Shown: piece by piece, positions 1 to 64,000 of the stretch | Position numbering within the stretch: the stretch's first letter is position 1 | How the letters are laid out: each line of letters starts with the position of its first letter | NCBI GenBank assembly: GCA_038087875.1 | Contig: CM075991.1 | Location: 8,434,001 to 8,498,000 of the forward strand | Direction: 5' to 3' | DNA: 64,000 nucleotides | Source: Malacoraja senta | Taxonomy: Eukaryota | Notes under the pieces: generated by a model | The model's input: the letters and a program-made list of their open reading frames with translations, nothing else | What the model was told of the DNA's origin: nothing | The model's database searches: none | Program-made: the position numbers and the translations under genes

Positions 1-1057
1 ATGTGACATTTCTATCTAGTTTCATGGGCATTTCTTTGATTGTAAGTAACAAGAGAGCAAAAACAAAGACTTGTCAAGCTGAACGACTCAAAGTATCAAC
101 ATTCAAACGGACACCAAGAGTTATCGAAATAAACTGTAATGGATCACAAGGGTTTCCTTTTGGCAGACGTCCAAACTGCTCCCGTGGCCTTGGTGAACTG
201 CGTGAACTACTTGCATGAAGGACCGTGCGTGTTCAGCCCTTTTCACAGATCGCTGCGCCAGTAATCCCCCCTGCACTCAATTTCTTTCCACTTTAAAGCA
301 GACTCCAGTTACACATTTTAACTCAAGCACACATTACGTACTCTTGTACAAACATGGAAACTGAAAAGCAGACCGTCCGCTCCGATACCGCAGTATTTAC
401 ATTTCCAACGCACGCATGCCACAAAGAGTTTTTTTCCCCTTTAAGTAGCAAGTTTAACCCCATCCGAACCGAGAGCAGTCAAGAGCATGTCTGTGAGAAA
501 ATGTAGTGTTTAGCTGCGCTATGACACCAATTCAAGGATTGTCAGCTGTGGTTACATTAAAAACACAAGTAAAAATGCAGAGTTCAACAATTTTGTCAAT
601 GGCAAACAGTACATTCATTCAAGCATCTCGCTGTCTTGCCAAATTAAAAGCTACAAGCAAATCAGATTTATATTACAAAGCTAACCAAATGAGAGTCTCA
701 CCCTCCCCCTTCATAACCAGTCTTAGTAAACATTCTCTTATTTCGAAGGAGGCGCAAGAATCTCTTTTGATATTCACACGCACAATGCCTAATCATTCAC
801 GTTTATCAATTCAATGACAAACTTTAAGTTCCCTGGTTAATGACAGCGTTGCATCTTTATTTGAGGACCAGCCTTCGCCACCGTCTTCAAAGCAGTTGAC
901 CCCAACAAGAGGCAACTTTGACAATAAACAAAACACAAGATAAGAGCTGGCGATTTCAAAAGGTGCCAGTGATTAAAAACAGCAGCGGTGATTTTTACCC
1001 ATGAAGTTTGTGCAGCTCAAGAACTCATGGCGAATGTCAAATTGTTCTTTCTGGTGC
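1..1057 (-). other. REEP4: Probable REEP4 3' UTR (may extend beyond the window)
   Basis: Repeat-free sequence downstream of the stop; candidate AATAAA at 856-861 (minus strand). Confidence 0.6.
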
Positions 1058-1126
1058 TCATAAAGTGTCAAAATTAGACTGCACCGCCTTCTTCTTGGAT
1101 CCCGGTTTCACTGGTTTTATCACTGC
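1058..1126 (-). CDS. REEP4: REEP4 terminal coding exon 8 (AVIKPVKPGSKKKAVQSNFDTL*)
   Basis: TTCTCTGTTTCTAG acceptor, phase 0, TGA at 1058-1060; basic C-terminus similar to mammalian RKKTVPSDVDS. Confidence 0.85.
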   Translation of the reverse strand, partial: AVIKPVKPGSKKKAVQSNFDTL

Positions 1127-1337
1127 CTAGAAACAGAGAAATTCATATTTTAGCCACGAAAGCCAGAGTTCTACATTGAAACATTCACTGCCCCCCCCCC
1201 CCCCTGCTTTGGTAATTAGGTTTGCAGGGGAACAATACCCAGCACAATGCATAACGAGGGAAGAATCTGAACAGGTAAATGGCCGTTTTCAACAAGAATA
1301 GCTGAACATTTGTCAGAGGGAACATCTCAAAAGTTAC

Positions 1338-1523
1338 GTGCAGGAAGGAACAGCAGATGCTGGTTTAAACCGAAGATACAAAAAGATGGGAGTACTGTAA
1401 CTCAGCAGGTCAGGCAGCATCTGGAGAAAAGGGAACAGGTGATGTTTCGGGCCGAGACCCTTTTTCTTCACCTATTCCTTCTCTCCAGAGACCCACTGAG
1501 TTACTCCAGCTTTTAGTGTCTAT
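1338..1523. mobile_element. Penelope-derived inverted short insert
   Basis: Same family as the tail of 4958-5471; two opposed arms. Confidence 0.7.
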
Positions 1524-3008
1524 CATATTAAAAGTTATTATTGAAGATAATATAACAGGATGCTAAAAAAAACAGGTAGTTGCATAAAGTCAGTATAGTT
1601 CTAGAGAGAAATCAAGTTTGACCAATATATTGGAATTTCTTAACATGAGCCGTGGATTACAGGAAACTGGAGGATGGGTTGAATTTAGATTTCCAGAGGC
1701 ATTTGATAAGATACCATGTCAACAGTTACTGTGGAAAATAACAACTCCTGGTGGGGAAAGTAGCACATAGCGGCAAATTGAAAATTGGCTGACTGACAGC
1801 AAATAAAGTAGTCACAAATGGGTCTCTTCTGGATGGCAAGAGGTAATCAGCGTTGTGCGACTGGGATTTGTGCTGATGCCTCAATGTTCGCCCAGTTACA
1901 TAAATTAATTGGATGAAGGAATGGATGCTAAATTTGCTGATGAAATGCAGATGGGCTGCAGGACACCAAATCGCCGGTACAGTGTACAAGAACTTACAAA
2001 TGGACATGGGGGGGGGGGGGCTCCAAGAACGCTGGGGGGCCTGCGGCGGGCGGCAAGCAGATGATAGGACAGATCGGTGATCTTTGGTAACTTTGTCTGT
2101 GCCAGAAACACGGCAACACTTGTGCGAGGTGTGATGTATGATTTTACCAGGTCGTACGCAAAACCAAGCATTTCCCTTTACCTAGGTACATGTAACAATA
2201 AAGGATCATTCAATCAGTGAATCATTGACACAGATTGAGTACATGAGGGCCAAAGAGCTGGCAAATGATGCATAACGTGGGGAAATGTGAAATTGACTGT
2301 TTCAGCAGGAAAAAAAAGTATACAGGACAGTTTAGTTTATTGTCAGGTGTGCAGAGGTACAGAGAAAAGCTTTGGTTGCGTGCTCACCAGTCAGCAGAAA
2401 GGCAATACATGATTACAATCGAGTCATTTACACGTAAGGGAATAACGTTTAGTGCAAGGTAAAGCAGCAAAGTCCGATCAAAGATAGTCCGAGGGTCCCC
2501 AATGAGGTGGATACTCCTCAGGATTCACAAGTTGGACATGGGGCCCTAATCATCGTCATCACACAGCCGTAAAATGGGACCCTCCCCTGCAGCCAGCAAA
2601 TCCATGCTGCTGCTCTGCCAAAAGCTTGATTGTATGTACGCAAGTTGGGCATCATAAACTAAGGGGGGACCGGTAGTGTCGAAATGAGGAGAGATTAGGG
2701 AGAATGAAGATGCAAGCAATTTGGGCGTTCAGTTAATCATTTTTAAAAGGATAGCATCCAGGCGCTGCCAGCAATGAAAAAAGTTACTATTGCAGGGGGG
2801 AACTGAATACCAAAGTAGAGGTCATGACTCGGATGTATAAGACACAGATGAGATCAATACAGGAGAATTGAATTGGTCACTTTGTAACAAGGCATGAATA
2901 CATCGGAAGCAGCTCAGGAGATTTACCGGACCAATACCCAAGTTATCTTACAAGGAAAAGTTGCATCTGCTGGAGTTTACGCGAGTTAGAGTGAACTATT
3001 CAAATGCT

Positions 3009-3299
3009 GGGCGGCACGAGAGTTGCTGCCTTACGGTGCCAGAGACCCGGGTTCGATCTTGACTACAGGTGTTGTCTGTACGGAGTTTGTACGTTCTCCC
3101 CATGGCCTATGTGGATTTTCTCTGGGTGCTCCGGTTTCCTCTCACTCTCCAAAGACGTACAGGTTCGTAGGCTAATTGACTTGGCAATGTTGTCAATTGC
3201 CCCTGGTATATAGGATAATGTTTGTGTGCAGGGATCGCTGGTCGGCAGGGCCCCGGTGGGCCGAAAGACCTGTTTCCGTGCTGTATCTCTAAACTTAAC
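3009..3299 (+). mobile_element. HE1-like tRNA-derived V-SINE
   Basis: B-box GGTTCGATC, V-domain-like core, CR1-type 3' tail GGGCCGAA..CCTGTTTCCGTGCTGTATCTCTAAAC. Confidence 0.85.
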
Positions 3300-4337
3300 C
3301 TGACCCCGAATGGCTCGGCTGGATGGACGGACAGAGAAGAGGCTGTTTCTTCTTGCGGGCGAATCCAGAATGACAAAAAAAGTAAAAATAAGCTACTTCC
3401 TAAAAGGGAGTATAATAGGAAGTGGACTGTATATCGGCAGGGAAATAGGGCAGGGAAATAGAGTACAGAAAGGCACAAGGAGAGAATGAAAGGTTACCAT
3501 GGATAGATACGAATACAAATGAAGACTTCATTAGGGTTAGCTATGATCTTAAGTGGCTCCCTCAGCTTCTGATAAGTATCTTTCCGTGGCAGTTACAGAT
3601 TAGAATTGACCTACAACCCATGACTCAGGGCAGAGACCTTTCACCTGAAGTTTATCACACAAAGTTTTTAATCAAGAAGAGGGACAATCCTTGCTGCTAA
3701 CCCTGTTAGCGATTTTGTTTTGAAAAGCTAAGTGTGTTAACTGCAGTCTAACTTGGAGATTGGTGAGATTGGTGAGATTATACCAGCGAGTCTTCAAATC
3801 AATCTCATCTAGTCTCCCTAAAGGGACTGCAAACTGGGCGACGTGCAGGGTCCCATTTGAGGAAGATAGGATAAAACAGGGCAATAGATAATTCTCTGTT
3901 GAACACGTGCTCCTTCAAAGCAAGCCCATCTTTTTGGCAATACTTGAAAGTCAAAATGGTGCACAGTGCCACTGTCACCCACTAGAGGCCCTCAAAGCAT
4001 CATATATGGGAACTTGCTTGAACGGTGACATTGCAATTTTGTCAGGTCCAAAGTTCATATTTATCCTGCAAACTAACACTTCAATGAAATCCAGCCGGGC
4101 ACCGCTGCTCAATACTTAAAAACTACGGAACAAAATATCACGGGATGACAACATAACTGACTCATCTAGTGACACAGTTACAATACCAACTGAATACGAG
4201 TACAGGTTGCCAAATTTGGAATGAGGAACATCAATGAAACTTTGTATCTAAATTAAATAAAATTAAGACAGGTATACAGAAACAGTTGACAGATTGCAGC
4301 TGCAGTTCAAGGATCTTCAGCAACTATGGTTCAGTAA

Positions 4338-4919
4338 AGGCTCTGTCTCACGGTGTTGCGGTCATTAGCGGTGAAGCGCGGCGCCGCCGGAAGAGGGGAC
4401 CGCACGGCAACCGCGAGAGCGCCGCACGGATGCTGCGCGGGGGCCGAGTGATCTCCGTACCGGCCGGTTCCACGAGCTTGCGGCGTCGGGTGATGACGTC
4501 ATCGCGCAACGCGACGCGCTACGCGATGGCGTCATCGCGCAACGCGATGACGTCTTTCGGATCGCGGGGCTGTGGCAGCGGCCGTGCTGCACACGTGCCT
4601 CACTGGTGCCGGCTGTGGCGGCGGTCGTGCCTCACTGGCGGCGGCTGTGGCGGCAAAAGTTCGACTCACGGCACTCGTGCTGCACTGGCGGCGGCTGTGG
4701 CATTGACCGTGCCGCACTCGTGCCTCACTGGCGGCGGCTGTGCGGTAAGAAATTATTTTGGACATTGCTGACTTTTTGTGAGCACCGTGCGGTGTTGGGA
4801 CCAACGGCGCACGGCCTCGGCAGTGTGCGTTTGACCGAACCCGCGGTCTCTGGCGGTCCACGAGCGGTAGATACTTCCTGTATCACCGCCAATGACTGCA
4901 GACTCATGAGACAGGCCTT
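4338..4919. mobile_element. PIF/Harbinger-like non-autonomous element (MITE), CpG-rich
   Basis: ~37-bp imperfect TIRs (AGGCTCTGTCTCAC.../...TGAGACAGGCCTT); TAA TSD at 4335-4337 and 4920-4922. Confidence 0.75.
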
Positions 4920-4957
4920 TAAGTCCCAACAGCTCGAGGAACTTTGGCTCCGGGTTA

Positions 4958-5471
4958 GACACAAAATGCTGCAGTGACTCAGCGGGACAGGCAGCATCTC
5001 TGGAGAGCAGGAATGGGCGACGTTTCGGGTCGAGACCCTTCTTCGTTCTGAGAGTCAGGGAAGGGGGAGATACAGAGATAAGGAAGTGCAAGGTGCGAAA
5101 ACGAGACATCAAAGGGGGGTGGAGGTCAAGGAAAAAGTAGAATAGACCATTGCTAGCTAGGAGAAGGTAACAACAAAGCAAACAGAGATAAAATGTAAAC
5201 AAGGACAGTTAGACTGGTCGGAAAACTGGGAAGGGGGAGGGATGGGGAGAGAGGAGATGCAAGGGTTACTTGAAGTTAGAGAAGTCAATTCACATACCGC
5301 TGGGTTGTAAGCTACCCAAGCAAAATACGAGGTGCTGTGCCGCCAATTTGCGCTGGGCCTCACTGACAATGGAGAGGCCCAGGACAGAAAGGTCAGTGTG
5401 GCTATGGGAGGGGGAGTTAAAGTGTTTAGTAACCAGAATGGGAGGGGGAGTTAAAGTGTTTAGCAATCGCT
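4958..5471 (-). mobile_element. Penelope-like element 3' fragment (GIY-YIG C-terminus plus pLTR tail)
   Basis: Minus strand reads KHFNSPSHSHTDLSVLGL...QHLVFCLGSLQPSGM*IDFSNFK*; 15-bp TSD TTTGGCTCCGGGTTA at 4943-4957 and 5472-5486. Confidence 0.85.
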
Positions 5472-6155
5472 TTTGGCTCCGGGTTAATGAGCTGGAAACT
5501 GAAATTTGGGCACTGTGTTGAATCAGGGACTGTGAAGGGTGTTTGAAGCACTTTGATCCAAGGTTGTCACACCACTTAGACCAACCTGGTCAGTCGAGAG
5601 CTACTGGAGGGGTAGAAACATGCACGAGGATGGTGCAGTCATGTAGTGTGTAAGAGATGACTTCCTTGATTTCCATGCCTTGGTTAAATTTTAAACTTTG
5701 GCAAAACTTGAGTATTAAGACATTGATACTGAAAGGGAAAATAAGGTGAGTAACCAAACAAGAAACATAAAGATCCAAATGATTTCACAGAGGAAGAAAT
5801 ATCAGAAAAACGTAGTCCCTTACAGGTTGACAAGGGAGAGATATTTGCGATAAGGAAATAGAAAATAGAAACAAATATTTTGTGTCTGTCATCATAGGAG
5901 ACAGAAAAACAACTCAAAAACGAGTTGAAATACAGCATGGAAACAGGCCCTGCGGCCCACCGAAATTCTGCTGACCATACAAGTCCTTGTGTAGCTTGGA
6001 AAAGCAGCGATTCTTCCCAAATTCAGACTAATTTATCTTTATAACTGACATTTCATTAACATTTCATTGCTTAAGACAGGCAATGGATCCAACAAGGATC
6101 CATTGTCGCACTATAACATAGCCACAGAAATCCGAGATTCTTCTGCTGTTTGAAT

Positions 6156-6623
6156 GACAATAGACAAAGAGTAGGCCATTCGGCCCTTCGAGCCAGCACC
6201 GCCAGTCAATGTGATCATGGCTGATCATCCCCAATCAGTACCCCGTTTCCTGCCTTCTCCCCATATCCCCCGACTCCGCTCTCTTTAAGAACCCTATCCA
6301 GCTCTCTCTTGAAAGCATCCAGAGAACCTGCCTCCACCACCCTCTGAGGCAGAGAATTCCACAGACTCACAACTCTCTCTGAGAAAAAGTGTTTCCTCGT
6401 CTCCGTTCTAAATGGCTTACCCCTTATTCTTAAACTGTGGCCCCTGGTTCTGGACTCCCCCAACATCGGGAACATGTTTCCTGCCTCTAGCGTGTCCAAG
6501 CCCTTAACAATCTTATACGTTTCAATAAGATCCTCTCTCGTCCTTCTAAACTCCAGAGTGTACAAGCCCAGCCGCTCCATTCTCTCAGCATATGACAGTC
6601 CCGCCATCCCGGGAATTAACCTT
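6156..6623 (-). mobile_element. CR1/HER1-like LINE 3' fragment
   Basis: RLIPGMAGLSYAERMERLGLYTLEFRR...WNSLPQRVVEAGSL ORF2 C-terminus and 3' UTR. Confidence 0.9.
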
Positions 6624-6661
6624 GGGCCCACCGAATGCTTGTGCCCTTCAGCGGCACTCAC

Positions 6662-6837
6662 CCCTTTGTTTTGTCCTCGCTTTCTCGAGACTTGTCCCCG
6701 TCGGATTGGTTTTGAACCCTGCGATTCATGGCGTAATGAACTCCTTCGCCTCTCTGCCTCTCCGTCCGACTTGCACTCGTCTTGAGAGTCACTCTCTGCA
6801 TACTGATGGTTCAGCGCAGTGTCTGGAGGTCTTTGGG
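6662..6837 (-). CDS. REEP4: REEP4 exon 7 (QRPPDTALNHQYAESDSQDECKSDGEAERRRSS...GQNKG)
   Basis: 176 nt; TCTTCACCCGCAG acceptor in the required phase 1 and GTGAGT donor; SDSQDECKSD resembles mammalian SDTEDECWSD. An alternative in-phase acceptor lies 12 nt further in. Confidence 0.85.
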
Positions 6838-7000
6838 CTGCGGGTGAAGACATTCAATAAAAAGTCAACTCTGAACAGCAGCAAAGATTTCAATTCTAAA
6901 GGAACACTTCAATACCAATAAGAAGGCATCATTGCCGTTGTCCTTCTCATGTAGCCCTTGGTGAGTGCTGGGAAATACACACACACATGCACATACACAG

Positions 7001-7207
7001 TGTAGGAAGGAACTGCAGATGCTGCTTTACACAGAAGACAGATCCAAAATGCTCGAGTAACTCTGCGGGACAGGCACCATTTCTGGAGAAAAGGAATAGG
7101 TGATGTTTCAGGGTCTGAAGCAGGGTTTTGACCTGAAATGGCACCTATTCCTTTTCTTTGGAGATGTGCTGCCTGACCCGCTGAGTTACTCTAGCATTTT
7201 GTATCTA
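7001..7207. mobile_element. Penelope-derived inverted (palindromic) short insert
   Basis: GAACTGCAGATGCTG... arm followed by its inverted copy. Confidence 0.75.
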
Positions 7208-9208
7208 TATATACACACACACAAACACACACTGAATGTCCTTCAGTATCTCAGTTAAGAGGCCATTCTCCCCAAAGAGGTTACTGCAACAAAGAAAACT
7301 AATGGACTCCTCAGTTAGTACAAACATTTAGTTTCAGGTGGAAGTCACTGCATTAGACATCAAGTTTATGCATCTCTGCATATCTGTCTTGTTAGTTAAA
7401 CAACAGTCAAGCAAAAGACTGCCGCTGCCTTGTTGCGGATCAAATCAAACTGTCTAAATACGCATCAGTCAGCAGCTTAGAACCTTATGCTTTCTCCAAA
7501 AACTGTATGGTGTCTCAACTCCCAAAGGTACCTCAATGATAGCTCTCAAACTTCAAGTTCAAATATATTGTGACATACACCAATTAAGGTACAGTGATAT
7601 TTGAGTTACCATACAGCCATACGAAGTGAAAAGCAACAATACACACAGCCACATAATAAAATTTAACATGAAAATCCACCACAGCGGAATCCACATTCCT
7701 CACTGTGATGGAAGGTAATATAGTTCAGTCATCTTCCTCCTTGTTCACTCGAGGTCGGGGCCTTTGAACCTTCCGCAGTCGCTGCTGCCGACGGTCCGAT
7801 GTCCGAAGCCCTGACCTCTAACCCCATCAGGATCCCATGCATCAGCTGACGAGTCTGGCAAATGACATCCCGTACACACTTCACAATGCCTTGGCTTCAT
7901 GTATTATGCCACTGTCAGATTTGACACAGGCTGCAGAGATACTGTGCACCAAGAACTCTGGCAACTCCTCCATGCAAAGTTCCACAACAGTTTGCGAGAT
8001 AGCACATTGACACAGATGGATATATTTTTGAGACCTGGACAGGATCAGCATTTGTCACCCATCCTGAAACGGATTAGGTTTAAAGATAGTGTGGAAACAG
8101 GCCCTTCGTCCCACCATTGGTCACCCATGCACTAGTTCTGCCATCCCACTTCCTCATCTTACACAGTAGGGCCCAATTAACATACAAACCTACACCTCTT
8201 TGGAATGCCCCGGGAAGGTGGCAGGGAACAGCAGCTTAGATCCACATGTCTAAATGTCTATCATTAATACCTAAAATGTATATGCTGAAGTTTTGTCCAT
8301 TTAATATTCTAGATTGTTCTGTACTCGTCTAATAACCAGAGGAGTTAATTTTAAATGAGGTTGACTGAATGCAAGTAATGTCCGGCCATCATTCAAACAT
8401 TCTGGTGCTTGCACTCACTATATCAGATGACCAGAGTATATTGGAGCACAAGAACAATGGATTCTGGGACTGGGGAGAATCAAATCAAGGAGGACAATGG
8501 AATTGAGGTCAAGAGTCAGTCACGATCTTACTGGTGTGAAACAGGCACGGAGGCTGCAGCCTTGAATCTCATGTTTATAAATGTTGTGAGTTTGTGAAAA
8601 TGTGGTTGAACTTGCTCTGCATTCAGCTTCATTCAAGCCTTTGGCAATGGGTTGGACAACAAACTGGTTGCCCGTAATTATAGTACCGTAGCTGTGCCCT
8701 GTTCAGCCATTACGCTTGTAATAACCGGGTTCCATCCATGCCCTGCTTAGTGGGAGGACCCGGCAATAGACCAAACCCCAGAAATGGTCAAAGAAGATTC
8801 TGAGTAGTCATCGGTCTGTAGTCAGTAGTCACTAATGCTCAAAAAAAGCTTTTTTCTATCAACAAAAAGTCAGCTCCTCCGTGCTTCAATTCCGCAGCAA
8901 GCAGCAAGATTGAATACATAGGGATATTGAAAATGCATCCAACAATCACCTAGATGGTAGCTGTGCCTAAAATAGCAGTTGCCAGTTTGAAAAATTGTTT
9001 AAATTGTTTTTATTTCACACAAAAATTGCCTTCAGCGAGTTGCAGCCTCTCTCAACACTGGAATTATAGAGTACCGTATTGCAGACTCTTTCATTATCCG
9101 ATCATAAGATTCAAATCTTGTTTAACATTTAGACTGGGAATAAAGCTAACTTTGTCTTCAAAATGATCTTGCTAGATTGCCAACTTTACAAAATTAAAAA
9201 AAACTCAC

Positions 9209-9362
9209 ATTGCTCTCCTCTTGCCACAGTGATGGGATCCCTTGCCATCGGCTCGTCCTCCGGATAAAGGGGATCTGTGTAATGGGTTGGCTCGTCAAGC
9301 GGAATGCTTCGTAAGTCCTGCATGCTGAAACTGATCAAGCGTCCTGCAAGAGCTCCCTGACT
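9209..9362 (-). CDS. REEP4: REEP4 exon 6 ([33 protein letters not shown]...)
   Basis: 154 nt; CAG acceptor and GTGAGT donor; SQGALAGRL and DPLY are characteristic of REEP4 rather than REEP1-3. Confidence 0.93.
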
Positions 9363-10640
9363 CTGCAATACAGGGGAAGCAAGAGAGATATTTCATGCCC
9401 AAAGTGAAATGTAGAGACTGATGTAAGAGAGAAATTAAAACAGATGCTGATGAGAATGAACAACAGGGCAACATTTTAAAATGACATCAATATCTTATGA
9501 GTGACTCACCACAACAGTGCTTTGTAACCTGGTAAGTCAACACGGTGACAAGTTGTCCGACCTGTTATGCATCTGGAGTGATATTTACCTTTTTTATTCC
9601 ATTACCGTGTTTAACAATGCACTTTGTACCTTTCAATAAAGTAACATAAGAGGCGCTAAACACTCATAACGTAGATCTTATTTCAGAAAATGCACACCAC
9701 CAGATTCAGGGACAGTTTCTTCCCAACAGCTATCAGGCAACTGAACCATCCTACCGCAACCAGAGAGTAATGCTGAACTACTATCTACTTCTCAGATGAC
9801 CTTTGGACTATCCTCGATCGGACTCCACCTTGCACTAAACGTTACTCCCTTATCATGCATCTATACACTGTAAATGGATCGATTAGAATCACGTATTGTC
9901 TTTCTGCTGGCTGCTTAGCACGCAACAAAAGCTTTTCACTGTACCTTGGTACACGTGGCAATAAGCTAAGCTAAACTAAACGTGTGGCAAATGAAATTTT
10001 GATGCATGTCTGCAGAGTTTGTGATTGGCCTTCAAATGTACATTGCACAAAATAGGAGAAACAGCATTCCTTGGTAAACTAAATTCCACATGCAAAATAC
10101 AGATGGCAGAGATCAGATAAAAATAGAAAATGCTGGAAACACTCAGACGCTCAGGCAGCATCTGTGGAGAGATTTCAGATCAATCTTTTATCAAGACAGG
10201 GAAATGAAGGAAGTTTCAAGTTGCAGAGAAATTGGGGGTGGGGGTGGATGGGAGGAAAGGGGAGAGAACAAAAGGGGATATTTATGCTGGGGTGGATCTA
10301 CAAATGGTGGAAGGGACTAGTGAACAACAAAATAAATATCGGGGGAATTTGTAAAATAAGATGACAAATGAAGGGTGGTGGGTGTATGGAACAAGCTGCC
10401 TGATGAGGTAGTTGAGGCAGGGACTATAATGACATTCTAAAGACATTTGAACAGGTACAGGTTTAAAGGGGGCAAATTAAAAGAGCACTTTCATTGGTCT
10501 CTTTCCAGGACTCATTTTACTCTTTCCAGTTCTGATGAAACGTCATTGATCTGACACTTCAACTCCGTTTCTCTCCCCATAGATGCTGCCAGATCTTTTG
10601 TGGATTTCCAGCATTCGTGGCTTTAATCCCCCAAGAGGTA

Positions 10641-11263
10641 CAACGTTCCTTGAAAGTAGTATCGCAGGTAGACAGGGTGGTCACAAAGGCCTTTGGCACT
10701 TAAGAGTATTGGGTATAGAAGCTGGTGGGACATGTTGCAGTTGTACAAGATGTTGGTGGGGCCGCATTTAGAGTATTGTGTCCAGTTTTGGGCACCAGGT
10801 TATAGGAAAGAGGTTGCCAAGCTGGAAAGGTTGCAGAGAAGATTTCCAAGGATGCTGCGGGACTCAAGGGCCTGAGCTAGAAAGGTAGAGCAAGCTAGGA
10901 CTAGTCCTTGGAGCACAGAAGGAAGAGGGGTGATCTTATAGAAGTGTACAAAATAGTTGAAGGGTAAACACACCCAGAGTAGGGTAATCAAGAACCAGAG
11001 GACATAGGTTTAAGGTGAAGGGGGGGGGGGGAAGAAGATTTAATAGGAATGCGAGGGATAACTTAGTCACATAAAGGGTGGTGGGTGTATGGAACAAGCA
11101 GCCTGATGAGGTAGCTGAGGTAGGGACTATAATGACATTCTAAAGACATTTGAACAGGTACAAGTTTAACGGGATAGAGGCCAGTCGTGAGCAGCTGGGA
11201 TTAATGTAGATGGGGCATCTTGGCAAGATGGGCCGAAGGGCCTTTCATGCTGTATGACTATGA
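10641..11263 (+). mobile_element. Degenerate CR1 LINE 3' fragment
   Basis: LYKMLVGPHLEYCVQFWAPGYRKEVAKLERLQRRF RT C-terminal motif. Confidence 0.85.
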
Positions 11264-11472
11264 TAAAGTAGCCTAGGGTGCTTAACGAATACTATTTGCA
11301 AACAAGTTTGGTTCTCAGAATACAGATGGCGAGGCCATCTTCTAAGATTGATACTAAGTTCACACACACCTGCTGGCCCACTTGAACCAAGTGACTTCCA
11401 TTAAACTTTATTTTTTAAATGATCCAGTGACCCTGATGCGATTTAAAGCAGTGGAGCAGTTTGAATTCCTAC

Positions 11473-11586
11473 CTTGGTGGCAGCATTAACTGCCGCATTT
11501 GCCGCCATGTTCAGCCCCCTTTTGCCAAAATTTACCACGGTTTCATAACTACGCTCTTTGGCTTGAATGATGTAGCCGTCGATTTC
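11473..11586 (-). CDS. REEP4: REEP4 exon 5 ([38 protein letters not shown])
   Basis: 114 nt; TAG acceptor and GTAGGA donor; conserved REEP1-4 amphipathic region. Confidence 0.95.
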
Positions 11587-12196
11587 CTAAAGGGAGGGAA
11601 ACGAAAAATGAAAAGCATGTACCTTCAACTGAAAACCGACCATATCTTTCCCTCTTCTCCATGACAACAGACCCATTGTGCAACTCAGCATTGTGGATTT
11701 ACTGCACCATACTTAACAGAAAGCACTTATCCTGCATGGTGATTACACAGGTTGCACACAATGAAAGTGTTTAAGCCGCTCGAGTGGCAGAAAAAGTGAA
11801 GGCCAACACTTAAAGGACGATAAATTAATTTGCTCATTGTAATGACTGCACGAGTTGATAAATTAAAAAAGGGCACCAGTCACAGGCCGCAATGACACGG
11901 TTAGATGCATTGAAAGAAATGACGGGAATACAAAGAACAGGCTTCATCACCCTCTAAAGTGGGTTTCAACTTCATTTGTAAAGGCCACGCACATTCCGAA
12001 TGACAACTGGCTTCTTCGGTTCCCTTAATAAAAAAATCTTCTCTACTTCGCTGCAGTGGAAATGAATCAGGTTCAAGCAAAGCAATTTTGCTAGCGTCTC
12101 CAAGTTCAGCTGGTAAACTTATCGGAGAGTCTGGATTGCGATTTAAAGCAACAATCGAGGATAGCAGTGAATGAGGACTGCAGAATTATTGATTGG

Positions 12197-12493
12197 ATGA
12201 TACAGCATGGAAACAGGCCCTTCGGCCACTGAGTCCACGCTGACCACTGAACACTAATTCTAGGTAATCCCACTTTCTCATCCACTCCTTGCACACTGGG
12301 GTGAATTTACAGAGGGCCATTTGCATACAAAACCATACGTTTTTGGGATGTTGAAGGAAACCGGAGCACCTGGAGGAAACCCTCATGGTCCCATGGAGAC
12401 AGTGTAAATGCCACACACAGAGAGCCAGAGATCAGGATCGGACCTGGGACCCGGTGTAGTGAAGCAGCAGCTCTACCAGCTATGCCACTGTGC
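12197..12493 (-). mobile_element. HE1-like SINE
   Basis: Reverse-complement similarity to the other HE1 copies. Confidence 0.75.
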
Positions 12494-13487
12494 TAGCCGT
12501 AGAAAGTCGACAACTGCCCCACGACTTCAAGGGTACAATAAGAATCTAGATTCTTTCTCCCATGGTGGTTCAAATGTGGAAAGCATTAAGATTCAAATCA
12601 CGGAATCACCTGTAAGAATCCAAGGCTCAGGGACACACACACTTGATTTCCCACTTTACTATTGGTAAATTTTAAAACAAGGCTACAAACCATTTACAAT
12701 AGTCCTTCAATCAAACCGAGTTTATGGGACGGCATGCCTGCTGGTAAACATATTGCACAAACAGCAGGCAAGGTTAGGATTGTGCTGTGTTTCAGTTGAA
12801 GAGATAGGCACCCTAAGGATTTTAAGTGAAGTGGATCACCCGCAGATGAAAAAATACACTAGCAAGGAAACAAAGAATACAGAATCCAACCAAGAAAGAA
12901 ATTGTCCAAGCTTGACGTCCAACTAAGATGGAACATTTTAATCACAGTAAGATGGATTGCATGATGAGGAAAAGAACCACTAATGGTTTTTTAAAGGGAA
13001 GTCGTATTTCAACACATCTTGTTAGTTCAAGTTTCCACCTCATCATGAAACAAGCCAATCTTAAAACTAGCTAGTTTGTTCTGTGACTGTTCATAAAAAG
13101 TCACATTTAAATGTAAATTTAAAATGTATTAAAATAACTACTAGAATTCATCATGGTCATAATAAGCTTTCATTAACCGGGAAAAAAAATTATACGTTCA
13201 CACATGGACAATTTCAGCAACAAAATACTCTTATTTTCTAAAGCAAATAATGTGTAAGATATTCACTTTGGCACTGTAAAATTCAGCATTATTTAATAGT
13301 CAAAAGGAAACAACAGATTCATTTGCAGAAGGTTATAAGGCACCAAAGTCTGTGCTGATCAAAGCACATTTGGTTTAATTGCTGTGAGTTTGCTCGGCTA
13401 AACAAAGGAATGATACTACTTCAGTTCTTTTGTTATATTTTAGTTTTAGAGATACAGTGCAGACTCGGTGGGCTGAAGGGCCTGTAT

Positions 13488-13779
13488 CTTTTAGAGATAC
13501 AGTGCGGAAACAGGCCCTTCGGCCCACCGAGTCGGCGCCGACCAGCGATCCCCGCACATTAACACTATCCTACATACACGAGGGACAATTTACACATACA
13601 CCAAGCCAATTAACCTGTACGTCTTTGGAGTGCGGGAGAAAACCAAAGATCTCGAAGAAAACCCACAAGGTCATGGGAAGAACGTTCAAACTCCGTACAG
13701 ACAGCACCCGTGGTCGGGGTTGAACCCGGGTCTCCGGCGCTGCAAGGCAGCAACTACCGCTGCGTCACCGTGCCGCCCC
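13488..13779 (-). mobile_element. HE1-like SINE, near full length
   Basis: Head GGGGCGGCACGGTG..., B box and CR1-type tail. Confidence 0.85.
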
Positions 13780-14335
13780 CTATCCTATATGATTTTAAAG
13801 CGATTAGCATCTATTCTTTAGAAGTTCGAATAGATGCTCAAAGGCCACAGCTGTCACAGTTAATCTAAATAAGATTATAAATCTGTTCTGTTGAAAAGAA
13901 CCACAGAACATGTGTAGCAGGGTACATTTTAAACAGCTCCAGGTCAAATGCAAGCGGAAGCTCCAAGTCCACCAAGTGAAACAAATGCACACAAAAAATA
14001 GAAGAACCTAGTTAGTGTTGGAAGGAACTGCAATGCTGGATTATACCGAAGATGGAGACAAAGTGCTGGAGTAACCTAGCGTGCCAGGCAGTATTTCTGG
14101 AGCAAAGGAACAGGTGACGTTTCGGGCCAGAACCCTTCTTCAGACTTCAACTAGTTTTAAAACCTTTAAAACTTTTGAGTTTCAAACTTTATTAGAAACT
14201 AGTTAGTATGGGCTCATTATAACTAAACTAGCAGATGCTACACAAACTACATTCTATTTCATGTTTTCAGGAACGACTGTGGTTGATTGAATACTTTGGC
14301 CTAATACAAATCAAGAGCTTCAACTGTTTATTTAC

Positions 14336-14456
14336 CTTTTCTTTCGAAGTAAGTGTGGGATGAACAAACTTCTTGTAAATCATGCTGGCACCTTTCGTGT
14401 ATGGGGACAACAGCCAGACCACTAGCGCAATCTTTATTTCATAATAGAACGGAAAC
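14336..14456 (-). CDS. REEP4: REEP4 exon 4 ([40 protein letters not shown])
   Basis: 121 nt; CAG acceptor and GTAAAT donor; lies inside ORF 14267..14545. Confidence 0.95.
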
Positions 14457-14667
14457 CTGCAGGCAGAAGAGGATTTATCCGTCAGCAAATAAACAACAGG
14501 TACAAGAGACACATTTCTCATTCGTGCCATCTGATCAGTGATCACCTAGAAGTTAGAAAAATCATCTCTTATTTAAAATCAATAACCAACTTGGCTTAGC
14601 ATGTACAACGTTGAATTCGGGCCTGACCCCATTTACTGATAGCTGCATGGCAAGCCACTATCAACAG

Positions 14668-14889
14668 TAAGGGTTCCTAGCCTGGGGTAAATTTACCCGG
14701 GGGTAAATTTCACATACTCAGGGGGTAAATTTGTTGATTCTGGATTTGTACATATTTTTTCTCATTGACTGACTGTGTTTGGTTCTGGTATCTGTTCATC
14801 ATTAGTTGTTCATAAATAAGTGAAATAACATTGTTATGTGCTATTAAATTTGCCTGGGGTTACAGGACGAAAAAGGTTAGGAACCCCTG
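14668..14889. mobile_element. hAT (Charlie-like) MITE
   Basis: TIRs TAAGGGTTCCTAGCC and GGTTAGGAACCCCTG; degenerate 8-bp TSD ATCAACAG/GCCTACAG; subterminal GGGGTAAAT repeats. Confidence 0.7.
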
Positions 14890-15760
14890 GCCTACAGCAA
14901 TGCTCCAATAATCCACTTAGCATCTGCCTCAACTGGTAGTTTCCTTGCGCTCACTTTAATCTCACTGGGGCTTCTTCCCACACTTTGTTAAATTCACCCG
15001 AGCCCCTTGGCCCACACTTCCTTCAATCTCAATGGGGGTCACATTCCACACTCCCTTCAATTCCCCATGACCCCCTGTCTCTGCACTCCCATTAAACACA
15101 ACTAGTTTACTGGAAAAATAAATAAATCATTCTATTGATGTACCATCTTCTTTTAAGAAAAGTGAATTAATGTTGGGATATCACAAGGAGTTATATCCAA
15201 TAGCCCAGAAATCTGCCAGCTCGGCACCAAAGACAGGATAATGGAAGAATGCTGACAGGGAAGGCAAAAAAGAAAATGAACGAAAGAGCCTGTATAGGTC
15301 AGGGAATCGGGATTGTGCAGGCCATCCATCAGTGGTATGGCAATGACCATTATAGAAGCAAGAGAGCCAGAGCCCTAGAAGGGAGGAATCAATGCCGCTT
15401 GAAGCAGACTACGTTACTTTGCATGGAACCCGTCCCCTTGCTCTGGAATGAATCAATTATTGCAACTCCTACACTACCTATTGTCACAAGCTTTATCAGT
15501 TACCCACAACAGCAAAATGTGTAAAGATAGAATGAAGATTGAGTTTCTTTCACCTACAAACTCCACGTAGCTTGGAACACTCTCACAATATACTCATTTA
15601 CCTTTGCTCACCGTTCTCCATCAACTTTCACCAAATATAAACCCTGCTCTCAATGCTCATGGATTATTTTGCTCTCAACAAACGACCGTTTAAAAAAAAA
15701 AGTACATTCCTTCTCTTAAATCATCTCTTTCAATATGCCGAAAAATGCGCTGAAACTCAC

Positions 15761-15837
15761 CAAGAAATAAATATGTCCGTGAAGGTTTCTATTGTTGTGA
15801 AGATTGCAAACACGATCCAATACATCATCCATCGGAC
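15761..15837 (-). CDS. REEP4: REEP4 exon 3 (VRWMMYWIVFAIFTTIETFTDIFISW)
   Basis: 77 nt; TAG acceptor and GTGAGT donor; TB2/DP1/HVA22 domain sequence. Confidence 0.95.
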
Positions 15838-16163
15838 CTAGGGAAAAATCAAATGGATATTGATTTATCAGAGAACACAGAAAATTAGACAAAGTGCATG
15901 TCGGATGTGCCCAATTTACTGAAACCTGCTGCTACTTCGAGGAAAAAAACAACAACCTTGAGATGGAGAGGAAAAGGAAGGAAAATAATGTCATTAATAA
16001 TCCATCTCCAAGTGAAGTACAAGTTCTAATTTGCTGCAAGGAAGTCCAGGCATTTTCCCCAAGTGCAGATAAAATCTCTCAGAACCATTAGCTGAAAAAA
16101 AAATGGACGTCCAGATATTACATGGCAATTATTAAAATTGTACCCAGTGACACCTTTCTCATT

Positions 16164-16330
16164 GTGTAGGAAAGAACTGCAGATGCTGGTTTAAATCGAA
16201 GGAAGACACAAAATGCTGGAGTAACTCAGTGGGACTGGCAGCATCTCTGGAGAGAAGGAATGGGTGACGTTTCAGGTCTCTACCAGAAACGTCACCCATT
16301 CCTTCTCTCCGGAGATGCTGCCTGTCCCGA
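16164..16330. mobile_element. Penelope-derived inverted short insert
   Basis: Arms meet at the GTTTC...GAAAC core. Confidence 0.75.
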
Positions 16331-17109
16331 ACAACTTTCTCATTTCCAGAAACTGGCAAGTGGGCCAAGATTGTAGGGACATAGAAGTGATGGTTACATT
16401 TCAAGAGATGAACTTTAAAATTTGCTGATGCCATGAATACATTTCCATTTTTTCCCACCCCCTCTTTTAAAAAAAATAATCCTGTATTCTTCAAGCACAA
16501 ATAGATTTACTGTTAAACCATTGATTTGTGCCAAAGATATTTGTGCCAATTAGAGTCAGGGTCATACAGTGGAAACAGGCCCTTCAGCCCAACATGCCCC
16601 ATCTACACCAGTCCCACTGGCCTGTGTTTGGCCACATTCTTCTAAACCTATCCTATCCATGCACTTGTCCAATGTCTTTTCAACGTCGCAATAGTACCTG
16701 CCTCAACTACCTCCTCTGGCAGCTCGTTCCATACACTGTGTCAAAAAAGTTACCCCTCACGTTCCTATTAAATCTCGCCACCCCCCCCCCCACCCCATAT
16801 CTTAAACCCATGTCCTTTCGTTCTTGATTCCCCTACTCTGGATAAAAGTGCTGTGCATGTACCCTATCTTATCCCCTCCTGATCTTATACACCTCATCCT
16901 CTCTGCTCCATGGAATAAACCTCTCCCTGTAACTCAGACCCTCGAATACTGGCAACATCCTCAAATGTTTTCTGTACTCTTTCCAGCTGAACATCTTTCC
17001 TATAACACTCCAAAAGCCTTCTTTTATCACCCTCTTTCACTTTGACACCAGTTTCATGCATATTAACACTATCCTACACTAGGGACATTTTTTTACATTT
17101 ACCAAGCCA

Positions 17110-17314
17110 GTGGGACGTCTCTTAGCGGCTCGTAACGCTAACGGCAGGTACTCGGGAAACGCGGGAAGACTCGTGAAGTTTTTTCAACATGTTGGAAAAT
17201 GTCCACGAGAGCCCCGAGTACCCACGAGCGGCTATTACCGTAATTCTCCGAGTTCGAATCAGTGGGAAACTCGGGAGAACTCTTGAATTACCTCGTACAG
17301 TGGGACAGGCCCCT
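17110..17314. mobile_element. Truncated Harbinger-like MITE (right end)
   Basis: Ends in GTGGGACAGGCCCCT|TAA, like the TIR of 51278-51963. Confidence 0.65.
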
Positions 17315-17540
17315 TAACACTGTCCTACACACCAGGGACAATTTTACATTTATACCAAGCCAATTAACCTACAAACCCGCACGTCTTTGGAGTGTGGGAG
17401 GAAAGCGAAGATCTCGGAGAAAACCCACGCAGGTCACGGGGAGAACGTACAAACTCCATACAGACAGCACCCATAATCAGGATCGAACCCGGGTCTCCGG
17501 TGCTGTAAGGCAGCAACTCTACCGATCCGCCACTGTGGCG
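17315..17540 (-). mobile_element. HE1-like SINE
   Basis: Similarity to other HE1 copies. Confidence 0.8.
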
Positions 17541-20500
17541 GCAATCTCCGGCATACAAAACCATGCTGACTCTCCCTAATCAGTCTCTGTCTATCCAAAT
17601 ATCTTATCCCTCAGAATATTCTCCTGTAACAGACGTTAGGCTCACTGGTCTGCAGTTCCCAGGCTTTTCCATGCAACCCTTCTCAAATAGAGTTACAACA
17701 TTAGTCACCAGTCATCCCGTGCCTCATCTGTACATGGTAAATACCTTAAACCATGTGTAATGGGAAGGGAGTAGGTTAAAGTAAATATTTATTTCAAGAA
17801 GGAAGCGTTTCTTCACCTCCAGGCGGGTTGGAATCGGCAACATTGCCTGCGGAGTGGTGGCGGCAGAGATTCCTAGAACATTCATGTCTTTAACAAGCTT
17901 GAATCACCAAAGCATGAAGGGCCAAGGGCTGGAAGAAGTGATCGGTATAGATGGGTACACAACCGTCTCAAGAAAATAGTGGCTGTGCAACTCCAAACTC
18001 TTCATAAAAGAGAAGTTGTAAGAGGACAATACGACTATTCAGTAACGATTACAAGGCAGCCTCATGATAGACGTTGTTGAGATGCCTTTAAATACCAACC
18101 GCCGGGAAAAAATAAAAATCAGGAAAAAAGCAGGGCAAACACGATTAAACTCATTGAGCTTAGTGAAGATTGCAAATTTAACAGCAGCACAAATATTTGT
18201 CAAATAATTCTACAGGGCAGCAACACAAACATTGTGTGAGATGAGGTAAGCTATTTTGCTTTTTCACCCCATACATAGTGCTAGGTGTTCCTCCTTCACT
18301 GCTCAGAAGCTGGCCAAAGATGGTAATCACCAACATCCTCCTAAAACTTGCGGCTGCCAGGAAAAATGCTCCTGGAAGCAGCTTGGTCATCTCAGTTAGA
18401 ATACAGTGAAGCTACTTAATTCTAGGTACGCATGCAGCAAGGACGCTGGCTCCAAAACAGAGTTTGTTAATGACTGAGAAACACAGTGTTATGAAGCCTA
18501 CAAAATGATTGAAAAAATTATTATATTTGACAAAGCTTTTGTTTTCCTGCGTTGTCAGCAAGGTTTGCCAAGTGAACAAAACAGCAACACATTGGCAGTA
18601 GAGTCCTTGGCATTGCCGATTCAGTCAGCTTGGGTGTTTAAGCTCACGTCGCCCACATTTGGCTCCATTATGATTAAATGTTCACAACACAAGGCTATAA
18701 GGTGCATTCAAGATGGAGGTTAAGAAGAAATGTGAAAGGCTGTACATGGGGTCATCGGAGGAGTATGATTCCATTGACTATAGGCCTGGTGATGACACCA
18801 GGTGCCTCTGTCTGAAGTGATGCATATACCTTGCATGTGACTTATCCACACACTATACTTGGGGGAAATGTCTAGGCATTGGCTGAAGATTTAATGCAGA
18901 GACAGTTTCAGTGCCGTTTATTGTCACGTGTGCAGAGGTACAGTGAAACGCCTTTGTTGCATGCCAACCAGTCAGCAGAAAGACAATGCGTGGTTACTAC
19001 AGAGCCATTCACAGTATACAGATACATATGGGAATAATGTTTCGTGGGTGGTGGGTATATGGAACAAGCTGCCAGAGGAGGTAGTTGAGGCAGGTACTGT
19101 AGCAGCATTAAAAAGGCATTCGGACAGGTACATAGATAGGAAAGGTTTAGAGGGCTATGGGTCAAATGGAGGCAGGTCTAGTATAGATGGGGCATCTTAG
19201 TCGGCATGGGAAAGTAGGGCTGAAAGATCTGTTTACGTGTTGTATGACTCCATAACTATGACAACCTGCGCAGAACCGGCTGCCCAGATGCTTCTGACCC
19301 TCCATTATTCTACAAACTGCACTTCGATCCGACAAGCAAGATAGAAAATGTAATCACGCAGCTTACAGCGCCAAGGACCCGGGTTCAATCCCGATAATGG
19401 GTGCTGTCTGCACAGAGTTTGTACGTTCTCCCTGTGACCTGCGTGGGTTTTCTCCGAGACGGAGGAATTCAATAACTAAAAATGCACGTTACTGGAGTTG
19501 GAATGAGGTGTACATTTTTTGGGAAGGCAACACATGCCGGACATGACAAGAAACCAAACTAAAACTAATCATGCTAACTGGTCCTGTTCAGTTAAATAAT
19601 ATGCCCCTGGCCTCTTTCCCCACTAGATCAGTACATTTATTCATGTAATAACTCTTCCTATTAACAAAAGTCAGAGCCGTGGGTGGACTTGGATTCCGTC
19701 CCCACTCAAGAGGGGATGTCACGTGCACCTAATCTGCAAACATTTTGCCGTATCATTTATAGAAAGATTTTAGCACATCACTATTGAGACTAAAATTTAA
19801 GATAGAATATTTTAAGCTACCTCAGTTAGGTTACAAAAGAAACATTGCCCAGCTATTTATTTTATTTTATTGTTATGTGTACAGAGGTACAGCGAAAAGC
19901 TTTCGTTGCATGCTAACCAGTCAGTGGAAAGACAATACGCGATTCCAATCAAGACATTCACATGATAAGGGAATAACGCTTAGTGCAAGATGAAGTCCGA
20001 TCAAAGATAGTCCGAGGGTCTCCAATGAGGTAGACAGTAGTTCAGGACTACTCTCTGGATGTGGTGGGATGGTTCAGTTGCCTGATAACAGCTGGGAAGA
20101 AACTGCCTCTGGCAGCTGACAACAGAGTTGCATAGCAACAGGATTCCTGCTGCATCTCACGCTGTGTATCATTGCAAATGGGGCAAAGAGCACTAAACAT
20201 AAATGGCAATTGTTTGTTCCACTGTACTATTCCCTAGAGACAATGTGACAGGTGAAGTACACAGTAAATAACTGGATGAAGTAGCAACAATTCGGTTTGC
20301 AATGCAGACAACCAATTTCAAATGTACTCTAATTCATCGTATTAAGTATCCAAGGCGGTACAATTCAGAATTCAATTACGTGCTTAGACCTTCAAATATG
20401 GACCTTTCACATACAACTGCAACCAAAAGGTACAACTTCTAGACATAAATAGCAACACCCATTAATTTGACATTACGTTGTGTTTATAGTCACAAATGTG

Positions 20501-21650
20501 ATTTCATTTAAATGGAATTGAGTTACACAGTAAAGGAGTTGTATTGAAAGAAAAGACAGTGCTGGAGTAACTCAGCGGGTTAGGCAGCATCCCACGAGAA
20601 CATGGATAGGTGACGTTTCGGGTTGGGACCCTTCTTCAGAGTCGGAGGAGGAGAACGTCTTCAATGTAACCATACCTTGATGAGAACTCGCAGTAGAGCA
20701 GTCAAAATGTAGAAACAAGGAACTGCAGATGCTGGTTTATAGAAAAAACATACCAAGTGCTGGAGTAAACCAGCAGGTCAGGCATATCCCTGGAGAACAT
20801 GGATAGTCCATGTTCTCCAGAAACGCTGCCCGAACCGCTGAGCTACTCCAGTACTTTGCCTCTTTCTTTGTAAACCAGCCTCTGCGGTTCCATTTCTACA
20901 GGAAGTCCCATTGGTTCACTTTGGATTGCATAGGGTGGGTAAAGTTGGGGTAGGAGATAAAGGAATGGAATAGATGGCCACATTCTGTGAAGGGGAATGC
21001 AAAGCGACAACCTCAGCCTTGGGCTTGTTGTCAGACAAGATTCGTGCACATAATAAACAGAATCACAAGAGGATCAGACAATTTGGGACATACAGTAAAA
21101 AGCAGGCTAGGAGTTGATGGAATTACAGAAAAAGATTAATTAGGCTGAAGGGCCTCAAGCCCTTTTTAAATATTCTTCCAATAAAAGCTATTCAGGCCTT
21201 GGCTCAGCCCCATCCAATTAATTAATAACATATCATGCTCTCTATCAATAATTCCGTACAATGGCTTGAAACAGGCCGCGTTTCTGAGCCATTTTACGTA
21301 GTGCATTTTAACCCGACTGGCAATAGCATCAACTCCCTCTCCTGGAGTTGTGATGTGACATCTTGGCAGGAGTCAAAAGTTGAACCATCAGGAGTTTATG
21401 GCAAGCATGAAGACCCACATGGAGTCTGGTTCTATTCAAGCTACAGGCTTTGAAGCAAGTCTTAGTGTATCAAGGAACACCTGTTAAATCAGCCAAGATT
21501 ATGGCACAATTTCAGTCAAGGGATGCTTAAGCAAAAGTTTGAATGATAGGGTGGTTTTAGCAATTGGCAATACTGCAGTTGTGGCCATCTGCAACCATGA
21601 AGTGCTTAAACAGCAATGTTAAAAAGCAATGACAAATGCACTGTACTTAC

Positions 21651-21723
21651 ATATTCCTTCACGTTTTTTGTCTTGACAGCTTTATAAGATGAGTATGCAG
21701 GATACAAAGTACCAAAGGCGAGC
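21651..21723 (-). CDS. REEP4: REEP4 exon 2 ([24 protein letters not shown])
   Basis: 73 nt; CAG acceptor and GTAAGT donor; phase matches exon 1; conserved REEP motif. Confidence 0.95.
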
Positions 21724-24296
21724 CTGTTTCCAATAGAAAGTAAACTTTAAAAAGTGCCTTTTAAGAAGTGACTGAGAATAAAATAGGAAATTACTAACAA
21801 GTTACAATAATATCAGGGAATATGATGGAATCTATATCTAGCACATCCAGACAATAGAACCAAGCACAGTTAATGCGAATATTTGAAGGGAACTTTGTGT
21901 CAGAGTATAGACACAAAATGCTGGAGTAACTCAGCGGATCGGGCAGCATCTCTGGAGAAAATTATGTACATGTGACGTTTCGAGTTGGGAAGAAGGGTCA
22001 CCTGTCCATTTTTTCCAGATATGTTGCCGGACCCGCTGAGTTACTCCAGCATTGTGTATAAAACCATTTGGTATAGACCAAAATCTGCAGTTCATTGTTA
22101 TTCATTCATGTCTGACTAACGAGTTCTTTGGGAATGTAACTATTCAAATAGATAAAATGGGAACCAGCGAGAATGCAAGTGCATTTGGAGTTTCAAAAGG
22201 GTTCGACAAGGTACCGCATGGGAGGTTGATTCACGAGGTTGTGCATATGGAGTTGGGGAGGGGGATGTACTGCGTGCATGGCAAAGAGTGGAAATAAGTT
22301 ATATCCTGCTCAGTCTGGCACAGCAAGGCCATTCACCATCTATAAAAATGATCTGTCTGATGGAATCATGGCATATTCCAAATTTGCAGACAAAACTAAA
22401 TTAGATGGGATTGTGAGCATAGGGGATAAGAAGTCGTTTCACATCAATATGAACAAGCTGAGCGTGCGGGTGATAACATGGAAACAGTCCCTTTGGCCCA
22501 ATTAGTCCATGTCGACTAAGATGCCCGGTACAACCGGCCCCATTTGCCTGCATTTAAGCCATTTCCCTCCAAGCCTTTCCTGTCCAAGTGTCTTATAAAT
22601 GCTGTTGAAACTATCTGCCTCAACTACCTCCTCTGGCAACTCGTTTCACATAACTACCACCATCTGAATGAAAAAAAGTTACCCCTCAAGATTTGTATAC
22701 ATTCTTACCCCTCTCACCTTAAACATATGTCCTCTTGTTTTTGATTTTCCTACTCTGGGTAAAAAGACTCTGCATTCACCCCATCTATTCCCCTCATTAT
22801 TTCATAGCCCTTCTTAAGATCACCCTCCTGTGCTGCAGGCAAGGAAGCCCTAACCTGCTCAACCTGTCCCTGTGGCTCAGGCCCTGACGTCCATGGTAGA
22901 TAGAGCATAATATAGGAAAATGCATAGTCATCCACAGGTGCAGAATGAGAAAGCAGGTCATTTGTGAAAGGAGTGGATAATTTCCCAAAAAATACTACGT
23001 GCTTGTAAATAACTCACTGAGGGCAAACCACAAGCAATTAGGTCAAATGATAATGCATCCTTTGTTAGGAGGGTGCCCGATTACAGAAGTCTTATTATAA
23101 TTGGACACAGTACAGGGACTTGGTGAGACCACATCTTGAGCCGAGTATACAGTTACAGAGTCACAGTCTCCTCATGTAAGAATGGGTGTAATTACAGGAT
23201 TAAATTGCTGGAAAGATTCACTCAGCTGGTTCTTGGTTCTTGGGGTGGCAGGTTTGCCAAGCGATTGAGGAGATTGGCGTTGCATCCTTTAAAAGGGATC
23301 TTATCAAGACTTAAAATTCTCAATGGCTCGACAAGCAAGGTGCCGGGAGGATTTCTCCTGACTGACGATTGTCGGACCGTGGACATATGTAGTTAGAGAA
23401 CAATGCTTAGGCCATTTACGACCGAGATGAGGAGAGGGTGGCGAAACTTTGGGTTTTGTTTGCAAAATTATTGCGGAAGCTCTTGGTGTTCAACCAAAAC
23501 ACAAATTAAGATGTTCTTGGCAATAAAGGAATTCAATGTTTATATATGGTTGTGCAAGAATGAACGGCAGATGCTGGTTGACACCAAAGATAGACACAAA
23601 ATGCTGGAGTAACACAGCGGGTCAGGCAGCATCTATGGAGGAAAGGAATAGATGACGCTTCAGGTCGAGACCCTTCATCTTACGCAGACGCAATCAAATG
23701 CACATAGTTATTGCGATAGAAATGGTACTGCACTAGAAAATCAGCCACGATTCTGATGAATAACAAAGGGTTAGATGGATAAATTTGGTTCCTTGATGTC
23801 CACAAATTAAGAGCAGAGCACCACCAAAAATGGCTGCTACCAAAATAGAGTGAAGCTAAGCAAATTCCAATAACGTAAGACTCATTGACAATATATCTTA
23901 CCAGATAGAAACAAATAACTTAGTTAACGTACTTGACAAATACATACAAGGTGTATTCTGGCCCAGTAAAGGTACAGATTCATATAATTTAGACGAGTAC
24001 AACAATGTAGTAACTACAGAGCTGGACTTTAAAAAAATCACTTGTACAGAATAACTGTTGTGATCACACATATCAGCAACGTTCAATAAATGTATTTACT
24101 AATATATAAGTTAGTTAAAAATTTACTCCTCAAAATGCTCTTTGGCAATAAGGGCCGTTACAGATGAACAAGTTTGGCCCAAGGTAAATATTTAAGTTTT
24201 TGTTATTGAAAAGGCTCAAGTACGTTTTTGTAAAGGATAATGTTTGAAGCTTCAGCAGTCAGCACTTGTGAAATGATCCTAAACATGCACAAAGTT

Positions 24297-24427
24297 TGTA
24301 GGAAAGAACTGCAGATGCTGGTTTAAATCGAAGATAGACACAAAATGCTGGAGTAACTCAGCGTGACAGGCAGCATCTGTGGAGAGAAGGAATGGGTGAC
24401 GTTTCGGGTCGAGACCCTTCTTCAGAC
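24297..24427 (-). mobile_element. Penelope pLTR-derived fragment with hammerhead-like core
   Basis: Minus strand CTGAAGA-AGGGTCTCGACCC-GAAAC-GTC. Confidence 0.75.
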
Positions 24428-25199
24428 ACAGTTTTTATCTTAGTGCATGGCTGCAAAATATAGTGCATTAAAAACTGCCTGCATTTGGACAAGGGCCGTT
24501 GCTGAACAACTGTCTAACATGTTTTACGTATTGGTTCACTTTCTGGTGAAGAAAGTGCCAGAGATGTCTCTTTCCCTATTTTGGGAAGATTTCATCCATC
24601 AAATGGAAAGAAACTCTTCCCCAAACAAGACCATGTGAAGACCTTTCCAAGGCTAGGAAGCTTCGTTTGGATCCAGCTTGCATCTTTTAAAATAACATAT
24701 AACCTCCACTTCAGCTCAAACAGCAGCACTATAATTCCAACAAGGGTCAGACGATCATTTGAAAATAACAACAGTTGCAATTCCTCATTTTCAGAACCTC
24801 TCGGGTTTCTGTAGACAGATAAAGAAACCCACAAGCATGAACAGCCGGCAAGATATGCTAAAGCCACAGAATCAGCACCTCCATTTTACTCGACAGCTGC
24901 CTGAAGGAGGCCAAGGAAACTAATTATGGATCAGTTCATTGTGCCAGGAGGAGACGTCAAAGATTCAATTGAGGAAAAAAGGCATTGAAGCAGACCCGAT
25001 ATCAGTTTATGCCCCATTTTTTTAATTCACTATTTCCATCAAAGCCAATTTAAGAATGTGGCAACAGGGGAACCTAAGTGGACCTCCCACTGCCTCAAGA
25101 AGCTCCTGTTTTCATCTCAAAATGAGCTGGCAGGAATGTAGATCAAATATTTTCCTACAGGCCAAAAGTATTGAAACATGTGCAACAACAAAAAAACAA

Positions 25200-25545
25200 C
25201 ACACAAACTGCTGGAGGATCTCAGCAGGTTAGATGACATCTATGGAGTGAAATGGACAGAGGGTATTGAGGGTTGGGGCCTTTCTACAGACTGATGGAGG
25301 TAGAAGGTAGAAAGAGGGGGGACAAGAGCTGGCAAGCAATAGGTGCATCCAGGTAAGGAGGGACAGACTATGCAGGTGGAGATGGTCGACATCGATAGTG
25401 ACGAATGCAACAGAGGTTGGAAATGCACGCAAACTTCTGTTTTATCGGGAAGGGCTGTTTGGGTTTGTGAATGAAGGAGAGGGAGATAGTGTGTGGACAG
25501 GTGTTGCACTCCCTGCAGTTGCAAGGAAAAGTCCCCGGAGCAAAC
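25200..25545 (-). mobile_element. Older Penelope fragment
   Basis: Minus strand encodes GTFPCNCRECNTCPH...KQKFACIS, the Cys motif preceding GIY-YIG. Confidence 0.65.
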
Positions 25546-27957
25546 CGGGAGGTAGCTGGGAGAGGGGTCTCCGAGGAAAGGGGATGGGAAGATGGTGGTG
25601 GGAAGCACGTTTACATGTTGCTTCTAACATTGAGTCACCACCGTAACTAGTGATTAGACATTGGAAGTGATTTCATGCATTACGCATTCAGTTTTTGTAT
25701 AAAATGGCTCTGGTAAGAAATCTCCAAGCAGAAAATGGTCAGCTTTGCTGCAGAGGGGACAGCTTGAATTAGTTTATTTGTTAGTCAAAGTATCTTAAAA
25801 GTAAATGATCGACGACATATCAAACGTACGACAACCTTAAGATAAACTAGGTATACAATAATCAGAGATAACCACAGATCTGTAATGTTGAGCAGAAAAC
25901 CACACCTTGTACGAATCATCTCCCTCCCACCCCACCCAACATCCATAATGAATAAAAGAGGTGTCATCTTGTAGCATCACAAAATCTATAATTATATTTT
26001 CCTCTCTTCCGTCAGAGCTCAAACTTAATGGTTCCACAACTGCTCTCCAATCCCTCACCCAGGCATTGAATCCTGTCCAGTTCATCCACAGGATCAGAGC
26101 CAAGTTTGATATTGTTCTTAACTAATATTCACACGTCAGCTAGCAAATTATTGAAGCCTGCCAACATATTTTGATTCACTTGGCACAGGCAAATACTTGT
26201 CAGGCACAGTTCAAATGAAGATTCCTATAAAGTGAGAGATTCATTGTCTTGGATCAAAACTATTTGAAAGACCTAATTCCAGTTTCTGTGACGGCACCGA
26301 GCGTTTGACGGCTCTGGGCCTGTACTCGCTGGAGTTTAGAAGGATGAGGAATTGTGGAATTCTTTGCCTCAGAAGGCTGCGGGGGACATCAATGGGTGTT
26401 ATTAAGGCAGAGATAGATGATTTCTTGATTGGTATGGGTGTCAGGGGTTATGGGGAGAAGGCAGGAGAATGTTAAGAGGGAAAGATAGATCAGCCATGAT
26501 TGAATGGCAGAGTAGATGGGCTGAATGGCCCAATTCTGTTCCAATCACTCATGAACTTTACAGAATATGCTGGAAATACTCAACAAGTCTGCAAGCAGCT
26601 GTGGAATGAGAAGCCACGTTAATGTTTTGAATCCAAATCCCTTGTCGCTCCACTAGATCTTGTTTGTTAAATTTTCAAACCAGAGCTTCATTTTCTCCTG
26701 TAGCAGATGCGAAGCTTGAATACTATAACAAGTAGAGTATTGGTCAGGCTAGAAATGAACAATGATCACACAAAACATCACATGGTATTGAGGGAATTTA
26801 ATTAATCGGCAAACCAGACTTTTCTTCCTTTAATTAAATTCTCCACGAACTGACCTAAATAAAAATGGAAGTGTGCCAATTTAAGACATAGATCAGAATG
26901 AACTTAATGTGCCTCTCCCATACCTGAAGGAAAATATGTTGGCTGGACATCAAACCAATGGAACTTGTAGCTGGGCTTTTTTTATATGGAGATAGAGTGT
27001 GGAAACAGGCCCTGTGGCCTACAACGTCACGGGCAACGATCACCCGCACGCAAGGAACATCGCACACGCAAGGGACAATTTAAAGAAGCCAAATTAAAGG
27101 TTCAAAGGTTATTTATTGGTCACATAGGTGTAGTGAAATGCTTATTACCAATGCAGCACATAAAAAAAATTAACCTACAAACCTGCATGTCTTTGGAATG
27201 TAGGTGGAAACCAGGGCACCCAGAGAAAACCAAAGCGGTCACAGGGAGAACGTACAAACTCCACACAGACTGCACCCATAGTCAGGATCGAACGTGGTCT
27301 CTGGTACTATAAGGCAGCAACTACTGCACCACCGTTACACTTTGATCCTTTTGCGCTGCAAGTCCAGTTGAATACAAGCAACTGGAATAAATGAAGCAGC
27401 CAAACTCAAACCCAACACCAGCTATTGGGATTCCGTGCGCCCATTGATAAATTGCACCCTAACACAGATATCACAAGCAGGGTTTCTGGAAACAAGCAAG
27501 AAGAGCAGAAAAGCAGAAATAGAGACTATCGTACGCTGATGTTCAAAAAGATCTGGGTGTCAGTACAAGAGGCAAATTTAGCATGCAATTAAAATGTAAA
27601 TAGAATTCTGGCCATTATTGCAAGAGGCTTGGATTACAAGACAAGACCAAGAACGACTTGGGTCTCCGTGCAGGGCCTCAAGATCATTTTAGCACCTTGC
27701 TCTCATTACCGAGGTTTAGTTAATTACCAATTGTACTTGGGCAATTAGCACTTTCCCAGTACAGCAATGTACAGTACTTGGAAAAGGGACTAAGATGCAG
27801 ATTTAATTTCTTTCTTGCTTTATTGTGCCAACAATATGCAACATTTCCTTTGGTGGCCTTCAACAGGCAGCCTGTTGCCTGGAACATATGCCACCCATCA
27901 CTCCATTGCAAGACCAGGCGTCTACAATCCAGAGATATGAACATTGAATTCTCCAAT

Positions 27958-28245
27958 TTTAGTTTAGAGATACAGCGCGGATACAGGCCCTTCGGCCCAC
28001 CGCGTCCACACTAAACAGTGATCCTAGCACATTAACACTATCCTACACATGCTAGGGACAATTTTACATTTATACCATGCCAATTAACCTACAAACCCGT
28101 TGGACTTTGGGAGTGTGGGAGGAAACGGAAGAAAACCCATGTGGTCACGGGGAGATTGTACAAACTCCGTGCCGACACCATCCATAATCAGGACCTGGGT
28201 CTCTGGCACTGTAAGGGCAGCAACACTACTGCTGTGCCACCCTGT
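27958..28245 (-). mobile_element. HE1-like SINE
   Basis: Tail, V-core and B-box remnant. Confidence 0.8.
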
Positions 28246-28804
28246 TACATTAGTAACTAATGTGAATACATCTCACCCTCACACCCGTCTTCCACCCAAC
28301 CCGTCTCCTGGGCCTGTACCCATTTCTCTCCTCACACCGACATTCCTTCCGCGGGCTTCACAACTTTCACTTTTATCTTCATCTCCCGCCTTTCGTCTTT
28401 TCAACTCTGCCTTTGCCCAACCGTCTGTCTCATCAGAAAAAACAGCACTTGTGTAGTGCTATCACTGTTTATGTAATACCCGGCTTTTCTATTGCTATTC
28501 AGCAAGTTAAGACTGCCAAAGAACAGAAGAGTCTGTGGCGGGATCCCAACCCGAAACATCGCCTATCCATATTCTCTGGAGATGGTGCCTGACCCACTGA
28601 GTTACTCCAGCACAATGTGTCTTTTAATACATTGGAAGGTTAGCTCACTTTAGGGCAATCCAAGATCTTGGTGAAGCCTAATCAATTGCAAGTTACAAGT
28701 TTGTGGCTAGCTTGTTGCAGTGAGATAAGGAACAGAGGGTTCACGCTAAAGATACCTCTGATGCATGTGGGACCATACAGGAAAGTTGACTGCTACTTAT
28801 TGTT

Positions 28805-29056
28805 GGCGATACAGCATGGAAACAGGCCATTTAGCCCACCAAGTCCACAGCTTCCAGCGATCCCCATATACACTAGTTCTATCCTACACACTTGGGACAA
28901 TTTACAGATGCCAATTAACCTCCAAATCAGCACGTCCTTGGGGAGGTGACCCATGGGGTCACGGGGAGAACGTGTAAACTCCGTACAGACAGCACCCGTA
29001 GTCAGGATCAAACCCGGGCTTCTGGTGCTATAAGGCAGCAACTCCACCGCTGCGCG
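28805..29056 (-). mobile_element. HE1-like SINE
   Basis: Similarity to other HE1 copies. Confidence 0.78.
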
Positions 29057-30074
29057 ACTCTGGTAATGAGAGGCATGGGTTAAAATGGGCAAATACCAAG
29101 GACTAGTCACTATACCTTTGCGGAAAGTGAGGTCCTTGTATAAACTGTCAATAGCAATTAATTCCTTGCACCTCCATATCCCAGGGGCTCGGTGCCAATA
29201 ACCAGGAAGCTACACAAAAGAAGCGCAAACCAGATTATTGCCCTATTCTGGGGTTTGAAAAACCGAGTCCACGCAACCACCCATTCACACACGCTCCATG
29301 TTATTACTTTCACATCCACTCCCTGCACACTAGGAGCAAGTTACAGAGGATAATTAACCCAGAAACTCACACCGTTGGAACCAGTTCCTACTTTAGGTTG
29401 AATAGAAAGGAACTTCAGCTTAGGAACTGAAGATCGATACTATTCAACTTTTCTTTTAATTTGCTTTCCTATCTACAATCTCCCCACAAAAAACATTCCT
29501 CAACGGTCTTCAAAATTGGAGAGCCTCAATCTATCCTGCACTGGTCAGTAATGATGAAAGAAGTGAACTGCGCACAGGGCCCTAATCTTGACACAAATGC
29601 AATGATGTCGGTCATTGCCACATGATCCATCAGCAGTGTCACGGTTTGTTATTGATTTAAACATTTATCTGTTTTTTTGTGAAGCAATGGGGTTGGTCAC
29701 AAATCCAACACTTAAATATGCAACTTTCCATGTCAGAAATTGAGAAAATGGGACTGCAGCTCAAAACGCAACAGGAGAAATGAAGTTCCACTACCACTCG
29801 CAATTAAGGCAATAATTATCTCCTATAAAAGAAAAGCAACTTCCAGTGAAAGCAGATCACACTGATATAGCACACTGTGGACAACTCGACTGTAAGCATG
29901 TGGGGTCTTATTGCTGAATAGATAGCATGCAACAAAAAGCTTTTCACTGTACATGTGACAAGAAACTAGACTAATAGTGAATCACAAATGTCAGCTTCTG
30001 CTTATTTGCCAGCACTGCCAGCCGAGCCACAAAGTGCAGGCCTAAGTCCCAAGATGGCAATCCAAACACAAACT

Positions 30075-30347
30075 GGTGGGTGGCACAGTGTGGCCAGGTT
30101 CGATCCTGACTATGGGTGCTGTCTGTACGGAGTTTGTACGTTCTCCCTCTGTCTGTGTGGGTTTGCTCCGATTTCCTCCCACATTCTAAAGGCGCGCAGA
30201 TTTGTAGGTTAACTGGCTTCTGTAAATTGCCCCGAGTGTGTACGGTGGGAAACCGGGATCAAATAGAACTAGTGCAGGCGTGATCGTGGTCAGTAGGGAC
30301 TCGGTGGGCCGAAGGGCCTGTTTCCACATTGTATCTCAAAACTAAAA
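30075..30347 (+). mobile_element. HE1-like SINE
   Basis: GGTTCGATCCTGAC B box and CR1-type tail. Confidence 0.78.
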
Positions 30348-30439
30348 TCCCAAGCAGATATTCAAGTGTTGAAGGGCTGCTGTGCTGTGGGAGGGGTTCT
30401 CCTTCATATGAGATGAACAATCTTATCTCAGAATATCTC

Positions 30440-31606
30440 TGTTATTCATCGATTACAGCTCGGCATTTAACACAATCATCCCCTGGTTGACCAAATTCGC
30501 AGAACTGGGTCTCTGCGCATCCCTCTGCAATTGGATCCTCGATTTCCTCACTCTCAGACCACAGTCTGTTCGTATTGGTGGAAATGTGTCAGACTCGATA
30601 ACAATTAACACGGGAGCACCTCAAGGCTGCGTGCTCAGCCCCCTGCTGTACTCACTCTATACTCATGACTGCGTAGCCGGACATAGTGCGAACTCCATCA
30701 TCAAGTTCGCTGATGACACCACTGTTGTGGGACGTATCACTGATGGTGATGAGTCAGAGTATAGAAGAGAGATCGAGCAACTGTCCATATGGTGCCAGCA
30801 CAACAACCTGGCCCTCAACACCAGCAAAACCAAGGAACTGATTGTGGACTTTGGAAGGGGTAGGATGGGGACCCACAGTCCCGTTTATATCAACGGGTCG
30901 ATGGTTGAAAGGGTCAAGAGCTTCAAATTCCTGGGCGTGCACATCTCTGAAGATCTTTCCTGGTCCGAGAACAATGATGCCATTATTAAGAAAGCACATC
31001 AGCGCCTCTACTTCTTGAGAAGATTACGGAGAGTCGGTTTGTCAAGGAGGACTCTCTCTAACTTCTACAGGTGCACAGTAGAGAGCATGCTGACCGGTTG
31101 CATCGTGGCTTGGTTCGGCAACTTGAGTGCCCTGGAGAGGAAAAGACTACAAAAAGTAGTAAACACTGCCCAGTCCATCATCGGCTCTGACCTCCCTTCC
31201 ATCGAGGGGATCTACCACAGTCGCTGCCTCAAAAAGGCTGGCAGCATCATCAAGGACCCACACCATCCTGGCCACACACTCATCTCCCTACTACCTTCAG
31301 GTAGAAGGTACAGGAGCCTGAAGACTGCAACGACCAGGTTCAGGTAGAAGGTACAGGAGCCTGAAGACTGCAACGACCAGCTACTTCCCCACAGCCATCA
31401 GGCTATTAAACCTGGCTCGGACATAACACTGAACTTTACTAGCCAATACTGTTATCAGTATATTGACCATTATCAGTATATTGACCATTGTGTATATATT
31501 TATAGAATGCCTTGTAGTAAATGCCTACTATGTTGTGCTCAAGCAAAGCAAGAATTTCATTGTCCTACCAGGGACACATGACAATAAACTCACTTGACTT
31601 GACTTG
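30440..31606 (+). mobile_element. Rex1/Babar LINE, 5'-truncated (RT C-terminal half)
   Basis: ORF 30487..31347 with [27 protein letters not shown] and [19 protein letters not shown] plus (CTTGA)n tail. Confidence 0.92.
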
Positions 31607-34319
31607 AGAATAGAAAGACATGAACTGTTTCAGCAAGCAATTGAATTAACCTTGGTGTATTGGCCGATAATTGTCCTTCAAGCTGTAATACTGGAAGAAG
31701 TTTTTTACCCCTTCTGGTGATATCATTGATAAAGCCATCAAGTATGGAAACAGGCCCTTTGGCCCATCTTGCCCATGCCATCTAAGATGCCCTATCTACA
31801 CTAGTCCCACCTGCCTGCATTTCGCCCATATCCCTCCAAACCTTTCCTGTTTGTCCAAATGTCTTTGAAATGTTGTTATAGCACCTGCCTCAACAACTTC
31901 CTCTGGCTGCTCATATACCCACCACCCTCCGGGTGAACAAGTTGCCCTTCATGCTCCTATTAAATCTTTCCCCTCACATTAAACCTACGACCCCTGGTTC
32001 TAGATTCCTCTACCCGAGGGGAAAAAACTGTGCATCTCCCCTATCTATTCCCCCCATGATCGAGTACACTTCTATAAGATCACCCCTCATCCTCCTGCAC
32101 TGCAGGGAATAAAGTCCTAGCAACATCCTCAAAGGTTTTCTCTGAACATCTTCCAGCTTAACAACTTTTCTAGAGCAGGGCGACCAAATTGATTGTGAAA
32201 TAAAGTTAGTGGTAATAACAGCCTCCGAAATATGTTGCAGTTATTAAAGTGCTTAGGGATAATCCGAGATCATAAGGGCAATATAATCACATCTTCTCTA
32301 CTCCCCCAGGCACCTCACTGCAGAATGATCAGCATATGACACAATATCACATTAGAGATATCAGGCTTGAAGAAGTTTCATAGAAATAGAGGGAATTGCA
32401 TAGCTTAAAGACTAGTCATCTAATCGCAAGGCCACAAGTGGCGAGGGTAGAATGTTGAAGTGTAATAGAAAGAAGGCTCGATGGCTCATCAGGAATTTTG
32501 GGGAGTGTTGGAGGTTACAGAGATGGGAAGATCAAACACTTTGGAAGACCAGAAAGGAAGAATGGATTGTTAAATCCAAGAGGCAATTTACATCAGTAGA
32601 CACAAGGAGGAAAGCAGAATACATACACCTGACCCGCTGAGTTACCCCAGGCACTGCGAGCCCACCAGAGTGATAGACAAGCTCACATTTGGAGAGTAGT
32701 TAGTATCCAGCAAGAAAGTAATGAACTAGAGGAACTCAAATGTGCCAACGTGCAGGGTTTTCAGTAGCAGATTAAAGGCATTGATATGAGTGTACTGTAC
32801 TAGCCTGGGCCTGAATTAGCAGTGGTCCAGAATGCAGTGTAAGCACAAAACAATCAACACTAACACCGTCAGGCATTTTCACAGATCAGTTATTCCCAAT
32901 TATAAATCAACTGGGAGACAAACGCTGAGTCAGCCAACAGGACATCCTGGTAACAAACTTGGCTTCTAAAATGAATTATTTACATGTATTCAAATTGCCC
33001 CCAGGCAGGTTAAATACTGTGGTAAACTTAATATATAATAATATCAATTTCAGCACCAAAGATCATCTATACCTCAGCATTTGCAAAATGCAGATATTCA
33101 ATGATGTTATTAGATGTTTAGGGATCTTGGCAGGGCAGGTGGTGAGCATGAGGGAGATGTGTGTTCATTCCTAGAGCTGTGGATCTTTGGTGTTCTCCTT
33201 CAAAGTCACAACCAACTTCATGATAAGTCACTAGATTTTTCAGGGGACACACAGTCTCGAGGTCGATAATTGTCCTCATCTTAACAAAACGTATGGCTGG
33301 CTTGATGGATCAGATGGTCTGTTCATGAATACAAGGAGCAGGGGCAAGGCTTCTTCTTGTGCTGTCCATCTTGTTACAAATGTTGGCCTCGCTGTCATCG
33401 TCCGTCCTGAAAAGGACGCAAGCTTCCGGCGACAATCAGTGGAAGCCATCACTTGTCGCAATAAATGATGGTGGTAGCAGAATTAGCTCGGGATACTTCC
33501 AGTATCCAGCCCCACGACGTGGATGCTTCTGCTATGGGGCCAGGGGCAAGGCTGATCTGATATCAGGTTTTCAGAGAAATCAATGCTTTTATTCCCTTAG
33601 GTAGCAAGTGATGTGGCGAGAGGCAAGGAGAGCATTAGTTTTAGTTTAGTTAGCTTAGTGATACAGTGTGGAAAGACCGAGTCCGTGCCGACCAGCGATC
33701 CCCGAACTCTTACACCATCCTACACACTCTTGGGACAATTTACAAGTTTTACCTGACTACGAGTCTGTCTGTACGGAGTTTGTACCTTCTCCATGTGACC
33801 ATGTGGGTTTTCTCCGGGTGCTTCGGTTTCCTCCGACACTCCAAAGATGGACAGTGTAAGAAAGGCAGACGGACCTTGTAGCTCGCAGTCACACCATTCG
33901 AAAGAGGAAACTTATCTGACAGAAAACTCGAGGCACAGACCAGCCACAATTGCATTATCCAGTGGCGCAAGCTCAAGGGGTTTAATGTTCAAGTTCTGCA
34001 TCTACCCCTGACACAAGTGAACATGGTTATTCATATAAAAAAAAAACAAATGCAGCCAATGTTAATTTTGTTAATACAAAATGAAAATGCAAAGATATTT
34101 TGTGGGCAAGGCAGATCTTGCACTGCATCTTTAGTTAAGGAAAATTATCAACCTCAAGTCTGCTATCTGGCCTTATCAGAAAAGTCTGTCCAAAAATACA
34201 TTGACTCAGTTTTAGATGCAGTTGTACCCGTTTGCTCTTGCAGTAGAGAATTTTAAAGATCCTTTGCCTCTGGAGCTTGCATCTTAGAGTTTACACTTTA
34301 AAAAAAAACTTATCAGTGC

Positions 34320-34632
34320 ACTGGAAACAGGCCCTTCAGCCCACAAAGTCCATGCTGACTATCAATCACCTGTTCACACTAGTTCTATGTTATACCATTT
34401 AATCATCCACATTTTACCATTAGGAACATTTTTCTTCCACTAGGGACAATTTACAGAGGCCAATTAACCTACAAGCCTGCACATCTTTGGGACGTGGGAG
34501 GAAACCGGAGCACCCGGAGAAAACCCATACGTTCACAGGGAGAACATGCAAACTCCACACAGACAACAGCTGAGGTCAGGAGCGAACCCATGTATCTGGC
34601 ACTGCAGCAGCTCCACCAGCTCCACCATTGTG
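34320..34632 (-). mobile_element. HE1-like SINE (duplicate at ~43943-44255)
   Basis: Similarity to other HE1 copies. Confidence 0.75.
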
Positions 34633-36169
34633 ATTTAATATTTGAGTCAAGTATTCAATAAAGCCAAGCAAGTTGGTTATTAGGCCCAAGCGCTGTTAGT
34701 ACTTTTCAAAAAACTTGCACATAGTTTTGCAACTTGCAACTGCAACTTGCAAAATGCAACTTGCATTTATAACCCCATTAACCTATGTCCTTAATCACCC
34801 ACTGTGATTGAGCAGAACACCAGTGGCTCCAATGACAGAAGATTGTGTGCCAGGTTCTGGCGCTGCCAATTAAAGAGTTGGCTGGAATATATCTAGGCAA
34901 CAAAATACCAATTGGTCACAATTATAAATTAAAATCTGCTCTCAAGTTTCATACACTAAAGAACATGCATTTAAATCCAAAATACAGAATGCAAAAAAAA
35001 GGACAACTTCACAATAATTAAACCTGAAGGGAATACCTATGAGGTGACAATCCACCGACTGTGAATTCTTAAAATAAAAGCATTAAGTGATGAAAACACT
35101 CAGCAGGTCAGGCAGCTGTTTCTCATTCCACAGATGCTACCAGACCTGGTGAGTGTTTCCAGCATTATACTGTTTTTACTTCAGAGTTCCAGCATTTACA
35201 ATTTATTGTGATCATCTTTAACCAATCTCTTCCCTTAGGTGGCTCGTTAATGTCCCACCTTAACATCAGTCATTCAAGGGGAGTGGGCTTTGCACCTGAG
35301 CCATTTCATTGCCATCTCTAATTACACATGAGGAAATGGCAATAAGATGCCTTCTTGAACCACTGCAGTCCACTCGAAAATTAATCACTTGTTGTACAGC
35401 TGGGATGTACAAAAAGGGTTTGCAGAAAGTTCCCCACCCCACGAAGATGTTGTTTTCAAATTTGATTCCACAGCTTGCATCTATTTGGGTCAATAACTTA
35501 AATACAAAGTTAAGATGATAAGAAAAGAGAGTGGCCCAAGCAGCCTCTTGAATAGATAGACACAAAATGCTGGAGTAACTCAGCCGGTCACGCAGCGTAT
35601 CTCTTGAGTAGGTTCTGCCTTTAAATAGTTCCAGCCCTATCCTCAACCCTTTTCATACCACTAACATCCAAAAATGCATACTTACGCAAATGATAGTAGA
35701 TTGAAACTCATCACCCTGAGTTTTGAGCAAAATAAATGGCATAGCATCTGTGATACAGACAAAGCTTCAACCTCTTAAGAACAGGGATGGGTTTGCTAAA
35801 CACTCTGTTCAGTCTGCAGAAATGATCCTACACTCCTGGCAGTTTATCTCTTCAATTCTCGGCCCCACTACCATTTTCACCCCAGTCTACTTTCGGCCTC
35901 CTTTCTGCACTGCCCTAACAATGCCCAAGTTCGCAAACTAAACGGGCACACCTCATTTCCCGTCAGGACATATGGACACTATTGGGCCTTCTTATAGAAT
36001 CGAATAACATTTAGGGTAGACACAAGGAACTGCAGATGCTGGTTTACAGAAAATACCCACAAAGTTCTGGAGTAACTCAGCATGTCAGGCAGCATCTATG
36101 GTAAACAAAAATAGGTAACATTTCTGGTTGGGACTCTTCTTGCTCCTTGGGACAGAGAGATTCCCCATC

Positions 36170-36970
36170 ATATATATATAACCATAACAGCACGGAAACA
36201 GGCCATCTCAGCCCTTCAAGTCCGTGCCGAACATTTAAAAACATTTTTTTTTTTAAATTAAAAATAAATTCTTCCCCCTAGTCCCATCTACCTGCACTCA
36301 GACCATAACCCTCCATTCCTTTCCCGTCCATATACCCATCCAATCTATTTTTAAAGGATAACATCGAACCTGCCTCCACCACTTCCACTGGAAGCTCATT
36401 CCACACAGCTACCACTCTCTGAGTAAAGATGTTCCCCCTAATGTTCCCCCTAAACTTCTGTCCCTTAATTCTCAAGTCATGTCCCCTTGTTTGAATCTTC
36501 CCTACTCTCAATGGGAAAAGCTTATCCACGTCCACTCTGTCTAACCCGCTCATAATTTTAAAGACCTCTATCAAGTCCCCTCTTAACCTTCTGCGCTCCA
36601 AAGAATAAAGACCTAACTTGTTCAACCTTTCTCTGTAACTTAGTTGCTGAAACCCAGGCAACATTCTAGTAAATCTCCTCTGTACTCTCTCTATTTTGTT
36701 GACATCCTTCCTATAATTAGGCGACCAAAATTGTACTCCATACTCCAGAATTGGCCTCACCAATGCCTTGTACAATTTTAACATTACATCCCAACTTCTA
36801 TATTCAATGCTCTGATTTATAAAGGCCAGCACACCAAAAGCTTTCTTTACCACCCTATCTACATGAGATTCCACCTTCAGGGAACTATGCACAGTTATTC
36901 CTAGATCCCTCTGTTCAACTGCATTCCTCAATTCGCTACCATTTACCGTGTACGTCCTATTTTGATTCCT
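36170..36970 (-). mobile_element. CR1 LINE 3' fragment with open ORF2 C-terminus
   Basis: ORF 36278..36931 with QRDLGITV and LYKALVRPILEYGVQFWSP. Confidence 0.92.
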
Positions 36971-37017
36971 TAATGAAAGCTAGATTTTCCCCTCAAATCT
37001 CTTTGTCCCAAACAGAT

Positions 37018-37070
37018 GGGGTGGAGGATTGCAACCTTCACGTGGTCCGCCCTGTTTCGACTAATGCAAT
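37018..37070 (+). ncRNA. Minimal HDV-like self-cleaving ribozyme (predicted)
   Basis: P1 GGGGTGG/CCGCCCT with G1.U wobble; P2 ATTGCA/TGCAAT; P3 ACC/GGT; L3 TTCACGT; GT followed by a minimal P4; J4/2 CTAA with the putative catalytic C at 37061. Confidence 0.85.
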
Positions 37071-37155
37071 CAACTTGACGTGCACAAACGGAAGATCAAA
37101 TAGAACAAGATGTCCAACAACTTTAGGCTGTGCACGCCACACGGAAGAAGAAGAA
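37018..37155 (+). mobile_element. 138-bp HDV-ribozyme-headed non-autonomous retroelement, copy A
   Basis: 13-bp TSD GTCCCAAACAGAT (37005-37017 and 37156-37168); (GAA)n tail; homologous copies at 46642, 54433 and 63650. Confidence 0.9.
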
Positions 37156-37787
37156 GTCCCAAACAGATTTGAACCAATTATTATTTACTGACTTTCATCT
37201 TGATCTGTATCTTGTCACAGACCTAGAAATGTCAATGAGCAGGCTGACATACATGGTAGAGGTGTAACAAAGTTACCCCTCAGATTCCTATTAACAGTTA
37301 TTATATACACAGATCACTTGAGGGGGTAACTTTTTTTCACACACAAAGGGTGGTGTGGGTGTATGGAACAAGCTGCCAGTAGAGAGGCAGTTGAGGCAGG
37401 GACTACTATCCCAACGTTTAAGAAACATCTGGACGGGTTTGGAGGGATATTGGGCAGGTGGGGACGAGTGTGGAAGGGGGGCCAGTATGGGCAAGTTGGG
37501 CCGAAGGGTCTGTCAGCAAAGAAAGAGACGAAAAATGACAAGGCAAACCCTAATTTTCCGTCGGGACACATTGACACTATTGTATGTGTTTTAAAAAAAA
37601 ATGGTAATATGAACATTTAGGGCAGTGACTCTATCTGTTAGAGAGGGCGAACGTTTTAATTCCCGGAAGCAGGGCTTTTATGTTTAAAACACTGGTGATT
37701 AAAAGTGTGTGTGTGTGGGGGGGGGTTGTTGTTGCAAATATATATATATATATATCTAGATATATAAATATATGATATAATACTCAC

Positions 37788-37819
37788 ACCACCAGCCTGG
37801 AGATGAGCCACGACACCAT
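37788..37819 (-). CDS. REEP4: REEP4 coding exon 1 (MVSWLISRLVV)
   Basis: GCCGCC-ATG-G Kozak context; 32 nt; GTGAGTA donor; matches the REEP1-4 N-terminus. Confidence 0.95.
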
Positions 37820-38990
37820 GGCGGCCGTTGCGATTCAAACCGTCGCCGCTCCTCCTACACGGTCCGCACTCACTGGGCGAGAGCTGCTCCCTGCGCGGTC
37901 CGGGCGGGGCTGCCGGCAGAAACCCGCCCCCCCCCCCCTGCGCTGAGTGGGATCCTCGCTCCCTCCCTCGCTCTTCCTACACGGTCCGCACTCGCAGGGC
38001 GGGATGGGCCGTTGGCACTACCCGGTCCGCACTGGGTGTTCCTGCGCGGTCCGGGCGGGGGGGGGGCCTCCACTACTACTCTTCTCAGTCTACTCCCTTG
38101 AGTGGTGAATGGGGCTATTCAGTCACACACACACACACACACACACACCAAGCCCCCCCCGGGTCCGTGAATGGGGCAGTTGTGGCTGCACTCACTCACT
38201 CGCTCACTGGGCGAGCGGGTGCTCCCTGCGCGGTCTGGCCGGGTCCGGAGTCTGACCACGTTGACCCTGTTGTGTGCGGGCCACCGCCCTCCGGTCCCCT
38301 GCCCCTACCCGGTCCGCACTCAGCAGGCGAGCGGGCGGTCCCCTCCGCGGTCCGGGCGGCAACGGAGTCAGGCCACGCCCCCCCTGCCCGATGCCCTGCG
38401 GTGAACGCTCCGTTGGCACTACACGGTCCGCGCCCTCTGTGCGGCTGGCTTTGGAAACGTTGCCTCTCGCCGGTCCGCCTTCCAGCTGGTGCTGGGGTTT
38501 TCACTACTCGGTCCGCTTTTTTTTTTTGCTTTGGTCACTTCCAAAAAGTTCCAAAGAGCCTGTTGTCTTGGGTGTGGGTCCGCTTTGTGATAAATCTCTA
38601 ATCTCTCCTTTTCTATCTATCCTTCAACTTTATTGTCTATTTGGGGAGGGGGGGGGGGGGTGGGTGGCAGAAAGAAGCACATGTCGGCTCGTCCGCCGAC
38701 TTTAAAACCCCCCCACCCGTTCTCCCCTTTAATTGCTTTCACCTGGGCCGCTACCTGTGGCTGGGAGGACCAGGAGTCCTCCAAGCCGTCCCTCGCCGGT
38801 CCGCGTTGCCCGGCCAACGGAGGGGAGGACGAAGCTGCGGGAGTGCGCAGGCGCGTTCTGTGTGTAGGGGGGGGGGGCTTGTTGCTGCTTTCCACCCAGG
38901 TCCGCGGGGCCATTGACTATTTTGGGGGAAATGTTCACAGTGCGCGTGCGCGTCAATGACTCATTGACCCGCCCAGTCTGTGACGTATGG
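37820..38990 (-). promoter_or_regulatory. CpG island: REEP4 5' UTR/promoter
   Basis: GC- and CpG-rich stretch directly upstream of the ATG; NRF1-like, AP-1, GC-box and CRE-like motifs cluster at 38941-38987. Confidence 0.8.
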
Positions 38991-41036
38991 TGAAACTTTA
39001 CCATGTGTCTTGACTATCTCTTCAATGGCCAATAACTTTGAATTAAAAGTTCCTCTTTAATTACTCCTCCCATTTCTTGTTACCTTTTTAATATGATATC
39101 TAATCTAATCTGATCTTTATGATTCGGTTTTCTCCTGCCTGTCACTCTTTTTCTCTCTACTCACGCCTCCACCCTCAACCTTTTTCTGGTACATTGGTGC
39201 GTTGCTTTCTGGACTTGTTCTGTAACTTTCGCTGCCTCTGCAAGGCCAGCAGCATAATCAAGGACGAGTCGCAACCTGGCACTCCCTCTTCTCCCCCCTC
39301 CCATCAGGCAAAAGGTACAGAAGTGTGAAAATGCACACACCTCTAGATTCAGGGACAGTTTCTTCCAGCTGTTATCAGGCAACTGAACCATTCTACCAAC
39401 AACTAGAGAGCAGTCCTGAACAACTATCTACCTCATTGGAGACCCTTGGACTTGCTGATTCCCAGCCGAGGAATCAGCGTTTCAGCATCTGCAAATGTTT
39501 TGCTCCAACTCTTCTGGCAACTGGGATCATCTCTCTGATCTTCTGGCAGAAACTGCTGGAAGCAGTTGATAAGTCTGGCTTCGGAGAAAGAAAGAGAACC
39601 AATCTTTCTTGCCGATGGTCTTCCACTAGTTTAGTTTACTTGAAAGATGTAGCATGGAAACAGGCCCTTTGGCCCACTGAGTCCATGCTGACCATTGGTC
39701 ACCCGTTCACACTAGTTCTATGTTACTTCACTCCCTCATCACTCCTGTTTAACTTGGCATTAAGTTCGGCACAGATATTGTGGGCTGACGAGCCTGTTCC
39801 GGTGGTGTACTGATCTATGTTTCCAACTCCACATAGAGCTCACTGTTGCCATTGCCGTGGTCTAGGATTGTATTGAAGAGATGTCTTTGCTCCCTCTAGC
39901 TGTATGAAATATAATTTGGAAACTTTCACAGATTAATATAGATGGAAGCAGGTAATTAGACGTACCTGATTCTCGTGAGGTTAATATCCCATAGAAACCT
40001 TCAGCCCTTCTCAGCAAACCCAATCTGTATGTCCTCTCCAGTATATTTACCAACCATCCTTAAATAAATGTATGGAAGTCTAGCTCATTGATATCCCTAG
40101 GTAGTAAATTCCAATCACACTCTGAGCAAAGCCGCTTTATTTATTGGGGGTTTTAGTGACTGTTCTACATGGGTGTGCTTCTCATATCTCATCTAAACTA
40201 AACTAAAGTGTGTACAGGTCATTGACGGTTGGCAAGGACTATGTGGGCCGAAGGGACTGTTTCCATTTATGACCGTTTATGAATAAGTTTATGAATAACT
40301 TTATTGGCCAAGGAATTCACATACAAGGAATTGGTACTCTGCCCGCAAGTGACAACATGACATACAGTGACATTTAGGAATGACACATAAAACATTAAAC
40401 ATCAATAATGAAACATTATTGATTAAACATTAAACATGTGAATTAAATGCTTTCTTTTCCCACGCTGTATCTCTCAACTAATTTCCGTGAAACTCTATCA
40501 TAACGTTACAGACCTCTCTCTTCCCAATCTTCCCTTTATTTTAGGAAAGATAATCCCACTCTGAACGCATCAAACTCTCCAGAAGTCTAAAGAAAACAAA
40601 CTAAAGAATCTCTTTAGTGATGTTGATTTATTTGCAGGCACATGTAGCCAGCGGGAGATTCAGGGGAATTATTATAAGGAAAGGCAATCTGGACAAACTT
40701 TAAAAAAAAACTTGAACATTCCTAGGCACCTTTCCAAAACAAAATCCAATCCAACCCAATCCCGCCCTGACCCAATACCTCCCAAGAACATTCCTGACTC
40801 CATTCCCAATATTGCACTGTGGTCTCTCCTGCGCACAGTACCACCCAGCCGCACAAGCGTGACCCCTATCTCTGGTGGGTCGGTGGTCTCGGCGGGCATG
40901 TGCAGCTGCGGAGGTGATCTGGGGAAAAATAAAGTCCTGATGCATTTTTGACGTCCCACCCAACCATCTGGTAGCTGCGGATGATCTCATTCCTTGGTGT
41001 GGAAATACCAGGTGGCGCAGAGGGAGTGCCACAGAT

Positions 41037-41236
41037 NNNNNNNNNNNNNNNNNNNNNNNNNNNNNNNNNNNNNNNNNNNNNNNNNNNNNNNNNNNNNNNN
41101 NNNNNNNNNNNNNNNNNNNNNNNNNNNNNNNNNNNNNNNNNNNNNNNNNNNNNNNNNNNNNNNNNNNNNNNNNNNNNNNNNNNNNNNNNNNNNNNNNNNN
41201 NNNNNNNNNNNNNNNNNNNNNNNNNNNNNNNNNNNN
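41037..41236. other. Assembly gap (200 N)
   Basis: Run of N. Confidence 1.
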
Positions 41237-44200
41237 AAAGACATGAATTGTTTCAGGCAAGCAATTGAATTAACCTTGGTGTATTGGCCGATAAATGTCC
41301 TTCAAGCTGTAATACTGGAAGAAGTTTTTTACCCCTTCTGGTGATATCATTGATAAAGCCATCAAGTATGGAAACAGGCCCTTTGGCCCATCTTGCCCAT
41401 GCCATCTAAGATGCCCTATCTACACTAGTCCCACCTGCCTGCATTTGGGCCCATATCCCTCCAAACCTTTCCTGTTTGTCCAAATGTCTTTGAAATGTTG
41501 TTATAGCACCTGCCTCAACAACTTCCTCTGGGCTGCTCATATACCCACCACCCTCCGGGTGAACAAGTTGCCCTTCATGCTCCTATTAAATCTTTCCCCT
41601 CACATTAAACCGACGACCCCTGGTTCTAGATTCCTCTACCCTAGGGAAAAAAACTGTGCATCTCCCCTATCTATTCCCCCCATGATCGAGTACACTTCTA
41701 TAAGATCACCCCTCATCCTCCTGCACTGCAGGGAATAAAGTCCTAGCAACATCCTCAAAGGTTTTCTCTGAACTTCTTCCAGCTTAACAACTTTTCTAGA
41801 GCAGGGCGACCAAATTGATTGTGAAATAAAGTTAGTGGTAATAACAGCCTCCGAAATATGTTGCAGTTATTAAAGTGCTTAGGGATAATCCGAGATCATA
41901 AGGGCAATATAATCACATCTTCTCTACTCCCCCAGGCACCTCACTGCAGAATGATCAGCATATGACACAATATCACATTAGAGATATCAGGCTTGAAGAA
42001 GTTTCATAGAAATAGAGGGAATTGCATAGCTTAGAGACTAGTCATCTAATCGCAAGGCCACAAGTGGCGAGGGTAGAATGTTGAAGTGTAATAGAAAGAA
42101 GGCTCGATGGCTCATCAGGAATTTTGGGGAGTGTTGGAGGTTACAGAGATGGGAAGATCAAACACTTTGGAAGACCAGAAAGGAAGAATGGATTGTTAAA
42201 TCCAAGAGGCAATTTACATCAGTAGACACAAGGAGGAAAGCAGAATACATACACCTGACCCGCTGAGTTACCCCAGGCACTGCGAGCCCACCAGAGTGAT
42301 AGACAAGCTCACATTTGGAGAGTAGTTAGTATCCAGCAAGAAAGTAATGAACTAGAGGAACTCAAATGTGCCAACGTGCAGGGTTTTCAGTAGCAGATTA
42401 AAGGCATTGATATGAGTGTACTGTACTAGCCTGGGCCTGAATTAGCAGTGGTCCAGAATGCAGTGTAAGCACAAAACAATCAACACTAACACCGTCAGGC
42501 ATTTTCACAGATCAGTTATTCCCAATTATAAATCAACTGGGAGACAAACGCTGAGTCAGCCAACAGGACATCCTGGTAACAAACTTGGCTTCTAAAATGA
42601 ATTATTTACATGTATTCAAATTGCCCCCAGGCAGGTTAAATACTGTGGTAAACTTAATATATAATAATATCAATTTCAGCACCAAAGATCATCTATACCT
42701 CAGCATTTGCAAAATGCAGATATTCAATGATGTTATTAGATGTTTAGGGATCTTGGCAGGGCAGGTGGTGAGCATGAGGGAGATGTGTGTTCATTCCTAG
42801 AGCTGTGGATCTTTGGTGTTCTCCTTCAAAGTCACAACCAACTTCATGATAAGTCACTAGATTTTTCAGGGGACACACAGTCTCGAGGTCGATAATTGTC
42901 CTCATCTTAACAAAACGCATGGCTGGCTTGATGGATCAGATGGTCTGTTCATGAATACAAGGAGCAGGGGCAAGGCTTCTTCTTGTGCTGTCCATCTTGT
43001 TACAAATGTTGGCCTCGCTGTCATCGTCCGTCCTGAAAAGGACGCAAGCTTCCGGCGACAATCAGTGGAAGCCATCACTTGTCGCAATAAATGATGGTGG
43101 TAGCAGAATTAGCTCGGGATACTTCCAGTATCCAGCCCCACGACGTGGATGCTTCTGCTATGGGGCCAGGGGCAAGGCTGATCTGATATCAGGTTTTCAG
43201 AGAAATCAATGCTTTTATTCCCTTAGGTAGCAAGTGATGTGGCGAGAGGCAAGGAGAGCATTAGTTTTAGTTTAGTTAGCTTAGTGATACAGTGTGGAAA
43301 GACCGAGTCCGTGCCGACCAGCAATCCCCGAACTCTTACACCATCCTACACACTCTTGGGACAATTTACAAGTTTTACCTGACTACGAGTCTGTCTGTAC
43401 GGAGTTTGTACCTTCTCCATGTGACCATGTGGGTTTTCTCTGGGTGCTTCGGTTCCTCCGACACTCCAAAGATGGACAGTGTAAGAAAGGCAGACGGACC
43501 CTGTAGCTCGCAGTCACACCATTCGAAAGAGGAAACTTATCTGACAGAAAACTCGAGGCACAGACCAGCCACAATTGCATTATCCAGTGGCGCAAGCTCA
43601 AGGGGTTTAATGTTCAAGTTCTGCATCTACCCCTGACACAAGTGAACATGGTTATTCATATAAAAAAAAACAAATGCAGCCAATGTTAATTTTGTTAATA
43701 CAAAATGAAAATGCAAAGATATTTTGTGGGCAAGGCAGATCTTGCACTGCATCTTTAGTTAAGGAAAATTATCAACCTCAAGTCTGCTATCTGGCCTTAT
43801 CAGAAAAGTCTGTCCAAAAATACATTGACTCAGTTTTAGATGCAGTTGTACCCGTTTGCTCTTGCAGTAGAGAATTTTAAAGATCCTTTGCCTCTGGAGC
43901 TTGCATCTTAGAGTTTACACTTTAAAAAAAAACTTATCAGTGCACTGGAAACAGGCCCTTCAGCCCACAAAGTCCATGCTGACTATCAATCACCTGTTCA
44001 CACTAGTTCTATGTTATACCATTTAATCATCCACATTTTACCATTAGGAACATTTTTCTTCCACTAGGGACAATTTACAGAGGCCAATTAACCTACAAGC
44101 CTGAACATCTTTGGGACGTGGGAGGAAACCGGAGCACCCGGAGAAAACCCATACGTTCACAGGGAGAACATGCAAACTCCACACAGACAACAGCTGAGGT

Positions 44201-45792
44201 CAGGAGCGAACCCATGTATCTGGCACTGCAGCAGCTCCACCAGCTCCACCATTGTGATTTAATATTTGAGTCAAGTATTCAATAAAGCCAAGCAAGTTGG
44301 TTATTAGGCCCAAGCGCTGTTAGTACTTTTCAAAAAACTTGCACATAGTTTTGCAACTTGCAACTGCAACTTGCAAAATGCAACTTGCATTTATAACCCC
44401 ATTAACCTATGTCCTTAATCACCCACTGTGATTGAGCAGAACACCAGTGGCTCCAATGACAGAAGATTGTGTGCCAGGTTCTGGTGCTGCCAATTAAAGA
44501 GTTGGCTGGAATATATCTAGGCAACAAAATACCAATTGGTCACAATTATAAATTAAAATCTGCTCTCAAGTTTCATACACTAAAGAACATGCATTTAAAT
44601 CCAAAATACAGAATGCAAAAAAAAGGACAACTTCACAATAATTAAACCTGAAGGGAATACCTATGAGGTGACAATCCACCGACTGTGAATTCTTAAAATA
44701 AAAGCATTAAGTGATGAAAACACTCAGCAGGTCAGGCAGCTGTTTCTCATTCCACAGATGCTACCAGACCTGGTGAGTGTTTCCAGCATTATACTGTTTT
44801 TACTTCAGAGTTCCAGCATTTACAATTTATTGTGATCATCTTTAACCAATCTCTTCCCTTAGGTGGCTCGTTAATGTCCCACCTTAACATCAGTCATTCA
44901 AGGGGAGTGGGCTTTGCACCTGAGCCATTTCATTGCCATCTCTAATTACACATGAGGAAATGGCAATAAGATGCCTTCTTGAACCACTGCAGTCCACTCG
45001 AAAATTAATCACTTGTTGTACAGCTGGGATGTACAAAAAGGGTTTGCAGAAAGTTCCCCACCCCACGAAGATGTTGTTTTCAAATTTGATTCCACAGCTT
45101 GCATCTATTTGGGTCAATAACTTAAATACAAAGTTAAGATGATAAGAAAAGAGAGTGGCCCAAGCAGCCTCTTGAATAGATAGACACAAAATGCTGGAGT
45201 AACTCAGCCGGTCACGCAGCGTATCTCTTGAGTAGGTTCTGCCTTTAAATAGTTCCAGCCCTATCCTCAACCCTTTTCATACCACTAACATCCAAAAATG
45301 CATACTTACGCAAATGATAGTAGATTGAAACTCATCACCCTGAGTTTTGAGCAAAATAAATGGCATAGCATCTGTGATACAGACAAAGCTTCAACCTCTT
45401 AAGAACAGGGATGGGTTTGCTAAACACTCTGTTCAGTCTGCAGAAATGATCCTACACTCCTGGCAGTTTATCTCTTCAATTCTCGGCCCCACTACCATTT
45501 TCACCCCAGTCTACTTTCGGCCTCCTTTCTGCACTGCCCTAACAATGCCCAAGTTCGCAAACTAAACGGGCACACCTCATTTCCCGTCAGGACATATGGA
45601 CACTATTGGGCCTTCTTATAGAATCGAATAACATTTAGGGTAGACACAAGGAACTGCAGATGCTGGTTTACAGAAAATACCCACAAAGTTCTGGAGTAAC
45701 TCAGCATGTCAGGCAGCATCTATGGTAAACAAAAATAGGTAACATTTCTGGTTGGGACTCTTCTTGCTCCTTGGGACAGAGAGATTCCCCAT

Positions 45793-46594
45793 CATATATA
45801 TATAACCATAACAGCACGGAAACAGGCCATCTCAGCCCTTCAAGTCCGTGCCGAACATTTAAAAACATTTTTTTTTTAAAATTAAAAATAAATTCTTCCC
45901 CCTAGTCCCATCTACCTGCACTCAGACCATAACCCTCCATTCCTTTCCCGTCCATATACCCATCCAATCTATTTTTAAAGGATAACATCGAACCTGCCTC
46001 CACCACTTCCACTGGAAGCTCATTCCACACAGCTACCACTCTCTGAGTAAAGATGTTCCCCCTAATGTTCCCCCTAAACTTCTGTCCCTTAATTCTCAAG
46101 TCATGTCCCCTTGTTTGAATCTTCCCTACTCTCAATGGGAAAAGCTTATCCACGTCCACTCTGTCTAACCCGCTCATAATTTTAAAGACCTCTATCAAGT
46201 CCCCTCTTAACCTTCTGCGCTCCAAAGAATAAAGACCTAACTTGTTCAACCTTTCTCTGTAACTTAGTTGCTGAAACCCAGGCAACATTCTAGTAAATCT
46301 CCTCTGTACTCTCTCTATTTTGTTGACATCCTTCCTATAATTAGGCGACCAAAATTGTACTCCATACTCCAGAATTGGCCTCACCAATGCCTTGTACAAT
46401 TTTAACATTACATCCCAACTTCTATATTCAATGCTCTGATTTATAAAGGCCAGCACACCAAAAGCTTTCTTTACCACCCTATCTACATGAGATTCCACCT
46501 TCAGGGAACTATGCACAGTTATTCCTAGATCCCTCTGTTCAACTGCATTCCTCAATTCGCTACCATTTACCGTGTACGTCCTATTTTGATTCCT
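45793..46594 (-). mobile_element. Duplicate CR1 3' fragment
   Basis: ORF 45902..46555 is identical to 36278..36931. Confidence 0.85.
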
Positions 46595-46641
46595 TAATGA
46601 AAGCTAGATTTTCCCCTCAAATCTCTTTGTCCCAAACAGAT

Positions 46642-46779
46642 GGGGTGGAGGATTGCAACCTTCACGTGGTCCGCCCTGTTTCGACTAATGCAATCAACTT
46701 GACGTGCACAAACGGAAGATCAAATAGAACAAGATGTCCAACAACTTTAGGCTGTGCACGCCACACGGAAGAAGAAGAA
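46642..46779 (+). mobile_element. HDV-ribozyme element, duplicate of copy A
   Basis: Same sequence and same TSD, inside the duplicated block. Confidence 0.8.
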
Positions 46780-47411
46780 GTCCCAAACAGATTTGAACCA
46801 ATTATTATTTACTGCCTTTCATCTTGATCTGTATCTTGTCACAGACCTAGAAATGTCAATGAGCAGGCTGACATACATGGTAGAGGTGTTACAAAGTTAC
46901 CCCTCAGATTCCTATTAACAGTTATTATATACACAGATCACTTGAGGGGGTAACTTTTTTTCACACACAAAGGGTGGTGTGGGTGTATGGAACAAGCTGC
47001 CAGTAGAGAGGCAGTTGAGGCAGGGACTACTATCCCAACGTTTAAGAAACATCTGGACGGGTTTGGAGGGATATTGGGCAGGTGGGGACGAGTGTGGAAG
47101 GGGGGCCAGTATGGGCAAGTTGGGCCGAAGGGTCTGTCAGCAAAGAAAGAGACGAAAAATGACAAGGCAAACCCTAATTTTCCGTCGGGACACATTGACA
47201 CTATTGTATGTGTTTTAAAAAAAAATGGTAATATGAACATTTAGGGCAGTGACTCTATCTGTTAGAGAGGGCGAACGTTTTAATTCCCGGAAGCAGGGCT
47301 TTTATGTTTAAAACACTGGTGATTAAAAGTGTGTGTGTGTGGGGGGGGGTTGTTGTTGCAAATATATATATATATATATCTAGATATATAAATATATGAT
47401 ATAATACTCAC

Positions 47412-47443
47412 ACCACCAGCCTGGAGATGAGCCACGACACCAT
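47412..47443 (-). CDS. REEP4: Second, identical copy of REEP4 exon 1 in the duplicated block
   Basis: Identical to 37788-37819; probably an assembly duplicate. Confidence 0.5.
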
Positions 47444-48615
47444 GGCGGCCGTTGCGATTCAAACCGTCGCCGCTCCTCCTACACGGTCCGCACTCACTGG
47501 GCGAGAGCTGCTCCCTGCGCGGTCCGGGCGGGGCTGCCGGCAGAAACCCGCCCCCCCCCCCTGCGCTGAGTGGGATCCTCGCTCCCTCCCTCCCTCTTCC
47601 TACACGGTCCGCACTCGCAGGGCGGGATGGGCCGTTGGCACTACCCGGTCCGCACTGGGTGTTCCTGCGCGGTCCGGGCGGGGGGGGCCTCCACTACTAC
47701 TCTTCTCAGTCTACTCCCTTGAGTGGTGAATGGGGCTATTCAGTCACACACACACACACACACACACACCAAGCCCCCCCCGGGTCCGTGAATGGGGCAG
47801 TTGTGGCTGCACTCACTCACTCGCTCACTGGGCGAGCGGGTGCTCCCTGCGCGGTCTGGCCGGGTCCGGAGTCTGACCACGTTGACCCTGTTGTGTGCGG
47901 GCCACCGCCCTCCGGTCCCCTGCCCCTACCCGGTCCGCACTCAGCAGGCGAGCGGGCGGTCCCCTCCGCGGTCCGGGCGGCAACGGAGTCAGGCCACGCC
48001 CCCCCTGCCCGATGCCCTGCGGTGAACGCTCCGTTGGCACTACACGGTCCGCGCCCTCTGTGCGGCTGGCTTTGGAAACGTTGCCTCTCGCCGGTCCGCC
48101 TTCCAGCTGGTGCTGGGGTTTTCACTACTCGGTCCGCTTTTTTTTTTTTGCTTTGGTCACTTCCAAAAAGTTCCAAAGAGCCTGTTGTCTTGGGTGTGGG
48201 TCCGCTTTGTGATAAATCTCTAATCTCTCCTTTTCTATCTATCCTTCAACTTTATTGTCTATTTGGGGAGGGGGGGGGGGGTGGGTGGCAGAAAGAAGCA
48301 CATGTCGGCTCGTCCGCCGACTTTAAAACCCCCCCACCCGTTCTCCCCTTTAATTGCTTTCACCTGGGCCGCTACCTGTGGCTGGGAGGACCAGGAGTCC
48401 TCCAAGCCGTCCCTCGCCGGTCCGCGTTGCCCGGCCAACGGAGGGGAGGACGAAGCTGCGGGAGTGCGCAGGCGCGTTCTGTGTGTGTGTGGGGGGGGGG
48501 GGCTTGTTGCTGCTTTCCACCCAGGTCCGCGGGGCCATTGACTATTTTGGGGGAAATGTTCACAGTGCGCGTGCGCGTCAATGACTCATTGACCCGCCCA
48601 GTCTGTGACGTAGGG
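47444..48615 (-). promoter_or_regulatory. Duplicate of the REEP4 CpG island
   Basis: Near-identical to 37820-38990. Confidence 0.55.
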
Positions 48616-51277
48616 TAAAACTTTACCATGTGTCTTGACTATCTCTTCAATGGCCAATAACTTTGAATTAAAAGTTCCTCTTTAATTACTCCTCCCATTT
48701 CTTGTTACCTTTTTAATATGATATCTAATCTAATCTGATCTTTATGATTCGGTTTTCTCCTGCCTGTCACTCTTTTTCTCTCTACTCACGCCTCCACCCT
48801 CAACCTTTTTCTGGTACATTGGTGCGTTGCTTTCTGGACTTGTTCTGTAACTTTCGCTGCCTCTGCAAGGCCAGCAGCATAATCAAGGACGAGTCGCAAC
48901 CTGGCACTCCCTCTTCTCCCCCCCTCCCATCAGGCAAAAGGTACAGAAGTGTGAAAATGCACACACCTCTAGATTCAGGGACAGTTTCTTCCAGCTGTTA
49001 TCAGGCAACTGAACCATTCTACCAACAACTAGAGAGCAGTCCTGAACAACTATCTACCTCATTGGAGACCCTTGGACTTGCTGATTCCCAGCCGAGGAAT
49101 CAGCGTTTCAGCATCTGCAAATGTTTTGCTCCAACTCTTCTGGCAACTGGGATCATCTCTCTGATCTTCTGGCAGAAACTGCTGGAAGCAGTTGATAAGT
49201 CTGGCTTCGGAGAAAGAAAGAGAACCAATCTTTCTTGCCGATGGTCTTCCACTAGTTTAGTTTACTTGAAAGATGTAGCATGGAAACAGGCCCTTTGGCC
49301 CACTGAGTCCATGCTGACCATTGGTCACCCGTTCACACTAGTTCTATGTTACTTCACTCCCTCATCACTCCTGTTTAACTTGGCATTAAGTTCGGCACAG
49401 ATATTGTGGGCTGACGAGCCTGTTCCGGTGGTGTACTGATCTATGTTTCCAACTCCACATAGAGCTCACTGTTGCCATTGCCGTGGTCTAGGATTGTATT
49501 GAAGAGATGTCTTTGCTCCCTCTAGCTGTATGAAATATAATTTGGAAACTTTCACAGATTAATATAGATGGAAGCAGGTAATTAGACGTACCTGATTCTC
49601 GTGAGGTTAATATCCCATAGAAACCTTCAGCCCTTCTCAGCAAACCCAATCTGTATGTCCTCTCCAGTATATTTACCAACCATCCTTAAATAAATGTATG
49701 GAAGTCTAGCTCATTGATATCCCTAGGTAGTAAATTCCAATCACACTCTGAGCAAAGCCGCTTTATTTATTGGGGGTTTTAGTGACTGTTCTACATGGGT
49801 GTGCTTCTCATATCTCATCTAAACTAAACTAAAGTGTGTACAGGTCATTGACGGTTGGCAAGGACTATGTGGGCCGAAGGGACTGTTTCCATTTATGACC
49901 GTTTATGAATAAGTTTATGAATAACTTTATTGGCCAAGGAATTCACATACAAGGAATTGGTACTCTGCCCGCAAGTGACAACATGACATACAGTGACATT
50001 TAGGAATGACACATAAAACATTAAACATCAATAATGAAACATTATTGATTAAACATTAAACATGTGAATTAAATGCTTTCTTTTCCCACGCTGTATCTCT
50101 CAACTAATTTCCGTGAAACTCTATCATAACGTTACAGACCTCTCTCTTCCCAATCTTCCCTTTATTTTAGGAAAGATAATCCCACTCTGAACGCATCAAA
50201 CTCTCCAGAAGTCTAAAGAAAACAAACTAAAGAATCTCTTTAGTGATGTTGATTTATTTGCAGGCACATGTAGCCAGCGGGAGATTCAGGGGAATTATTA
50301 TAAGGAAAGGCAATCTGGACAAACTTTAAAAAAAAAACTTGAACATTCCTAGGCACCTTTCCAAAACAAAATCCAATCCAACCCAATCCTGCCCTGACCC
50401 AATACCTCCCAAGAACATTCCTGACTCCATTCCCAATATTGCACTGTGGTCTCCTGCGCACAGTACCACCCAGCCGCACAAGCGTGACCCCTATCTCTGG
50501 TGGGTCGGTGGTCTCGGCGGGCATGTGCAGCTGCGGAGGTGATCTGGGGAAAAATAAAGTCCTGATGCATTTTTGACGTCCCACCCAACCATCTGGTAGC
50601 TGCGGATGATCTCATTCCTTGGTGTGGAAATACCAGGTGGCGCAGAGGGAGTGCCACAGATGGTATACATTTGCAAGTTCTATATAAACCACGCTATGAA
50701 CATTATCTGCAATTTAGTGGCAACGGGAGATCTTGGACTCCAACGTTAATCCCTACGGGGAATGAAACTGGATCGGCCAGCTGTTCTTTCTTGAACCTCT
50801 CGCCTTTGGTGAGTGTCAGTGATGAGGCAGTCCAGGTCTACACGACCTGTGGGCCCAGGGCATTAAACCAAGAGGGTAACTGTTGTCAGATTCCTGGGAT
50901 GCTTTGCTACACAGTATGTTTAGCAGCTCTACATCCATTCGCATTGTTGTCATGAGCTAGCTGGCTGGGTCTTGATCCATGAATCTGGGTGGATTCCACA
51001 GTCATTTGTCACTGCCAGTCCACTACTGACCAGATTCATTGTATTTACAATCCCCTGCCACAGTGCACATCAGACTCACCAACACAGGGATATTACTATC
51101 TTTATCTGGACGTTACACTATCTTTGATCGGACTTTGCTGGACTTTATCTTGCAGTAAACGTGATTCATGTTATACCCTTCATTACGTTTCTGTACACTG
51201 TGGATGGCTCGATTGTAACCATGTATTGTCTTTCTGCCTCAGTACGCGTGACAATACACTAAAACTAAACTAACTAA

Positions 51278-51963
51278 AGGGCCTGTCCCACTTACGTGTC
51301 CTTGGCATGCAAATTACGCGACCTCGTTGTCGTGTTGAGGCGTACGAGCAACGCATGGCTGCGCTGGGCCGGTCCCACTTAGAAGCGTGGAGGGGTATGT
51401 AGTTGTGCGCGACATCGCGCGGGGCTCCGAAATTTTCGTAGTGAACGAAATCTTCGCGCGCCAACGGCCTGTCGTGTAACTGACGGCCAAAGTGGGACAG
51501 GTCCAAGACCCTGGCGCGACGCAACGTCTCACCTCCAACAGCAGCAGAAGCAGGCAAACGATCGCCGAACTCGGCCTGGGGCTCACGGCCGTTGCGGATC
51601 CGGATCCGGCCCCCACTTCTACTCCCAGAGCGGGGCCAAGAAAATTGAAGATAGACACAAAATGCTGGCGTAACTCAGCGGGACCGGCAGCATCTCTGGA
51701 GAGAAGCAACGGGTGACGTTTCGGGTCGAGACCCTTCTTTTCAGACTGAAGAAGAGTCTGGACATGAAACGTCACCCATTCCTTCTCTCCAGAGATGCTG
51801 CCGGTCCCGCTGAGTTACTCCAGCTTTGTGTCCATCTTCAAATGACGTCACGCGCTCCAGACGGCATGGAATCGCACGCGACCTTCGCGGGACCGTCGCG
51901 GCTCAACGCGACCACGAGGTCGCGTAATTTGCGTGCCAAGGACACGTAAGTGGGACAGGCCCT
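51278..51963. mobile_element. PIF/Harbinger-like MITE with a nested Penelope-derived palindrome (~51642-51843)
   Basis: Near-perfect ~50-bp TIRs AGGGCCTGTCCCACTTACGTGTCCTTGGC...; TAA TSD. Confidence 0.85.
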
Positions 51964-52377
51964 TAACTAATCATGAGATGACGACCCTAGCTGTTTAGAA
52001 GGTCTTTATTCTTGCTGGGCCAGGTTTGCTCTAGCCTTGGCAGCTCTGTGTTACTGATGATAATGTTTCTTATCTTAAAATACTCGTCAAATATGCTTGA
52101 ATCCTCTCAGCCATCATTACTAGAGAACAGTCAACGTCATTTGTCAGTTGTGTTGGAAGGAAGTGCAGATGCTGGTTTACACCAGAGATGCTGCCTGTCC
52201 CGCTGAGTTACTCCAACATTATTTTCTGTCTGTCATTTGTCAGTTCTTTGGAGCTTGTTGTGCACAATGTCCGTTCTCTTTTGGTAACTACAACTCCAGT
52301 GGAGGTCATCCTCAATCTTGAGGGACTGCCTCACATGAACTTGAACTAGAACAGCATTTTGATGACGGACACAATTC

Positions 52378-52600
52378 ATTTAGTTTAAAGACACAGCGCG
52401 GAAACAGGCCCTACAGCCCACCGGGTCCGCACCGACCAGCGGTCCCCGCACATTAACACTATCCCACACACACTAGGGACAATTTACACTTACACCAAGC
52501 CAATTAATCTACAGACCTGTACGTCTTTGGAGTGTGGGAGGAAACCGAAGATCTCGAAGAAAACCTGGTCATGGGAAGAACGTGCTAACTCCGTACAGAT
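52378..52600 (-). mobile_element. HE1-like SINE, 5'-truncated
   Basis: Similarity to other HE1 copies. Confidence 0.8.
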
Positions 52601-52840
52601 AGCCTGCCTCAACGACTACAGGCCGGTTGCACTAACATCCTCCCCTCCAAGACCACCTCCCACGAATCCTACTCCACCCCCAGGACGGAGCCAGTCTTCT
52701 TGATGAGTTTGTAAACATGTGTCGGAATGAGTAAAACTGGGCGGCAGCAGTGGAGGTCGGATTGTTGGAGTTGTGAGGCAGCTATGCCACTGTGCCAACC
52801 CCTGAATGGTGGAACAGGTCAGGGTGTTTGGTGACCTACT

Positions 52841-53147
52841 GTGGCACGGTGGCGGAGATGGTAGAGCCGCCGCCTCACAGCACCAGAGACCCTGGTTCGA
52901 TCCTGACCTCGGGTGCCGTCTGTATGAAGTTTGCATGTTCTCCCTGTGACCGCGTGGGTTTTCACTGGGTGCTCCGGTTTCCTCCCACATTTCAAAGACG
53001 TGCGGGTTTGTTGATTAATTGACCCTCTGTAAATTTTCCCCAGTGTGTTGGGAGTGGATAAGAAAGTTGAATAACTTATAACTAGTGTGAACGGGTGAGC
53101 AATGGACTTGGTGGGCCAAAGGATGCTGTATCTCTGATTCAAACTAA
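52841..53147 (+). mobile_element. HE1-like SINE
   Basis: GTGGCACGGTGGCG head and GGTTCGATCC B box. Confidence 0.8.
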
Positions 53148-53381
53148 ATGACTGCTGCTCTAAATGTGTATGTTTGTCGGACAAGTTCAGATCTGTCCAA
53201 AGAATACTCTAAGTCTGTATGTATAGGAAGGAACTGCATCTGCTGGTTTAAACCCAAAGACAGGTACACAATGCTGGAGGAACTCACTGAGACAGGCAGC
53301 ATCTCTGGGGAGAAGGAATGGGTGATGTTCGGGTCAAGACCTTACTTCAGACCCAACACTTACACACTGAAATGTCGCCCA

Positions 53382-54280
53382 TTCTACTTCCTGAGAAGAT
53401 TACGGAGAGTCGGTATGTCAAGGAGGACTCTCTTGAACGTCTACAGGTGCACAGTAGAGAGCATGCTGACCAGTTGCATCGTGGCTTGGTTCGGCAACTT
53501 GAGCGTCCAGGAGCAGAAAAGGCTGCAAAAAGTCGTAAACACTGCCCAGTCCATCATAGGCTCTGACCTCCCTAACATCATATAACCATATAACCATTAC
53601 AGCATGGAAACAGGCCATCTCGGCCCTTCAAGTCCGTGCCGAACATTTTATTTTTTTATTTTATTTTTTTATTTTTTTTAATAAATACTTCCCCCTAGTC
53701 CCATCTACCTGCACTCAGACCATAACCCTCCATTCCTTTCCCGCCCATATACCCATCCAATCTGTTTTTAAAGGATAAAATCGAACCAGCCTCCACCACT
53801 TCCACTGGAAGCTCATTCCACACAGCTACCACTCTCTGAGTAAAGAAGTTCCCCCTAATGTTATCACTAAACTTCTGTGCCTTAATTCTCAAGTCATGTC
53901 CCCTTGTTTGAATCGAGGGGATCTATCGCAGTCGCTGCCTCAAAAAGGCTGCCAGCATCATCAAGGACCCACACCATCCTGGCCACACACTCATTTCTCC
54001 GATGCCATCGGGTAGAAGGTACAGGAGCCTGAAATCTGCAACATCCAGGTTCAGGAACAGCTTCTTCCCCACAGCCATCAGACTATTAAACACAACTTCA
54101 AACAAACTATGAACTATACAACCTATTGCACTTTATCTGTTTACTGATGTGTGTGTGTATATATATATATATTCTATGGTATATGGACGCACTGTATTTA
54201 TGCCTCCTGTTGTGCTGCAGCAATGCAAGAATTTAATTGTCCTATCTGGGACACATGACAATAACCTCTCTTGACTTGAC
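53382..54280 (+). mobile_element. Rex1 3' fragment interrupted by an antisense CR1 (~53580-53913)
   Basis: [11 protein letters not shown]...SIIGSDLP resumes as IEGIYRSRCLKK after the CR1 insert. Confidence 0.85.
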
Positions 54281-54432
54281 TGGATTTGAGTGTAGAAGTG
54301 TGGAGTCTGAAGAAGGTCTCGACCTGAAACGTCACCCATTCCTTCTCTCCAGAGTTGCTGCCTGTCCTGCTGAGTTACTCCAGCATTTTGTGTCTAACAC
54401 TGGAGGTCTGCTGTGTGTTATCCCGGCCTAGA

Positions 54433-55475
54433 GTGGTGGGAGATTGCAACCTTCACTTAGTCCGCCCTGGGTGGCAGTGTGAACTGTGAGGAGGATGCTA
54501 TGAGAATGCAGGGTGACTTGGACAGGTTGGGGGAGTGGGCAAATGCATGGCAGATGAAGTTTAATGTGGATAAATGTGAGATTATCCACTTGGTAGCAAA
54601 AACTGGAAGGCAGATTACTATCTAAATGGCGTCGTTGGGAAAAGGGGAAGTACAACGGGATCTGGGGGTCCTTGTACATCCGTCTATGAAAGTAAGCATG
54701 CAGGTACAGCAGGCAGTGAAGAAAGCGAATGGAATGTTGGCCTTTATAACAAGAGGAATCGAATATAGGAGCAACGAGGTCCTTCTGCAGTTGTATAGAG
54801 CCCTAGTGAGACCACACCTGGAGTATTGTGTGCAGTTTTGGTCCCCTAATTTGAGGAAGGATATTCTTGCTATTGAGGGAGTGCAGCGTAGGTTTACAAG
54901 GTTAATTCCCGGGATGGCGGGACTGTCATATGCTGAGAGAATGGAGCAGCTGGGCTTGTACACTCTGGAGTTTAGAAGGATGAGAGGATATCTCATTGAA
55001 ATATATAAGATTGTTAAGGGCTTGGATACGCTAGAGGCAGGAAACATGTTCTCGATGTTGGGGGAGTCCAGAACCAGGGGCCACAGTTTAAGAATAAGGA
55101 GTAAGCCATTTAGAACGGAGACGAGGAAACACTTTTTCTCACAGAGAGTGGTGACTGTGGAATTCCCTGCCTTAGAGGGCGGTGGAGGCAGGTTCTCTGG
55201 ATGCTTTCAAGTGAGAGCTAGATAGGGCTCTTAAAAATAGCGGAGTCAGGGGATATGGGGAGAAGGCAGGAACGGGGTACTGATTGGGGATGATCAGCCA
55301 TGATCACATTGAATGGCGGTGCTGGCTCAAAGGGCCGAATGGCCTACTCCTGCACCTATTGTCTATTGTCTATTGTTTCAACGAATGCAATCAACCAGGC
55401 GTGCACAATCAAATAAGATCAAATAGAACAAGTTGTCCTGCAACTTTAGGCTGTGCACGCCATACGCAAGAAGAA
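54433..55475 (+). mobile_element. HDV-ribozyme element copy D, more diverged and split by a CR1 insertion
   Basis: TSD TATCCCGGC(C/T)TAGA at 54419-54432 and 55476-55489; 5' half 54433-54469; 3' half ~55376-55475. Confidence 0.85.
54470..55375 (+). mobile_element. CR1 LINE 3' fragment
   Basis: ORF 54626..55225 is the RT C-terminus; (CTATTGT)n tail. Confidence 0.92.
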
Positions 55476-55560
55476 TATCCCGGCTTAGACAATGAATGGC
55501 AGTGGGAGATTTAAGACTGTGAGTACATAGTAACCAGTGCCGATCATACTTCATCCAAAG

Positions 55561-55770
55561 TAGAAGCAAGGAACTGCGGATGCTGGTTTATACCAAAGTG
55601 CTGGAGTAACTCAGCGGGTCAAGCAACATCTTGTGGGGAAAAGGATGGGTGACGTTTCGAGTCAAGACTGCTTGAGTTTGAAGAAGGGTCCAGATTCGAA
55701 ACGTCACCCGGAGTTGCTTTTTCACCAGAGATGCTGCCTGACCCTCGGAGTTACTCCAGCATTTTGTGTT
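55561..55770. mobile_element. Penelope-derived inverted insert
   Basis: TSD ATACTTCATCCA at 55546-55557 and 55771-55782. Confidence 0.75.
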
Positions 55771-56069
55771 ATACTTCATCCAGAGATGTAGCACAGTGCA
55801 CAAAGAACCAGCAGATGGTGCTACAGTGTAAAACATTCGGCAGGCTGCAGTCTTTCAGCCAAACCACACAGGGTGTATTGGATGTGGAAGTGTTTTTCCA
55901 GACCCACCTGCTGGTAGTACAAGGAACGTCCCACTGGCCTGCACAGGAGCCAACGTCGACACTGCAGCCATGAAGCAAGGGCACTGCCCAACACATCCAC
56001 ACCGGTAGACACAAAAAGCTGGAGTAACCCAGCGGGTCAGACAGCATCAATGGAGAAAGGGAATAGTAG

Positions 56070-56710
56070 TCAAGTCAAGAGAGTTTATTGTCATGTGTCC
56101 CAGATAGGACAATGAAATTCTTGCTTTGCTTCAGCACAACAGAACATAGTAGACATGAAGGTACACAAAAATGCTGGAGAAACTCAGCGGGTGCAGCAGC
56201 ATCTATGGAGCGAAGGAAATAGGTAACGTTTCGGGCCGAAACCCTTCTTCAGACTGATCATGACATAAATACAGAACAGATCAGTGTGTCCATATACTAT
56301 TATATAAATATATACACACATCAATAAATGAGCAGATAAAGTTCAAATAAACAGATAATGGTCTATTAATGTTCAGAGATTTGTTTGAGTTGAGTTTAAT
56401 AGCCTGATGGCTGTGGGGAAGCAGCTATTCCTGAACCTGGTCGTTGCAGTCTTCAGGCTCCTGTACCTTCTACCTGAAGGTAGCGGAGAGATGAGTGTGT
56501 GGCCAGGATGGTGTGGGTCCTTGATGATGCTGCCAGCCTTTTTGAGGCAGCGACTGCGATAGATCCCCTCGATGGTAGGGAGGTCAGAGCCGATGATGGA
56601 CTGGGCAGTGTTTACTACTTTTTGTAGTCTTTTCCGCTCCTGGACGCTCAAGTTGCCGAACCAAGCCACGATGCAACCGGTCAGCATGCTCTCTACTGTG
56701 CACCTGTAGA
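56070..56710 (-). mobile_element. Rex1 3' fragment with a Penelope-derived insert at ~56160-56258
   Basis: ORF 56373..56687; (CTTGA)n tail. Confidence 0.87.
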
Positions 56711-57214
56711 CGTTTCGGGTCGAGACCTTTCTTCAGACTCTGACGAAGGGTCACCTGTTGCTTTTCCCCAGAGATGCTGCCTGTCCCGCTGAGTTACTCC
56801 AGCTGTTTGTGTCTATCTTCGGTTTAAACCAGCATCTGCAGTTCCTTCCTACACATCCACGCTGGTGTTTTGTCCTCTACACAAGTGGGCTTCAACGCTG
56901 GGCTGCCGGAACCTGAGGGAAGGCCACCAAATGCTACAGGGGGTCCCAAGAGGTCTTCATAAAAATGGGGTCATTTTGTTAAAAAGTTCACAGACAAAAG
57001 TCAAAACAAAAATACCGAATTGGCAGGCAGCTAACTGGAATCCCCAGATAGTTGTGCTGTCATATGTCCTAGACAGAACAATAAAATCCTTACTTGCAGC
57101 AGCACGACAGAATATGTAAATATAGGTGCTCTGTAAACAAGAAAAAAATGTTCGGTATATATATTTTTTACATACACACATACACGCACACGCACATGCT
57201 CAAGCACACAATAC

Positions 57215-57543
57215 AATAATAATAATAATAATAATGGATGGGATTTATATAGCGCCTTTCTAATACTCAAGGCGCTTTACATCGCATTATTCATTCACTC
57301 CTCAGTCACACTCGGTGGTGGTGAGCTACTTCTGTAGCCACAGCTGCCCTGGGGCAGACTGACGGAAGCGTGGCTGCTAATCTGCGCCTACGGCCCCTCC
57401 AACCACCGGCAATCACTCACACACATTCACACACATTCACACGCAGGCAAAGGTGGGTGAAGTGTCTTGCCCAAGGACACAACGACAGTATGCACTCCAA
57501 GCGGGATTCGAACCGGCTACCTTCCGGTTGCCAGCCGAACACT
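57215..57543 (-). mobile_element. tRNA-derived CORE-SINE with L2-type tail (AFC-like), 5'-truncated
   Basis: B box GGTTCGAATCCC; CORE-like GTGTCCTTGGGCAAGACACTTCACCC; tail TGTAAAGCGCCTTGAG..AAAGGCGCTATATAAAT(..ATT)n. Confidence 0.8.
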
Positions 57544-58184
57544 ACAATACAATACAATCAGTTTTATTCGTCAATTGCACATAAAGTGCAAGTGAAATGA
57601 ATTTGCCAGCAGCGGTACAATGAGAAAGAACACACAAATACACAATAAAAATTGAACACAAACTTCCACCACAGCATTCATCACTGTGGTGGAAGGCACA
57701 AAAATTGGCCAGGCACACTCGCGCACACACACACACACACACACATAAAAGCAAACAATAATAGCGCAAAAAGACAAAACCAATGCCCCCAAGTCTAAGA
57801 AAGAGCTGCAGATGCGGGAAAAATTGAAGGTAGCCAAAAAATGCTGGAGAAACTCGGCGGGTGAGGCGGCAACTGAAGAAGGGTCTCGACCCGAAACATC
57901 GCCGATTCCTTCTCTCCATAGATGCTGCCTCACCCGCTGGGTTTTTCCAGCATTTTTTGTCTGGCCCCAAGTCTATGTGGTTCAGAACTTATTTGGAGGT
58001 TGCAGTGTTTAATAGTCTGATGGCTGTTGTTATTGAGAGGAATGGGCTGTGACCTACAAGGGTAGCGGGTATTTTACGTTAGAACATCAGACATAGAACA
58101 GTACAGCACAGGAACAGGCCCTTCAGCCCACAATGTTTGTGCTGGAGATGACGCCAACTTAAACTGATCTCACCTGCATATAGA

Positions 58185-58375
58185 AACATAGAAACATAGA
58201 CAATAGGTGCAGGAGTAGGCCATTCGGCCCTTCGAGCCTGCACCGCCATTCAATATGATCATGGCTGATCATCCAACTCAGTATCCTGTACCTGCCTTCT
58301 CTCCATACCCCCTGATCCCTTTAGCCACAAGGGCCACATCAAACTCCCTCTTAAATATAGCCAATGAACTGGCAT
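58185..58375 (-). mobile_element. CR1 3' end
   Basis: (CTATGTTT)n tail and GYGEKAG-coding end. Confidence 0.8.
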
Positions 58376-60889
58376 ATGCATGATCTATATCCATCTATTC
58401 CCTGTTTACTGTCTTGCAGAATTTAAATATCATTTATATATAATTTACGTTTTTGCGTGTTGTCTGGGTCCAAGTGCCAGTGGTGCAAAAAAATTTAATT
58501 GTGCCTGTACATCCCATTCTTTATGCAAATGTTAATAAACTTGACTTGGTGTTTAAGAAGGAACTGCAGATGCTGGAAAATCAACGGTAGACAAAAGTGC
58601 TGGAGAAACTCAGCGGGTGCAGCAGCATCTATGGAGCGAAGGAAATAGGCAACGTTTCAGAACGAAACCCTTCGCTCCATAGATGCTGCTGCACCCGCTG
58701 AGTTTCTCCAGCACTTGTCCACCATAAACTTCACTTGGTTTGACTTAACTTAGGGCTTTCATTCTATACGTTTGGAAGCTTCTATGCCACACAAACACTT
58801 GGCCATCTCACAGAACAATGAACCGTACAGCACAAGGACAGGCCCTTCGGCCCACAATCTATGTGGTGAACATGATGCCAAGACCATCACTCATCTACCT
58901 GCACATAACTCCAAAGCCCTCACATTCTTCCTGAAACGGGGAGACCAGAACTGCAGACAATATTCCAAATCACATCCCACTCACATTTCATGTTCAAAAA
59001 TTCTCAAACGGTGACCATTCGGCCCATCAAGTGTACTCCGCCATTCAATCATGGCTGATCGTTCTTTCCCTCTCAACTCCATTCTCCTGCCTTCTCCACT
59101 GACACCCGCACTAATCAGGAATCTGGCAATCTCCGTCTTAAAAATAGACATTGAGTTGGCAATGAATTCCCCAGATTCACCACCCTCTGACTAACTTTAA
59201 GACTTTTGCCTCCATCACAGTGAGGAGGTGCCTGGTGAACTCACTGTGGTGGATGTTAATTTGTGATTATTGTGTGTTTTGTTATTTATTATGTGTATGA
59301 CTGCAGGCAACGGAATTTCGTTCAGACCGAAAGGTCTGAATGACAATAAAGGAATCTAAGTCTAAAGAATTCTCCTCTCCTCTCTGAAGGTACGATTTCT
59401 CTCTCCCTGATGCACTCAATCAGCTTATTATTAAAGCACCTCAGTTGCATCCTTTGGGATGGAGTTCCACCTCCTCACTGCGCTTTGGGTAAAAAGTTTT
59501 CTCCAAAATTCCCAGTAGTATTCACCACTCGCTACCTTACACTTGTGGATTGAAGCAGAAAAGCGAAGATTTTCTCAAGTCTGACTGTGAAACAGCAACA
59601 GTTTTCTTTAGCGCCGACGAACGTTCCCAAATGCTAGCTGGAGACTTAATTAGGAAACAAAGACAGGTGGCCGGATGCTCGATGAAAGAGAAGGGGGGTC
59701 ACCAGAGGCTTTCCAGAGGTAGAGACCTTCCCGAGATGCCGTGTCCGCGGTTCCCGCTCCAACGCTGGACGCAGAACCCTCCCGAAGGCTCGTTGGTCCG
59801 TGCTACTTGGAGGAAGCCCCTGAAGACGTCGGACACGAGGGTGAACCGGGTTAATGCCTCCAGCGACTTCAAGGTCGGCTGCAGCGGGCACCACTGGGAC
59901 ACAAAGATGGCCGGGCGAGGAGAGGGACGCGGGCCGATCCGGCCGAAGGGGACGGAGGAAGGCCCCTGCAGGAGCCTGGGGCTCGCCTGGATCGGGAGCC
60001 GCTCCAGTAGACCGAGCGCGCGGGCCGACCGGACTTTGGAAATGGCGCCCAAACATGGCGGCGCCCGCATGTGTAAATACGCAAACATAATTTCACAATG
60101 TGACAAATAAAGCACCACTGATCCATTAATTTGGGGAGAGCCTTGTTTTTACAGATGGATGAAAGATGTCAAGTGGCCTCTTGTGTGTGGAACTCAGGAA
60201 CTCAGGGTTAAACGAATGGCTGCCATTGTTGAGGTGGAAGGGAGGAAACTTGCTCAAACTACTGATGTCAAAGGAACACTCAATTTATAAATACCAACCT
60301 CTTTTGTTGGTGTCTTCATGTATTTGTGCTCAGGTGGAGAGGTGAGAAATCTGACGTAACGGCTTCATGGAAGAAAATGGCGCTGAGTTAAAAGGTCAGC
60401 CTTGAATGAGAGATTGGGCACTAGGGGCTGAATTGCCTACTGCCGTTGAGAGAAGACAAGTAAGTAAGTAAGTAAGTACATTTTATTTATATAGCACGTT
60501 TAAATCAACTCGCGTTGAAACCAAAGTGCTTTACATAGAAGAAATAATTAAGTTTCCGTACATCCATAGAAAAATTAGAAAAAAGAAAAATGACATAACA
60601 CATTATAGAATTCAACATGAACGTCCCCCCCACAACAGAATCAAAATTTTCCACTGTGGGGAAAGGCATCAAAAAGTTCAATCCTCCTCCTCTGTGATCA
60701 CCCGAGGTCGGGGCCTATTTGTGGCCTCCGCAGCCAGTCCGATGTTTTCAGGCCCTCTTGCCGGGAAGATGGAACTCCGGCGTCGGGTGAACACTCCTCA
60801 AGAATGTAAGGCTGAGGCTTTATAGGGCTCTAGTCAGACTGCGTTTGGAGTATTGTGAGCCGTTTTGGGCCCCATATCTGAGGAGGGAT

Positions 60890-61191
60890 GTTTAGTTTAG
60901 TTCAGAGATGCAGCGCGGAAACTGGCCCTTTCGGCCCACCGGGTCCGCGCCGACCAGCGATCCCCGCACATTAACACTATCCTACATCCACTAGGGACAA
61001 TTTTTACATTTACCAAGCAAATTAACCTACATACCTGTACGTCTTTGGAGTGTGGGAGGAAACCGAAGATCTCCACGTGGTCACGGGGAGAACGTACAAA
61101 CTCCGTAGAGACAGCACCTGTAGTCAGGATCGAACCCGGGTCTCTGGCGCTGTAAGGCAGCAACTCTACCGCTGTGCCACCGTGCCGCCCC
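60890..61191 (-). mobile_element. HE1-like SINE, full length
   Basis: Head GGGGCGGCACGGTGGCACAGCGGTAGAG, B box and tail (CTAAA)n. Confidence 0.88.
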
Positions 61192-61536
61192 TTATGAAGA
61201 CTTGCCTCTTTGAAAGTGCTGCGGATGTTCCACCTGCTCAACTTCACACACTGGCAACACTGGTGTGAAGCCAGCAGTGAGTGAGGAAGCTACACTACCC
61301 CGGGGAAAGCCTCCCGCTGCCCAGCATCTGTGCCTGGGGAGCGTGGAGATGCTTCACAGTTGTCCAACAGAGAGCAAGGAAGATTGTGAATGATGTTCCT
61401 AATTGTCCTGGAACTCACAAGGAAGATGTCTTGGCTGGTTTTCCTTGCACTCCGATACCCACTTTCAACACTACAGAACCACTTCCGTGTGACAGGCATT
61501 AGTTAGCTATTGACAATGCAATATATATCTCTCCAT

Positions 61537-61782
61537 GTGTTAAAGAAGGAACTGCAGATGCTGGAAAATCGAAGGTACACAAAAATGCTGGAGAAACTCA
61601 GCGGGTGCAGCAGCATCTATGGAGCGAAGGAAATAGGCAACATTTCGGGCCGAAACCCTTCTTCACACTGACCATCCTACACAGTCTAAAGAAGGGTTTC
61701 GGCCCGAAACGTTGCCTATTTCCTTCGCTCCATAGATGCTGCTGCACCCGCTGAGTTTCTCCAGCATTTTTATGTACCTACC
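61537..61782. mobile_element. Penelope-derived inverted insert
   Basis: 14-bp TSD ATATATCTCTCCAT at 61523-61536 and 61783-61796; two opposed arms. Confidence 0.82.
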
Positions 61783-61796
61783 ATATATCTCTCCAT

Positions 61797-62097
61797 CTTA
61801 GTTTAGTTTAGTTGAGAGATACAGCGTGGAAACAGGCCCTTCGGCCCTCCGAGTCCGTGCTGACCAGTAATCCCCACACATTAACACCATCCTACACACA
61901 CCAGGGACCGTTTACAATTTTACCGAAACCAATTAACCCACATACCTGTACGTCTTTGGAGTGTGGGAGGAGAAAACCCACGCAGTCACAAGGGAGAACG
62001 TACAAACTCCATACAGACAGCACCCGTAGTCGGGATCGAACCCAGCTCTCTGGCTCTGTGAGGCAGCAATTCTCCCACTGTGTCACTCTGCTGCCCT
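61797..62097 (-). mobile_element. HE1-like SINE
   Basis: Similarity to other HE1 copies. Confidence 0.82.
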
Positions 62098-62399
62098 AAA
62101 TGGTATCATGGAAATGGTAGCACTTGATGTCCCAGTAAGTCGTAAGTTGATTGCATCGTACGTCGAGGAGCATCTGTACTCTGTAATCACCAGAGGGCAC
62201 GCTTACAGACGATCCTAGACCTGATACAACAAGGTGTGTGCGTGTTGCGTGTGCTGTTGGCGTGTGTTGTCAGACTGGAGAAGGGTTTCGGCCCGAAACG
62301 TTGCCTATTTCCTTCGCTCCATAGATGCTGCTGCACCCGCTGAGTTTCTCCAGCACTTTTATGTGCCTTCGATTTTCCAGCATCTGCAGTTCCTTCGTA

Positions 62400-62538
62400 A
62401 ACAAGCAAAAAAACGACGTGGGTTATGCCCGTCAGCGGTGACTCGACGCAGGCCGCCTGTAATTTATGCCGTCGGGGAATTTGTCCCTTATTTTGACCTT
62501 TTGACCCTTATTTGGGAGTGAGAAAGTTGGCGACCCCC
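62400..62538. mobile_element. Possible hAT-type MITE end
   Basis: Ends in GAGAAAGTTGGCGACCCC with CCCTTATTT subterminal repeats; no opposite TIR seen. Confidence 0.35.
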
Positions 62539-62627
62539 CGGTGTAGGTCAGCTGGGTCAGCGACGATGGGTGATCAGGACCTGGCGTGACGTCGGATGTA
62601 GGCAGCTGGATCCCACCTGAATGTTTG

Positions 62628-62990
62628 GTCAAGTCAAGTCAAGTCAAGTCAAGTGAGTTTATTGTCATGTGTCCCTGGTAGGACAATGAAATTCTTGCTT
62701 TGCTTGAGCACAACAGAACATAGTAGGCATTTACTACAAGGCATTCTATAAATATATACACAATGGTCAATATACTGATAAAGTGCAAATAACAGTATTG
62801 GCTAGTAAAGTTCAGTGTTATGTCCGAGCCAGGTTTAATAGCCTGATGGCTGTGGGGAAGTAGCTGTTCCTGAACCTGGTTGTTGCAGTCTTCAGGCTCC
62901 TGTACCTTCTACCTGAAGGTAGTAGGGAGATGAGTGTGTGGCCAGGATGGTGTGGGTCCTTGATGATGCTGCCAGCCTTTTTGAGGCAGC
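62628..62990 (-). mobile_element. Rex1 3' fragment
   Basis: 3' UTR nearly identical to 31380-31606; (CTTGA)n tail. Confidence 0.87.
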
Positions 62991-63649
62991 ATCATCAAGG
63001 ACCCACACCATCCTGGCCACACACTCACTCTCGTCTACTCTCGGAAGGCAGTGCTTTCAAGCAAGTTGTCCGCTCACTGAGTTGCAGAGCAGAGTCATGA
63101 TAATCTTCACAAACTGGGAAGCATCTACAACAACAGATTAATAGCCCCAAGAGGGGTGGGTGAATTAAACACAGGGCTCCAAGTAGACCACAATATTTAT
63201 ATTGCTTTCTGCCCGATAAATATTTGCTCGGAATGAATACTCCACAGAGGAGAAACACAATGGGACGTGTTTCAGCTTAATAGGCTTACAAATGTAGCGC
63301 AATAAATCTTCATAATTCCCTGTAAAGCACTGGGAAGGGAATCCCCAGTGCCTCAGTTGGTTAACGGATCACCCATAATGAGGCAAAGAGGCTTCAAATA
63401 TAAATGGAGCAGAGGGAGAGGGAGTTTTCAGCCCAGCGTTTACAGATGCCTCTGGTCTCTTTGTAACCAATGTTTCTGGATTGACCCGTTGACTTCATCT
63501 ACACCTCACGCTGCCTCGGCAAGGCCAGCAGCATAATCAAAGATGAGTCGCACCCTGGCCACTCCTTCTTCTCCCCTCTCCCATCGAGCGGAAGGTACAG
63601 AAGTGTGAAAACGCTCACCTCCAGATTCAGTGTTTCAGAAGGAACTGCT

Positions 63650-63788
63650 GGGGTGGAAGATTGCAACCTTCACGTGGTCCGCCCTGTTTCGACTAATGCA
63701 ATCAACTCGACGTGCACAAACGGAAGATCAAATAGAACAAGTTGTCCAACAACTTTAGGCTGTGCACGCCACACGAAAGAAGAAGAAG
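63650..63788 (+). mobile_element. HDV-ribozyme element copy C
   Basis: TSD CAGAAGGAACTGC at 63636-63648 and 63789-63801; 4 substitutions relative to copy A; intact ribozyme at 63650-63702. Confidence 0.9.
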
Positions 63789-64000
63789 CAGAAGGAACTG
63801 CAGATGCTGGAACAATCGAAGGTAGACAAAAAATGCTGGAGAAACTCAGCGGGTGAGGCAGCATTCCGCCTCCAGATTCAGGGACAATTTCTTCCCAACT
63901 GTTCTCAGGCAACTTACCAAAGCCAATGAACCTGCAAGCCTGCATTGTCTTTGGAGTGTGGGAGGAAACTGGGGCATCCGTTGAAAACCAACGCGGTCAC

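What the first reader, a model, noticed from the sequence alone, without database searches (positions are those of the whole stretch)
37018..37155. A 138-bp mobile element headed by a minimal HDV-like ribozyme whose cleavage site defines its 5' end
Seen: three independent insertions (37018, 54433, 63650; 46642 duplicates the first), each with its own 13-14 bp TSD and a (GAA)n tail. Nucleotides 1-53 read GGGGTGG-AGG-ATTGCA-ACC-TTCACGT-GGT-CCGCCCT-GTTTCGA-CTAA-TGCAAT. This satisfies the HDV nested double pseudoknot: 7-bp P1 opening with G.U, P2, 3-bp P3, 7-nt L3, single-bp P1.1, near-absent P4 and J4/2 C-N-A-A. The left TSD abuts G1 exactly in copies A and D and within 1 nt in copy C. Copies A and C differ at only 4 positions, none of them paired or catalytic. 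Copy D has CGAA rather than CTAA, the same position that varies between genomic and antigenomic HDV ribozymes. No tRNA A/B boxes are present. Known: HDV-like ribozymes process the 5' ends of R2, RTE and ingi/L1Tc retroelements and their short internally deleted derivatives. Inference: this is a promoter-less ribozyme-SINE that cuts itself out of read-through transcripts and is mobilised in trans. I do not know of such a family described in cartilaginous fishes.
Basis: partly seen in the sequence, partly recalled or inferred. Interest (0 to 1): 0.92.

Follow-up and report, generated by a model that had tools for sequence, protein, structure and literature searches.

The report
Ribozyme-headed short retroelement in a skate-like genome
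A 138-base jumping element present in thousands of copies begins with a stripped-down self-cutting RNA motif inherited from a parent LINE, and a sister LINE in the same genome carries a close look-alike of the mammalian CPEB3 ribozyme.

Summary
Window copies A (37018-37155), C (63650) and D (54433, split by a CR1-like insert) are independent insertions with their own TSDs and (GAA)n tails. Copy B lies in a 9.4-kb duplicate beside an assembly gap. Nucleotides 1-54 fit an HDV-type nested double pseudoknot with almost no P4. The genome holds 4,645 exact copies of the 22-nt core. In 25 of 29 copies with a scored TSD, the TSD abuts G1.

I found the parent, an RTE-like LINE (LINE-A). Its first ~80-107 nt and last ~38 nt make up the short element, and its ORF starts at an ATG inside the ribozyme's 3' strand.

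A second RTE-like LINE (LINE-C) begins with the same architecture plus a full P4. It scores 60-64 bits on Rfam's mammalian CPEB3 ribozyme model (threshold 35). Between the two heads, 8 pairs in P1, P2 and P3 change on both sides, while L3, the P1.1 pair and C-N-A-A stay fixed.

Cleavage itself is untested. The kind is known (RTE, R2 SIDE, L1Tc/NARTc). Three things look unreported in the library I searched: the P4-less form in a vertebrate, the copy number, and a CPEB3-type ribozyme outside mammals.

The parts
37005..37017 (+). 5' target-site duplication of copy A (gtcccaaacagat), abutting G1
37018..37071 (+). Minimal HDV-like (CPEB3-type) ribozyme. P1 is 37018-24 with 37047-53, opening with G.U. 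J1/2 is 37025-26. P2 is 37027-33 with 37065-71. P3 is 37034-36 with 37044-46. L3 (TTCACGT) is 37037-43. P1.1 pairs C37039 with G37054. The P4 remnant/linker is 37055-60, with only a U-A pair left. J4/2 (CTAA) is 37061-64, with the presumed catalytic C at 37061. Predicted cleavage is 5' of G37018.
37064..37066 (+). ATG that opens the parent LINE-A ORF (MQST...), overlapping J4/2 and P2. In the short element only a short, non-conserved frame follows.
37019..37104 (+). Stretch homologous to the first 78 nt of the LINE-A head (element nt 2-87), with an 8-nt insertion
37118..37155 (+). Stretch homologous to the last ~40 nt of LINE-A. It holds the final ORF codons, the stop TAG (37124-26), a ~20-nt 3' UTR and the (GAA)4 tail at 37144-55.
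37156..37168 (+). 3' target-site duplication of copy A
46642..46779 (+). Copy B, identical to A, inside the 9.4-kb duplicate next to the N gap
63650..63788 (+). Copy C, of the majority young subfamily (AAG at nt 8-10). TSDs at 63636-48 and 63789-801.
54433..54469 (+). Copy D, head part (nt 1-37). It is old and decayed; the G2>T and GGT>AGT changes break pairs.
54470..55375 (+). 5'-truncated CR1-like LINE fragment inserted into copy D, with a (ctattgt)n tail. It is not part of the element.
55376..55475 (+). Copy D, remainder (J4/2 reads CGAA), ending in a (GAA)2 tail. TSDs at 54419-32 and 55476-89.

Best explanation
The 138-bp element is a non-autonomous, internally deleted derivative of an RTE-like LINE (LINE-A). 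The autonomous element is about 3.2 kb, with one ORF encoding endonuclease plus reverse transcriptase, a ~20-nt 3' UTR and a (GAA)n tail.

The element keeps two parts of the LINE. The first is the first ~80-107 nt, a 54-nt HDV-like self-cleaving ribozyme of the CPEB3 type whose P4 helix has shrunk to one pair. The second is the last ~38 nt plus the tail.

Inferred mechanism:
1. A copy is transcribed as part of a longer host or read-through transcript.
2. The ribozyme folds and cuts immediately 5' of G1. C37061 (C44) acts as the general acid/base with Mg2+. This yields an RNA whose first base is G1.
3. The LINE reverse transcriptase recognises the shared 3' end and (GAA)n tail.
4. It copies the RNA by target-primed reverse transcription to the very 5' end, giving full-length inserts with 9-16-bp TSDs that abut G1.

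Shown here: the anatomy, the copy number, the sharp 5' ends, the parent LINE, and covariation with a sister LINE's ribozyme.

Inferred, not shown: catalysis, dependence on read-through transcription, and which LINE supplies the enzyme today. The young subfamily's 3' end (...CACACGAAAGAAGAA) has come to resemble that of LINE-C (...GACACGAAAAGAAGAA), whose ORFs are still open.
For: Fold and chance.
- All helices and core bases are present.
- The chance rate is about 4e-7 per position, and 0 hits with a 7-bp P2 in 26.6 Mb.
- The only Rfam hit in the region, though weak, is an HDV-type model. It spans exactly 37018-37071 and covers the full model.

Match to CPEB3 numbering.
- Core positions U20, C22, A23 and G25, a one-pair P1.1 followed by U, and a 4-nt J4/2 that starts with C all match the numbering reported for the CPEB3 ribozyme (passages of PMC4836649).

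Family size and 5' ends.
- 40 of 40 scored genome hits are full length at 97-100% identity.
- The 22-nt core has 4,645 exact matches, and 3,287 of these keep the exact head GGGGTGGRR.
- A TSD was found in 29 of 30 loci. It abuts G1 in 25, sits one base away in 3, and is separated by 8 extra G in 1.
- 30 of 30 young copies keep all 17 pairs and the core bases.

Parent LINE.
- L090 and L092 end ...LQL* TAG GCTGTGCACGCCATACGCAAGAAG.
- L099 starts with the ribozyme directly after unrelated flank. Like L093, it then runs from the ATG in CTAATGCAATC into the endonuclease.
- Element nt 2-87 align to the LINE head, and nt 101-138 align to the LINE tail.

Sister LINE-C.
- L104, L105 and L106 begin at GGGGATC after three different flanks.
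- They score 59.7-64.2 bits on RF00622, against a gathering score of 35.

Covariation between A and C.
- 99.0% of 192 cells form standard pairs.
- 9 pairs change on both sides: 3 in P1, 3 in P2, 2 in P3 and 1 at the P4 base.
- With partners slid by 1-3 columns, 29-46% of cells pair and 0-1 pairs show such changes.
- 0 of 500 shuffles reach the covariation score.

Variation within family A.
- Within the ribozyme, only nt 32 (U.G to U-A, still paired) and nt 45 (the N of C-N-A-A) vary at 10% or more in public contigs. The 84-nt body has 7 such sites.

Precedent.
- HDV-like ribozymes head RTE and Baggins elements, which lack their own promoters (review passages, PMC6765202).
- P4-less 'minimal' HDV-like ribozymes exist (preprint 10.1101/2023.06.13.544163).
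Against: - No cleavage assay and no raw RNA reads were available. Only assembled contigs could be laid, and these cannot show RNA 5' ends.
- Family A's head does not reach any Rfam threshold: 14.6 bits against 44, E=2. Nothing was found at gathering scores, and L099 gave no hit at E<=1.
- Nested-only folding is no better than shuffles, z=+0.42. This is expected for a pseudoknot, but it gives no support.
- P4 is essentially absent, so activity rests on analogy with minimal variants.
- The covariation is one contrast between two lineages: 6 rows of A and 3 rows of C, which I chose from more than 100 copies at hand and which leave out decayed ones. The structure was also drawn from A first.
- Older genomic copies decay freely. 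The head is intact in 8 of 25 and 5 of 11. This fits dead-on-arrival copies but gives no sign of selection.
- A sharp 5' end alone could also come from a fixed transcription start.
- No LINE-A copy with an intact ORF was seen. The best open frames were 457 aa or less, with stops.
Confidence: 0.8

Rival explanations
1. The 5' end is set by transcription initiation at G1 from an internal promoter in the head. The HDV-like fold of family A would then be a vestige that lost activity along with P4, or the same sequence would do both jobs, as in L1Tc Pr77.
For: - P4 is reduced to one pair, and family A reaches no Rfam threshold.
- In L1Tc the first 77 nt act as both promoter and ribozyme (search listing and abstract of PMC3383444).
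- Nothing here tests transcription.
Against: - All 17 pairs and the core bases are intact in 30 of 30 young copies.
- Subfamily-level changes fall only on tolerated positions.
- P4-less HDV-like ribozymes are reported to exist.
- The sister LINE keeps a full CPEB3-type ribozyme at the same terminal position.
- No tRNA-type promoter was found.
- A dual role would not exclude cleavage.
Confidence: 0.13
2. The fit to the HDV fold is a coincidence in the head of an ordinary LINE-derived short element.
For: The descriptor was written after seeing the candidate. At the measured random rate of about 4e-7 per position, a 1.9-Gb genome should hold on the order of a thousand chance matches.
Against: - The match starts at the exact first base of the element.
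- A second LINE family has the same architecture base for base through nt 38, with 8 compensatory pairs in P1-P3, and independently passes RF00622.
Confidence: 0.02
3. It is a classical Pol III SINE (tRNA-, 5S- or 7SL-derived head) or a retro-copy of a small cellular RNA.
For: Its size, copy number and TSDs are SINE-like. TTCGA at nt 39-43 loosely recalls a B box (my reading, not a tool result).
Against: - ARAGORN finds nothing.
- No Rfam family other than an HDV type touches the head.
- Head and tail are both LINE-A sequence.
Confidence: 0.02

Closest known systems
HDV-like ribozymes at the 5' ends of RTE-clade (and Baggins) LINEs (Ruminski et al. 2011, JBC; not held here, known to me through review passages in PMC6765202, and recall)
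   Same: The ribozyme sits at the first base of a promoter-poor, roughly 3.2-kb, single-ORF LINE. The ORF starts at or next to the ribozyme. The tail is a short simple repeat.
   Different: The host is a cartilaginous fish. The head is a P4-less minimal form. A very abundant short derivative exists. RTE-clade membership of LINE-A and LINE-C rests on architecture and homologue sizes, not on a tree.
R2 SIDEs, short internally deleted elements of R2 (PMC3414825; search listing and abstract)
   Same: A non-autonomous element made from the LINE's 5' ribozyme plus the 3' end that the LINE protein needs.
   Different: R2 and its SIDEs insert site-specifically in 28S rDNA and are few. This family is dispersed over all large contigs, with at least 4,645 core copies.
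L1Tc / NARTc and the Pr77 hallmark of trypanosomatids (PMC3185411, PMC4035085, PMC3383444; listings and abstracts)
   Same: A LINE and its truncated non-autonomous partner share a 5' HDV-like ribozyme that releases the RNA from co-transcripts.
   Different: A different LINE clade (ingi/L1Tc) and a 77-nt head that is also a promoter. No promoter test was done here.
Mammalian CPEB3 intronic ribozyme (Rfam RF00622)
   Same: LINE-C heads score 59.7-64.2 bits against a threshold of 35. By my count from the printed alignment, about 44 of 53 non-P4 positions equal the model consensus. Family A shares L3 (UUCACGU), G37-U38 and the 4-nt J4/2.
   Different: CPEB3 is a single-copy intronic element reported only in mammals (PMC8233481 passage). 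Here the motif is the first 73 nt of a LINE in an elasmobranch-like genome. Family A lacks P4 and has different P1, P2 and P3 sequences.
Minimal HDV-like ribozymes lacking P4 (Riccitelli et al. 2014, recalled) and theta ribozymes (preprint 10.1101/2023.06.13.544163, passages)
   Same: The nested double pseudoknot is kept, with P4 replaced by a few bases.
   Different: Those came from metagenomes and gut phages, with origin and role described as undetermined or tRNA-linked. This one has a defined eukaryotic host and a retroelement role.

Membership tests
HDV-like (nested double-pseudoknot) self-cleaving ribozyme | P1 helix of about 7 bp starting at the cleavage site with a G1.U wobble | tested here: met
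   GGGGTGG pairs with CCGCCCT, with G1.U36. Three of the 7 pairs covary with LINE-C.
HDV-like (nested double-pseudoknot) self-cleaving ribozyme | P2 pseudoknot between the strand after J1/2 and the 3' end | tested here: met
   GATTGCA pairs with TGCAATC (7 bp). Three pairs change on both sides relative to LINE-C.
HDV-like (nested double-pseudoknot) self-cleaving ribozyme | 3-bp P3 closing a 7-8-nt L3, and P1.1 between L3 and the base(s) after P1 | tested here: met
   ACC/GGT with L3 TTCACGT. Two of 3 P3 pairs covary. C22-G37 is present but invariant, so it is uninformative.
HDV-like (nested double-pseudoknot) self-cleaving ribozyme | Catalytic C opening a C-N-A-A J4/2 | tested here: met
   CTAA at 37061-64. 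Subfamilies read CGAA or CAAA at the N only. The role in catalysis was not tested.
HDV-like (nested double-pseudoknot) self-cleaving ribozyme | P4 hairpin (present in HDV and CPEB3, absent in 'minimal' variants) | tested here: not met
   Only U39-A43 remains in family A. LINE-C has an 8-bp P4. The theta preprint passage says minimal variants lack P4.
HDV-like (nested double-pseudoknot) self-cleaving ribozyme | Score at or above an Rfam HDV-type gathering threshold | tested here: not met
   Family A scores 14.6 bits against 44 on RF02682, with no other model. The sister LINE-C head scores 59.7-64.2 against 35 on RF00622.
HDV-like (nested double-pseudoknot) self-cleaving ribozyme | Mg2+-dependent site-specific self-cleavage | not testable with these tools
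   Needs a bench assay or raw 5'-end data. Only contigs were on offer.
Internally deleted non-autonomous LINE derivative (SIDE/NARTc-like) | Head and tail collinear with an autonomous LINE of the same genome; TSDs; the LINE's tail repeat | tested here: met
   nt 2-87 align to the LINE-A head and nt 101-138 to the LINE-A tail. TSDs are 9-16 bp and tails are (GAA)n.
RTE-clade non-LTR retrotransposon (the partner LINEs) | About 3.2 kb, a single ~1000-aa ORF with an N-terminal AP-type endonuclease and RT, a very short 3' UTR and a short-repeat tail | tested here: met
   The endonuclease and RT lie in one reading direction. LINE-C open frames are 1008 and 1014 aa. Homologues are ~1000 aa on 3.1-3.5-kb contigs and carry PF03372, PF14529 and PF00078. 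3' UTRs are ~20-35 nt plus (GAA)n.
RTE-clade non-LTR retrotransposon (the partner LINEs) | Placement inside the RTE clade on an RT phylogeny with reference elements | not tested
   No named reference RT set was at hand.
Pol III SINE (tRNA/5S/7SL head) | Head derived from a Pol III gene with internal A/B boxes | tested here: not met
   ARAGORN finds 0 genes. No Rfam small-RNA hit.

The most novel reading that the evidence does not exclude
The mammalian CPEB3 ribozyme, said to have no known relative outside mammals, is the domesticated head of an RTE-like LINE. The LINE-C head in this cartilaginous-fish genome would be its first non-mammalian homologue and outgroup. The 138-bp element would then show that a natural P4-less version of the same ribozyme suffices in vivo to define the RNA of a promoter-less vertebrate SINE that reached thousands of copies.
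Probability: 0.4. Interest if true: 0.85.

Novelty: new variant of a known kind. Interest (0 to 1): 0.72.

Why it matters
Ribozyme-processed LINEs and their short derivatives are known mostly from insects, nematodes and trypanosomes. This would be a dispersed, recently active, high-copy example in a vertebrate. It would also give a biological home to P4-less HDV-like ribozymes, whose origin is described as undetermined.

The sister LINE bears on an open question. [quoted passage not shown] A LINE head that passes the CPEB3 model in an elasmobranch-like genome makes a retrotransposon origin directly testable.

Thousands of self-cleaving sites scattered through a genome may also cut host transcripts.

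Tried and rejected
- **Rfam at gathering thresholds on the whole window:** nothing.
- **Nested-only RNA folding of nt 1-54:** z=+0.42, no signal.
- **Public runs:** all 24 listed runs are kept as contigs and their RNA status is mostly a guess.
  - X1 and X4 hold hundreds of family contigs (942 and 121 laid). X14 and X17 laid nothing.
  - Contigs cannot show RNA 5' ends. The apparent excess of contigs running past the 3' end over the 5' end sits in a truncated table, so I draw nothing from it.
- **Looking for the LINE with 'not-the-SINE' patterns just after the ribozyme:** 7 matches, all indel variants or a copy next to a MITE.
- **The 3.1-kb periodic hits on C20:** a tandemly duplicated segment holding one short element, not a LINE.
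- **L081, L089 and L032:** short elements interrupted by, or next to, a MITE with CCCTGTCCCAC... inverted ends, not LINE 3' UTRs.
- **L092:** a copy whose 5' part is inverted (twin-priming-like), useless for the 5' end.
- **A third LINE family, ~49% identical in the endonuclease (L094, L095):** no HDV-like match with a relaxed descriptor. Its true 5' end was not established, so this says little.
- **L101 and L102:** the same relaxed descriptor also missed them because of their repeated 26-nt unit.
- **ESM Atlas look-up:** gave only 'RVT_1, Eukaryota'.
- **Earlier notes of this scan:** nothing relevant.
- **Papers not held:** Ruminski 2011 and Webb 2009. What I say of them rests on review passages and recall.
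- **Repbase and Dfam:** could not be consulted.

Full report
**What is in the window**

Searches confirm four copies of a ~138-bp element.
- Copy A runs 37018-37155. It is flanked by gtcccaaacagat on both sides and ends in (GAA)4.
- Copy C starts at 63650. Its TSD is cagaaggaactgc, with one extra t before G1.
- Copy D is older. Its first 37 nt (54433-54469) are separated from the rest (55376-55475) by a 5'-truncated CR1-like LINE fragment. Its TSD is tatcccggcYtaga, and it reads CGAA where A reads CTAA.
- Copy B (46642) is identical to A. It lies in a 99.6%-identical 9.4-kb duplicate (31614-41036 versus 41237-50661) on the far side of a 200-N gap, so it adds nothing and may be an assembly artefact.

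A and C differ at nt 9, 59, 93 and 127. None of these is paired or catalytic.

**The fold**

Nt 1-54 read:
- GGGGTGG (P1)
- AG (J1/2)
- GATTGCA (P2)
- ACC (P3)
- TTCACGT (L3)
- GGT (P3')
- CCGCCCT (P1', with G1.U36)
- G (P1.1 partner of C22)
- TTTCGA (linker; only U39-A43 can pair)
- CTAA (J4/2)
- TGCAATC (P2')

Positions U20, C22, A23 and G25, a P1.1 of one G-C pair followed by U, and a four-base J4/2 opening with the catalytic C are also the features that an NMR study reports for the CPEB3 ribozyme (passages of PMC4836649).

A strict descriptor, which I wrote after seeing the candidate, finds only copies A, B and C on both strands of the window. In 26.6 Mb of Markov-1 sequence it finds 10 start sites with P2>=5, 3 with P2>=6 and 0 with P2>=7.

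Rfam gives nothing at gathering scores. It gives one weak hit (RF02682, 14.6 bits, E=2) that spans exactly 37018-37071. Nested-only folding is not better than shuffles.

**The family**

The window lies in a 1.94-Gb assembly.
- With the 138-nt query, 40 of 40 scored hits are full length at 97-100% identity.
- The 22-nt core has 4,645 exact matches, with 0 in the reversed control. Of these, 3,287 carry the exact head GGGGTGGRR.
- In the 30 loci (three are the window's own A, B and C), a script found TSDs of 9-16 bp in 29. The TSD abuts G1 in 25, is one base off in 3, and is separated by eight G in 1. L018 fell below the script's threshold, but by eye it has a 10-nt repeat with one mismatch.
- Tails are (GAA)2-6.

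Older subfamilies exist.
- J1/2 reads GA instead of AA or AG.
- Nt 32 is G or A, so the pair with U5 is kept.
- J4/2 reads CTAA or CGAA.
- The middle segments differ.

All 30 young copies keep all 17 pairs and the core bases. Among older copies sampled by their 3' end, only 8 of 25 and 5 of 11 do. This is as expected if inserted copies decay neutrally.

In public contigs of two coded organisms, only nt 32 and nt 45 vary at 10% or more inside the ribozyme, against 7 sites in the 84-nt body.

**The parent LINE**

Patterns for the 3' end with 'not-SINE' bases upstream led, after some false leads, to L090. There an ORF ends ...RIRTLHARTAHHLHKWGM..SPVCDCG...LQL*. The TAG is followed by GCTGTGCACGCCATACGCAAGAAGAA. 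L092 ends the same way.

This C-terminal piece has 3,808 first-look candidates in the genome, and 150 were scored at 71-100% identity.

The 5' ends are rarer.
- L099 begins, right after unrelated flank, with GGGTGGGAGATTGCAACC...TAATGCAATC.
- The frame opened by the ATG in CTAATGCAATC runs through MQST... into the endonuclease (YQLNVEGMSRAK...).
- L093 shows the same with a small insertion in the head, L096 shows it inverted, and L100 is truncated.

Element nt 2-87 align to LINE-A head nt 1-78, and nt 101-138 align to the LINE-A tail. A third subfamily is simply the LINE head to nt ~107 joined to the tail.

Homologues of the RT are ~1000-aa endonuclease-RT proteins on 3.1-3.5-kb contigs. With the tiny 3' UTR and the trinucleotide tail, this is RTE-like architecture. 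I made no tree.

**The sister LINE and covariation**

Among endonuclease hits at 34-36% identity are copies with open frames of 1008 and 1014 aa.

Their 5' ends are L101 and L102, and the single-unit copies are L103-L106. After three different flanks, these start:

GGGGATC AA GGTAGAA GCG TTCACGT CGC GATCCCT G T CAAGTAAT-ATCACCAA-ATTACTTG CGAA TTCTACC

Rfam's 'Mammalian CPEB3 ribozyme' model scores these at 59.7-64.2 bits, against a gathering score of 35, with E of 1e-15 to 1e-16.

Aligned with six family-A heads, the two families are in register base for base through nt 38. They differ by a 19-column P4 gap.

Pair counts:
- 99.0% of 192 cells are paired.
- 9 pairs change on both sides: 5:32, 6:31 and 7:30 in P1; 11:72, 13:70 and 15:68 in P2; 17:29 and 19:27 in P3; and the P4-base pair.
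- Slid controls give 29-46% pairing and 0-1 such pairs.
- 0 of 500 shuffles reach the covariation score, and 29 of 500 reach the count of double-changed pairs.

L3, C22-G37, U38 and C-N-A-A are invariant.

The caveat is that this is one contrast between two lineages. I chose the nine rows as intact representatives.

**Which LINE drives the young copies**

LINE-C ends ...GACACGAAAAGAAGAAGAAG. Old short elements and LINE-A end ...CCATACGCAAGAAGAA. The young subfamily, which includes the window's A and C, ends ...CCACACGAAAGAAGAA.

I infer, without proof, that the young burst uses the still-open LINE-C enzyme.

**Host**

A CR1-like fragment next to copy A is 91% identical to a Leucoraja erinacea protein and 84% identical to one from Mobula hypostoma. 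Shark proteins follow. I went no further.

**Known or new**

- Review passages state that HDV-like ribozymes head R2, L1Tc, Baggins and RTE elements, and that RTE and Baggins lack their own promoters (PMC6765202).
- R2 SIDEs and NARTc are non-autonomous derivatives that keep the ribozyme (listings).
- Minimal HDV-like ribozymes lack P4, and their origin is called undetermined.
- Searches for HDV-like ribozymes with shark, skate, elasmobranch or cartilaginous terms and for 'CPEB3-like' found no description.
- Repbase, Dfam, Ruminski 2011 and Webb 2009 could not be read.

**Verdict**

- It is a new variant of a known kind.
- The CPEB3-type head of the sister LINE is a noteworthy by-product.

Noticed in passing
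L104:133-205(+), L105:57-129(-), L106:55-127(-), L103 (genome C1, C21, C2): The first 73 nt of a second RTE-like LINE (LINE-C) score 59.7-64.2 bits on Rfam's mammalian CPEB3 ribozyme model, against a threshold of 35. A paper states that this ribozyme is unknown outside mammals.
   Followed up: partly
L101 and L102 (genome C4:35489250-35489900 and C8:937230-937880, minus strand): In these LINE-C copies a 26-nt unit (GATC + J1/2 + P2 strand + P3 hairpin) is tandemly repeated 4-6 times between the P1 5' strand and the P1 3' strand. GATC occurs in both P1 strands, which suggests template slippage. The effect on the ribozyme is unknown.
   Followed up: no
L107, L108 versus window 37130-37155 and 63762-63788: The young subfamily's 3' end (CACACGAAAGAAGAA) resembles the LINE-C 3' end (GACACGAAAAGAAGAA) more than that of its parent LINE-A (CCATACGCAAGAAGAA). 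This may reflect a switch of partner.
   Followed up: partly
window 31614-41036 and 41237-50661, gap 41037-41236: A 9.4-kb tandem duplicate at 99.6% identity lies on either side of a 200-N gap. It is either a real recent duplication or an assembly artefact.
   Followed up: partly
L081, L089, L032: A ~300-bp MITE-like element with inverted ends CCCTGTCCCAC... has inserted into the TTTAGG of two short-element copies. In L032 it lies next to a ribozyme head.
   Followed up: no
L068+L069 (genome C20:6843500-6861500): A segment of about 3.1 kb is repeated at least four times in tandem, and each unit carries the same copy of a short-element subfamily.
   Followed up: no
L092 (C8:52750300-52754800) and L096: These LINE-A copies have their 5' part inverted relative to the 3' part, the pattern expected from twin priming.
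   Followed up: no
window, many sites (e.g. 24330-24422, 13491-13553): The window is dense with other repeats: at least two abundant short families (17-26 copies each in 64 kb) and several CR1-like LINE fragments. No host gene was recognised.
   Followed up: no
L094 (C1:165943700-165944350, minus): A third RTE-like family, ~49% identical in the endonuclease and with open frames of 863-886 aa, shows no HDV-like match upstream of its ATG with my relaxed descriptor. Its true 5' end was not determined.
   Followed up: partly
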